From contig CDRNVI010000177.1 in assembly GCA_977017575.1 (NCBI GenBank), positions 1 through 64,000 on the forward strand: a stretch of 64,000 nucleotides of DNA, given 5' to 3'. Source of the DNA: Paramoeba atlantica (Eukaryota; Protista; Discosea). The position numbers were made by a program, and so were the translations under genes. Below are positions 1-64,000 of this stretch, piece after piece. A model generated the notes under the pieces. It was not told where the DNA came from, made no database searches, and saw only the letters and a program-made list of their open reading frames with translations. Numbering within the stretch: position 1 is the first letter of the stretch; every line of letters starts with the position of its first letter.

Positions 1-134
1 CTCAAGTTGTAAAAAAAAGTGAAAGAAAGAAAAGACCTCTTGAAACCAAGGAAGGCTTTCCAGCCTCCAAAGGTTTCAGCAATGTGTTACACAAGATCAA
101 TTAGAACAATGTTAGACTATACCAAGGTTTAGTC

Positions 135-2625
135 ATGTGCCTGAACCCAAAAACTGTTGTTGGAGCCAAGTCGAGACCAACAAAGTTAGTGGGATCACTG
201 GATTTTAGACCAGGACTTCCCAACTTCAATGAGGTTATCAAAGCAATTGAAAATGTGACTTCTCTTAAAAGGAAGATTTTTGTGAACATCAAGCAGGGCC
301 ATTTTGTGATCTCAGCGCTCAAGAACATGGATGCTGCCAGTGTAGAAAAAGAGTTTTTGAACAAAGGTGATGAATTGGCAAAAAAACTCAAGAAATCCTT
401 TGTCTGGAGGAACAATGAGGACGCAAAATTGTGAGGGCTCAAAATCAGGGTTCCCTTTAAAGCTGAGGGTGTGAAGTGGATCCAGAATCTTTTTGCTGGC
501 CCAAATTCTCTTCCAAGACATAACTTGAAGAAAGTAGTTCAAATAGCCCAGAATTGTATTGTTTTGGTTTACACCCAAATTCCCATTAACTTTGTCCATC
601 TCATCACCCACACCAAGGGGTGGTTGGGGATTAGCGATACTCAAGCTTGAGTTTCTGTTAGGACCCCAGCAAGGCCCTTTGATAAAGTGGTGAAATGCCC
701 CACTTGCCAAATTAACCATCCTGCTTGTTTGGATTGTTTATTTGAAATTTTACAAAAAAAGGATTCAAGTGAAGTTGGCAATATGATAAGAACAGAAATG
801 TACTCGATCAACACCTGTGACCCCAAAGGAGTTAAGATAAGAAATCAAGCTGCCAGAGATGGTGTGCAATTTAACTTCATCTTGCCTGAAGGAGTCCCCT
901 CATCCTGTACCCCCCTTGGTAATACTGGTGGGTCTATGGTGGTGGGCCCTGAGAGAATAGATCAAACTTCCCCCAAGTTACAAGCTTCTAAGCCTTCTGA
1001 AGGTCTCTCCCCCATTGGAGTTAAAAAAGATGGCTTAAATTTACCTACACATAATGCTGGTGGCCAAGGGTTGGTATCTCATTTGCCTAATGTTATTCCT
1101 GCTGAACCTACCCCTCTGAAGGGCCCCCCTCCTGTGAAGAAGAGCCATGAAGCTATATCCAACAATTTCAAAGTACCTTCTTCCACAACTAAGGGATCAG
1201 CTGTCCAAAGGAGTTCCTCTGTGGGTCCAATCAAGCATGATGCTGCAGCTCTGATTAAGACAAGTTCATTTTCTCCCATCAGGACCAAAACCTCTTCTAA
1301 AATTAAAATGATAAATGGGATCAGCAAATAAGTTAGTGGATTCTCAGTGCCCCCCATATTGCCAGCCCAGCAATCACAAGCTCAACCAAAAAAAAAGGGT
1401 ACCCAGACATCAGTGAACACATGTTCCAACCCAGTAGTCTCTTCCTTTAAGTCTGCTTCTTCACATCCAAAAGAGACTGTGGGCAAGTCAAGAAATTGCA
1501 CTGATTCTGTGATCCAGAAGAAGGAGAACAGAAGAAGCCAACCTGTTTCTGACCCTGCTCCTATCTTCATCAACAAAGAAGACTTACTGTTTGAAAATGG
1601 ATTGGTGGAGGAACCTAACAATAGAAGGGAGGTGGTTGGCACCCGTAGTTTAGTCGTAAATTCAACTATGTCCAACCCCGGGGGGGCGAGTTCAAATCCC
1701 AGTTTTTCAATATTATGGAAAATTTTTCTGGTGCTGTAGAGTGATTTGATTGGAGTGAGGAGCTCTTGAAGAAGTGTGAAAATCAGAACAGGTTACATCT
1801 CAGCCCTGTCTGCTAAAAAGTTGAAGATAAATTCCCTTGGAAGGAACTTTGGATTATTCTCCCTTCTGATGTGCATCCTCCAGCCTGAACTTGCAGAAGT
1901 TCTAAAGTTCAGCATAAAGACCGACTGAACTAAGCTGAAGTTTAAAACTTCACCTCTTGTTAGAGGTTAAAAACAAACATAATTTAATGTAATTCAAATG
2001 GCTTAAATTAAGAACTACTAATTGAATAAAGTCTGCCTCAAAAAGAAAAAAAAACAATAGAAGGGAGGTGAAATCAATGTTCAAGAAATTGAACCTGAAC
2101 ATCAAATGGGCAAGTGCAACTGAGGATTTCGGAAGAGTTAATGAGGGGTTGGAGAATGGCTCAATTTTCCCAAAGGATAGGAGATTAAGGTGTCAAGCTT
2201 TCTATTTGGTTGAGTACCTTGTGAAGACAGGATGCACTAAGAGGAAGAAGGGTGGATCAGAAGAGGTGATTAATGTTAGAGTAGGGTGGGAGAAAGGAAA
2301 GAATGAGAGTGAAGAGGAAAAAGGAAAAATATTGCAAAAGAAAAGAAAAATCACACAAGAAAAGGAGAGTGGGGAAAGAAAGTTGGTGAATTTTCCAAAT
2401 GAGGAAGGGGTGGGTGTTGTTCATCCACTTATGGAAAAATCCAAGGAAAGAAGTGGTGGTGTCCAAGACAGTGTCCCCTTTTCCTTTTTGTTTGAAGGGT
2501 CAGATATGAGAGTGGAAGGAGAAGAGGAGGAAGAGGGGGATGCTATGGAGATCGAAATGAACAAGGAGTTTGCCAGAACAACCCAAGCAAGGAGAGAGAG
2601 TGAGGGAGGGAAGTCAGTCATTTAA
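135..2625 (+). pseudogene. LINE copy A ORF1 remnant, split by stops and by a SINE
   Basis: ORF pieces 135-434, 687-1331, 1347-1634 and 2068-2625 match ORF1 of copy B (29512-31614). Confidence 0.9.
1635..2053 (+). mobile_element. tRNA-derived SINE, family A (head tentatively tRNA-Gly-like)
   Basis: A-box-like TAGTTTAGTCG and B-box GAGTTCAAATCCC. AATAAA plus an A tail. Perfect 17-bp TSD ACAATAGAAGGGAGGTG at 1618-1634 and 2054-2070. Absent from the equivalent site in LINE copy B. Confidence 0.92.
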
Positions 2626-2851
2626 AAAAAAAAAAACACAAAAACATAAAAACACAAAAACACAAAAACACAAAAACACAAAAAAAAAACAAAAAAAAAA
2701 ACAAACAAACAATGCTAAACTTAGGAAGAAGAAGAATAAGAAGAGAAAGGAAAAGGGATTGGTGGATATTAGAAGTAGCTTTGGTGTGGGCCCCCAGGTA
2801 GCTCCTCCCCCAACAACAAACTTGCCTAATGTATCCCAGTCAGAGTGCCTC

Positions 2852-3475
2852 TGAGGAGGGGAGCAGGATCAACAGAGAAAACAAGAGAAAAGAAAGAGAA
2901 ACAGAAACTCTGGATCAAAACCTTTATGGGAAAGATTCCCAGCCAACACAAACAGAACAAGAAAACAACAACAAAGAAACAGAAAAGCAAGAAAAAGAAC
3001 AACAAAAGGAATCACAACTGAGAAAAGCACAGAATCACTGAAACTCAACTTAAATTGGAATCCCAAGCCTACACAGCAACCAAAGAAGGAAGAAAGCAAC
3101 AAAAGATGATGACAACAAAAAAAGAGAACAGAAAGCAAGCAAGGCAAGCCAAAAGATCACAAAGGAAAGCAAAGAGAGAGAGAGAAAGCAACAAGAAAGC
3201 AGAAAGAAAGCAGAAGGCAGCAAAGTGGCAAGAAAAAAGGGCAAAAAACGTGAATGTGAAAACTGAATAAAAAGAGCACTAAAAATCTTGTGATTTTGGC
3301 TAAAATCATGATAAAATGGTGCGTGGCTGTCTGTGAGGCTCAGGGCTCTCCGAAAGGACCAAAACTCATGATAAAAGGCATCAAGGAAGCTCAGGAAAGG
3401 CTCAGGGAGGCTCAAGGAACTGAAAAGGCACTGAAAGGCACAACTTCCATGTTGGAAGCAGGTCTCACCCCAACA
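2852..3475 (-). mobile_element. Solo LTR of the gypsy element at 6231-19870
   Basis: Near-identical to 6231-6855 and 19246-19870, lacking one terminal TG. Flanked by CCTC at 2848-2851 and 3476-3479. Interrupts LINE ORF2. Confidence 0.93.
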
Positions 3476-6230
3476 CCTCCCCCCAGGTCCTCCGAGTGAG
3501 CCTGGAGTTGACCCTCATGATAGGTCCTCAGCTAATTTAAGTGAGAGTGATGAATGTAGGTTTCCTGATGCATGTGTTATTTCTTGGAACATGAATGGGA
3601 TTTAAAATTTTGAAAAATTGAGAATCCTTCAGAAGATGGCTGGGAGTTGTTGGCCTCTTTTCATTTTGATTCAAGAATATCACTCTGATTTTGAATGTGA
3701 CCTCAATCTCATCAGGAACCAATTGAGGAAGTATATCTGGTTGAGAGACAACTCCTCTGGAAAGAGGAGGGGTCTGCTCATTGGAGTTAGGTGGATGGAG
3801 GGGGTGAAAGAGATCTCTCCCTGTTTCTTTGATCAGACCATGAGTGGATTATTTGGTGTTCATGTGACTATTGGATCAACGAACTATTCTGTCCTGAATA
3901 TATACCGTCACCCTGACCTCAAAGTAGCCACCATTTTGCAGGAGGCCACTTGATTCTTTGGCCAGAACCCCAGGAGCATAAATATCTTTGGGGGTGATTT
4001 CAATTGGGATGTGAAGGAAAAACAGATGGGGGAAATTGAAAAGTGTTGTGCTTCTCTCCATATGTTATGCTTGAAATGGGATGAACCCACCCATTATAAA
4101 GGGAGGTGTATCGACCATATCTTCTTCTTGTCCAAGGCTCCATTAAAACATTTGTTTATCAATGCCATCCTGTCCAGCTTTAAAGATCATGCACTGCTGA
4201 TTGGAGGATCCTCATTTAAGGAATGGGAGATTCGGGCGAATAAGAAATCCATTCCTAAGTATCTGATTAATGATCATGGGTTCATCAACACTCTTATTGA
4301 GAGGATGGGTACCTTCTCCAAGGGTGATGATTCCAACGAGTTTTTGACCAGATTTAAGACCACAGCTTGGGAATTAGTTCCCTACTGGAGAGAAAGAAAC
4401 ACTGAGGCAGCATTGTTTAGAGAACTGTGGAAGATCCACTCTCTTGTAAGATCCCTTCACAATTCTCACATTCTTAGGAAATCTACTGTCCAGAGGCCAT
4501 ACTCTTCCCTTGAAATGGGTCTGTTGGACCAGGCCTCCCTTGGTTGGAAGGGTCTGAAGGAAGGGAAGTTGTGAAGGAGAGAAATAATCCCTAGAATGAT
4601 TTCTGCAGCACTCAAGAAGATTGAATGTATTGAAGGACAGTTGGGGATCTTTATTAACAGTCACCCTGTGAGGCCTAAAGCAAGATCATCCCCAAGGGTT
4701 AAAGGAATTGTTGTGGATGGGGTCATTTCCAGAGATAATGGTGTGGTCCAGAAAGCAATTAAAGAATTTTGGGGGAATCTTTTGGGCTCAGTGAGGCCAT
4801 ACAACAAGGACTCTCTCCAGAAGCTGATTGAGAACCATAAACCTCGGTTTCTTAAGGTTGATTACCATGTTGTTAATGGGGCCAAGGTTGATAAACTGCT
4901 GCGATAGTGCAATAATTCAAGTGCTGGCCCAGATGGTATCCCCTTTGCTCTCTACAGAGTGACAAGTGAACAACTGTGTGATATGTGGTGTGAACTTATC
5001 CAAAGAGCTGAGGAATCAATGGATTTCCTTGAGTCGTTTGGGGAGAGTCAACTTGTGTTACTACCTAAGATTGAGAATATTCCTCGTCCTGACCAATTTC
5101 AACCAATAAGTATTACCAATTCTGATTATTGGATTGTGATGAGATATTGGGCCAAATGGCTAATGGAGAGTGCCAGAGAGGTGATTTCCCCAGAACAAAA
5201 TGCTATGTTTGCTGGAAGGTCCATTGATAATGCAGTGGAATCAATACATGATGGGTTTATGGAAGCAGTGGCAGAGGGCAAGGACATGACCATCCTCCAA
5301 ACTGATTTCTGTAAGGCCTATGATTATGTTAACTGTGAAGCCCTTATGGAGTTGCTGATTGGATTGAATGCTCCACTCCAAGCCCTTGAAGTTGTATTTA
5401 AAGTTCTGCAAGAGTCAGATACATAGCTCCCAACTGTAGGATCGAATGATAAGACACAGAAGGAAGCCATCAAGAGCCAGACTGGTGTGTGACAAGGCTG
5501 CCCCATTTCACCTCTTTTGTTCATTATTCTTTTTGATGTTTTATTGGTTAGTTTGAACAATGGGGGTGACCTTGAGAAGCTTGCTGGGTTCATGGATAAC
5601 TTAGCCTTTCTCCTTCACAGAGTCTAATCCATAAATTCCTTAACCTTAATCTTCCAAAAATATGAACAAGGAACCAGAGCCAAACTCAACTACAACAAAT
5701 GCTTTGTATTGTCAACTGAAAAATTCTCTCCTGTGGGCCCTTGGGCTGAAATGCCTTCAGCTAATTATTTGGGAGAGGAGACTGTGTACTTGGGAGTTAC
5801 AATTTCTTGAAGAATGAACCCAACTAAAGACTGAGAAGGAGTGATCAAGAAAATGTGGAAAGTTGGAACAGCAATTAAGCAAAGAAAAGGCAGCTTCAAG
5901 GAGAGAGTCCAGATGATCAATACTTACCTTATTCCTTGTATAGGTTATTTGGCAAGATTCAAGCTTATCTTGAAAGTTGTCTCCTTGAAGATGTGGAAGG
6001 CCATTCATTCAGCCTTAGGCACATATGCAAATCTAAAGTCCTGTGTAATGACCTCCCTTCATCCCCCTTTCTTTGAAAAACCCCAAGTTAGACACCCTAT
6101 TCTGTTTAACTGGGCTCTGCTGATATCAAGGAAACCTCTCCAAGATCATTATAGGAATCCATTGTCCATTGGGGCTATGAAGATTGATGCTTTGGAAGCT
6201 AGTGGTGCTATCTCAGAACAAGTGAGGATG
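3476..6230 (+). pseudogene. LINE copy A ORF2 remnant: AP endonuclease and reverse transcriptase
   Basis: Motifs GGDFNWD, CIDHIFF, FQPISITNSDY, QTDFCKAYDYVN and GV*QGCPISP. Multiple stops. Confidence 0.93.
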
Positions 6231-6855
6231 TGTGAGGAGGGGAGCAGGATCAACAGAGAAAACAAGAGAAAAGAAAGAGAAACAGAAACTCTGGATCAAA
6301 ACCTTTATGGGAAAGATCCCCAGCCAACACAAACAGAACAAGAAAACAACAACAAAGAAACAGAAAAGCAAAAAGAAGAACAACAAAAGGAATCACAACT
6401 GAGAAAAGCATAGAATCACTGAAACTCAACTCAAATCAGAATCCCAAGCCTACATAGCAACCAAAGAAGGAAGAAAGCAACAAAAAATGATGACAACAAA
6501 AGAAGAGAACAGAAAGCAAGCAAGGCAAGCCAAAAGATCACAAAGGAAAGCAAAGAGAGAGAGAGAGAGCGACAAGAAAGCAGAAAGAAAGCAAAAGGGG
6601 CAAAGTGGCAAGAAAAGGGGGCCAAAAACGTGAATGTGAAAACTGAATAAAAAGAGCACTAAAAATCTCGTGATTTTGGCTAAAATCACGATAAAATGGC
6701 GCGTGGCTGTCTGTGAGGCTCAGGGCTCTCCGAAAGGACCAAAACTCATGATAAAAGGCATCAAGGAAGCTCAGGGAAGGCTCAGGGAGGCTCAAGGAAC
6801 TGAAAAGGCACTGAAAGGCACAAGTTCCATGTTGGAAGCAGGTCTCACCCCAACA
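6231..6855 (-). repeat. 3' LTR of the gypsy element
   Basis: Matches 19246-19870; the differences seen are almost all transitions. Adjacent to the PPT. Confidence 0.96.
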
Positions 6856-6864
6856 CCTCCCCCC
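6856..6864 (-). promoter_or_regulatory. Polypurine tract
   Basis: GGGGGGAGG on the minus strand, immediately before the TGTTGGGG start of the 3' LTR. Confidence 0.88.
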
Positions 6865-7447
6865 TTGAAACAAAACAAGAGTGTGGGGTTGCAGGCGCCA
6901 AGAGAAAAGAGGCCAGAAACTCAACAGGGTCCAAAAAGATGAAAGAAATCCATGGGAATCCACAAAATCAGAATCAATTCTCCAACCAAGCAATCAAAAG
7001 AAGGGAATCAGCAGCAGAAGACCCAAGGAATCAATTCGGGGTGTCAACAAATCGCAAAATGCAGCTCACCAAGGGGGATGACAGGAGAATAAAACAAACA
7101 AAACACAAAACAAAACACAGAAAAGAGAACAAACACAAAACACAATGGCTGGGGACTTACTTGAAAAAAAAAATGTTTTGATATATTTAGGACCTCTGTC
7201 CAGGGAAACCAGTAAACCCAAATCTTCATCATATTTACAGCATTCACAATATTTACAGTCTCCCAGGGCAGAAGGAAGCATAACAGGATTGCAATTCTTG
7301 AAACCAATATCCCAAACCAGTCACATAGTCAAAACAATCTTCGAAATTGATTAATAGCAAAGACAACCAAATCTCAAACAACAAAAGAAAGAAAACAACT
7401 CAATAAAAAGAAGCAATGGGGGTCATCCAACCACAAAAGTTAGTTTC

Positions 7448-8614
7448 TCATCCCAGAAAGTCTGAATCCGAGTCCTCGTCCAATACCAGCCCGTTCGACT
7501 CAAAACTTTCCTTTTCACTTGTCTCCATTTCTGAACCTGGACTTTCTTTTCTTTCACTTAATTCTCCCTCAAATCTTGAATCTTCCTCTTCCAACTCAAT
7601 ATCAGAACTTGATTCTTCTTCTCTACCTACCGCTGAAGTGATTGCATTTGTTCTCCTAAACTGGAAAAGAAGGTGATTTCCTTTCAATGAAGCTGCTCCA
7701 ACCCATGAATTCTTCTTTTGGCCATAACCTAACCATTCAACTAAATATTCTTTTTTCTCATTACCTCTTTCAGCAAGTATTTTTGTTATCTCAACTCCTG
7801 GTACATCTCGCAAAGTTGTGACTCTACATTTCTTAACTCTTCTGACATTCATGAGGTGCGGCAGCATTTCTTGAGAATGGATGTTTCTGAGGGCAACAGC
7901 ATGATTATTGGGCTTTTCTACCACCTGGTAAATTACATTCCCATATCTTGGTAATAATTTCGGGTTGAGGCCTTTCTTCTTGAGTTTCCTCTCACACAAA
8001 ACTAAATCTCTGACCAGCAAAGTTTCTCTCACAGGGTTTCTTTTCTCCTGATCCAACTGTGATTTCTTCCTTGAAGAACTAACATGTTCCCTAACTAATT
8101 CGAAAATCACAGGCAATTCCTGTTGTAAAGATTTAATATACTTGCTTCTTGTCATTGTGGGTCTGGATGCAATGTCCCAATGAACTTCCAAGGGTAATAT
8201 GGCCTGTCTTGCAAACATTAGAAAATAAGGAGTGAAATTTGTTGTTGAACTCTGGGCGGTGTTGAATGCAAGCTGCAAAAGCGGTAAGAATGTGTTCCAA
8301 TTATCCTGTCTTGTGTTAACATAAGCTTTGAACATGTCCTTGAGTGTTCTCCAGGGTCTCTCGACCACTCCATTTGCTCTTGGGTTGAAACTAGTTGTGC
8401 ATTTCAGGTTCACTCCCATCATCTTTCCAAACTCAGTGGTCAGTTTTGCATCAAATTCACGTCCCTGATCTGAAATAATCTTCACTGGGCAGCCGAAAGT
8501 ACAGACATAATCCAGCAGTTTGTTTGCAGTAAGAATGGCTGAAACTCCTTTTGTTACATAGAATCTGTGAAATTTTGTGAACCTGTCTGAAATATTTAGA
8601 ATGTGGTTGTTGCC
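7448..8614 (-). CDS. Gypsy integrase core with GPY/F region and C-terminal chromodomain (continuation of pol past an in-frame TGA)
   Basis: IISDQGREF, FNPRANGVVER, KLLPRYG and EITKILAER..EYLVEWLGYGQKKNSWV. In frame with ORF 8615-12208; the stop sits in TA*GN, the usual T-x-R-G-N motif. Confidence 0.93.
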   Translation of the reverse strand, partial: GNNHILNISDRFTKFHRFYVTKGVSAILTANKLLDYVCTFGCPVKIISDQGREFDAKLTTEFGKMMGVNLKCTTSFNPRANGVVERPWRTLKDMFKAYVNTRQDNWNTFLPLLQLAFNTAQSSTTNFTPYFLMFARQAILPLEVHWDIASRPTMTRSKYIKSLQQELPVIFELVREHVSSSRKKSQLDQEKRNPVRETLLVRDLVLCERKLKKKGLNPKLLPRYGNVIYQVVEKPNNHAVALRNIHSQEMLPHLMNVRRVKKCRVTTLRDVPGVEITKILAERGNEKKEYLVEWLGYGQKKNSWVGAASLKGNHLLFQFRRTNAITSAVGREEESSSDIELEEEDSRFEGELSERKESPGSEMETSEKESFESNGLVLDEDSDSDFLG

Positions 8615-11600
8615 TCAGGCTGTCCTGCTGACTTGGGTGTTATCAACATGCAAAATGATTCCTGGAAATCCCTCTGGTTCTATTTCTTCTCCAGCTGGAG
8701 GTTGGTCCACTCTTCCAGTTTTGTTGAGTTGGCAAGTTAAGCAAGTTCTGCAAAATTGTTGCACCACAGTGTACATCTTTGGGAAATAGAATCTGGATTT
8801 GATTTTTAAGTAAGTTAATAAACCTCCAAGATGTCTGGCGATTGGGTCAACATGAAATTGGAGAAGTGCTGCACCTATTAAATGGTCAGGAAGTACTGCT
8901 GGTGGAAGTGCATTTGGGAGGACATTTGGGTCTACTTTTCTGAGAATCCCATCTGCAAGGTAAAAATCTCCTTCCTTTCTCTGCAATCTGTTCTTCTCAT
9001 TCTTATCTTTTGGCCATTTTCCTGTTTCCAATCTTCTCTTAATTGATTTGATCCAGTTATCCTTATCCTGTTCTTTGATTAGTTTCCTATCATCTATTAA
9101 GAATTCTGATGGGTGTTTGCTCTTGTAATCTGTTAATGGTTTGTTAGTTTCACTTTCCTCTTCTGAATCTTTTCCTTTTCCTGATTCTGAATCTTGTTCT
9201 TCTTCACTTATCTCCATTCCTTTACTTTCCACTCTCTCCTTCTGTTTTCTAGTTCTCAATCTGTGAGTCACGGTTTCGGAAGATTCCTGGACAGGCTGGC
9301 ATGGCTCAGACAACACATTCGTACGTTCACAGCGCAATTTGTGAGTATCAGGATTCTCATAAAGATTTTGAGTATCAGGATCTCCACTAACCAACTGAGA
9401 AGAACAATTTTCAGAATTGAAACCAGCAGGGGTTTGTACATCATGAATATTGACACTCTCAGGCTTATCGCTTGTCTCAACAGAACGGCTACCATCATTG
9501 GGTAGGTTTCTACATCCATCTCCACCAGATGGACACCATTTCATACCATCAACATGGGTTTTCTTTTTCAAATCACACAATGATTCTTGAACTGCCGGTC
9601 CCAGGACTTTGTCTTCCACTCTCAAACCTGGAAGAGGGGCTGTGCCAAACACAAATTCTCTTCCGTCTATCTCATATCGTTTCCCAGAACGTTTCCAATT
9701 GACTTGAGCATCCATTTCAACTTCCCTTGAGTCCTCATCAACATTGGATTCCTTATGTGCTTGGAGAACAGAAACTGGATTGACTGAAATACAGTCTCCA
9801 TCACCCAAAGCAGGATTCCTGTCAGACCCTTGATTCATCTCATTCTCCTTCATTAGATCAAACAAAGGGTCTCCAGTCAAAGAGCCATTCATAATCCCCA
9901 ATTCAGTTGAACTTGAATCCTCAATTATCTGGAGTTCAGAGTATGATTGACCTGAGGACTCTTGGTTTGTTGTTGGCCTCTGGACACCCAAATCCTGAAT
10001 CTTGCATTCCCTAGGACCGACTTTTACTCTCAAATCTTGAATGCACAGACTTCTTTCCCCAAGTTTTCGAATATCATCTTTCTCACTACTATAAACAGGT
10101 TTAGAAGACCCAACAAGTTCTGGAGAGCAAGGAGTTTCTTCTAATGGTTTATCTCTCAATTCTTCCAACTGGATTGACTTTTTTCTTCTTGGTTTCTTTG
10201 TAGAAATTGCGTTCACCATCATACCACTTTTCTTCTCTGAGACAGGTTCAAATATCCACTCTGTACAACTTCCATCACTTGAAGTTCTCACCACCAAGTC
10301 ATATCCTGTTATTGGCTGATTTTCCACAATAGAGTTAACTGTATGGTTCAGTTTTCCTCTGAGGTTACCAACTCGTTCATCCACATCAGTTCCTTGGCCC
10401 GGAAATTGAAGAGGCAAATCACCAATCTTCCCACAATATTCAGGAGGATCACCTTCATATTTCACATAATTGGCTTGACTCAATGCATCAGGACCGGTCA
10501 TTTTACTTCCAGGAGCATGCATAATGTGCATATCATAACCCAACAGGCGAGTGGCTAATTTGTCAAGTGTCTGACTTGTCAAAGGAGTCTTAAATGTTGT
10601 CACCAAAGCCAAATGGTCTGTATACACATAGAAAGAGCGCCCATGGACATACTGTCTGAAATAAGTAACAGCCCAAACAACACCAATACATTCCAAAACA
10701 GAAGCTGTCATCTTCTTCTGTGCAACTTTGAGGGGAGCACTTGCAAAGGCAATCACTCTGTGATGCTCATTTTCATCCAACTGAGTAAGGATTGCGCCCA
10801 AACCGTTCTTGCTGGCATCAACATGAACATGGAAAGGTTTCTCAAATTCAGGGTAAGCCAACATGGGAGGTTCTGCCAAAGCTTTCTTGATAGATTCAAA
10901 TTCCTCAATGTGATCTTCTTCCATCTTGAAAGGCTCTTTCCCATGCAACAACTTCCGGAGATTAATCGTTTTTGATGAAGTATTCTGAATAAATTTTGCA
11001 ACCCAGGTAACAAGTCCCAAAAATCGGTGCAAGGCAGGTCGATCCTCTGGCATTGGGTAATCAAGAATTGCAGACACCTTCTTAGGATTTGGAGAAACAC
11101 CATCACCAGAACAGATGTGTCCGAGAATCTCGAATTCAAGTTGAGCAAATGAACATTTCTTAGTATTCACCATAAGGCCCGCATCTCGCAATCTCTGGAG
11201 CAATTGTTTGATTTTTTCAATGTGCTCTTCTTCCGTTTGGGAGAAAATAACAATGTCATCAACATAAACCATACAACAATCCCAAAGCATTCCATCCAAG
11301 ACTTTCTCAATAAATCTTTGTTGAGTTGCAGGAGCATTAGTCAAACTGAAAGGCATACTGATCCACTGCCAAAGACCATATTTCGAAATGAAAGCAGTTT
11401 TCTCTCTATCTTCCTTACTGATTGGAATGGACCAGAAAGCAGAGCTCAGATCAACAGTTGAGTAATATTTTGCATTCCCCAAGGTGTTCAAAATATCATT
11501 CAAACTAGGCAAAGGATAGGCATCTTTCTTGGTGACTTTGTTGAGGTGTCGATAGTCAATACAAAATCGAATTTTTCCGTCTTTCTTATCAACCAAGTGG

Positions 11601-12208
11601 ATTGGGGCTGCCCAGGGAGAGTTTGAGGGTTCAATCACATTTCTTTTGTGCATATCCGAAATATGGCCATGAATCAATTGGTCTTGAGTGAAAGTCGTCT
11701 TCCTCACTCTTTCTCTGATTGGTTGGGTGCCAGGTTCCACCTCGATTGGGTGTTCGGCTAAGGTTGTTCTTTGGAGTTTCTCTTGTTTAGTCCAAACATC
11801 CTCATAGTCCATCAAGGTTTGCATCAACTTTTTCAACTTGTCAGGCTTCAAAACACAACCCTCCAGTTTGAATTCATTTAGGATCTTCGGAAAATCAGCA
11901 TGAAAATCTTCCAATTCTTCCTTTGTGACACCCTTGTCACTCCTATCTCTGGCAGCAGCGGCTCTTTTGACAAGAATTGCATTCAGAATATTGGTATCTT
12001 CCAAAGTCATTTCATCATCATCATCTTCCACCAGTACACTCTTCAAATTCTTGAAATCATCAATGGGACTAGTCTCATTGGGATCATCAATGGACTCGAG
12101 GGTGCGCTCTTGGAAAAGATTGGAGTCTGGGATCTCAGTAATTATGATGTTGTCAAAATCACTTTTCTCACAATAAACAACACGAGCAATTGGCTTGGAA
12201 TTGTCCAA
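8615..12208 (-). CDS. Gypsy pol: RT, RNase H, long linker and integrase HHCC zinc-binding region
   Basis: RFCIDYRHLN, YVDDIVIFS, HVDASKNGLG, YTDHLAL, GPDALSQ and H..PIARHLG...CRTCLTCQ. Confidence 0.96.
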   Translation of the reverse strand: MDNSKPIARVVYCEKSDFDNIIITEIPDSNLFQERTLESIDDPNETSPIDDFKNLKSVLVEDDDDEMTLEDTNILNAILVKRAAAARDRSDKGVTKEELEDFHADFPKILNEFKLEGCVLKPDKLKKLMQTLMDYEDVWTKQEKLQRTTLAEHPIEVEPGTQPIRERVRKTTFTQDQLIHGHISDMHKRNVIEPSNSPWAAPIHLVDKKDGKIRFCIDYRHLNKVTKKDAYPLPSLNDILNTLGNAKYYSTVDLSSAFWSIPISKEDREKTAFISKYGLWQWISMPFSLTNAPATQQRFIEKVLDGMLWDCCMVYVDDIVIFSQTEEEHIEKIKQLLQRLRDAGLMVNTKKCSFAQLEFEILGHICSGDGVSPNPKKVSAILDYPMPEDRPALHRFLGLVTWVAKFIQNTSSKTINLRKLLHGKEPFKMEEDHIEEFESIKKALAEPPMLAYPEFEKPFHVHVDASKNGLGAILTQLDENEHHRVIAFASAPLKVAQKKMTASVLECIGVVWAVTYFRQYVHGRSFYVYTDHLALVTTFKTPLTSQTLDKLATRLLGYDMHIMHAPGSKMTGPDALSQANYVKYEGDPPEYCGKIGDLPLQFPGQGTDVDERVGNLRGKLNHTVNSIVENQPITGYDLVVRTSSDGSCTEWIFEPVSEKKSGMMVNAISTKKPRRKKSIQLEELRDKPLEETPCSPELVGSSKPVYSSEKDDIRKLGERSLCIQDLRVKVGPRECKIQDLGVQRPTTNQESSGQSYSELQIIEDSSSTELGIMNGSLTGDPLFDLMKENEMNQGSDRNPALGDGDCISVNPVSVLQAHKESNVDEDSREVEMDAQVNWKRSGKRYEIDGREFVFGTAPLPGLRVEDKVLGPAVQESLCDLKKKTHVDGMKWCPSGGDGCRNLPNDGSRSVETSDKPESVNIHDVQTPAGFNSENCSSQLVSGDPDTQNLYENPDTHKLRCERTNVLSEPCQPVQESSETVTHRLRTRKQKERVESKGMEISEEEQDSESGKGKDSEEESETNKPLTDYKSKHPSEFLIDDRKLIKEQDKDNWIKSIKRRLETGKWPKDKNEKNRLQRKEGDFYLADGILRKVDPNVLPNALPPAVLPDHLIGAALLQFHVDPIARHLGGLLTYLKIKSRFYFPKMYTVVQQFCRTCLTCQLNKTGRVDQPPAGEEIEPEGFPGIILHVDNTQVSRTA

Positions 12209-13354
12209 TCAGACTTCTCGAAAGCGAGGATTCGAAATGGCAACATAAGATTCTCCACCCTCCATTCTTACTAGGCCCTCTTGGAGTACGAGATCTTGAC
12301 AATATCTATGGACTGGCATGACATAACCATCACTTTCGCCTTGGTAATTTGTATCTTTGGACATTTTTTCAGAAACTTTCAATTTCACAACTCTTCTTGA
12401 ACGGGGTGGGATTTTCACAGCTTGTGGGTAAAGAAGAGCAACAGGTCGAGGATTGGGAACTACGCTTGCAATGACAGTTTCCTTTTTCTTTTTCACAGAG
12501 AAGGGAACAGGAGTACCACCATAAGGAATCACGAATCCACGGCTGTTCATAATATCCAAACCCACATCAACTTGGTAACCCAGGCCCAAAATCACGTTCA
12601 AAGTCAAATTGTTCAAGACAGAGAAATAAATGTTCCTCTTCACAGATCCCAAAACAACTGGCAAGGCTACTCTCCCCAAACGTTGTAAAGCATCACCACC
12701 AGCAGAGAGAAATCGACTCAAATGTCTTGCTTTTTCTAAGGTTAAGTGACTAAAATGTTTCTGGTAAAAATCACTGCTAATGCAGTCAACTGTCGCTCCA
12801 GAATCGATTGCAAACACCACTTCTTTGTTCCCCAATTTTCCTTTCACCAATAAGGGTGTATCAGTGTTAAGTTCAACCACATCAATTTCGAGGTGGTTTT
12901 CCGCTTCTTCTCTTTGTTTTGTCACTTCCACTGGGTTGGGAGGGCCTTGAATCACCGAAACAGATTGTGTCTTGACTTGTGAGTCCTTTAATTGGAGATT
13001 TGGTTGAGCAGGTGGTGCAGCACAAGTCAGGGGAAGTTGCACTTCAGATTGGGGAAATTGAGAGGTTTGACATCGAGATTGTTGAGAAACCAAAAGAGGA
13101 GATTGAGAAGGTTGAGAGAGTTGAGAAGATTCGAGAGAGGATTGTTGAGGAATTTGTTGAGCAGGTCAAGTGGATTGAGAGAATTGCAGAGATTCAAGAG
13201 AAGGTTGTTGAGAAACTTGTTGAACCAGTTGAGAGAGCTGAGAAAATTGAGAAAACCCGAAAGAAGATTGTTGAGAGAATTGTACAAAATCTGTGGAAGC
13301 TAAATGAGGAGATTTTATGAGGGGGTGTTCCCTGTGCCCCCAGGCCGAAAATCC
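12209..13354 (-). CDS. Gypsy aspartic protease region with a Q/S-rich N-terminal linker (one in-frame TGA at 13166)
   Basis: FAIDSGATVDCI active site. Same frame as pol, separated from it by a single TGA at 12209-12211. Confidence 0.88.
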
Positions 13355-14535
13355 TGTTCTGTTGATTGAGTTCGAGGTTGTTGAGGTTGCTGTCCCTGTA
13401 ACTGTTGCTGTTGTTGTGTTTGATCCAAAATTAGTTGTTGTTGCCTTTGAAGGATTTGAGGATCGAGTCAACCAGTTGTTTGTTGGGAATCAAGGAGAAG
13501 TTGTTGTAATTGAGCAAGAGTGTGGGATTGAGGTTGTGATGCCGGTGGTTGAGATTGAGTAAGAGCTTGCTCAAGTTGTGGTAAGGCTCCCTGAGGTTGT
13601 TGGTATTGTATTGCCTGACGAGGTGTGACAGAAGTATTGTTGGTCCCAGTTGGTTGTATAGGAAGAAATGTTGTACCAGGGGTTGGTTGGATTGCTCCCA
13701 CAGTTGTGCTTGGATTCTGAAACTCAGGTGGTTGATGTGTTACGGCTTGGGGTGTTGGTAAGATGCCAGCTTGTCTTGGATTTTGTTGGGTTAATGCTGT
13801 TGTCAGGGGTGCGTTTTCAAATAGAGGTCCAGCTGCACCAGATTTCGGGCAATGCATGGCCTTATGTCCTAAGGCACCACATGTGAAGCACTTCCCTTGA
13901 AAAGAACCAAACTGACCTCTACCACATCCTCGGCCCCGGCCTCGGCGGCGTGAGTAACAATCTTCCATATCATGTCCAGATTTCCCACAAAAGTCACAAA
14001 TCCTCCCTCTTCCTGTTGGAGGTTGAAAAGAGTTTGGTTGTCCACTTGACCAGGATGCAGATAGAACTGTTGGGAACTGTTGCACAGGAGATTGTTGAAA
14101 TTGTCCTTGGGGAAATTGTTGCACTGGAGATTGTTGAAATTGTCCTTGGGGAAATTGTTGTGCTGGGGATTGTTGAAATTGTTGCTGAGAAGATTGTTGG
14201 ATTTGTTGCTGAAGAGCTTGTTGCGCTTGTTGTATTTGTTGTTTTTGGAGAGCCTCAATATTTACCTTGTACTGACAATCTGAGGTGGAATGTTGTGATG
14301 GCCTGCAAAATGAACATCGAAAAGGGGTCCCCTTCTGCAAAACTGCTTGCATTGCATCTGACTGTTTCAAAAGGGCATTCACCACTGCATGTTGGTCAGG
14401 ATCCCCGTTCCTTGAGCTTGAAGACTTGGATTCTGATTTCGCTTTCTGCCACGCTCTGTCCACATACTCCTTGTCCTTCAACCATTCCATAAATTTCATG
14501 TTGTTCCCTGAATTGTGTTTTACTATTCTTGACAC
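13317..14535 (-). CDS. Gypsy gag, C-terminal part with three CCHC zinc knuckles; the N-terminus appears to be lost
   Basis: CSFCRPSQHSTSDC, CDFCGKSGHDMEDC and CFTCGALGHKAMHC. The Q-rich frame continues past TGA 13468 to TAA 13317. No ATG start: the frame begins at a rearrangement junction. Confidence 0.88.
13321..13354 (-). promoter_or_regulatory. Candidate -1 ribosomal frameshift signal (gag to pro-pol)
   Basis: G GAT TTT in the gag frame at 13354-13348, a 6-nt spacer, then a GGGGG-N11-CCCCC stem. The pro-pol frame is -1 relative to gag. Confidence 0.55.
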
Positions 14536-14555
14536 CTCATTAGGGCTGAAAGGGA

Positions 14556-14734
14556 GCTTTTCTCAGTTGTGATTCCTTTTGTTGTTCTTCTTCTTGCTTT
14601 TCTGTTTCTTTGTTGTTGTTTTCTTGTTCTGTTTGTGTTGGCTGGGGATCTTTCCCATAAAGGTTTTGATCCAGAGTTTCTGTTTCTCTTTCTTTTCTCT
14701 TGTTTTCTCTGTTGATCCTGCTCCCCTCCTCACA
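14556..14734 (+). repeat. Inverted internal fragment of the element's own LTR end
   Basis: Reverse complement of LTR positions 6231 to about 6409, ending exactly at the LTR terminus CTCCTCACA. Confidence 0.92.
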
Positions 14735-14797
14735 ACTTCCATGAGTTCTGTGACTTCTGTGACTCCTGTGACTACACGCAACTATTTCGTTTGTTTG

Positions 14798-15906
14798 GAA
14801 TAGAACTGATCCGGATGACCTTGCTCAGAACCGGCCAAAACAGGGTGTTTCCAAAATATTGCTCAAACAACTTCAAAAAGGGAACAGAACTTCAGAAATT
14901 ATCAAGAGTCTTAGGTTGCCACTAGAATCATCGAAAAGCAAGAGAAGGGAAGAGAAAACCACTCAAAAGAACAGTTCAAAACAAGATCCAATCACTGTGG
15001 GGAAGTTTCCAAATTTCCGCGAGAACAGGCCCAGAAAGGAGGATAAATTTCCAAAAATTACAGGGATTGTTCGAAATGTCTTGGAGATTGCCAGGGGACA
15101 AAATAAAGGGAAAGAAATTACTGGAGAAAACAAGTCCAAATATAATTGTCTCAAATTGTCCAAAACAGAGGTTCTTCGAAAATTTCGCTGGAACAAGATC
15201 AGAATAGGGGATAACCTTCTGAAAAGCCACTTGGTAACTCCCAAACACCTCAAGAGTCGCCAACAAACAAGAAAGGGAAAAGAAACTGTCCAAAAACAAT
15301 TCCAAAACACAAAGGGCTCAAAGAGAGAAATCTTCCAAAACACAAGAACTCAAAGAGAGAAATCTTTTAGAAATTCCGCCAGAACAAGGTCGAAACGAGG
15401 AATAAATTTCTGAAAGGTCACCAAAAGCTTCCAAACACTTCAAGAATCGCCCACGACAAAATAGAAGAGAAGACTGTTGAGAACACACGTCCGAAACACA
15501 ATTGATTCAAATAAGTCTTTTCGCAAATTCCGCAAAAACAAGGTTAAAAGGGGAATCCAATTCAAAACAAGGTCCAGAGAGAGAATCAAATTCTGAAAAT
15601 TCGCAGGGGACTTTGAATTGTTCTAGTAATCGTCAAAAAAAAAACAAGGTCGAAAAGCAAAATCAAAAGAAAACAATTTTGAAGCTCAATTGTTTCAAAT
15701 AAGAGTATTTTTCTTTTTTTCAGAGATTCCACTGAAACAAGGTTGAAAGAGGGAATTGAATTCTAAAAATTCGTCAAAAGCTTTGAATCACCTTGAGAAT
15801 CAATAAAAGACAAACAAAGAGGGAAAACCAACAAGAAAACAGCCTTGGAACAGAATTCGCCCAAAGAGAGGAAATTTCCGGAAATTCCAACAAAACAAGG
15901 TCAAAA
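14798..15906. repeat. Direct duplication of about 1.1 kb within the gypsy 5' leader (copy 1)
   Basis: Near-identical to 17535-18649. Contains recurring AACAAGGT(C/T) motifs. Confidence 0.93.
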
Positions 15907-17534
15907 AAATATGATCCAAGATTCCAAACAAATGAAATAGTTGCGTGTAATCACAGGAGTCACAGAAGTCACAGAAGTCACAGAAGTCACAGAAGTCACA
16001 GATCCAATTCAGGCTGGATGAAAAACAAGATGTCCCAGAGTTACAAAATACAGTGTATAATTCAAGGTTGGTCCAGTCAGGCAAGGTAACTCAAGAAAGA
16101 AATCGAAACAAAGGATTCTCCACACAATAAGCCAGTAATTTCAAGGAAGATTTCCAGAAAATTCGATTCCTCAATCCAGGCAAAGGAATTGGACCACAAA
16201 GATTCAAGGGATTTCGCTGGAATGAATACTGGTTGAAGAAAACTAAACTTCTGGGATGCTCAAAAATCTGCAAAATCCAAAAACAGAAAGAGTTTGAAAG
16301 GACTTTGTCACAAACAGTTCCAATAATGAACAAATCAGAGAAATACAGGAAAGTTCAGTGACTGGAAATAGCACAGAAGGAATCAAAGGAATCAAGAAAA
16401 AATAATCCCAGAAAATCCCAGCAAACAAATGATTATCCAACAGCAATAATTCAAAAATGTCTTATGTTGTCACTCAATTCAAAAGAAAAAAGGGAACAAG
16501 ATGCTAGAAACTCGAAAATTGCCAAGCAGGATGGAACTGTAAGGTTTCAGGGCTGAAAAACAGTGAGAAATTCCAAAACTTTCACTCTAAAACAACAGGA
16601 AAGAGTTCAGAAGAGAGGGGTGTCTTGTTGTCTCGCTTGGGTAAGGAGCAAACAAGGCCACAAAAGAACTCAGTAATCCAAATGCAAAAACAGGGAGTCA
16701 CTCTGGCGGAAAATACAAGAGAATATCCGAAACTTGAAGCCCATGGAACAATGAGAGTCCAGAATAACCAACAAAGGGATTGTTTCTGAAGAAGGTCCAA
16801 TCCAAGAGAGAACTTCAATAAATTTAGAAGTGATTTGTCGCTAATACTGACTCAAACAATGTAAGGTTCAATCACAAACTCAGGAAATCAGATGAAATAT
16901 TTGAGAATCCAAGAATTGGCTCAAAAATGATTCAGAAAGAATATGATCTCAGAAAGGTCTTTCCTGTCCCACAAAATTCTACAAGGAAGGTTGTCCACAA
17001 ATTCAACTCAAGGATGAAGGGGAGAACACACTCAAAATCAGCGGATCACGAAAGAAAAATCAGGAATCCTCACAGTCACACAAACAAAACTCTCCGAAAT
17101 ACCACCAAAACAGAACTGAGATTGAGGGTAATTTCTTAAGAAATCGTCAAAAGGAGTAACAATGTTTTGCAAATCGCCAAAGGAGTAAGCAGAGAACCGA
17201 AAGACCACTAAAGGAAATGACTTCAAATTTAATTAACTTGAAAATCGGCCAAACAGGGTATTTCTGGAGTGTCACTCAAACAGGCTCAAAAGAGGGGAAC
17301 AAACTTCTCAAATTTGTTGAAAACCTTTTAATGCTAATAGAATCGTCAAAGAACAAAACAAGAACAATAAAACTACTAAACAGAGCAATTCAGAGGGCGA
17401 TCCAGTCAATGTGTGGTTCTCAAAAATTCCGCAAACAGGGCACAAAACAGTGGGTAAATTTCCAAAAATTATGGGGATTGTTCAAGATATTTCAAAAATC
17501 AACTAAGAACAAAATAAGAGGAAAGAAAACCACA

Positions 17535-18649
17535 GAATAGAACTGATCCGGATGACCTCACTCAGAACCGGCCAAAACGGGGTGTTTCCAAAATATTGCT
17601 CAAACGACTTCAAAAAGGGAACAGAACTTCAGAAATTATCAAAAATCTTAGGTTGCCACTAGAATCGTCGAAAAAAGCAAGAGAAGGGAAGAGAAAACCA
17701 CTCAAAAGAACAGTTTAAAACAAGATCCAATCACTGTGAGGAAGTTTTCGAATTTCCGCGAGAACAGGCCCAGAAAGGAGGATAAATTTCCAAAAATTAC
17801 AGGGATTGTTCGAAATGTCTTGGAGATTGCCAGGGGACAAAATAAAGGGAAAGAAATCACTGGAGAAAACAAGTCCAAATATAATTGTCTCAAATTGTCC
17901 AAAACAGAGGTTCTTCGAAAATTTCACCAGAACAAGATCAGAATAGGGGATAACCTTCTGAAAAGCCACTTGGTAACTCCCAAACACCTCAAGAGTCGCC
18001 AACAAACAAGAAAGGGAAAAGAAACTGTCCAAAAACAATTCCAAAACACAAAGGGCTCAAAGAGAGAAATCTTCTAAAACACAAGAACTCAAAGAGAGAA
18101 ATCTTTTAGAAATTCTGCCAGAGCAAGGTCGAAACGAGGAATAAATTTCTGAAAGGTCACCAAAAGCTTCCAAACACTTCAAGAATCGCCCACGACAAAA
18201 TAGAAGAGAAGACTGTTGAGAACACACATCCAAAACACAATTGATTCAAATAAGTCTTTTCGCAAATTCTGCAAAAACAAGGTCAAAAAGAGGAATCCAA
18301 TTCAAAACAAGGTCTAGAGAGAGAATCAAATTCTGAAAATTCGCAGGGGACTTTGAATTGTTCTAGTAATCGTCAAAAAAAAAACAAGGTCGAAAAGCAA
18401 AATCAAAAGAAAACAATTTTGAAGCTCAATTGTTTCAAATAAGAGTATTTTTCTTTTTTTCAGAGATTCCACCGAAACAAGGTTGAAAGAGGGAATTGAA
18501 TTCTAAAAATTCGTCAAAAGCTTTGAATCACCTTGAGAATCAATAAAAGACAAACAAAGAGGGAAAACCAACAAGAAAACAGCCTTGGAACAGAATTCAC
18601 CCAAAGAGAGGGAAAAATTCCGGAAATTCCAACAAAACAAGGTCAAAAA
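17535..18649. repeat. Direct duplication of about 1.1 kb within the gypsy 5' leader (copy 2)
   Basis: Near-identical to 14798-15906. Confidence 0.93.
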
Positions 18650-19228
18650 TCGAGATAAATTTCCAAAAATTTGTTTGAAGCTTTAAATAACCTTGAGAAT
18701 CAACAAGGAAAGAGAATGGGGCGCAAAATCGGTGCAAAAATCGATTCCAAAACACAAGTGCTTCAAATCAGGGTTCTTTTTCTTAAAAATTGACCAAAAC
18801 AGAGCCAAGAAAAGAGAAACAAGTTTCCAAACCGGTTATTTGGGTCTCAAATATCCTCAAGAGTCACAAAGGGATGAAACAAAACAAAAGGAGTCACAAA
18901 AGAAGAGGTTTGAAAGTCACCACCTTAAAAAAAGGAGGGAAAAATCACAAAAACTGGAACTTTCTTGCTAATAATCCAAAATCGGTCAGGGAAAATGGGC
19001 AGGATTCACCAACAACCAAATTCAATCGTAAAACAAAAGAAAAGAGAGCAGAAAAAGCAAAAGAAAGATCAAGAGAAATGAAAAACCGATTTTCGCCACA
19101 AAATCTGGGTCCAAAAACGCGAAAGAAACACAGGGAGAAAGGCCTGAAAAATGCACAGCCACTTTAGAAGGAGAAGAATCAAAAAAAACAATCCTTGATA
19201 AATCAGAGTGCAATCAATCTCACTGAAG

Positions 19229-19243
19229 TCACTGGGAGCACCA
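19229..19243 (-). promoter_or_regulatory. Primer binding site
   Basis: TGGTGCTCCCAGTGA, 2 nt inside the 5' LTR, complementary to a tRNA ending ...TCACTGGGAGCACCA. This resembles the eukaryotic tRNA-Ile(UAU) 3' end (tentative). Confidence 0.85.
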
Positions 19244-19245
19244 CG

Positions 19246-19870
19246 TGTGAGGAGGGGAGCAGGATCAACAGAGAAAACAAGAGAAAAGAAAGAGAAACAG
19301 AAACTCTGGATCAAAACCTTTATGGGAAAGATCTCTAGCCAACACAAACAGAACAAGAAAACAACAACAAAGAAATAGAAAAGCAAAAAGAAGAACAACA
19401 AAAGGAATCACAACTGAGAAAAGCACAGAATCACCGAAACTCAACTCAAATCGGAATCTCAAGCCTACACAGCAACCAAAGAAGGAAGAAAGCAACAAAA
19501 GATGATGACAACAAAAGAAGAGAACAGAAAGCAAGCAAGGCAAGCCAAAAGATCACAAAGGAAAGCAAAGAGAGAGAGAGAGAGCGACAAGAAAGCAGAA
19601 AGAAAGCAGAAGGGGCAAAGCAGCAAGAAAAGGGGGCCAAAAACGCGAACGCGAAAACTGAATAAAAAGAGCACTAAAAATCTCGTGATTTTGGCTAAAA
19701 TCACGATAAAATGGCGCGTGGCTGTCTGTGAGGCTCAGGGCTCTCCGAAAGGACCAAAACTCATGATAAAAGGCATCAAGGAAGCTCAGGGAAGGCTCAG
19801 GGAGGCTCAAGGAACTGAAAAGGCACTGAAAGGCACAACTTCCGTGTTGGAAGCAGGTCTCACCCCAACA
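19246..19870 (-). repeat. 5' LTR of the gypsy element
   Basis: TG...CA ends. Retains more CpG than the 3' LTR (e.g. ACGCGAACGCG vs ACGTGAATGTG). Confidence 0.96.
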
Positions 19871-21334
19871 GATGGGCTCCAAAACCAAGAGATCCTTCTC
19901 TCTCCTCTCTCAGAACATTTCTGTGAGAGTGGAGAATTTCTATGTAGGGGATGGGTGCTTGAAATGTGTGATCTATAATTTGTCTCTTCTACAAAGACCT
20001 CAGATTAAGCAGAACCTTCTGAAGTTCTTTTTGAGGGGTCTTCCAACTGTGGATAAGATTGCCCATTTTACATCTGTGAGTCCACTTTGTCAGCTGTGTA
20101 GGAAAGCCAAAGAGTCAAGGGTGCATCTCCTTGAAGGATATCTGAAAGCTAAGGTGATTTTGAAAACTATTGGGAGGAGATGCTTTGTTTTAAAATTCCT
20201 GGGTGGGAAAGTGCTGACTTTATGTGTGGATTTATGAACCAGTATCTAAAGAAGGCTGAAGCATCTGCAGTGAGTGCAACTCTATTGAGCTTGTGGATCA
20301 CTGTATGTGCAGAAGGATTGAAGTTCCCAAGCTTTGCTGTTAAAATTTTTGATGAAATTGCTAAGACAAACAAGATGATCCCTAAACAAACAAAAAGAAA
20401 GGTTCTCCCTAAAGGTAAAAGAGAAGTGAAACAACCAAAGTTCAAGTACCCTGCCTTGCAAATGTTTTATAATGGCTCTGGGCATGTAAATCCCCACATT
20501 GGAGGATCTGGGTATGTGATTATTAAGGAAGGTTTGAAGGTTGGAGGTGGATTTGAAACAATCCCACTAAACTCAAATAATTTGGGTGAGTTTTCGGGAT
20601 GCTTAGCTAGTCTACAACAAGTTATTGGTTTTGGGCAACATGTAGAGATGGTGGGAGATTGTAAAATTCTGACTGAGGCAGCACCTAAGATGAAACCAAT
20701 TGATAATTTTGAGTTCAATGAGATCCTATCTGAGATCAGAAATATTGCTGAGAGTAAATTTGCCAAAGTGAAGTACACTCATGTGTATTGCAAATTCAAC
20801 AAGAGGTCAGATACAATTGCAATAGCAGCAAGTCACTCTAAAGAGGATGGGATGGAAGCTGTGTTTGATAGGAACTGGGATCCAAGATCGAAACAACTAG
20901 CAACAACCAGTGAGGAATGGATTATTGAGAATTCCAAGCTGTAGAAGTGGGTAATGAAACCATTGGATTTGGATTGGAGCTTCCCTATGAAGAAAGTTCA
21001 GTTTAAGAAGAGGTTTAAGGATAAGGTGATTACAATTAATAATATTTACTTCCCAGTACAAGCTGCACTGGATGAAGCAATGATTTCTCCTGTGTTCATT
21101 TCAGATGATATTGTTAAGTGGTTTCCAGAAAGAACTGCACTTGGAGAGATGTTAGAAAGTTTTGTTGAAAAAGAAAACCAAAAATGGAAAGAGGAGTATG
21201 AACAAGCAAGAAACTGTTGGTTGAAGAGTGCAATGAGACCTTCCATTGTAAGGAAAATTATTAGGCCTATTAAAGCTGTTGAGAAGAAAAGAATTTTGAA
21301 AGAGATTCAAATGAGAAATAGAAAGAAACATTAG
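19871..21334 (+). pseudogene. LINE copy A ORF2 C-terminus: zinc finger and RNase H
   Basis: Matches copy B 34596-36060; CQLCRKAKESRVH, SNNLGEFSGCL, VGDCKIL, HVYCKFNKRSD. Confidence 0.93.
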
Positions 21335-21478
21335 AGCTTTTGGCTACTAAGTTGGCACTGAAGTGGGTTGATCCTACTTGATTATAATAATTTAATTTAA
21401 GTGTATTCTTAGGTATCTAAATTACACTTCATTTCAATAAATGGCATCTCTGATGTTTAAAATTTAAAAAAAAAAAAA

Positions 21479-21722
21479 GAAAATATTAAAAACATTATTT
21501 TTTCTTCTTGCTCACTTGAATGTAAAAAACAAAACAGATTATTCTTTGCCCTGTCTGCTAAAAAGCAAAGAATAAATTCTCTGAAAAGGAGTTTAAGTGA
21601 ATTAAAGGTCTTTGGACCATTTGAACCTAAAGAGGTGAAACTCTATCTTTGTTATTTTTAACCTTAAAAAATTAGTGGTTTTGAGTTAAGCCATCACCTA
21701 ATAAAGTTCAGTGTTAAAAAGA
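21479..21722 (+). mobile_element. SINE family B, lacking its tRNA head, directly after the LINE A poly(A)
   Basis: Matches the reverse complement of 37346 to about 37580. Ends in AATAAA plus an A tail. Confidence 0.85.
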
Positions 21723-21779
21723 AAAAATTTATTGTTTCAAACATAGCTAAACTTAAGAAAAGACCAAAACAATTATCAA

Positions 21780-24735
21780 TTGTGAAGTGGTCAGAGTTTA
21801 AGGAAGAAAAGAGTGGGCAGGTGAAGGAAAGAAGGAAAGGAAAGAAAGGGAAAAGAAAGAAAGAAAAAGTCAAGGGCAAATCATGGGAAAGATTGGCAAT
21901 GTATCACAAAGGAAACCAACTAAGTAAGTTTATTTCTTTTATCAACAAACAAAAAGAGTATTCATATGAGACAATAAATATAATAAGTGTGGAATTAACA
22001 AGAAATAAAATAAAATGAAAGACAAAAACACACAAGAAAAAGGATGTGGTGGAGAGATTAAATCATAGATAAATGTTACAGAACATAGAATTAATTAACA
22101 TAAAGATTATATAAAATAAACAAATAAGATGGTGTGAAAATATTAAGAGAATAACTTGAATTCAGAGTGAGAACTGGGTGGGAAGAGCTCAGATGAGAGA
22201 GACAGGAATACATGCAGAATCAAAATAGTTTGTACAGTCTTACAAATATTCATCAGGGATATTCACACAACAGGGGAGCACAGTGGTGTACAAAGAGAAA
22301 CAGATTAATTTACATAACATGGAATCAGTTTCCACCAGGATTCTGACACATCCTTCCAAATGAATATGTTTCATATAAATCAGAAGAAGAAATTTCACAA
22401 CACATCAGAAATCAAGAACAATTAAAGCAAAACAGCAAAACAAATGGAATTTACATTTAGCACAGCAAATCAAGATGAGGTGAATAGACAGAGACCCATC
22501 ATTAAACCAAATATCAAGCCATCAAGGAAATCAGAATGAATCACAAAATCACAAAAACAAATATCAGTTGAATAGAATGGAAAAACATAAGGGATTGGTG
22601 CAGAAACAATCAATAATTCAAAACATATTACTTTGAAACAAAAGAGGGATCAACATGAGAGCACAAGAGATAATCAAAGAACTTAAGGTATGGACATGGA
22701 GAACAAGACAGAAAAATTTGATTCAGAAATTCAAAAATAATATAACTCAGGAAAAGAGAAATCAATCCAACAAAAACAGCAGGGAATAGGAAGAGAGGGA
22801 TTTGTGTTCACTATTGGAGACACAGGTGGTGCATTGAATCTTCAGAAATGCTATGTTCACTCATTATTGAGCAAGGATTGGAAGGAAGAAAGAATAAGTG
22901 TTCAATAGGAATCACTATTGCATAGTTCCTCTGGATATGCTACATTTACTCATCATTGAGAAAGGAAGGTGCTGAAGATGTTGAAAAGAAGAATCTTTCA
23001 AAGAAAAGCAAAACAAGTCATCATAAGATGAACCAGTAAGATCAAGAGTAGAAAATCAAAATGTTTTCAATAGAGACAAAGAAATCAAAAGTCCAGTAGA
23101 AATTATTAAAGTGTTATAAGCTTCAGAGATAATTGGGAATAGGTGAGAAGGACATTGGACAGAAAGCAACAGGAATGGAGTACAACAGCAACAAAAAAGA
23201 TAAAAAAGATCATTCAGAATAGTGTTGAAAACATGGTTCAGAGGCAAAGCATTCCAGGTATGCATTTTCAAAATTCAGGGAATGAATTTTCAAAGATAAA
23301 TCGCATATCACATATATAGAAACAAATATATTATTATACAAAGAATAAATGCTGATCAAATCAACAAATGTTACAATTGCATTGAGATTTTAAGAAGAGA
23401 GGTGAGAAAAACATGAGCTGAAAGAAGAACATCAAAGAAAAAATGTCATGGGGCTAGTGAAAATCTATTGCAAGGGTGAGAAAAACAAAAACTCAGAGAA
23501 TCAGAGAAAATAAAATTCAAAACTCACTTGAAAGAACAAAAACAAGGTAATGGAGTTATAAAAGAACAAAGAGGGGACATGAGAACTCCCTTTGAAGGTA
23601 ACAGGTGTTTCAAAAGTAAAGTAATGTTAAAAAGCATTGTTTAAAGGATTGCAAAGATAAAAGCAGTCATCAAATTGCAGGTAGAATAGAAAAAAAATGG
23701 GATAGCAATCTCTAAAAATGATAATAACATTGAAACAGAGGAAGAAAGAACAATATTTACAATCAACCATAAAACAAAAGAGAATTGGAAAGCAAAAACC
23801 AAATCAAAAGATTAAATTGTATAACAATAATTTGACAAGAATAAACTATAGGGAATAATGAAGGAAATCAAATAATACTAAAATATTTTTAAGTGAAGCC
23901 AAGAAATTAGTCACAAGTCATACAAACACTTCTTTCCAATTTGATATTTTGATTTCATCACAATTAAGGCATTTCAAAACAAGAGAGAGTATTAACCATC
24001 AAATCATAAAACTGAATCAATAGAGGAAATTCAAAATCAACTTATTAAAGACCAAGAAAAGACTTAATTCCAATAAATCAACCAATAATTAGAATAAAAT
24101 GTAAATGGTGCAAGATGCTCAATGGAACTTACTGAAAATAAAGTCATTACAAATCAAATTCAAGAATCAGCATCATTACTAGAGAATAAACAAAAACATA
24201 AGACTATAACAGAAGGAAAAGCAAATCAAGATTTCTCAAAAAAAAAAAAAACTTAGAACAGAGAATATCAATGATAAGAAAGAAGCATCAGCAATTGAAT
24301 CAACTTTAAAACAAACAAATCAAATTAGAAAGGTCAAAACTTGAGGGAAAGTACAGTAATCAAAATCAAAACAGCTTCAGGGGTAGTACATCTGAAATGA
24401 CATAAATACAATTTTTTCATGGAATACCCTTCCAACACCAAAATGGGTTTCAAAATTCAAGTAGGAGTATCTAAGAGAGGAATCCAAGTGAAAATAAAGT
24501 CCAGAATCAAAATCACAAAAGGTAAGAGGAAGGTATAAATTTGATAATTTCAAAGCAAAAAAGGAAATCAGGAAAATTTCCATCATCAACTAAAAACAAA
24601 AGAACAAAAAAAATCATTTTGAGGCATCAATTCAAGAATAACAAATTCAAAATGATATTGTTACAAGAAAAATAAGAAGATGGAATCAATTATTTCTTTA
24701 ATAAAATCAACACAGGGATGAATTCAATCAGTTAA
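21780..24735 (+). repeat. Unclassified decayed repeat of about 3 kb (copy 1)
   Basis: Colinear with the reverse complement of about 38935-41880. The matching antisense ORFs 24377-24589 and 39053-39244 confirm this. No recognisable domain. Confidence 0.85.
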
Positions 24736-24742
24736 AAAAAAA

Positions 24743-26935
24743 TTTTTTTTTAATTTAAACATCAAAAATATCATTTATTGAAATGAAGTGTAATCTAGAT
24801 ATTTAAGAATATACTTAAATTAAATTATTATGGTCAAGTAAGATTAATTCACTTCAATACTAATTTAGTAGCTAAAAGTTCTAATGTTTCTTTCTATTTC
24901 TCATTCAAATCTCTTTTAAAATTCTTTTCTTTTCATTAACTTTAATAGATTTAATAATCTTCCTTTTTATAGAAAGTCTTATTACACTTTTCAACTAGTG
25001 GTTCCTTGCTTGCTCATACTCTTTTCTTCACTTTTGATTTTCTTTCTCAACAAAACTTTTTAACATTTCATCAAATGCAACTCTTTTAGGAAACCACTTA
25101 ATAATATTATTTAACTTTCTTCACAAAAAAGCTTCAATTTAAATCCAATGGTTTCATTACCCATTTTCATAATTTAGAATTTTTAATAATCCATTTCTCA
25201 TTGATTGTTGTTAGTTGCTTCAATCTTGGATCTTAGTTTTTATCAAACATAGTTTCCATTTCATCCTCTTCAAAGTGACTTGTTGCTATTATAATCACAT
25301 CTGATCTTTTGTTGAATTTGTAATACACATGAATGTACTTTATTTTGGCAAATTTACTTTTAACAATATTTCTAATCTTAGATAAGATTTCATTGAACTC
25401 AAAATTATTAATTCATTTTAGATGCTGCCTCAATTAAAATTTTACAATTTCCCACTATCTTTACATGTTATCCAAAACCAATAACTTATTGTAAACCAGT
25501 TAAGTATCTTGAAAACTCATTCAAGTTATTTGAGTTTAATGGAATTGTTTTAAATCTACCTCCAACTTTCAAATCTTTCTTAATAATCACACATTCAAAT
25601 TCTCCAATGCAGAAATTTACATACTTAAAGCTATCATAAAACACTTGTAAGGTAGAGTATTTGAACTTTAGTTGTTTCACTTCTCTTTTACCTTTGGAGG
25701 AAGCCTTCTTTATAGTCTAAAGTTTGAGAATCATTTTGTTTGTCTTAGCAATTTCATCAAAAATTTTAATAATAAAGCTTGAGAACTTAGATTCTTCTAC
25801 ACATACAATAATCCATAAGCTCAATAGAGCTATACTCACTGCAAATGCTTTAGCCTTTTTTAAATATTAGTTTGTGAATTCACACACAAAGTTAGCACTC
25901 TTCCACCTAGGAATCTTTAAAACAAAGCATTTCTTCTTAATAGTTTTTAAAATCATCTTAGCTTTCAAACATTCTTTGAGAAGGTGCATCTTTGACTTTT
26001 TGGCTTTTCTACACAGCTGACAAAGTAAACTCACAAATGTGAAATGGACAATCTTATCCACAGTTGGAAGGCCCCTCAAGAAGAACTTCAGAAGATTTTG
26101 CTTAATCTGGAGTCTTTGTGGAAGAGATAAATTATAGATCATACATTTCAAGCACCCATCCTCCACATAGAAATTCTTTACTCTTACAAAAATATTTCAA
26201 AATAGAAGAAAGAAAAATCTCTTGATTTTGGAGCTCATCTTTACTTGTTCTAAGATAACCCTATTAGCTTCTAAAGCATCAATCTTTATAGCTTCAATGA
26301 ACAATGGATTCTTATAATGATCTTGGAGAGGCTTTCTTGATACCAGTAAAGTCCAGTTAAACAAAATAAGATGTTTAACTTAGGGTTTTTCAAAGAACAA
26401 AAGACAAAGAAAAGTCATTACATAGGACTTTAGATTTGTATATGCACCTAAGGCTGAATGAATGGCTTTCCACATCTTTGAGGAGATAGCTTTTGAAATA
26501 AGCTTAAATCTTGTTAAATAATCTATACAAGGAATAAAGTAAGTATTAATTATCTAAACTCTTTCATTAAAGCTGCCTTTCTTTTGCTTAATTGCTGTTC
26601 CAACCTTTTGTATTTTCTTGATCATCCCTTCTCAATCCTTAGTTGGGTTTATTCTTCAAGAAATTATAATTTCCAAGTATACAATCTCCTCTTTCAAATA
26701 ATTAGCCAAAGGCATTTCAATCCAAGGGTTTTTTTCAGTTAATAATACAAAATATTTATTATAGTTGAGTTTAGCTTCAGTTCTTTGTTCATATTCTTGG
26801 AAGATTGAGGTTAAAGAATTTATGGATTGAACCCTATGGAGGAAAAAGATTAAGTCATCCATAAACCCAATAAGCTTCTTAAAATCATCTCCATTGTTCA
26901 AACTAACCAACAAAACATCAAAAAGGATAATAATA
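24743..26935 (-). mobile_element. LINE copy C: 5'-truncated, strongly AT-mutated
   Basis: Aligns to copy B from about 33890 to the poly(A). ORF remnants 26656-26913, 25867-26166 and 25486-25680 match RT, zinc-finger and RNase H segments. Confidence 0.93.
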
Positions 26936-26954
26936 TTAATATTAATATTAATAT

Positions 26955-27123
26955 TCTTTGTTTTTTAGTAGACAGGGCAAAAAATAACCTGTTCTGTTTT
27001 TCACATTCAAATGAATAGGAAGAAAAAATAATATTTTTAATATTTTCCTCTTTGAGATTTGAACCTGCAACCTTAAATTGAAGCAATAGCTGTTTTACCA
27101 ATTAAACCATCATATTACAATTG
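26955..27123 (-). mobile_element. SINE family B, 5' half (tRNA head plus core)
   Basis: GGTTTAATTGGTA A-box-like and GGTTCAAATCT B-box. Matches about 37500-37668. Joined to LINE C through (AATATT)n filler. Confidence 0.85.
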
Positions 27124-28337
27124 TAGGGTTATTAATTAGGTATTCAGGAATTCTTTTCTTCCAAGAGTTGATCTTCCACTCTTTTACACTGGTCCCTTCA
27201 ATCATTACAATATGATCTTTAAAACCAAATAAGATTCCATTTATAAACAAATGATCTTCAGAAGTCTTCAAAGAAAGGAAAATATAATCAATATACTGCC
27301 CCTGAAAATGGATGGGTTTTGACCAGTTGAGGCAAGACAAATTCATATCAGAAAGATGTTCAATTAATTTCTAGCAATTGGTTTTGTTTAAATCTCAATT
27401 GAGATTCCTAACCAAAATATTTTTGCTCTAGGAGAAAAATCAGGAAGATTCTTCCATTAGGTGTTCCAGTTTCAAACCAGGGTGGTGATAAACATTGAAG
27501 ATTAAGAATTTCTGATTTTGGATGAAAACTTTTAATTCAAATGATTTACCTTCATTTTTCTCAAAAAAGAAGAGAATGAGATCTTTCAATCCTTTCACAT
27601 GTCTAATTCCAATCATAAGACCACATTTCCTCTCTGAGAAGGAATCACAAAACCAAATGTACTTCCTCAAGTAGTTCTTAAGATGATTAAAATCATTTTC
27701 AGATGTTGCATAGGTTTCCTGGAGGAAGATGTATCAAAGCCAAGAGTTAACTGTTTTTTTTTTTTTTTTTTTTTTTTTTTTTCTTTTTGAAGCAAACTTT
27801 ATTCAATTAGTAGTTCTTAATCTAAGCCATTTAAATTACATTAAATTATGTTTGTTTTTAATCTTTAATGAGAGGTAAAGTTTTTAAACTTTAGCTTAGT
27901 TTAGTTAGTTTTTATACTGAACTTTAGAACTTCTACAAGTTCAGGCTGGAGAATGTACATCAAAAGAGAGAATAATTCAAAACTCTTTTCAAGGGAATTT
28001 ATTTTCAACTTTTTAGCAAATAAGGCTGAAATGTAATCTGTTTTGATTTTCACACTTTTTCAAAAGCTTTTCACTTCAATCAAATTATTTTACAGCACCA
28101 AAAAAATTTTCTAAAATATTGAAAAACTGGGATTTGAACTTGCCCCCCTAGGGTTGAATATAGTTGAATTTATAACTAAACTACAGGCACTAACCCTCAA
28201 GAGCTAGCTATTATTTTCTTGCAGATCTTGAGTTTTTTTTCATTTTAAAGTTTATTTATGTTCCAGGAGAGGACTTTCAAGTTAAGGAAATAAAAAAAAT
28301 ATTGAATTTAGGATAAATTGGAAGGATTGAATTCCAG
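27124..28337 (-). pseudogene. AP endonuclease domain of a second, diverged LINE family
   Basis: VLSWNIN (28262-28277), IFLQET, LRKYIW, FNVYHHPGLK, YIDYIF and FKDH. Homologous to, but clearly different in amino acids from, copy B. Interrupted by a SINE-A. Confidence 0.85.
27754..28197 (-). mobile_element. SINE family A (decayed)
   Basis: Reverse complement of 1635-2053 with a poly(T) at 27754-27782. Degenerate 13-bp TSD CAAGAGTTAACTG / CAAGAGCTAGCTA. Confidence 0.9.
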
Positions 28338-29193
28338 CACATGAGGGTGGGCTCAAGCTGCACTTGCAGTCAAGGCAATTTGTGGATTTGAATTGAACTG
28401 TTGGAGAGGTTTCAATACCCTGAAAGTTAGCTAATGTTATTGCTCACCTCAGCTCACAAACAGCCTCAACTTGACTTTTTTCCATTGTTCAAACTTTTAA
28501 CCATTAAAAAAAAACCAAAAAAAACATTAATTGTTGAAAAAATAACTTTGATGGTTGAAAAAAAACAACAAAAATTTTAACCATTGAAAAAATAATTTCA
28601 ATAGTCAAAAAAAAACAAAAAAAAAATTGATTGTTGAAAAAAAAGTGCTTTTTTTTTGCATTTTTTTTTCAACTACCAAAAAACAAAGCTATCACCAGTT
28701 TTTTGTTTTGTTTTTTCTCTCCAAAACTGAAAAAAAGATTGAAAAGAGTGTTTGAGAGTGAGTTTTGAGGTATTTTTTGAAGAAAAAAAAATTTGTTTCT
28801 CTTTTCACTTTTTTATCATCAAATGAATTTACAATAAGAAATTTCTTTTTGTTTGAATTAATCAACAAAACAAGTTCTTTTTTTTCCTTCCACAATATCA
28901 TCATCTTTAACTTCAATATACAACCTTTTCTTTCAAATCAAACAATCCAATCATCAAAAAAATAACAAATACACACTTTTTTTCTTTTTTCTTTTTCTTT
29001 TTTGTTCTATTTTTTCAACTTTCACCATTCTCATTCAACCAAAAAACAAACAAATCAAAAGAGAGACCATAAAAGTGAACATATGGATATAATATCAGAT
29101 TTTTTTTTTGAAGACTCAAAAGAAATATCTGAAGTTACTTTAACCCCAAAAAATATCATAATTGCAAGTGCAGCTTGAGCTCACCTCTGTGTG
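28338..29193. mobile_element. Non-autonomous DNA transposon with 33-bp CAC...GTG terminal inverted repeats (CMC/CACTA-like)
   Basis: 28338-28370 and 29161-29193 match as inverted repeats at 27/33. Flanked by AG on both sides (2-bp TSD). Non-coding, AT-rich interior. Confidence 0.7.
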
Positions 29194-29206
29194 AGAGGAG
29201 ATTTGG

Positions 29207-29258
<52 letters not shown>

Positions 29259-29340
29259 GGGGGTTCAAGATACAATTGTCTGAATTTCCTATCTTTTGTT
29301 GTAGTGTGTATTCTTGTGGCTGGTTGCCACAGAAAATATT

Positions 29341-31614
29341 ATGGAAACCTCTTCACCCAGTGTAAAGGAAGGAGAGGGAATTTCTGCTAGAAACGCCTGG
29401 TCAGGATGAGCGGATAGTGAATCATTTGCTCAAGTTGTAAAAAAAAGTGAAAGAAAGAAAAGACCTCTCGAAACCAAGGAAGGCTTTCCAGCCTTTAAAG
29501 GTCTCAGCGATGTGTTACACAAGATTGATCGGAACAATGTCAGACTATACCAAGGTTTAGTCGTGCGCCTGAACCCAAAAACTGTTGTTGGAGCCAAGTT
29601 GAGACCAACAAAGTTAGTGGGATTACTGGATTTTAGACTGGGACTTCCCAACTTCAATGAGATTATCAAAGCGATTGAAAATGTGACTTCTCTTAAAGGA
29701 AAGATTTTTGTGAACGTCAAGCAGGGCCATTTTGTGATCTCAGCGCTCGAGAACATGGATGCTGCCAGTGTAGAAAAAGAGTTTTTGAGCAAAGGTGACG
29801 AATTGGCAAAAAAACTCAAGAAATCTTTTGTCTGGAGGAACAATGAGGACGCAAAATTGTGGGGGCTCAAAATCAGGGTTCCCTTCGAAGCTGAGGGCAT
29901 GGAGTGGATCCAGAATCTTTTTGCTGGCCCAAATTCTCTTCCAAGACATAATTTGAAGGAAGTAGTTCAAATTGCCCAAAATTGTATTGTTTTGGTTTAC
30001 AACCAAATTCCCATTAACCTTGTCCGTCTCATCGCCCACACCAAGGGGTGGTTGGGGATTAGCAATACTCAAGCTCGAGTTTCTGTTTGGACCCCAGCGA
30101 GGCCCTTTGATAAAGTGGTGAAATGCCTCACTTGCCAAATTAACCATCTTGCTTGTTTGGATTGTTTATTTGAAATTTTACAAAAAAAGGATCCAAGTGA
30201 AGTTGGCAATATGGCAAGAACGGAAATGTACTCGATCAACACCTGCAACCCCAAAGGAGTTAAGATAAGAAAACAAGCTGCCAGAGATGGTGTGCAATTT
30301 AACTTCGTCTTGCCTGAAGGAGTCCCCTCATCCTGTGCCCCCCTCGGTAAAACTGGTGAGCCTATGGTAGTGGGTCCTGAGAGAATAGATCAAACTCCCC
30401 CCAAGTCACAAGCTTCTAAGCCTGCTGAAGGTCTCTCCCCCATTGGTGTTAAAAAAGATGGCTCAAATTTACCTGTGCGTAATGCTGGTGGCCAAGGGTT
30501 GGTGTCTCATTCACCTAATGTTATTCCTGCCGAACCTACCCCTCCGAAGGGCCCCCTTCCTGTGAAGAAGAGCCATGAAGTTGTACCCAATAACTTCAAA
30601 GTACCTTCTTCCACAACTAAGGGATCAGCTGTCCAAAGGAGTTCCTCTGTGGGTCCAGTCAAGCGTGATGCTGCAGCTCTGAGTAAGACGAGTTCGTTTT
30701 CTCCCATCAAGACCAAAACCCCTTCGAAAATTAAAACGATAAATGGGAGCAGCAAACAAGGTAGTGGATTCTCAGTGCCCCCCATATTGCCAGCCCAGCA
30801 ACCACAAGCGCAACCAAAAAAGAAAAGTACCCGGACATCGGTGAACACATGTTCCAACCCAGTAGTCTCTTCCTTTAAGTCTGCTTCTTCACCAAAAGAG
30901 ACTGTGGGCAAGTCAAGAAATTGCGCTGATTCTGTGATCCAGAAGAAGGAGAACAGAAGAAGCCAACCTGTTTCCAGCCCTGCTCCCATCTTCATCAACG
31001 AAGAAGATTTACCGGTCGAAAATGGATTGGTGGAGGAACCTGACAATAGAAGGGAGGCGAAATCAATGTTAAAGAAATTGAACCTGAACATCGAATGGGC
31101 AAGCGCAACCGAGGATTTCAGAAGAGTTTATGAGGGGTTGGAGAATGGCTCAATTTTCCCAGAGGATAGGAGATTAAGGCATCAAGCTTTCTATTTGGTT
31201 GAGTACCTTATGAAGACAGGATGCACCAAGAGGAAGAAGGGCGGATCAGAAGAGGTGATTAATGTTAGAGTAGGGTGGGAGAAAGGAAAGAATGAGAGTG
31301 AAGAGGAAAAGGGAAAAATATCGCAAAAGAAAAGAAAAATCGCACAAGAAAAGGAAAGCGGGGAAAGAAAGCTGGTGAATTTCCCAAATGAGGAAGGGGT
31401 GGGTGTTGTTCATCCACTTATGGAAAAACCCGAGGAAAGAGGCAGTGATGTCCAAGACGGTGTCCCCTTTTCCTTTTCGTTTGAAGGGTCAGATATGAGA
31501 GTGGAAGAAGAAGAGGAGGAAGAGGGGGATGCTATGGAGATCGAAATGAACAAGGAGTTTGCCAGAACAACCCAAGCAAGGAGAGAGAGTGAGGGAGGGA
31601 AGTCAGTTGTTTAA
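29341..31614 (+). CDS. LINE ORF1 (about 757 codons; one in-frame TGA at 29407)
   Basis: ATG 29341 is in frame with ORF 29512-31614. Contains the Cys/His cluster KCLTCQINHLACLDC, a P/S/K-rich linker and an acidic C-terminus. Confidence 0.85.
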
Positions 31615-31704
31615 AAAAAAAAAAAAAACACAAAAACACAAAAACACAAAAACACAAAAACACAAAAACACAAAAACACAAAAAAAAAAAAAAAAAACAA
31701 ACAA

Positions 31705-34700
31705 ATGATGACTAAACTCAGGAAGAAGAAGAATAAGAAGAGAAAGGAAAAGGGATTGGTGGATATTAGAAGTAGCTTTGGTGTGGGCCCCCAAGTAGCC
31801 CCTCCCCTGACAACAAATTTGCCTAATGTATCCCAGTTAGAGTGCCTCCCATCAGGTCCTCCGAGTGAGCCAGGAGTTGACCCCTGTGATAGGTCCTCAG
31901 CTAATTTAAGTGAGAGTGATGAACATAGGTTTCCTGATGCACGTGTTATCTCCTGGAATATGAATGGGATTCAAAATTTCGAAAAATTGAGAACCCTTCA
32001 GAAGATGGCTGGGAGTTGTCGACCTCTTTTCATTTTGATTCAAGAATCTCACTCTGATTTTGAATGCGACCTTGATCTCATCAGGAACCAATTGAGGAAG
32101 TATATCTGGTTGAGAGACAACTCCTCTGGGAAGAGGAGGGGTCTGCTCATTGGAGTTAGGCGGATGGAGGGGGTGAAAGAGATCTCTCCCTGTTTCTTTG
32201 ACCAGACCATGAGTGGATTATTTGGTGTCCATGTGACTATTGGATCGACGAACTATTCTGTCCTGAATATATACCGTCACCCTGACCTCAAAGTAGCCAC
32301 CATCTCGCAAGAGGCTGCTCGTTTTTTCGACCAGAACCCCAGGAGCATAAATATCTTTGGGGGTGATTTCAATTGGGATGTGAAGGAAAAACAGATGGGG
32401 GAAATTGAAAAGTGTTGTGCTTCTCTCTGTATGTCACGCTTGAAATGGGATGAACCCACACATTATAAAGGGAGGTGTATTGACCATATCTTCTTCTTGT
32501 CCAAGGCTCCATTAAAACGTTTGTTTATCAATGCCATCCCGTCCGGCTTTAAAGATCATGCACTGCTGATTGGAGGATCCTCGTTTAAGGAATGGGAGAT
32601 TCGGGCGAATAAGAAATCCATCCCTAAGTATCTGATTAATGACCATGGATTCATCAACACTCTTATTGAGAGGATGGATACCTTCTCTGAGGGTGATGAT
32701 CCCAACGAGTTTTTGACCAGATTTAAGACCACAGCTTGGGAATTAGTTCCCTACTGGAGAGAAAGAAACACTGAGGCAGCATTGTTTAGAGAACTGTGGA
32801 AGATCCACTCTCTTGTAAGATCCCTTCGCAATTCTCGCATTTTTAGGAAATCTACTGTCCAGAGGCCATACTTTTCCCTTGAAATGGGTCTGTTGGACCA
32901 GGCCTCCCTTGGTTGGAAAGGTCTGAAGGAAGGGAAGTCGTGGAGGAGAGGAATAATCCCCAGAATGATTTCTGCAGCGCTCAAGAAGATTGAATGCATT
33001 GAAGGACAGTTGGGGATCTTTATTGACAGTCACCCTGCGAGGCCTAAAGCGAGATCATCCCCAAGGGTTAAAGGAATTGTTGTGGATGGGGTCATTTCCA
33101 GAGATAATGGTGTGGTCCAGAAAGCAATTAAAGAATTTTGAGGGAATCTATTGGGCTCAGTGAGGCCATACAACAAGGACTCCCTCCAGAAGCTGATTGA
33201 GAACCATAAACCTCGGTTTCCTAAGGTTGATTACCATGTTGTTGATGGGGCCAAGGTTGATAAACTGCTGCGACGGTGCAATAATTCAAGCGCTGGCCCA
33301 GATGGTATCCCCTTTGCTCTCTACAGAGTGACAAGCGAACAGCTGTGTGATATGTGGTGTGAACTTATCCAGAGAGCTGGGGAATCAATGGATTTCCCTG
33401 AGTCGTTTGGGGAGAGTCAGCTTGTGTTACTACCTAAGATTGAGAATATTCTTCGTCCTGACCAATTTCGACCAATAAGTATTACCAATTCTGATTATCG
33501 GATTGTGATGAGATATTGGGCCAAATGGCTGATGGAGAGTGCCAGAGAGGTGATTTCCCCAGAACAAAATGCTATATTTGCTGGAAGGTCCATTGATAAT
33601 GCAGTGGAATCGATACATGATGGGTTTATGGAAGTGGTAGTGGAGGGCAAAGATGTGACCATCCTCCAAACTGATTTCTGTAAGGCCTATGACTATGTTA
33701 ACTGTGAAGCCCTGATGGAGTTGCTGATTGGGTTGAATGCTCCACCCCAAGCCCTTGAAGTTGTATCTAAAGTTCTGCGAGAGTCAGATACATGGCTCCC
33801 AACTGTAGGATCGAATGATAAGACACAGAAGGAAGCCATCAAGAGCCGGACTGGTGTGTGACAAGGCTGCCCCATTTCACCTCTTCTGTTCATTATCCTT
33901 TTTGATGTTTTATTGGTTAGTTTGAACAATGGGGGTAACCTTGAGAAGCTTGCTGGGTTCATGGATGACTTAGCCCTTCTCCTTCACAGGGTTCAGTCCA
34001 TAAATTCCTTGACCTCAACCTTCCAAGAATATGAACAAGGAACCGGGGCCAAACTCAACTACAACAAATGCTTTGTATTGTCAACTGAAAAATTCGCTCC
34101 TGTGGGCCCTTGGGTTGAAATGCCTTCAGTTAATTATTTGGGAGAGGAGACTGTGTACTTGGGAGTTACAATTTCTCGAAAAATGAACCCAACTAAAGAC
34201 TGGGAAGGGGTGATCAAGAAAATGCAGAAGGTTGGAACAGCAATTAAGCAAAGGAAAGGCAGCTTCAAGGAGAGAGTCTGGATGATCAATACTTACCTTA
34301 TTCCTTGTATGGGTTATTTGGCAAGATTCAAGCTTATCTCGAAAGCTGTCTCCTCGAAGATGTGGAAGGCCATTCGTTCAGCCTTAGGCGCATATGCAAA
34401 TCTAAGGTCTTGTGTAATGACCTCCCTTCGTCCCCCCTTCTTTGAAAAACCCCAAGTTAGACACCCTATTCTGTTTAACTGGGCTCTGCTGATATCGAGG
34501 AAACCTCTTCAAGATCATTATAGGAATCCATTGTCCATTGGGGCCATGAGGATTGATGCTTTGGAAGCTAGTGGTGCTATCTCAGAACAAGTGAGGATGG
34601 GCTCTAAAACCAAGAGATCCTTCTCTCTCCTCTCTTGGAACATTTCTGTGGGAGTGGAGAATTTCTATGTGGGGGATGGGTGCTTGAAATGTGTGATCTA

Positions 34701-36060
34701 TAATTTGTCTCTTCCACAAAGACCCCAGATTAAGCGGAACCTTTTGAAATTCTTTTTGAGGGGTCTTCCAACTGTGGATAAGATTGCCCATTTTATATCT
34801 GTGAGTCCACTTTGTCGGCTGTGTAGGAAAGCCAAAGAGTCAAGGGTGCACCTCCTTGAAGAATGTCCAAAAGCTAAGGCAATTTTGAAAACTATTGGGA
34901 GGAGATGCTTTGTTTTAAAGATTCCTGGGTGGGAGAGTGCCGACTTTGTGTGTGGATTTACGAACCAGTATCTAAAGAAGGCTGAAGCATCTGCAGTGAG
35001 TGCAGCCCTATTGAGCTTGTGGATCACTGTATGTGCAGAAGGATCGAAGTCCCCAAGCTTTGCTGTTAAAATTTTTGATGAAATTGCTAAGACAAACAAG
35101 ATGATCCCCAAACAAACTATAAGAAAGGCTCCCCCCAAAGGTAAAAGAGAAGTGAAACAACCAAAGTTCAAGTACCCTGCCTTGCAAGTGTTTTATGATG
35201 GCTCTGGGCATGTAGACCCCCACATCGGGGGAGCTGGGTATGTGATTATTAAGGAAGGTTTGGAGGTTGGAGGTGGATTTGAAACAATCCCACTAGGCTC
35301 AAATAACTTGGGTGAGTTTTCAGGATGCTTAGCTGGTCTACAACAAGTTATTGGCTTTGGGCAACATGTAGAGATGGTGGGAGATTGTAAAATTCTGACT
35401 GAGGCAGCGCCTAAGACAAAACCAATTGATAACTTTGAGCTCAATGAGATCCTATCTGAGATCAGAAATATTGCTGAGAGTAAATTTACCAAAGTGGAGT
35501 ACACTCATGTGTATCGCGAATTCAACAAGAGGTCAGATGTGATTGCAATAGCAGCAAGTCACTCTGAAGAGAATGGGATGGAAGCTGTGTTTGATAGGAA
35601 CTGGGATCCAAGATCGAAACAACTAGCAACAACCAGTGAGGAATGGATTATCGAGAATTCCAAGCTGTGGAAGTGGGTGATGGAACCATTGGATTTGGAT
35701 TGGAGCTTCCCTGTGAAGAAAGTTCAGTTTAAGAGGAGGTTTAAGGACAAGGTGATTACAACTAATAATGTTTACTTCCCAGTACAAGCTGCACTGGATG
35801 GGGTGATGATTTCTCCTGTGTTCATTTCAGATGATATTGTCAAGTGGTTTCCAGAAAGAGCTGCACCTGGAGAGATGTTAGAAAGTTTTGTTGAAAAAGA
35901 AAACCGGAAATGGAGAGAGGAGTATGAGCAAGCAAGGAACTGTTGGTTGAAGAGTGCAATGAGACCTTCCATTGTAAGGAAGATTATTAGGCCTATTAAG
36001 GCTGTTAAGAAGAAAAGAATTTTGAAAGAGATTCGAATGAGAAATAGAAAGAAACATTAG
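31705..36060 (+). CDS. LINE ORF2: APE, RT, zinc finger and archaeal-type RNase H (in-frame TGA at 33139 and 33859)
   Basis: ORFs 31705-33141, 33151-33861 and 33913-36060 share one frame. Motifs ISWNMNG, LIQESH, GGDFN, FRPISITN, DFCKAYD, GFMDD, YLG, CRLCRKAKESRVHLLEEC, FYDGSG, SNNLGEF, VGDCK and HVYREFNKRSD. Confidence 0.95.
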
Positions 36061-36205
36061 AGCTTTTGGCCACTAAGTTGGCACTGAAGTGGGTTGATCC
36101 TACTTGATTATAACAATTTAATTTAAGTGTATTCTTGGGTGTCCAGATTACACTTCATTTCAATAAATGGCATCTCTGATGTCTAAAATTAAAAAAAAAA
36201 AAAAA

Positions 36206-37330
36206 GAGAGGAGATTTGGAAATCACAAAGTCTCTCTTGAGGGAAAAGAGAGTTGAGGGGGGTGGGGGGAGTGGGAAGTTGAGAAATTAGTTGGAACTTG
36301 TTGATAACTGTTGAAGAAAGGGGTTGAAGTTGAGCATCAAATTTCAGGGAGGGGAATTGAAAGAGCTCATATTTTCTAATATTTTAATTATTTTTTTTTC
36401 CTTTTTTTTTTCTTTTATTTACCATCTTCTGTTCTATTTTTTAGTATTTCTTTCCTTTTTTTTAATTAACTTCCAACTTAGAAGGGTTGGCACCTGTAGT
36501 TTAGTTATAAATTTGATTATGTTCCACCCTAGGGGGGTGAGTTCAAATTCCAGTTTTTTGATATAAAAGAAAATTTTTCTGGTGCTATAAAGTGATTTGA
36601 TTGGAGTGAGGAGTTTTTGAAGAAGTGTGAAAATTGGAACAGATTACATCTCAGCCCTGTTTGCTAAAAAGTTGAGGATAAATTCCCTTGAAAGGAGCTT
36701 TGGATTATTCTTTCTTCTGATGTGCATTCTCTAGCTTGAATTTACAGAAGTTCTAAAGTTCAACATAAAAACCAACTGAACTAAGCTAAAGTTTAAAACT
36801 TCATCTTTTGTTAAAAGTTAAAAACAAACATAATTTAATGTAATTCAAATGGTTTAGATTAAGAACTACTAATTGAATAAAGTTTGTCTTAAAAAGAAAA
36901 AAAAAAAACTTTTAATTTAGAACTTTTTTTTAACTTTTTTTCTTTTTTTCTAATTTTTTTTTTTTTTTTCTTTAAACTTTTCCTCTTTTTCTTTTAAACA
37001 ATAGAAAAGCTTTCTTGAAGGTCATTTGAAGATAATTTTGAATTTCCATCAAGATCAGTATTCTAAAGATAAGAGGGAAAGAGGGAATTAACAATTTTTT
37101 AACTATTGTTAGAATGAAAATCAAATGAAAAAGATGAAAATTCATGTTTATTTGAATTACTAAAAGAGATAATGTTTTTCTGGTTTTACAAACTAATGGT
37201 GATGTTCTTTTTCTTGATTACTTTTTTGACTTGTGATCTAGGGACTCCATAGGAAACACCTTCAGAGGAGAGGAACACTTTGGACACCAGTGGAGGAAAG
37301 AGGGAAAGAAACATTAGTGGAGGAAGAAGG
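36206..37330 (-). pseudogene. Probable upstream continuation of the family-2 LINE (ORF2 N-terminus, A-rich spacer, ORF1 end)
   Basis: Removing LINE B and the CAC element joins this sequence to the VLSWN frame (..SKSPLEFNPSNLS..). ATTGTTTAAAAGAAAA near 36990 mirrors the GTTGTTTAAAAAA ORF1 end of copy B. Confidence 0.5.
36485..36906 (+). mobile_element. SINE family A
   Basis: Colinear with 1635-2053. Degenerate TSD AACTTCCAACTTAGAA / AACTTTTAATTTAGAA, differing by C>T changes. Confidence 0.92.
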
Positions 37331-37345
37331 GGAAGGGACATCTCT

Positions 37346-37668
37346 TTTTTTTTTTTAATATTGGACTTTATTAGATGATGGTCTAACCCAAAGCTACTAA
37401 TTTTTTAAGGTTAAAAATAACAAGGATAAAATTTCACTTCTTTAAGTTCAAATGGTTTAAAAACCTTTAATTCACTCAAACTCCTTCTTAAGGAATTTAT
37501 TCTCTGCTTTTTAGCAGACAGAACAAAGAATAATCTATTCTGTAATTCACATTCAAGTGAGTAGGAAGAGAAAATAATGTTTTAATATTTTCCTTTTTGG
37601 GATTTGAATCTACAACCTTGAATTGAAGCAATAGTTATTTTACCAACTAAGCTATTATGCTACAATTG
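37346..37668 (-). mobile_element. SINE family B, full length (about 323 bp)
   Basis: Head TAGCTTAGTTGGTA...GATTCAAATCCC and an A tail. 15-bp TSD GGAAGGGACATCTCT (37331-37345) / GGAAAGGACACCTCT (37669-37683), 13/15. Confidence 0.9.
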
Positions 37669-38354
37669 GGAAAGGACACCTCTAGAATTTCTCACTTTAT
37701 TACTTTTTTCCTTCTTTGCAAGAATGGTTTTGAAAATTGTGTTTAATTTTTTAACTTCCAATATTTTGTTTATGTTGCCTTTCAATTTCTTTTTACTTTG
37801 CCTCACTTTCTCTCTATCTTTATTGATTATTTTTCTTGTTTTTTCAGCTTACAATTTTATACTGGTGTGCACTGTTTTGAATTATATTTCTGGCAGCCAT
37901 CTTTGACTTAGCACATGGTTTTTCAATAAACACAGTTCTGATCACACCTATTTTTGTTTTTCTCCTTATGTTATAGAAGATTCATGTTATTTTTCTTGTT
38001 TCTTGGAGATTATTTTTGTATTTATCAATGTCTTTTTTTGCCTGTTATGACATTCTGTTTTAACTTTGTTCTTTGTTTTGCCCAACTATTCTTTTAATTT
38101 TATTTCTATTTTATAGATTTTCTCTGCCTTTGATTTGCTTAAGATGATTTCTTATTGATTTCCATGCTTTATTTTTGTTGGTGAATCAATTCAGTCCTCT
38201 TGCTCATTGTTTGTTTTGGTTATTTGTCTTTGGTTATGCTTTTAGAACAACATATTATTTGGAATTAACATTCTGAATAACTTCAGCTTACACAACACTG
38301 TTTCCTTGTATAATCTTGACTTGAGTTTTGTTTGTCAACATTTCTCAAAGCCTC

Positions 38355-38935
38355 TTCATGTTCCTCAATCTCTTCTTTGTGTTGGATATTGTGATTGTTG
38401 GTTCTATTTGAAAATTTTCATAATTCTTTCTGTTATTTCAATTGGTCTTTGTTGATGTTTGCCTCATGCTTACAAATTGCATTTTGATGATTATTTTATT
38501 GTTGATTTTGAGTTGAGCCCTAATCAAACTTTTTCTCTTGATTCAATGAATATTTGTGATCATTTGTATTGATTGAATGATGGTTGTGTAGTTTTAATAC
38601 TCATTTCTATCTCATTTTGGATTCATGGATTTGTATTTTCAGATTTTTGTTCTTCAACTGCCATTTCTGATTGTGAATTTGTGATTGTGGATTTGCTTGA
38701 CTGGATTTATTCTTATGTTTGACAATTTCTCATTTTGTTTTGTTTCCTCAAAGCTTGATTGAATTTTTCCCTCTGTCTTGATGATATTCTTAAAAATTCC
38801 TGATATTTTCAAAGTAATTCTGGATTGAATTTGTACTTTTTGAATCTGAATGTACTTTATTATTAATCTCTTTGGATTTTTCATCTTGTTATCTCAAATT
38901 CCCTGCCTGTGAATTTGAACTCTTATTTCTAATTG
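38355..38935. repeat. Direct repeat of about 580 bp (copy 1) flanking the unclassified repeat
   Basis: Near-identical to 41885-42466; spacing is about 3.5 kb. Confidence 0.88.
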
Positions 38936-41880
38936 AATTCATCCCTGTGTTGATTTTATTGAAGAAATAATTGATTCCATCTTCTTGTTTTTCTTGTAAC
39001 AATATCATTTTGAATTTATCATTCTTGGATTGATGCCTCAGGATGATTCTTTTTGTTCTTTTGTTTTTGGTTGATGATGGAAATTCTCCTGATTTCCTTT
39101 TTTGCTTTGAAATTGTTGAATTTATACCTTCCTTTTACCTTTTGTAATTTTGATTCTGGACTTTATTTTCACTTGGATTCTTCTCTCAGATATTCCTACT
39201 TGAATTTTGAAATCCATTTTGGTGTTAAAAGGGTGTTCCATTAAAAAATTGTGTTTGTGTCATTTCAGATGTACCACCCCCAAAGCTGTTTTGATTTTGG
39301 TTACTGCACTTTCCCTCAAGTTATGACCTTTCTAATTTGATTTGTTTGTTTTGAAGTTGATTCAATTGCTGATGCTTCTCTTTTGTCCTCAATACTCTTT
39401 GTTCTAAATTTCTTTTCTTTTTGAAAAACCTCAATTTGCTTTTCCTTCTATCATAGTCTCATGTTTTTGTTTATTCTTTGGTAATGATGCTGATTCTTGA
39501 ATTTGATTTGTAATGGCTTTATTTTCAGCAAGTTCCATTGAGCATCTTGCACCATTTACACCCTATTCTAATTATTGGTTGATTTATTGGAATTAAGTTT
39601 TTTCTTGGTTTTTGATAAGTTGATTTTGGATTTCCTCTATTGATTCAGTTTTGTGATTTGATGGTTAATACTTTCTCTTGTTTTGAAATGCCTTTATTGT
39701 GATGAAATCAAAATATCAAATTGAAAAAGAGTGTTTGTGTGACTTGTAATTAATTTCTTGGCTTCACCTAAAATATTTTGGTATTATTCAATTTCCTTTG
39801 TTATTCCCTATAGTTTATTCTTATCAAATTATTGTTGTGCAATTTAATCTTTTGATCTGGTTTTCACTTTTCAATTCTCTCTTGTTTTATGGTTGATTGT
39901 GAATATTGTTTCTTCTTCCTCTGTTTCAATGTTATCATCATTTTTGAAGATTGTTATCCCATTTCTTTCTGTTTTGTCTGCAATTTGATGATTGCTTTTA
40001 TCTTTGCAATCCCTTAAACAATGCCTTCCAACATTACTTTGCTTTTGAGACACCTGTTACCTTTGAAGGGAGTTCTCATGTCCCCTTTTTGTTCTTTTGT
40101 AACTCCATTGCTTCATTTTTGTTCTTTCAAGGGAGTTCTGAGTTTTATTTTCTCTAACTCTCTGAGTTTTTGTTTTTCTCACCCTTGCAATGGATTTTCA
40201 CTGGCCTCATAACATTTTTTCTTTGATGTTCTTCTTTCAGCTTGTGTTTTTCTCACCTCTCTTCTCAAATCTCAATGCAATTGTAACATTTGTTGGTTTG
40301 ATCAACATTTATCTTTTGTGTAACAACATATTTGTTTTTACATATATGATGTGTGATTTATCTTTGAAAATTCATTCCCTAAATTTTGAAAATGTGTACC
40401 TGAAATGCTTTGCCTCTGAACCATGTTTTCAACACTATTCTGAATGATCTTTTTTGTCTTTTTTGTTGTTGTTGTGCTTCATTCCTGTTGCTCTCTGTCC
40501 AATGTCTTTCTTGCCCATTCCCAATCATTTCTGAAGCTTGTAACACTTTGATAATTTCTGCTGAACTTTTGATTTCTTTGTTTTTGTTGAAAACATTTTG
40601 ATTTTCTACTCTCAATCTCACTGGTTCATCTTATGATGACTTGTTTTGCTTTTCTTTGAAAAATTCTTCTTTTCAACATCTTCAACACCTTCCTCTCTCA
40701 ATGATGAGTAAATGTAGCATACCCAGAGGAACTATGCAATAGTAATTCCTGTTGAACACTTATCCTTTCTCCCTTCCAATCCTCACTCAATGATGAATGA
40801 ACATAGCATTTCTGAGGATTCAATGCACCACCTGTGTTTCCAATAGTGAACATAAATTCCTTTCTTCCTATTTCCTGCTGTTTTTGTTGGATTGACTTCT
40901 CCTTCCCTGGATTGTATTATTTTTGAATTTTTGAATTGAATTCTCTTGTCTTGTTCTTCATGTCCATGCCTTAAGTTCTCTGATTATCTTTTGTATTCTC
41001 ATGTTAATCCCTCTTTTGCTTCAAAGTAATATGTTTTGGATTATTGATTGCTTTTGCACCAATTCCTTATGTTTTTCCATTCTATTCAATTGATATTTGT
41101 TTCTGTGATTTTGTGATTTATTCTGATTTCCTCAATGGCTTGATATTTGGTTTAATGATGGAGTCTGTTTGTCTCATCTTGATTTGCTATATTAAATATA
41201 AATCCTATTTGTTTTGCTGCTTTGCTTTAATTGCTCTTGATTTCTGATGTGTTGTGAAATTCTTTCTTCTGATTTATGTAAAACATATTCATTTGGAAGA
41301 GTGTGTCAGAATCCTGGTGTGAACTAATTCTATGTTATGCAAATTAATTTGTTTCTCTTTGTACACTACTGTGCTTCCCTGTTGTGTGAATATCTCTAAT
41401 AAACATTTGTAAGATTATATAAACTGTTTTGATTCTGCATGTATTTCTATCTCTCTCATCTGAGCTCTTCCCATCCAGTTCTCACTCTAAATTCAAGTTG
41501 TTCCCTTAATATTTTCACACCATTTTATTTATCTATTTCATATTATCTTTACATCAATTAATCCTATGTTCTGTAACATTTATCTGTAATTTAATTTCTC
41601 TGCCACATTCTTTTTCTTGTATGTTTTTGTCTTTCATTCTGTTTTGCTTCTTGTCAATTCCACATTTATTATATTTGTTGTTTCATATGAATACTTTTTT
41701 TGTTTGTTGGTAAAAGGAATAAACTTACTTAATTGGTTTCCTTTGCAATGCATTGCCAATCTTTCTCATAATTTGCTCTTGACTTTTCTCTTTCTTTTTT
41801 TTCCCTTTCTTCCCTTTCTTTCTTTCCTTCACCTACCCACTTTTTCCTTCTCCAAACTCCTGGCCACTTCACACTCAATA
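38935..41880 (-). repeat. Unclassified decayed repeat of about 3 kb (copy 2)
   Basis: Inverted counterpart of 21780-24735. Confidence 0.85.
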
Positions 41881-41884
41881 CCTC

Positions 41885-42466
41885 TTCATGTTCTTCAATC
41901 TCTTTTTTGTGTTGGATATTATGATTATTAGTTCTATTCGAAAATTTTTATAATTCCTTCTGTTATTTCAATTGGTCTTTGTTGATGTTTGTCTCATGCT
42001 TACAAATTGCATTTTGATGATTATTTTATTGTTGATTTTGAGTTGAGTCCTAATCAAGCTTTTTTTCTTGATTTAATGAATGTTTGTGATCATTTGTATT
42101 GATTGAATGATGGTTGTGTAGTTTTAATACTCATTTCTATTTCATTTTGAATTTATAAATTTGTATTTTCAAATTTTTTTGTTTCTCAACTGTCACTTTT
42201 GATTGTGAATTTGTAATTGTGGATTTGCCTAACTGAATTTATTTTTATGTTTAATAATTTCTTCTTTTGTTTTGTTTCCTCAAAGCTTGATTAGATTTTT
42301 CCCTCTGTCTCAATGATGTTTTTAAAAATTCCTGATATTTTCAAAGTAATTTTGGATTGAATTTATACTTCTTGAATCTGAATGTACTTTGTTGTTAACC
42401 TTTTTGAATTTTTTACTTTATTATCTCAAATTCCTTGCCTATGAATTTGAATTCTTATTTCTAATT
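41885..42466. repeat. Direct repeat of about 580 bp (copy 2), ending at the DNA transposon
   Basis: Matches 38355-38935 up to TTCTAATT, where the pogo-like TIR begins. Confidence 0.88.
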
Positions 42467-42467
42467 T

Positions 42468-44710
42468 AGGGAGCATGGCAAAATTTTATGCCATTTGGCT
42501 TTTATTTTGCTCCATTTTTTGGGGTAAGTTTTGTTCAAAATGAAAAAGTAAAAAGCAGAATTTTATTATACTTGCCAGTCCCATCCCTTTGCTGCTTGCA
42601 GGAAGGGTTGGACTGATTCACTAGAACTAGAACAAGAAGGATTTGGTGGTGGTGGAGAACGTTTTGAAGGAGGACCTTTAACAACAACACATCCATTTGC
42701 AGGTGAAGATTTTGGATCATCAACGACACAAGAGGAGGAAGTGGGTCGCAGAAACTCATCAAGATGTTTTGGGATATCTTTTTGGACACTCCTCAACTCT
42801 TTCTCATATAATTCGGTCAATCGGCCTTCTTTCTCAAGCAAATACACTTGCGCTCGATCCCGCATTCTTGATATTACTTTCAATTCTGTTATTTCTTCAT
42901 TGGCAATCCCATACTCTTTCAGTCGTTGCACTAATTCTGATTTCTTCAAGTTTTTCAAGGAAACCCATTCCCTGTGGATTTGCAGTCGTGCAAGACACTC
43001 AGGAGAAGATAAACATCTCACCTGTTTTGTTCCAAAAACAATCTTTCCACTTTCCACTTTTCGTTTTTCCTTTTTTTCTTCAAACTTCTTCTTCTTATTT
43101 CCTCTTTCAAGAACTATATCTGCAAGTTCATCAAGCCTCTTCTGTTCTTTCTGCTTTTGCTGTTTGACTTGATACTTTTTCACTTCACCAACAGACTTCA
43201 GAGAATCGAGCGGGAATAAGTCTGTTTGTTTCCAGGAAATAGAAACGGCATGACTCATATTTTCGTTTTTCAACCTACAGAGCACGAACAAGGCGATATT
43301 GCGGTTTTCCACCAAGAGGTCCAATGCAACCTGTTCTTCAAGCTCTTTATCCAAGTTGGCTTTAAACTGTTTGTTGGCTGAGTGATCATTGGGTTGGAGA
43401 ATACTTGTTGTATGTGATGGAAGGCAAAGGACAATGATTCGATTCTTTGCGGCAAGAAACAAAGACTCAATTGAGAGATGTGAGAAATGCCCATCAAGAA
43501 GCAGCACAACAGGTTTTTCAGTTTTCACCCTTTTTCTTTTCCAAAGGATAAAATTTCTCAGCTACTCAATCCAGGTTTCCTCGTCCTGATATCCTGTCCC
43601 ATTGACTGACATCATACACTCTTCCTCTTCAGGAACACCAGCAAGGTAATTTCTCCAGCAATTCCCCATAATCTTTTCTCTTTCTTTCTCTCTTTCTTTT
43701 TTCTCCAGCAACCACTCTCACCTCCAAATCCTCCTCTTTCTCTTTTTCTTTTTCTTTTTCTTTTTCTTTTTCTTTTTCTTTTTCTTTCTCTTTCTCTTTC
43801 TCTTTCTCTTTCTCTTTCTCTTTCTCTTCTTTCTCCTTCTCCTTCTCCTTCTCCTTCTCCTTCTCCTTCTCCTTCTCCTTCTCCTTCTTTCCTAGGTCAT
43901 CTTGAAAAAGAAAAAAGGGAAGCATTACCACACCTCCATCCCCAGGTGAGGTACAAAGAGTGACAGTGACATGGAGATCAACTTTCGAAATTTCCTTGTT
44001 GAGATACTTTTTTCCGGTCACAAGACAAAATTTTCGATCAGCCAGCTGGATCCCAACCTCATTGACATTAAAGAGATGGTTTGGATCTTTTCCAGTCAAC
44101 TCAAAACATTTCTCTCAGATCTGTATAAAATGGGAAAATCGCTCTGGATCATCCATTGCCTGGATTCTCCCCCGATCAGCAGCACAGACTTTGGTGAGCT
44201 TCAGATCTGTTTTATTCAGGTACCTCCCAATTGTTCGCTGGCCAATTGGTTTTCCACCCTCCTTTCCCCCAAATCAAGAGATATATTCTCCGATCTCTCG
44301 CCGAGTGAATTGGGTGTTGGTTGAAGACTCCATAGAGAGCAAGAAGAGGCTCATCTTGTCTTGGTTTTCTTTCGAGAGAATTGGTGGCTTTCCACGAGGT
44401 TTGTGCCCCTCTGCAAGGTAAGATGAAAGGATTTTCTGGTTCAGAGAGAACTTTTTTGCAGCTTGTCTCACTGACAGTCCAGTTTTCTGTATATGCTGTG
44501 CAGCAGCCTTGAAATTTTCATGTTTTGGCATTTTAAAAGACAAAATAAATTTTTCTCAACCACCTCAAGTTGTTTATTCTTCCCTCTTTCAATGAAAAAG
44601 GGAAAAAAACATGAAAACATGAAAATTTTTCTGGGCCAAACTCCCCAAAAATCAAATAAAAATTGGGGCAGAATTTTGGCCAAATGGGGTAACTTATCGC
44701 CCATCACCCT
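42468..44710 (-). mobile_element. pogo/Fot1-like Tc1-mariner DNA transposon (decayed)
   Basis: Transposase remnant inside. Degenerate terminal inverted repeats of about 50 bp (shared CCATTTGGC core) in TA-rich flanks. Confidence 0.75.
42566..44531 (-). pseudogene. DDE_1 (pogo/CENP-B type) transposase with N-terminal HTH
   Basis: LSVRQAAKKFSL HTH, LFNVNEVG (first D replaced by N), VVLLLDGHFSH and LPSHTTSILQPND. Stops and frameshifts present, plus an in-frame (EK)n insertion. Confidence 0.88.
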
Positions 44711-44814
44711 TATTTTATTATTTTTTTTTTAAGTAAAAAATTTAAATTTAAAGAAATTGATTTTTAAGATTGTTTCTTTTTTTTTTTTTTTTTTAATTTT
44801 TGATTTTTTGATTT

Positions 44815-45555
44815 TTGATTATTTCCCAATCACTTTTTTCAATGTATAATTCAATATTTGTATTATTTTCATTTTTTCTCAATTATTATTTAGTTTTTGA
44901 TGTTTAAAAGTTCATTTCCAGACAAGTTACAAATAAAATTGTACTTTTTACACAATTTTACAATCTATTTGACTTATTTACAAAAAAAAAAACATATTTC
45001 CCTTTATTTTTGATCATTTCCCAACCACTTTTTTCAATGTCTATTTGTATTATTTTCATTTTTAGAAAATTGTTATTCAGTTTTTGATGTTTAAAAGTTC
45101 ATTTCCAAACAAGTTACAAATAAAATTGAATATTTTACTCAATTTTACAATTTATTTGATTTATTTACAAAAAAAAAAACATATTTCCCTTTGTTTTTGA
45201 TTATTTCCCAATCACTTTTTTCAATGTATAATTCAATATTTGTATTATTTTCATTTTTTAGAAAATTGTTATTTAGTTTTTGATGTTTAAAAGTTCATTT
45301 CCAGACAAGTTACAAATAAAATTGTACTTTTTACACAATTTTACAATCTATTTGACTTATTTACAAAAAAAAAAACATATTTCCCTTTATTTTTGATCAT
45401 TTCCCAACCACTTTTTTCAATGTCTATTTGTATTATTTTCATTTTTAGAAAATTGTTATTCAGTTTTTGATGTTTAAAAGTTCATTTCCAAACAAGTTAC
45501 AAATAAAATTGAATATTTTACTCAATTTTACAATTTATTTGATTTATTTATAAAA
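44815..45555. repeat. Tandem repeat: four units of about 190 bp in ABAB order
   Basis: ATTTCCCA anchors at 44821, 45016, 45203 and 45399 (periods 195, 187, 196). Alternate units share diagnostic variants. Confidence 0.92.
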
Positions 45556-45700
45556 AAAACTAAAAAACTAAAAAACTAAAAAACTGAAAAACTGAAAAAC
45601 TAAAAAACTAAAAAACTGAAAAATTGAAAAATTGAAAAATTGGAAAATTGGAAAATTGGAAAATTGAAAAATTGAAAAATTGAAAAATTGGAAAATTAAA
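45553..45700. repeat. 8-9-bp minisatellite drifting from AAAAAACT to GAAAAATT
   Basis: Seen directly in the sequence. Confidence 0.9.
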
Positions 45701-45984
45701 AGAATTGAACTTGAGACTTCAAAAATGAGAAATTGAAGAAAAGAACAACTAAACTATCATACTCATCTTTAAAAAAACAAAAAAATAAGAAAGTTAATGA
45801 GATTAGTTTAAATTTTTTTTTATTTTTTCTCTTTTAACATCATTTCTTTTGTATTAATCTTTTATATTTTTTCTTTAAAATAAAATCTAAAACTAATATC
45901 TTTTTTACTACTTTTCAAATTAAAAACTTCTCAAAATATTATTTTATCATACAAAAGAGTTTTTTATTCAAACTTTAAATCTTA

Positions 45985-48900
45985 ATTAAGTTTAAAAAAA
46001 TATTCAAATATGAAATATTATAAATATGTTTTATATCTTTATTTAAATTCTTGTTGAATTCAATTCAATTGATTAAAGTTCATTATCATTAATATCCTTA
46101 TTACTACATTTTCTTTTCTTCACTTTTCCACTTCTTGATTTCCCCAGTTTTCAATTGTACTTCTTTAAACTATTGAAACCTTAGAAGTAAAACAAAATCT
46201 ACCTTGGTGATGCTTCAATTTGAATAACCAATAGAAGAAGCATTTGATCTTGAGAAATTGCTTAGAGGAAACTCCAAGCAGAACAATTAGTGAAGGCAAT
46301 TCATTTCCTGGTTGTGCAAAATGAAGAGTTGGTGTGAATAAAGAAGGAGTTTTTAAAGATGAAAGAACCAAACTACAAATCTTAGAAACAACATTGGAAA
46401 TTGGTAATTAAAGATGTGAATTTCCAAAACCCAGTTCAAGCCTCTCAATTTTGCATCTAAAAAAAGAGTATTGAACAAGATATTTGACCAAACATACTTG
46501 AGTTCAGAAAACAAATCAAGTTTGCAAGAGCAATTGAAACTCATTAGGCCAAAAGTTGGATGGATTACCTTTGAATTTGTTGTGTACCCTTAATAGATTC
46601 TTTGGTGAGAAAGTTGTCCTTATGGAACAGCAGAAGTTTGATCTTTTTTGAGTACCTGATAAAAAAGTTACTAATCAAGAATTTCAGGTGGTAACTACAG
46701 AATATTTGCACTTGTTCTTGAAGATAAGAGAAACTCCCTTTCAGGAAACCTATGTGAAGGAAGCAATGTGAGAATTCAAAAATCCAATCTTCCAAGGTCT
46801 AAATAAAGTGTCTATTAGGGGGGGAACAGATGAGTATTAAAGAATCAAAGAAAAATTGAAGAGGAGTGAACCAATAACCTGTTTTCTTTCATCCCTGGAT
46901 GAGCACTGTGGATAGATATGGTGATGCTGCAGCAAGGAAATATAAACATATGAGTCTTGTTAATTGGAACAAAAGAGTTCCAGGAAAGAGAGAATGTGGG
47001 GATTTCAGTTGGAAAAGACTTTACTTGTGAACTCCTTGGATGTGGGATATTAACTCTTGAAGAACTTAAAGAAAAAGCAAATGGTTTGTCAATTCTTTTA
47101 AGAGTAAAAAGGAATTTACTCAAAATACTTGGCAACAAAACAAGATGGTGGTCAAGATGAGTGAAAATGGCTTCACAATCCATATTGGCAACCTAGTAAG
47201 AGACTTGAATCCTAAAATATACCAAATAAATGATAAACTGTTCAACATACCTTGCATGGTCAATGATATTTACTACACAAGCACTTTGTGATTCTAGGGC
47301 TTGCAGGATAGATGTTGTGGCAAGAACATTCCTGAATAAAGCAATTCCCAAACTTTGAAGACCATTACAAAGGAAATTACATTTCCTTAGCTGACAAATC
47401 ATCAATAATGCCAACTGAGGAAGTTCACTCCTTCCCAATCCCAGAGAGATTGGAGAATTAAAAATAACTACACAAACAAGATTGGATCCTAGATCAATCT
47501 TAACAGTTGAGGTCAGACAGAAAAAAAAAGCTCTACAACTGAGATTTGATCATGTGAGACAATATATCTACACTACCTGAATTGAGATTATGAATGTTGG
47601 AAATACCTCATTCTCACTTGAAAAAGGGTCTACATGTTGTAAAACACATTAATGTTACAGAAAAGGATGCAGAACAAACCATTGCAAAACCTCTTGATAA
47701 AAGACCAGTAAAACTTCACCAAAAGAAGTCAGATGAAAGAATGTATAAAGATAAATTGGTCACTCCAAAACTACAGCCTCAAGAGGACTGCCATGGAATG
47801 GCAAAACACATGTGCAATCAAGGAGGTTAGGGATTCTCAGAAGAAACAGCATCAATGTTCTTTAGCAAATATTCTGTTGAGAGATGATCAGAAAAATCTG
47901 GAAGAAGATGAAAAGATGATTCCAGAGGAATATGAGGAGTTCACAAAGAAAACTGACCTCACTCTTAGTGATCTCAATCTTGATCAAATGATTCAACTCT
48001 GTAAACTCTTTGAAAAATACAAAGAAATGTGGGACATACTTAGCAATGCTCCAATCATGCATACAGATGCAACAGAGTTCAAAATTGAACTTAAAGATGA
48101 AACTCAAGAGCCTTTTAGATGAGCTTATTATATAAAGGAGACAGTCAAAAGGACAATTGAAGAGAATCAAATCCAAGAGATGGCCAAGAGAAGAGTCATC
48201 CAATCATCAAATTCACCATGTGAGTGGCAAAAAAGCAAATGAAAAAGTCTGATTCTGTGTGGATTACAGAGAATTAAATGAAAGGACTAAGAAATGGAGT
48301 TATCCAATACCAAAAAAATTAATGATGTGTTGTCATACCTGGGTGAATCCTCATTCTTTTCAACATTGGATATGACTGCAGCATTTTAGTCAATCCCAAT
48401 CCAAGAGGAGGACAAGGGAAAAATGGCTTTTGTTCACAATTCAGGCTGTGGGAATGGAATTCAATGCCATTTGGATTAACAAATGCTCTGGCAACACAGC
48501 AACATTTTATAGATACAATACTTGCTGGCTTGCAATGATATATATCTGTATTAATTATGTTGATGACATAGTTATCTTCTCAAAAACCTTTGAGAAACAT
48601 ATTCAATCACTAGTAGAGAAAGTGCTGGATAGATTAAAGGAAAATAAGTTGCAAATTAACCTGAGTAAAGTGGTGAAAGATCTTTCACATTACTTGGATA
48701 TACAGCAACAAAGGATGGAATTTTGGCTAATGACAAGAAAGTCAAGGTTATAAAACATTTTCCACAACCAACCAATCAAAAGGAATTACAATCACTCTTA
48801 GGATTGGTTAGTTGGTGTAGGAGATTCATCCACAATTGTTCTCAAAAAACATACCACCTTCAAGAATTACTGCTACAACCATTATTTGAATGGGTTAAGG

Positions 48901-51421
48901 AGGCAGATAATGAATTTCAGGAAATGAAGGAAACAATTGCAAGAATACCAATGCCAAATTTCAGAACAACATTCTATATTCATGTGGACACATCAAAAAA
49001 TGGTTATGATTCAATACTGACACAACACCCTGATGATCCTCTTGATAAACCAGCACCAAAAAGGTCAGGAATACCAAAAAAGCACAAAATAGTCGCTTTC
49101 ACAAGTCTGGCTTTGCCAAAACACAATAAAAATATACAAATTCTGAACAAGAATGTTATGAGGCTTACTGGGCAATTAACAAGTTTAAGAAATTCATTAT
49201 GGGAAGAGATGTGGTGATTTTTAGTGAGCACCAGAGTCAACAGTCAAACTGTGCAACTCCACAGTAAGCAAACAAGAAGCAAACTTATCTGTGGGTGGCT
49301 GCTGGAAATAGCAGCAGTTGCAAGTCAAATTCTACACCAACCTGGGAAAACACTGGTTATTCCTGATACACTCAGTTGAGCACATCATGTATCCTATCAA
49401 GAGGAAGATGCTCAAACTCCAATTAAGAAGTCCTGGAGAGACTGGGAGTTAAAAATGTGGAAAACAAAACAACATTTTAACAAACAAAAAATGGCAATAT
49501 TGAAGCTCTGTTCTCTCTCAAAAACCTGTCATAGGGTAGATGAGTCCACCAGAGATGGAAAGGAGTTATTGGCTAAAATGGGTCAGTGCACAGAAAGCAT
49601 GGGTCAGCTTGGTGGCCAATCTGCTCAAGGAAGGAGCAGGGGACTCTCTCAAGGATGACTATCTGGGATAGCTGTTGGGTCAGCTTCATGTAAGACACTG
49701 GGCAGTGTGATGGGTTAGCTTCAGACAATTCCCAGCAAGACTGAGTGTAATGACATTTCTGACTCTGGAAGTGAGGATGAATTTAGGTCAAGTACACAAC
49801 CAGGTGAACCTACCAGAGTTCATACAGTGCCTGAAATACAACCTCTTATAAATAAGGAGCCAGAAGGAGCAAAACTGTCAGATACTGGTGCTGGCCACAC
49901 TGGATCTGAGAATCAGAATGATTCAGAAAAACAATGGATCATAAAGGACCAAGAACAATACTGGAGCAATATGAAGGATCAATTTTGTCAGAATGAGAAA
50001 TTTGATCTTAATTAGAGAATACCTGAGTTTTGTAAAGACATTCAGAAATTATTGGAAACAAGGTGACATTATTGTCTCAATAATACATATACCCATATCT
50101 TATCAATTGTGGATGCCTTCACAGGGTACTTTTCATTATTTCCGCTGAAAGCTGTCATCACAAAAGAGATGGCACAATGCCTCTTGAAATATGTTACAAT
50201 CCATTCAATGCCACCGGAAATAGTGACTGATGGAGGGGCCCAGAAAGAACTCTTTGTGGAATTGACACAAATCTGGGGAACACACCATGCAAAGGTCTCC
50301 CTCTATAACCACAAAGGAAATGGCAAAGTGGGAACAATTCATTCACCTGTTAAAAACATGATGAGGGCTTTATGTCCAGAAATATCAAAGGGACTGTGGG
50401 ATTTGCTCCTTCCAATTGGTGGAATTTGCTTACAATACCCAAGTTCATTCTGTAACAAAACAAAAACCTTTCATGTTACAATTTGGTCGAATACCAACAT
50501 ATCCAATCAATGTTACACTGGGAACATCAAACCCAAAATTGGTTACTTCAGATGAATATGTGGCTAATGTGAGGGATAAGATGTTAGAAATCTTTCAACT
50601 GGTAAATGAAAAATGAAGAGATTCCAAGGAACAAAGAGTTGATGACTATAATGCTCATCAAAGAACTCAAATTCTATCGGTTGGAGACTGAGTCCTTCTT
50701 CTAAATCATGAAAAAAGGAAGAAATTTAACCAAAAATTCAATCCAAGGACACAAGGTGATGTCCATATGATAACTGAGGTTGTTTCAGCTCAAATATATC
50801 GATTAAGGAATCTCAAAACAAGATGGATTCTTCCACAACCTGTTCATGGAAGTGAATTAATATGAAAGGGTTGAGATTGAAAAGGAACAAAACCTGATAA
50901 AGGAGAAAGAACTCCCACCAGGAGATGGATGAAGAAGTCTGAGATATAGAATTATCTCAGAAAGAGAATTTGATGGTTATCAACAATATTGTATGGAAAT
51001 CCAACCACCTACTGGAAGAAAATGACATGAGTGGTGAGAGAAAGAACACCTGGGAGGTACAAAAGAGTTGAAAGATTACCTCAAGGCAAAGAAGCCTCAA
51101 AAAGGTTATTGGTGGCAGACTGATCAATAATGGGTGGATTTTCCCTGTAAGAACTTTGAATTTTGTTCAGAACTGACAAAGCTGCGCTCAAAACTCTGCT
51201 TGCAAGGGGGGGGTGTAAATAATTAAATATCCAAATATGGAATATTATAAATATGTATAACACCTTTATTTGAATCCTTGTTGAATTCAGTTCAACTGAT
51301 TGCAGTTCATTGTTGTCAACATCCTGTCACTGTGTTCTCTCCTCTCTACTCTCTCACTTGTTGATTTCCCAGTTTCTCAACTGTGCTTCTTTGAAACCTC
51401 AGAAATAAAACAAAATCTACA
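45985..51421 (+). mobile_element. Second Ty3/gypsy retrotransposon, heavily decayed
   Basis: LTRs at about 45985-46203 and 51214-51421 (TGTA...TACA). PBS-like TGGTGATGC at 46205, PPT AAGGGGGGGG at 51204-51213. Remnants ALCDS(G>R)A, FCVDYRELN, YVDDIVIF, HVDTSKNG, IVTDGG and a chromodomain-like tail. Confidence 0.9.
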
Positions 51422-52940
51422 AAGGATTGCTTCATCCAAGAAAGCTTCACAACAAAAAAAAAACAAGATGTCACATAAAAACAAAAAGGAAAAAGGAAAT
51501 GGAAATGGATATAAAAATAAAAAATAATATCGACAAGAGAGTGAGCCAGGCTGAGAAAAAAATAATCATAACAACAATAAATAACAACAATAATAAAATA
51601 ACAAAATAACAACAACAATATTCCAAACAAAGTACACTATTGGGGAGAATCAAACAAAACAACAACAGCAACATTCACAACAGACTCTTTGCCAACAAAC
51701 ACTTTCAGGGTGAAATCATTCCAAACAGTTTTAAATAATATATGTGACACAACCAAAAAACCTAGAATAAAGAAAGAAACAACAATCCATAAAAATAACC
51801 CAAACAGTAATTCTCTCTCAAAGATAAGTTGAGGATCCAAACTTTTAAACAACTCTCCCAACAACATCTCAACCAACCAACAAAAGAAAACCAAATAATA
51901 ATAAAAGCAAACATAACAAAAAAAACCTTTTTTGAAGAAAAAAAAGAATAGGTCACACAAGTTCCAACAAACACAAGCAAGAAAAAACAGTCCAAAAAAC
52001 TCACATCAGTAATTATTCAATCCCTCACCTCACTCTTGTTCCCTTTTGGAGGGGGATATCTTTTTTTTTTGAATTTCATTCAAGAAAACAAAAAAAACCT
52101 AACTCTCAGATTCTCCATCAACCCTCTGGCTCTCTGGTAACAAAAAAGAGAAGTAACCCACCAAAGAAAAGAAGAAATAAGAAAAAGAAAGCACAAAAAA
52201 ACAGGAAAAGGAAAAAGAAAAAAAGAAAAAAAGAAAGAAAACAAAAAAAGAAAGAAAAAAAAAGAAAGAAAAAAAAGAAAGAAAAAGAAAGAAAAAAAAG
52301 AAAGAAAAAGAAACCACAACTCGAAGCAACATATTTAACCCAATCATGATCACAGTGACCTATGAAAGAAGAGAAAAAAAGAGAAAAGGAAAAAGAGAAA
52401 GGAAAAGAAACAAAAAGAGAGAAAAAAAAGGGAAGAAAAAAAAGGGAGAAAAGAAGGGAGAAAAAAAGAGAAGTAAGGAAAAAAGAAAAGAGATGATGGC
52501 AAGAACAAAAACAGAAAACTAGAGTGGGGAAGGTGCAACACTCTTTTTTTAGCCACAAAAAAAAGATTTTGGGGTTTCACAATTTTTTTTACCCTTTGTT
52601 TTTTTTGTTTTTTTTGTTTCCTTTCAATCCTTTTTGCATCTCCCAAGTCTTGGTCATGTTTCACAAAGACACTATCACACTCATCATCAAGACAAAAAAA
52701 AACACTCAAACAGAAGGGATTGAAGAAAATTGGAACAAAAAGATGAAGAAAAATGAAAAAATTCAATATGTGGGAATTGAACCTGTCAGGTGAATAGATG
52801 GTTCTTGCCCTTCTCCTTACTCTCCTAGGTTCGAAAAAGAAGTCTTTCAATCCTCCTCCAAAGAAGAGAAGACAAAAATAGAAGACATTATTTGAAAAAT
52901 AACAAACCAAAGTCACCAGGGTTACCAAAATGAACCTAGG

Positions 52941-52997
52941 ATTTTCATACTCTCTGGGTGCTAATTTGAAAATTCATACCCAAAGAGTATAAGTTTT
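52941..52997. repeat. Stem-loop of about 55 bp, repeated at 56283-56338
   Basis: Arms CATACTCTCTGGGT / ACCCAAAGAGTAT around the loop TAATTTGAAAATT. The second copy is TCATTCTCTCTGGGTAC..GTACCCAGAGAATATGA. Confidence 0.7.
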
Positions 52998-54169
52998 CTT
53001 CCTTGAGGTCATTTGAGCGTTGCTTGGATCACCACTGATAGGGAAAGAACCAAAATAACACTTCTTCATCCATTCAAGAACGAAAGTTCTTTTTATGGTT
53101 ATCCAATAAGTTGATTGTTTCAACAAAAAAAAAGATCAAAAGAGATAAGTTCTCTGGTCAAAAAAAATGAGAAAAAGGAGGCAAAAAGAAAAGATCAGAA
53201 GAGTAAGATAAAGGAAATAGGGGAAATAAAATGGAAACAAACAAAAAAAAATCTAATGATAAAGAAAAAAGAAAAAAGAACCCTAGTAAGCTGATAGTCT
53301 CACAGCTTAACCATTTCAGTCAGGTCCCATTTCTCTCAAAGCTCTTCTTTCTCAAAAGACAAAGGAATGCCAAATCAAAGGTTCCCAACATTGAACTGGG
53401 GTGAGTCATAAAATAATTGAAGAAATAATTGAAATTCTCAAGGGTCCACCAGGTTTAATCCTCTTATAACATCAAAGAGAAAAGGGTTGTTTGAACAAAT
53501 CAAAAGAACTTTTTAACTTGTTTATAACACTCTTTACAATCTTTTCAATTTGTTTTGCCTTTCTTGATCTTGAATGTTAATCACAAATAAATTATTAAAA
53601 GCCAAGTACAAAGTGGAGACATTATACAAAGAGGAAAGCAATTATCCCTTTTAAAAGAAAAGAAAAGAAAAAAAGTTAGTTTTTTTGATTAAAAAAAACA
53701 AAAAACAAAAAAAAACATCATCATCACAACAAAACACCAAAACCCCTCCCTCCACCACAGGTATTCAACAAAACCAAATAACCATAACCCAAATATCCAC
53801 CCAAGAAACAACCACCTATAAACAACTGCCAACAAATAACAAATAACAAACAACAAAACAACAAAACAACAAACAACAATTCCCCCCCCACAAACAATGC
53901 ACAATACTCCAGGAACAACAAAACACAAAATAAAGAAGCTCCCTTCATTCAAAAGGAAAGTCAATGAATTTTAAAAAAAACAAAGGGGAAAGAAAGGAGG
54001 GAAGGAAGGAAGAGGAAAAAGAGAAAGGAGGAAAAGAGGGGGGAAAACAAAAGAGATAAAAAAGAAAAAGGGAAAGTAAAAAAGGGAGAAAAAGGAGAAA
54101 GATAAGAAAGAAACAAGAGGAAGAGAAGGAAAAACCTCTGATTGAAAGCAAATCAAGCAAGGGAAAAAA

Positions 54170-54290
54170 GAACCTTGGATGTGTGGTCTCAAGTCTCTCA
54201 GCAAGAATTGTATCATAAGAAGAAAAAGAGTTGTTTGAACAAATCAAAAAAACTTTTAATTTGTTCATAAAACTCAAAAATTGTTACCTA
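54170..54290. repeat. Dispersed repeat, also at about 53490-53560 and inverted at about 62405-62600
   Basis: Shared GAGTTGTTTGAACAAATCAAAA.AACT.TTTAA.TTGTT.ATAA motif. Confidence 0.7.
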
Positions 54291-55685
54291 ACTAACAGAA
54301 AAAGAAAAAAAAAAAGAAAATGAAAAGAAAGAAAAAGAAAAGAGAAAAAAAAAGAAAAAAGAAAGAGGAAAAGGAGAAAAAAGAAAGAAAAAGAAAAAGA
54401 GAAAAAGAAAAGAGGGAGAAAAAAAAGGAGAAAAAAAAGGAGAAAAAAAAAGAAAAAAGAAAAAAGAAAAGAAAAAGAAAAAGAAAAAAAAGAAAAAGAG
54501 AAAGAGAAAAAGAAAAGAAGAAAAAGAAAAAAAGAAAAAGAACCAACAAAAAGATAGAGACTTTTGTGGTGTGTGCAGGGGAGGGGGGGAGGTTGTGTGT
54601 TACTCTCAAGAACATCAATATGATCTGCCAGTTTCTCATCACACTCTTTCTGAGCATTTCAATCTTCTTCTCTCTCTTCTTCTGTTGTTCCTTTGAGGCT
54701 TTTCTTGGAGTTCTCAGAAACTGAATCAACATCATCAGTATTCTTCTCATCACCCACTTTCTTTTCATCATCATTCACTCGATTTTCGATCTCCTGATGA
54801 CTCTTCACTGCTGTCACCATCTTGTTTGCTCTTTTTTGGGAGGAGAAATAAAGCATCTTCTCCAAGTCTTGGTCACGTTTCACAAAGACAACACATCACA
54901 CTCATCATTGAGATAGAACACTTGAGAACTACAGTTGAAAGTTCCATACACATCCTGGATGTTCCTTCAGAGGCTTTGAAAATCTTTGAGCTTGAACAGA
55001 ACAATCCCACAAACAAACAAAAAACAAAATCACCAAAAAGACACCACCACAAAAAACAAAACTTAGACTGGAAAAAAAGGAGGGTGGTTTTGGGGAGGGG
55101 TGGTTCAATTCCCACAAAATTTTCCTTTTTTTTTTTGACTTTTTTTTTGTTCAGTGAAAGCATTGATTGGGGTTTGGTTTGGGCGGGTTTGGTTTGGGCG
55201 GGTTTGGTTTTTTTTTCGAAGTGAGGGGTTGGTTGTGGAGAGTTGTCTTCGAAAAATGAGAAACACTCAATGCAAGATGAATCTCCTTTCTGTGTCTCAA
55301 ATATGTGTAAAACTTGGGATGCGCATCCTGTTGTTCTGGATTCTGAGCAAATTCGTGTGTGATGAAAAAGAAGAGGATCAAGTTGAGTGATTCTCAGGCG
55401 GCAATTTTGAGCGGTCCTCAATGCAATTGGATTATTATTATTTAGCTTTGCCCCAACACACCAATAGACACTTCACTGAACTGAGCCAACTTTTTCCAAA
55501 AAACACAGGTTTCTTCATCCCCCTCCTTGACTTGACCCAACACACACACACACACAAAAACTCAAAACAAAAACTCAAAACACAAAAAAAACAAAAACCA
55601 ATCAAAAACAATCAAAAACAACCAAACCAAAACAAAACAAAGTAATCCCTTCTTGTGTGATTGATCGATAAATACAACTACTACT

Positions 55686-56155
55686 ATGGCTTCTGTGGTT
55701 CAATTTTCTGATGAATGTATCCTCTCTATTGCTCAGTCTGTCAAATCTGGGAAGTCAAAAGGGGTGTATCTTCTTGATCAACAACATGGAAAATGTTGAA
55801 CTGAATTATCATGATTTATCAAAAAGTGGGGATGTGGTGGATGGACAAACAGAAAATGAACTGAATTCACAAAACTCATCTCCCAAGAGACAAATGTGCA
55901 TATGGATTGACTCACATCAAAAATACATCTCTCCTTCTGATCACATGTGAAAGGAGTAAATTAGTATTTGTGATGTGGGCACCATACAAGAGCTAAAATC
56001 AAAAGAAAAGATGGTTGTTTCTTTTACTGCAAATGGAATTGTTGGAAAGATTGGAGAAGGTGGAATTTCTTGTTAACTTCAGGGTGGTTCAGTTGCATCT
56101 GTTGATTGTGATGAAAGTTTTGGAACATGCATTGGCACAATCTACAATGAAGTGA
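55686..56155 (+). pseudogene. ADF/cofilin (actophorin-like) processed pseudogene
   Basis: MASVVQFSDECI, LPRDKCAY, RSKLVFVMWAP, AKIK-EKMV and LQG across shifting frames. Intronless; TGA is followed by an A-rich tail. Candidate TSD AAGTAATCCCT (55640-55650) / AAATAACCCCT (56171-56181). Confidence 0.8.
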
Positions 56156-56697
56156 GAAAAAAGAAAGAGGAAATAACCCCTAATAAAAATTTAGTTCACT
56201 AAAAGTGTGCAAAAAGTTGCTGTTTTTTTTTAGTTTTTCTTTGTTGTTTGCCTCACATTTCATTGGTATTTTTGTTGGTATTTTATCATTCTCTCTGGGT
56301 ACTAATTTGAAAATTTGTACCCAGAGAATATGAATTTTACTCAAACTAAGAAACCAAATTAGACCATTGATGTCTCCTTCAAAAAGAAAAAAGAGAATGT
56401 TTTTTTGGTACTGGGATTGGGATGCTTTCAACTGGGTATGACATACTTTCCTTTCCTTTTTTCTTTTTTAAGAAGTGAAAAAAATGAGAAGAAATCAACA
56501 AAGAAGAAAACCACAAAATCAAAACCAATTGAGACTCTTTAAGGCAAACCTCCAGAATTCCAGCAAAAAGGGAAAACCAAAAGAAATCGTGGTTCCACTT
56601 GCATTTTTGTTTTTTGGGGAGGGAGAGTGTTTTTTTTGGGGTCTGTTGTAAAAATGACAAAGCATTAACCCAATAATGGCAATACATAAATAAATTG

Positions 56698-57059
56698 AAA
56701 GAATTTTTTAAAAGTGGACACTTATTTTCCAGGGCCCCTTTGAATGATCCCTCTCTTTGGTTAGTTTTTCGAAGAATGAAGTCTCGAAAACATTTTTTTT
56801 CGAAGGATTATGTTTCGAAACCATTTTTTTTCGAAGAATCATGTTTCGAAAGGTGATTCTTGGAAAAAAATGATTTTGAAACATGATTCTTCGAAAAAAA
56901 ATGGTTTCGAAACATAATTCTTCGAAAAAAAATGTTTTCGAGACTTGATTTTTCGAAAAAAAATGATTTCGAAACTTCATTCTTCGAAAAACTAACCAAA
57001 GAGAGGGACCATTCAAAGGGGCCCTGGAAAATAAGCGTCCACTTTAAAAAAAATTCTTG
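56698..57059. mobile_element. Foldback/MITE-like element with long inverted arms and internal TTCGAA subrepeats
   Basis: About 56698-56780 is the reverse complement of about 56975-57059. More than ten TCGA-containing units lie inside. Confidence 0.85.
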
Positions 57060-57317
57060 CACTACGGGGAAAACGCCCCAAAGATGTTTCAAATATGGCG
57101 TCGACAGCCCCTATTCTTTGGACAATTTATTTGATTTGGGAGGAAAACCCGTTTTCCTCCATTTTCGAAAGAAAAATCCAGTTCAGTTTGAAAAAATTCA
57201 AACGGAAAGAAGAGAGCAAAATCACAGGTTTCAGAAATCAAATAAATTGTCCAAAGAATAGGGGCTGTCGACGCCAAGGGCTATTTGAAACATCTTTGGG
57301 GCGTTTTCCCCGTAGTG
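57060..57317. mobile_element. CACTA/EnSpm-type MITE, 258 bp
   Basis: Termini CACTACGGGGAAAACGCCCC...GGGGCGTTTTCCCCGTAGTG with inverted arms of about 80 bp. Flanks TG / TA (possible 2-bp TSD with one transition). Confidence 0.9.
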
Positions 57318-57933
57318 TATATTGCATGATGAAAAAAAGAGAAAAAAGGGAATGAAAGAAAAAACAAAAAACAAAAACAAGAGAAAAAGAGAGAGAAAGA
57401 GAAAAAGAAGGGGAAAAGAGAAAAAAACATGATACTAAAATAACAAAGAAATAAAGGGAAAAGAAAAAAGAAAAAGAAAACCAACCTCTATTAACACTTT
57501 TCTTTCTGGCAAACAAACTCTAGTTTCTAGGATACCCCCATATTCTTGGGTTCTCTTTTGGGTTGTCTTGTCTGGATTGGCTTGGATTGTCCTGAACAAC
57601 CAACCAACAACCCAACAACCGACCGACAACCAACAACAAGCTCTCAAAAAACACTTCTCTTGGCTCTTTTGAAACAATCAATAACATCCAGCAATAACAA
57701 TAGCAACAACAATCAAAACAATCACATTTATACCAAAATAAAACCTGAACACTACACAGTGAAGAAATGAAACACCAAAAGTTTACAACTCAAAACTCTA
57801 AGAAGAAGGTTTGTAAGTGAAGAAGAAAACAAAATAAAAACAAAATACAAAAACACAAAAACAAACAATTAAACTACTTGACAAAAACACCAAAACAACA
57901 AAATAACAAAATAAAGAGGGGAAAAAAAGAAAC

Positions 57934-58240
57934 CTGTGGTGATGTAACAAGAGTGGCAAACTCCCTCTCCTTGTGAATTGTTGGGTGGGAATAGACTCCA
58001 CTTCTGAGTTCAAGCAAAATTCACGGTACCTCTTAATATATTAATTAATTCATCATCGCCAAGAAGAAGGAGGTTAAAAGAAGTCAAAAAATAGCCATAT
58101 TCTCCAAATTTCTTGCCAAACTTAACCCCCTTCTTTCTCTTCTTTCCGCAATGGAGTGGAGCACGAAACAAAACGGAGGTCTCTGAACATGCAGCCAGAT
58201 TATTTTAATATCTCATCAGGGACCATCTCGAGAGGTTAGA
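57934..58240 (-). pseudogene. Possible F-box-like exon with multiple stops
   Basis: LEMVPDEIL...DLRFVS...VWQEIW...PPSSWR...YIKRY pattern with six TAA/TGA stops. GT donor at 57933. Confidence 0.4.
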
Positions 58241-58903
58241 GAAAGAAAAGAAAGAAAAATTAGTATTCACAATTTTTGAAGAACACCATCAAAAGGGAGA
58301 AAAAGAAAAAGAAGAAAAAGAAAAGTAGAAAGAAAAGAATAAAAGAATAAAAAAGAGTAAAGAGAAAAAAAGAAATCTTGAATGGTCTTTTCCACATTTC
58401 CCCTGAAAAGAGTTTATCAATAGAAAGAAAAAAAGAAAAGGAAAAAGAAAAAGGGAAAGAGGGAAAGAGAAAAGAAAACCCACTCAAAAAACAACAAAAA
58501 TGAAACAAGGGGAAAAGAAAAAAAAAAAAACACAGCAAACACAACGATAAATTGGCCACAAAAGAAAAGAATGTTAACATTGTGTGCGCAAAACCACCAT
58601 CAAAAAAAGTTCTTCTTTTTTCTCATGTTCAATGAAAAAAGCAACACACAACAAGATTCACCAATATCCCTCACCAATGTAATAGTGATCCATCAACAAA
58701 GATTCTTTTGTTCTGGATCAAAGAGCATAACCAAAGGTCAAAAACAACTCTCGATTTAGTCTCTCACCACAATCTAAAAAAGAAAGAAAAGAAATAAGAA
58801 AAGAAAAGAAAGAAAGTAAGAAGAAGAAAATTAGAGAAATATAAGAAAAAAACAAACACCCCATGATTTTTGAAGATTTTGCTGAATTCTTTGTACCCCA
58901 CAC

Positions 58904-58952
<49 letters not shown>

Positions 58953-60237
58953 GGCGATTTTGTTTTTTGAACAAGAGGTCCCCGAAGAAGAGACCAAACG
59001 GAAACGAACAAGGAATTCCCTAATATAGGGATTTATCTCATTCTGCCGCGCTAGATTTAGCTCTCGAATTCATTTTTTTCCCTTCTTTGTGTCTCTTTGG
59101 CAACACACGCGTTGAATCCTTTGTTGCTCTTTCTTCTTCTTAGCGTTGCAGCCAGCCTGTGCCTGCTTTCACTCCTTTTCTTTGTTTTCTGCTTTTTGTT
59201 TTGCTTTCACTTTTACCATTGAAACTTTCGTTCTTGTTTGTTGACTTTCAACCCCGAAATAAATCTCTGATTTACGCCCATTTCTTCTTTTTTGGAGAGA
59301 AAAAAAAAAAAGAGAGAAAAAAAAAGGACTGAGAGAAGAAACCAAGAAAGAGGAACCAAAAATGAGAAAAAAAATAGCGGCCAAATGACGGACCCCTATT
59401 TCGGGTCCGAAAACCTCTATCTTCTTTTTTTTCTCTTGTCTTTTCCTCTTTTCTTTTCCCTCTTTATTTTCCCTCTTTTTCTTTTTTCTTTCTTCTTTTT
59501 TTTGTCCCTGAGTACATTTTCTTCTCTTTTGGATGTTCCAAATTTTTGGATCCAGTGTCTTTTCTCTCTTTTTTTTTTTCTCTCTCTGTTTTTTCGCTAC
59601 TTTCCCCCCTTCTCTCTTTCTCTCTTTCTCTCTTTCTCTTTTTTACTTTTCCCTTCCTTTCCTTTCCTTTCCTTTCCTTTCTGTGGGGTGGTCGGTTTCC
59701 TTTTCTTTTCTTTTCTTTTCTCTTTTTTTTTTCTCTTTTTTTTTTCTCTTTTTTTTTTCTCTTTTCTTTTTCTTTTTCTTTTTCTTTTTCTTTAATCTTT
59801 TTTTTTAATTCTTTCTTTTTTAAAAAGAAAAAACCTTTGAAATAATACTTTTTTTCTTTTATTCCCTTTCCTTTTTCTCTCTTTCTTTTCTCTTTCCTTT
59901 TTCTTTCTCTCTTCTTCTTCTTCTCTCTTTCTCATTCTCTCATTCCTCATTTTCTCCTTCTCTTCTCTCTCTTTCTCTCTTCTCTCTCTTTCTCTCCTCT
60001 CCTCTTTCTCTCTCTCTTTCTCTTTCTCTTTCTCTTCCGCTTTCTCTTCCGCTTTCTCTTCCGCTTTCTCTTCCACTTTCTCTTCCACTTTCTCTTCCAC
60101 TTTCTCTTCCACTTTCTCTTTCTCTCTCTCTCTTCTCTCTTCTCTCTCTTCTCTCTCTTCTCTCTTCTCTCTTCTCTCTTCTCTCTTCTCTCTTCTCTCT
60201 TCTCTCTTCTCTCTTTCTCTTCTATTTGTTAAAAAAG

Positions 60238-62033
60238 GCTTTTGGCGGACAACTATCTCAGTGGGACAATCCCAACCGAAATTGGAGTTCTTTCTTCTCT
60301 TTATTTGTTTCTTTTTCTTTTTTTTCTTTTTTTTCTTTTTTTTCTTTTTTCTTTTTTCTTTTTCTTTTTCTTTTTCTTTTTCTTTTTCTTTTTCTTTTTC
60401 TTTCTTTTCTCTTTTCTCTTTTTTCTTTTCTTTTAACTTTTAACTTTTTCTTTCTTCTTTCTCTCCCCTTTTCTCTCTCTCCCCTCCTTTTCTCTCTCCC
60501 TCCCTTCCTTTTCTCTCTCTCTCCCCTTTTCTCTCCCTCTCTCCCTCTCTCTCTTCTCTCTCTTCTCTTTCTAGAGATCTTTCTGACAATACTTTGAGAG
60601 GGACTGTTCCATCAGAAATTGAAAATCTTCATCATGTCCAAATCATGTTTTTTTATTTTTTATTTTTTATTTTTTATTTTTTATTTTTTATTTTTTATTT
60701 TTTATTTTTTATTTTTTATTTTTATTTTTATTTATTTTTATTTTTATTTTTATTTTTCTTTTTATTTTATTTTTTTTCTTTCTTTTATTATTCTTTTAAT
60801 AATTTTATCATTTTCTCTCTTTTCTTTCTTTTCCTTTCCTTTCTTTTCCTTTCCTTTCTTTTTCTCTTCTCTTCTCTTCTTCTCTTCTCTTCTCTTCTTC
60901 TCTTTTCTTCTCTTTTCTTCTCTTCTCTTCTCTTTTCTTTTCTTTTCTTTTCTTCTCTTTTCTTCTCTTTTCTTCTCTTTTCTTCTCTTCTCTTCTCTTT
61001 TCTTTCTTTCTTTTCCAAAAGGTTTTTAGGAGTCAATCAACTGAAAGGAGAAAAAATCTTGGACAAAATTTCAAAACTTCATTCTTTAACTGATTTGTAA
61101 TTTTTTCTTTTTCTTTTTTTTTCTTTTTTTTTTCTTTTTCTTTTTTTCTTTTTCTTTTTTTCTTTTTTTCTTTTTTTCTTTTTTTTCTTTTTTATCTTTT
61201 TTCTTTTTTCTTTTTCTTTCTTTTTTTTTTTCTTTTTTCTTTTTTCTTTCTTTCCCATTTTTCTTTCATTTTCTTTCTTTCTTTCATTTCTTTTCATTTC
61301 TTTCATTTTTATTGAAATTATTTTTGATTTTATCAGATCACTGGGAGGGAATTTCTTTTCAGAGACAATGCCTGTTGAATTTGCACAACTCTTTGATCTC
61401 CTTCAAATGTTTTTCTTTTCTTTTTCTTTTTTCTTTTTTCTTTCTTTTTTTTTCTTTTTTTTCTTCGGATTATTTTTTGAATAAATTATTCTGTTCTGAT
61501 GATTTTTTTCTTTTCTTTCTTTCTCTCACTTTTCTCTCTCACTTTTCTCTCTCTTTCTCTTTCTTTTCTCTCTCTCTCTCTCTCTCTCTCCTCTCTCCTC
61601 TCTCCCTCTCCTTTTCATAATATTATTAGACATCGTTTCTAATAACTTCACAGGGTCTTTGCCTACTGAATTTGGACAACTTTCATTGGACTTGGATGTT
61701 TATTTATTTTATTTATTTTATTTATTTTATTTATTTTATTTATTTTATTTATTTTATTTATTTTATTTATTTTATTATTTTTTTTATTATTTATTTTTTT
61801 ATTATTTTTATTATTTTTATTATTTTTATTATTTTTATTATTTTATTATTTTTATTCTTTTTTTATTCTTTTTTTATTCTTTTTTTATTCTTTTTCTTTT
61901 TCTTTTTTTCCTTTTTAACTCTTATTTCTTTTCTTTCCCTCTTCTTTCTTTCTCTTTGTAGGTATTTCAGTAAGAATTCATTCACAAGACCACTTCCAAC
62001 CGAAATAGAACAACTCACGAATCTTGTTCAAAT
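60238..62033 (+). CDS. Plant-specific-like LRR protein (partial, possibly pseudogenised), one repeat per exon: 60238-60306, 60575-60646, 61022-61096, 61337-61408, (61630-61697), 61962-62033
   Basis: AG|exon|GT boundaries with phase-2 introns. Repeats LADNYLSGTIPTEIGVLSSL, DLSDNTLRGTVPSEIENL, FLGVNQLKGEKIL, SLGGNFFSETMPVEFAQL, IVSNNFTGSLPTEFGQL and YFSKNSFTRPLPTEIEQL. Confidence 0.88.
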
Positions 62034-62739
62034 GTATTTTTTTCTTTTTTTCTTTTTTTCTTTTTTTCTTTTTTTCTTTTCTTTTTTTTTCTTTTTTTTT
62101 TTCCTTTTTCCTTTTTCCATTTTCTTTTTCTTTTTCTTTTTCGTTCTCTTTTTCTTTCCACCAATCCAAGATCAAAAACCTTTATTTTGTTGGGTGTTTT
62201 GTGGTGATGTGTTTTTTTCTTTTCTTTGTTTTTCTTTGTTTTTCTTTGTTTTTCTTTGTTTTTTTCTTTGTTTTTCTTTGTTTTTTTTTGAATTGGAAAA
62301 CTAATTTTTCTTTCTTTTCTTTTTTCTTTTTCTGTTAGATGATAATATAATCAAAAAACAAGAAAAACAGAACAATTGAAGGGATTTTTGTGGTGATGTT
62401 TTGGAGTTTTATGAACAAATTAAATAGTTCTTTTGATTTGTTCAAACAACTCTTTTTTCTTCTTTGATATTTTTAAGCTATTTGACCCCTCAAGACTGAA
62501 TGTCCCAGAAGATGATCCAATTCTCACTGAGAGAGAGAGAGAGAGAGAGAGGAGTCGGGGAGTTAGGGAGTCAAGGAGACTTGAGATCCCACCAAACAAA
62601 GTTCTTTTTTTTATTCTTTTTTTTCTTCTTTTTTCTTTGTTTTTTTCTTTTTCTTTTCCTTTGTTTTTTCTTTTTCCTCTTTTCTTTCTTTTTCCTTTTC
62701 TCTTTTTTTTCTTTGTTCCTTTTCTCTTGTTTAATCTCC

Positions 62740-63731
62740 ATTTCCCTCTTTCTTTCTTTGGTACAACAAAGGCTGGAGATACCGCTGTTGGTGAAGTCTC
62801 CTCTTCCACTGTGAATCCTAACTCCTCCTGTTCCTTCTTCTTGAGTACTTTCTCCGGCCTCCTTCTCGCATCATTATCCCCTTGATTATCCTTGGTTTTG
62901 GTCTCTTCCCCTTTTGAAGTAGAGTTTCTCGAGCCAACTCCAAACCTCCTTTGTTCTCTTCTTCCTCTGAACTAATTGGGCCAATTCAACATTCAAATAG
63001 GTTGTTGGCTGCTTCCTGAACTGTCCAAAAGGTGGCTTGACAAAAGGTCTCAAATCCAGACCCTCAGCATCCCCCTGAGGATCTCAGTGACCCTCATCGG
63101 GAGTGAGCAATGTTGTCAATTCATGGAAATTTTAGGCCTTCTGGCCAGCTGAGCTGATTGGCATTACGAATTTCTCTGGTCTGCTCTTGGGTTCATATTT
63201 CTTTGTCACTTTCTTTGGAATCTCCTTGAACCTCATTCGATGACATCCACCTCACCTCTGAGATCCTTGGATTTCCTAAAGTTGGTGTTAGAGAATCATT
63301 TTCTTCTGTTCTGTTGATAGGATCAAAGATTTCTCCTAAATCAAATTTCACTTTCTCATCCTTTCCATTCTCATATGTGTCTCTCTTCTATTTCCTTCTC
63401 AAGTCCTGGCTGTGCTTACACGAATTTGACCATGGCGAGACATGATGAGGCATGAGAGTGCTTTTTATGTGCGGAAAGTGCTCAGTCTTTCGATGCAAGG
63501 ATATCTTTTGAGAATATTGCGTTCCTTCTAATGATGTGTGCGCTTTTTGTCCATTTTGCCCCCTCATCCACTTCTTGTCTTGCCTCTTTGCTTTCTTCTC
63601 CTCTGGTTTAAAGATATGTCAGATCATGCAAGATGAATTTGTGGATGCAGGATCGGAAATTCAGATGGCCAAACTGAAGTGATTGATTATCTTTGCGACA
63701 ATACCAAATGTACCTCTCTGATCTATTACAG
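62740..63731 (-). pseudogene. Decayed retroelement fragment with an RT N-terminal motif (DIRS/Ngaro-like or another RT group)
   Basis: EQEELGF..EETSPTAVSPAFVVPKKERGKWRL, after which the sequence degrades into low complexity. Confidence 0.4.
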
Positions 63732-64000
63732 TGTTGGAGTGAGTGAGACCTGCCTCCAACACATTAGTGGTGCTTTCCAGAGCTTTTAGAGCTTTCCTGA
63801 GCTTCTCTGAGCTTCCCTGAGTTTCTTTGAGCCTTCCCAGAGCTTCTCTGGATGCCTTTTGTCATGGGTTTTGGCCTTCCTGATGAGCCAGGAGCTTCAC
63901 AGACAGCCTGTGCGCCAGTTTGGTGTTTTTGCCAGAATCACAAGTTTTTTAGTGCTCTTTTTATTTGCTTTCACGTTTTCATGCTGTTTTCTCTGGTTTC
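63732..64000 (+). mobile_element. LTR of a related gypsy subfamily, running off the window end
   Basis: Starts TGTTGGAGTGAGTGAGACCTGCCTCCAACAC, compared with TGTTGGGGTGAGACCTGCTTCCAAC in the main LTR. Shares AGTGCTCTTTTTATT. No PPT precedes it, so it is a 5' or solo LTR. Confidence 0.85.

Follow-up and report, generated by a model that had tools for sequence, protein, structure and literature searches.

Transposons are known to be eroded by cytosine deamination in plants and animals that methylate their DNA and, under the name of repeat-induced point mutation (RIP), in fungi. Transposon methylation concerns CG, CHG and CHH sites in plants and CpG in animals. The spontaneous deamination of 5-methylcytosine (5mC) on these transposons leaves a gradient of losses (CpG >> CHG > CHH) that is symmetric between strands, unclustered and confined to silenced repeats. 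RIP is triggered by the duplication of DNA, acts in bursts at a premeiotic stage and preferentially affects CpA in Neurospora and TpCpG in some basidiomycetes. A 2022 review lists RIP as exclusively fungal, and as having possibly evolved elsewhere too (PMC9246332). In another setting, the protist Bigelowiella natans hypermutates viral inserts, with T/A>C/G changes at TpA only and in only some lines (bioRxiv 10.64898/2026.01.13.699255). Base J and DNMT homologues have both been reported from Diplonema (PMC10161547). Our literature searches retrieved no report from Euglenozoa of the pattern described below.

The present analysis concerns a stretch of 64,000 nucleotides (hereafter the window), for which a first-pass annotation had noticed a hypermutation of repeats from G:C to A:T. 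This observation was confirmed. The repeats of the window were found by self-comparison and include one LINE present in three copies, A, B and C (Table 1). Copy C, on which the analysis was centred, is an old LINE fragment that was eroded in place by a chronic, cytosine-specific C>T process acting equally on both strands.

Table 1. Repeats found in the window, in order of position.
Feature	Coordinates	Strand	Characteristics
LINE copy A, 5' and middle parts	1..6230 (1-1632, 2054-2851, 3476-6230)	+	Intermediate decay; broken by a SINE (1634-2057) and a solo LTR (2852-3484)
Ty3/gypsy-type chromodomain LTR retrotransposon	6231..19870	-	13.6 kb; nested in LINE copy A; LTRs 6233-6864 and 19245-19870, 97.3% identity, inter-LTR differences nearly all transitions
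LINE copy A, 3' part	19871..21478	+	Located beyond the nested LTR element; G:C>A:T in 62 of 68 differences
Inverted relative of the 38929-41873 element interior	21781..24731		90% identity; adjoins LINE copy C
LINE copy C	24743..26931	-	Old; 5'-truncated; internal deletion of ~107 nt; GC 0.28; zero CpG remaining; 82% identity to copy B
SINE copy	27771..28195	-	GC 0.27; G:C>A:T in 30 of 33 singleton changes
LINE copy B	29429..36204	+	Young, near full-length; GC 0.42-0.45; CpG o/e 0.2-0.55; RVT_1, zf-RVT and RVT_3/RNase H domains in its ORFs
SINE copy	36485..36908	+	GC 0.30; G:C>A:T in 20 of 27 singleton changes
Old LTR element	38344..42466		LTRs 38344-38934 and 41874-42466

Spectrum and contexts of repeat decay

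The first-pass annotation had compared the 3' UTR of copy B (36061-36190) with copy C and counted about 25 substitutions, about 23 of them G:C>A:T and all of them transitions. Our alignment returned 26 substitutions, namely 23 G:C>A:T, two T>C and one A>T; the counts were thus reproduced, while the claim of transitions only fell on a single transversion. The same bias prevailed along the whole of copy C. A three-way alignment of copies A, B and C assigned 331 changes to the copy C branch, composed of 287 G:C>A:T, 22 A:T>G:C and 22 transversions. Thirty loci of the LINE family were further taken from the same genome and each copy was scored against the state common to 11 young copies. On this basis copy C displayed 294 differences (267 G:C>A:T, 18 A:T>G:C and nine transversions), which corresponds to changes at 36% of its G/C sites versus 1.7% of its A/T sites. 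The bias was found in 20 of the 20 LINE copies compared, including copy A (Table 1) and copy L012, where it accounted for 72 of 74 differences.

Per site, cytosines outside CpG became T at about 20-25 times the rate of A:T>G:C changes. Many new stop codons were found in both decayed copies of the window. Copy A, described in the first-pass annotation as intermediate with TGG>TGA/TAG and CGA>TGA changes, indeed carried 11 new stop codons arising from these conversions, from CAA>TAA and from similar ones, and 14 new stop codons of the same kinds were counted in copy C. From young through old LINE copies, G:C>A:T changes steadily outnumbered the sum of the others by a factor near 10, which fits a chronic process. 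A dependence on copy number along the LINE was also considered and rejected, since the divergence between copies A and B (6.8% in the 5' part, 5.3% in the middle and 5.9% in the 3' part) displayed no gradient.

Both strands were affected alike in copy C, with per-site rates of 0.364 for C>T and 0.356 for G>A. Changes were evenly dense along the copy and same-strand runs were as numerous as expected (116 observed versus 117 expected). The stretch of copy B used for the 3' UTR comparison contains no CpG, as had been pointed out, because none were left, and the mutated contexts were those previously listed: CpA (0.32), CpC (0.43) and CpT (0.32), with nearly flat rates. A slight excess was recorded at CHG (0.46) over CHH (0.33), together with a slight preference for a 5' pyrimidine over a purine (odds ratio 1.67, p=0.0025).

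That the process is not limited to CpG was therefore correctly recognized at first sight, but it had been missed that CpG is its fastest target, the per-cytosine rate of loss being 10-25 times higher at CpG than elsewhere. Within the last 2 kb of the LINE, 26 CpGs are common to the two least-decayed copies; young copies retain 7 to 19 of them, copy A retained one of 19 and copy C none of 25, the lost ones having almost always become TpG or CpA. Over the whole element, cytosines of copy B corresponded to T in copy A at 92 of 216 CpG positions versus 178 of 2743 non-CpG positions. The CpG o/e ranged from 0.0 to 0.5 throughout the window. Although CpG goes first, the bulk of the decay consists of non-CpG changes.

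Every repeat family in the window was affected, i.e. the LINE, the SINE, the two LTR elements and the segmental duplicate, and so were LINE copies on a further 24 contigs rich in repeats. Between the members of the 2.9-kb inverted pair (21781-24731 and 38929-41873), 286 transitions and seven transversions were counted, and an internal duplicate within the gypsy element displayed 26 transitions and one transversion. The extension of the bias to SINEs and LTR pairs, already proposed in the first-pass annotation, held as well: among the three SINE copies G:C>A:T dominated in the two AT-rich ones, and the LTR pair of the old element (38344-42466) differed by 55 transitions and two transversions. 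Since an element inserts with identical LTRs, this last spectrum arose after insertion.

Action in place was also apparent from later duplications. Copy C recurs on contigs C149 and C234, together with 1.5 kb of flanking DNA and including the internal deletion, at 97-98.6% identity to the window copy, and the 21781-24731 block was co-duplicated with it on both contigs; the C234 copy is 100% identical to those of C224 and C219. The window and C234 copies, flanks included, were separated by 99 transitions and no transversion. Majority polarisation of the three near-identical loci yielded 84 singletons, of which 65 were G:C>A:T, even though G or C occupies only 28% of the sites. Erosion thus went on after an already decayed copy had been duplicated. 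The view of copy C as a separate AT-rich LINE subfamily was only partly true: a decayed and deleted copy is shared by C149 and C234, yet its duplicates still gained only transitions.

Single-copy DNA and the gene-rich zone

Haplotype pairs of single-copy, gene-rich DNA, about 64 kb in total and roughly 0.7-2% apart (contigs C3/C30, C39/C40, C24/C74 and C52/C8), served as the control. Along 45 kb, C3 and C30 displayed 313 differences with a Ti/Tv of 1.95 for long ORFs and of 1.5 for the remainder, and six further gene loci added 104 transitions and 58 transversions. The pooled control thus comprised 305 transitions and 170 transversions (Ti/Tv 1.79), from which the repeat spectra differed with Fisher p values of 1e-8 to 1e-32. 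The CpG o/e of the gene-rich loci was 0.84-1.07. Gene-rich single-copy DNA is spared by the process. The first-pass annotation had proposed to look for the same spectrum in single-copy DNA, and there the bias was absent (Ti/Tv about 1.8, CpG o/e near 1). If transversion clocks are assumed to be equal in both compartments, C>T would be raised, very roughly, 15-35-fold in repeats.

All LINE matches were located on contigs C137-C238, where their flanks were without exception AT-rich and CpG-poor, and the housekeeping genes that were looked up occurred on contigs C3-C74. A gene-rich block contained a 0.5-kb inverted duplicate, small and possibly under selection, which was 2.4% diverged and had kept 37 of 37 shared CpGs, with a CpG o/e of 0.9 and only one of 12 differences at a CpG. 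As this duplicate keeps all 37 shared CpGs, duplication alone does not seem to be the trigger.

Host enzymes and possible agents of decay

Genes were searched for by six-frame, exon-by-exon HMM analysis of one 45.7-Mb assembly, so that absences are evidence rather than proof. Two paralogous JBP1-type thymine dioxygenases, combining Tet_JBP and J-DNA-binding domains, were found in two haplotypes each, as were the UDG and housekeeping deaminase genes. The best named relatives of the dioxygenases came from Crithidia, Bodo saltans, Trypanosoma, Leishmania and Euglena (41-46% identity). An ENA contig with JBP1 was 100% identical to contig C30 and represents the same genome, not an independent one. 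Judging from the J-DNA-binding domain and the kinetoplastid, Bodo and Euglena best hits of these predicted proteins, the host is a euglenozoan-type protist carrying JBP1 (base J) and not a fungus, the case in which the first-pass annotation had considered its observation notable.

The same annotation had suggested a search for RID/DNMT-type methyltransferases or APOBEC deaminases, which came back empty. In the six-frame HMM search of the 45.7-Mb assembly there was no candidate for a C5-methyltransferase (PF00145, and TIGR00675 at E<=10), for an SRA domain, or for APOBEC_N at E<=1. The kinetoplastid LmjF365940-type deaminase had no match in the assembly either, a weak negative as the model was also blank in control genomes. 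The only genes with a CDA fold (PF00383) were a dCMP-deaminase-like gene, ADAT2 and ADAT3, and two UDG-family genes were present.

Our preferred reading, held tentatively and with somewhat less than even confidence, is that marked cytosines of the repeat compartment decay. Repeat cytosines would bear a chemical mark, heavy at CpG and light at other cytosines with CHG slightly above CHH, in a pattern resembling that of 5mC on plant transposons. Marked cytosines would then deaminate spontaneously to T and evade repair. This reading is preferred because the losses follow the order CpG >> CHG > CHH, are symmetric between strands and unclustered, and do not extend beyond silenced repeats, and the CpG hypermutability typical of 5mC-type decay was found both in the 10-25-fold rate and in the CpG o/e of the window (0.0-0.5 versus 0.84-1.07 in gene-rich DNA). 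Of the processes named in the first-pass annotation, non-CpG methylation is accordingly the one that best fits the pattern, with the reservation that no methyltransferase was found. The absent writer enzyme, with neither a C5-methyltransferase nor an SRA candidate in the assembly, is the main objection. The writer could be a methyltransferase that escaped the HMMs or was lost recently, or it could be of a non-canonical kind. One report on Leishmania describes DNMT6 as present, yet 5mC as undetectable (PMC7463849), so that a methylation system is not a given in this group. A second objection is that loads are more uneven among copies than a single clock predicts (G:C>A:T to other changes 72:2 in L012 versus 37:9 in L030, p=0.003).

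The chief rival is a mechanism independent of methyltransferases, which we regard as less probable than marked-cytosine decay. Unmodified cytosines in silenced repeats, possibly base-J-marked or in otherwise closed chromatin, would be deaminated and left unrepaired, either spontaneously with uracil repair excluded, or by an unrecognised deaminase of double-stranded DNA recruited to them. Such a mechanism would explain the missing enzymes, DNMT, SRA and APOBEC genes having all returned nothing from the assembly, and it is in line with the presence of JBP1 genes; the symmetric, unclustered and, outside CpG, nearly context-flat pattern would suit an action on duplex DNA. In dinoflagellates, 5hmU is reported to mark and silence transposons (PMC11572971). 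Yet a 10-25-fold excess at CpG is unexpected for the deamination of unmodified cytosine, two UDG-family genes are encoded, and the CDA-fold genes are limited to the three mentioned above. Activity of ADAT2/3 on DNA was shown on single-stranded or hairpin substrates (PMC10354150), a poor fit with unclustered and symmetric changes.

It is conceivable, but in our estimate doubtful, that a compartment-targeted mutagenesis, reaching CpG first and then every cytosine, erodes the transposons of a base-J euglenozoan-type protist without a canonical DNA cytosine methyltransferase. If so, this would constitute a new route of genome defence by mutation. Its agent would be an enzyme that marks cytosines in a non-canonical way; alternatively, J-marked chromatin would be linked with a deaminase of duplex DNA or with the exclusion of repair.

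A true RIP-like defence, which would recognise duplicated DNA by its homology and mutate it in bursts at a sexual or some other special stage, was among the readings first put forward and appears improbable. RIP would account for a bias restricted to repeated DNA, for changes in both members of duplicates and for the many new stop codons in the copies. However, the only strong context effect is that of CpG, without the preference for CpA or another dinucleotide that RIP would leave, and the load is graded and clock-like, following the count of other substitutions. The duplicate of the gene-rich zone, small and possibly under selection, is 2.4% diverged and has kept all 37 shared CpGs, the assembly gave no RID/DNMT-like candidate (PF00145, TIGR00675), and the host is, on the evidence of its JBP1 genes, not a fungus.

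Still less credit can be given to an APOBEC-like editing of single-stranded DNA or cDNA during retrotransposition, also considered in the first-pass annotation. C>T and G>A transitions in retroelements and the slight 5' pyrimidine preference would be compatible with it, but there is no TpC preference, the strands are equal, strand-coordinated runs are lacking, and neither APOBEC_N nor the LmjF365940-type deaminase had a match in the assembly. Moreover, changes that postdate insertion separate the two LTRs of a single element as well as segmental duplicates; editing of cDNA was rejected on the strand symmetry and on the LTR-pair evidence. Finally, ordinary genome-wide AT-biased mutation, visible here only because repeats are neutral, can hardly be the cause even though in most organisms no mutation class is more frequent than G:C>A:T, as it is refuted by the single-copy Ti/Tv of about 1.8 (1.5 outside long ORFs), by the single-copy CpG o/e of about 1 and by the equilibrium GC of about 4% implied by the repeat spectrum, which lies far below the lowest GC (0.24) among the 2-kb bins of the window and the loci read.

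Comparison with known systems

The erosion described here is a very strong form of a phenomenon known from other lineages, one copy having lost 36% of its G/C sites and the spectrum implying an equilibrium GC of about 4%. If a methyltransferase was merely missed, this would be the first clear footprint known to us of transposon-targeted CG and non-CG methylation in a euglenozoan-type group; if none was missed, the pattern points to an undescribed cytosine-directed system. CpG loss provides a sensitive marker of repeat age in this genome, where standard dating based on Ti/Tv would mislead.

Methylated transposons of plants and animals are similar in that the decay is restricted to transposons, chronic and present on both strands, with CpG lost first, a CG >> CHG > CHH order and genes that keep their CpGs. 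The differences are a host of the base-J euglenozoan type, the lack of a detectable C5-methyltransferase or SRA domain in the assembly, and a decay of which the bulk is non-CpG. Base J in kinetoplastid repeats and 5hmU in dinoflagellates are connected to the present case by the JBP1-type dioxygenases encoded here; in those systems it is repeats that are marked. Yet both are thymine modifications, which alone do not explain a loss of cytosines.

Fungal RIP, which depends on DNMT-like enzymes of the RID/Masc1 or DIM-2 type, likewise wrecks repeats by G:C>A:T changes, creates stop codons and lowers GC. In contrast to RIP, the present process displays no preference of the CpA or TpCpG type, carries a clock-like load, seems to spare a duplicate in the gene zone and occurs in a non-fungal host whose assembly yielded no RID-like gene. 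AID/APOBEC editing of retroelements shares cytosine deamination leading to C>T and G>A, and is marked by strand-coordinated clusters with a 5' TpC, CpC or WRC preference. Here, however, the changes are symmetric, unclustered, posterior to insertion and almost devoid of 5' context preference, and no gene of the APOBEC family was found in the assembly. A parallel among protists is that of Bigelowiella natans, where foreign or integrated DNA is also mutated far faster than the rest and almost purely by transitions. The direction and the target are nevertheless different: T/A>C/G at TpA in that organism, and C/G>T/A at every cytosine, CpG being affected earliest, in the repeats studied here.

Thymine dioxygenase genes and paired contigs

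JBP1-type thymine dioxygenase genes, of the kind tied to base J, occurred as two paralogs. The association of Tet_JBP with a J-DNA-binding domain in the 891-aa paralog implies that base J is present in this organism. The housekeeping genes looked up were each present in two copies, on paired collinear contigs that diverged from one another by 0-2.3%. On this pattern, the assembly (45.7 Mb) appears to comprise a genome of ~23 Mb in two haplotypes or homeologous versions. Sequence identity was also found around the copy-C-like locus (a decayed LINE copy with its flanks, duplicated on other contigs), where C234, C224 and C219 (loci L022, L023 and L024) matched one another with 100% identity along stretches of 2.2-2.5 kb or more. 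This identity is probably due to assembly redundancy within the repeat compartment.

Positions and characteristics of the features (C, contigs of assembly GCA_977017575.1; L, loci fetched from them)
Feature	Position	Strand	Length	Characteristics
JBP1-type paralog 1	L037:6375-9050 (C3)		891 aa	Tet_JBP + J-DNA-binding domain
JBP1-type paralog 2	L033/L034 (C39/C40)		~1044 aa	Tet_JBP match only
Collinear contig pairs	C3/C30, C39/C40, C24/C74, C52/C8			Loci L031-L055
Ty3/gypsy-type element	window 6231-19870	minus		Protease, RT, RNase H, integrase zinc finger, chromodomain
ORF	window 42569-43528	minus	320 aa	Partial DDE_1 transposase domain
Tandem repeat	window 44807-45559		period ~190 bp	Copies 88-98% identical
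Long tandem array	window 59400-62160			Diverged units, 65-85% identical
Inverted duplicate, gene-rich block	C3:224326-224830 and C3:230076-230617 (L038/L039)		0.5 kb

Mobile elements and tandem repeats of the window

The Ty3/gypsy-type element carried an internal direct duplication of 1.1 kb (14798-15907 and 17535-18649), the two copies of which were 97% identical. The 320-aa ORF is, judging from its partial DDE_1 domain, a DNA-transposon remnant. The ~190-bp tandem repeat sits in a bin with a GC content of 0.26, and the long array displayed extreme strand skew, with a GC skew of -0.66 and an AT skew of -0.68 at 60-62 kb.

Apparent gene and repeat compartments

The genome seems to be partitioned, with genes in one compartment and repeats in another. 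In a search of the genome contigs with the 3' end of the LINE family, all 37 matches (37/37) fell on contigs numbered C137-C238, and none of these 37 was located on a contig bearing housekeeping genes. The inverted duplicate from the gene-rich block of C3 had a GC content of 0.58 and intact CpG (observed/expected ratio of 0.9). This duplicate retains its CpG, in contrast to the window repeats that are CpG-free.
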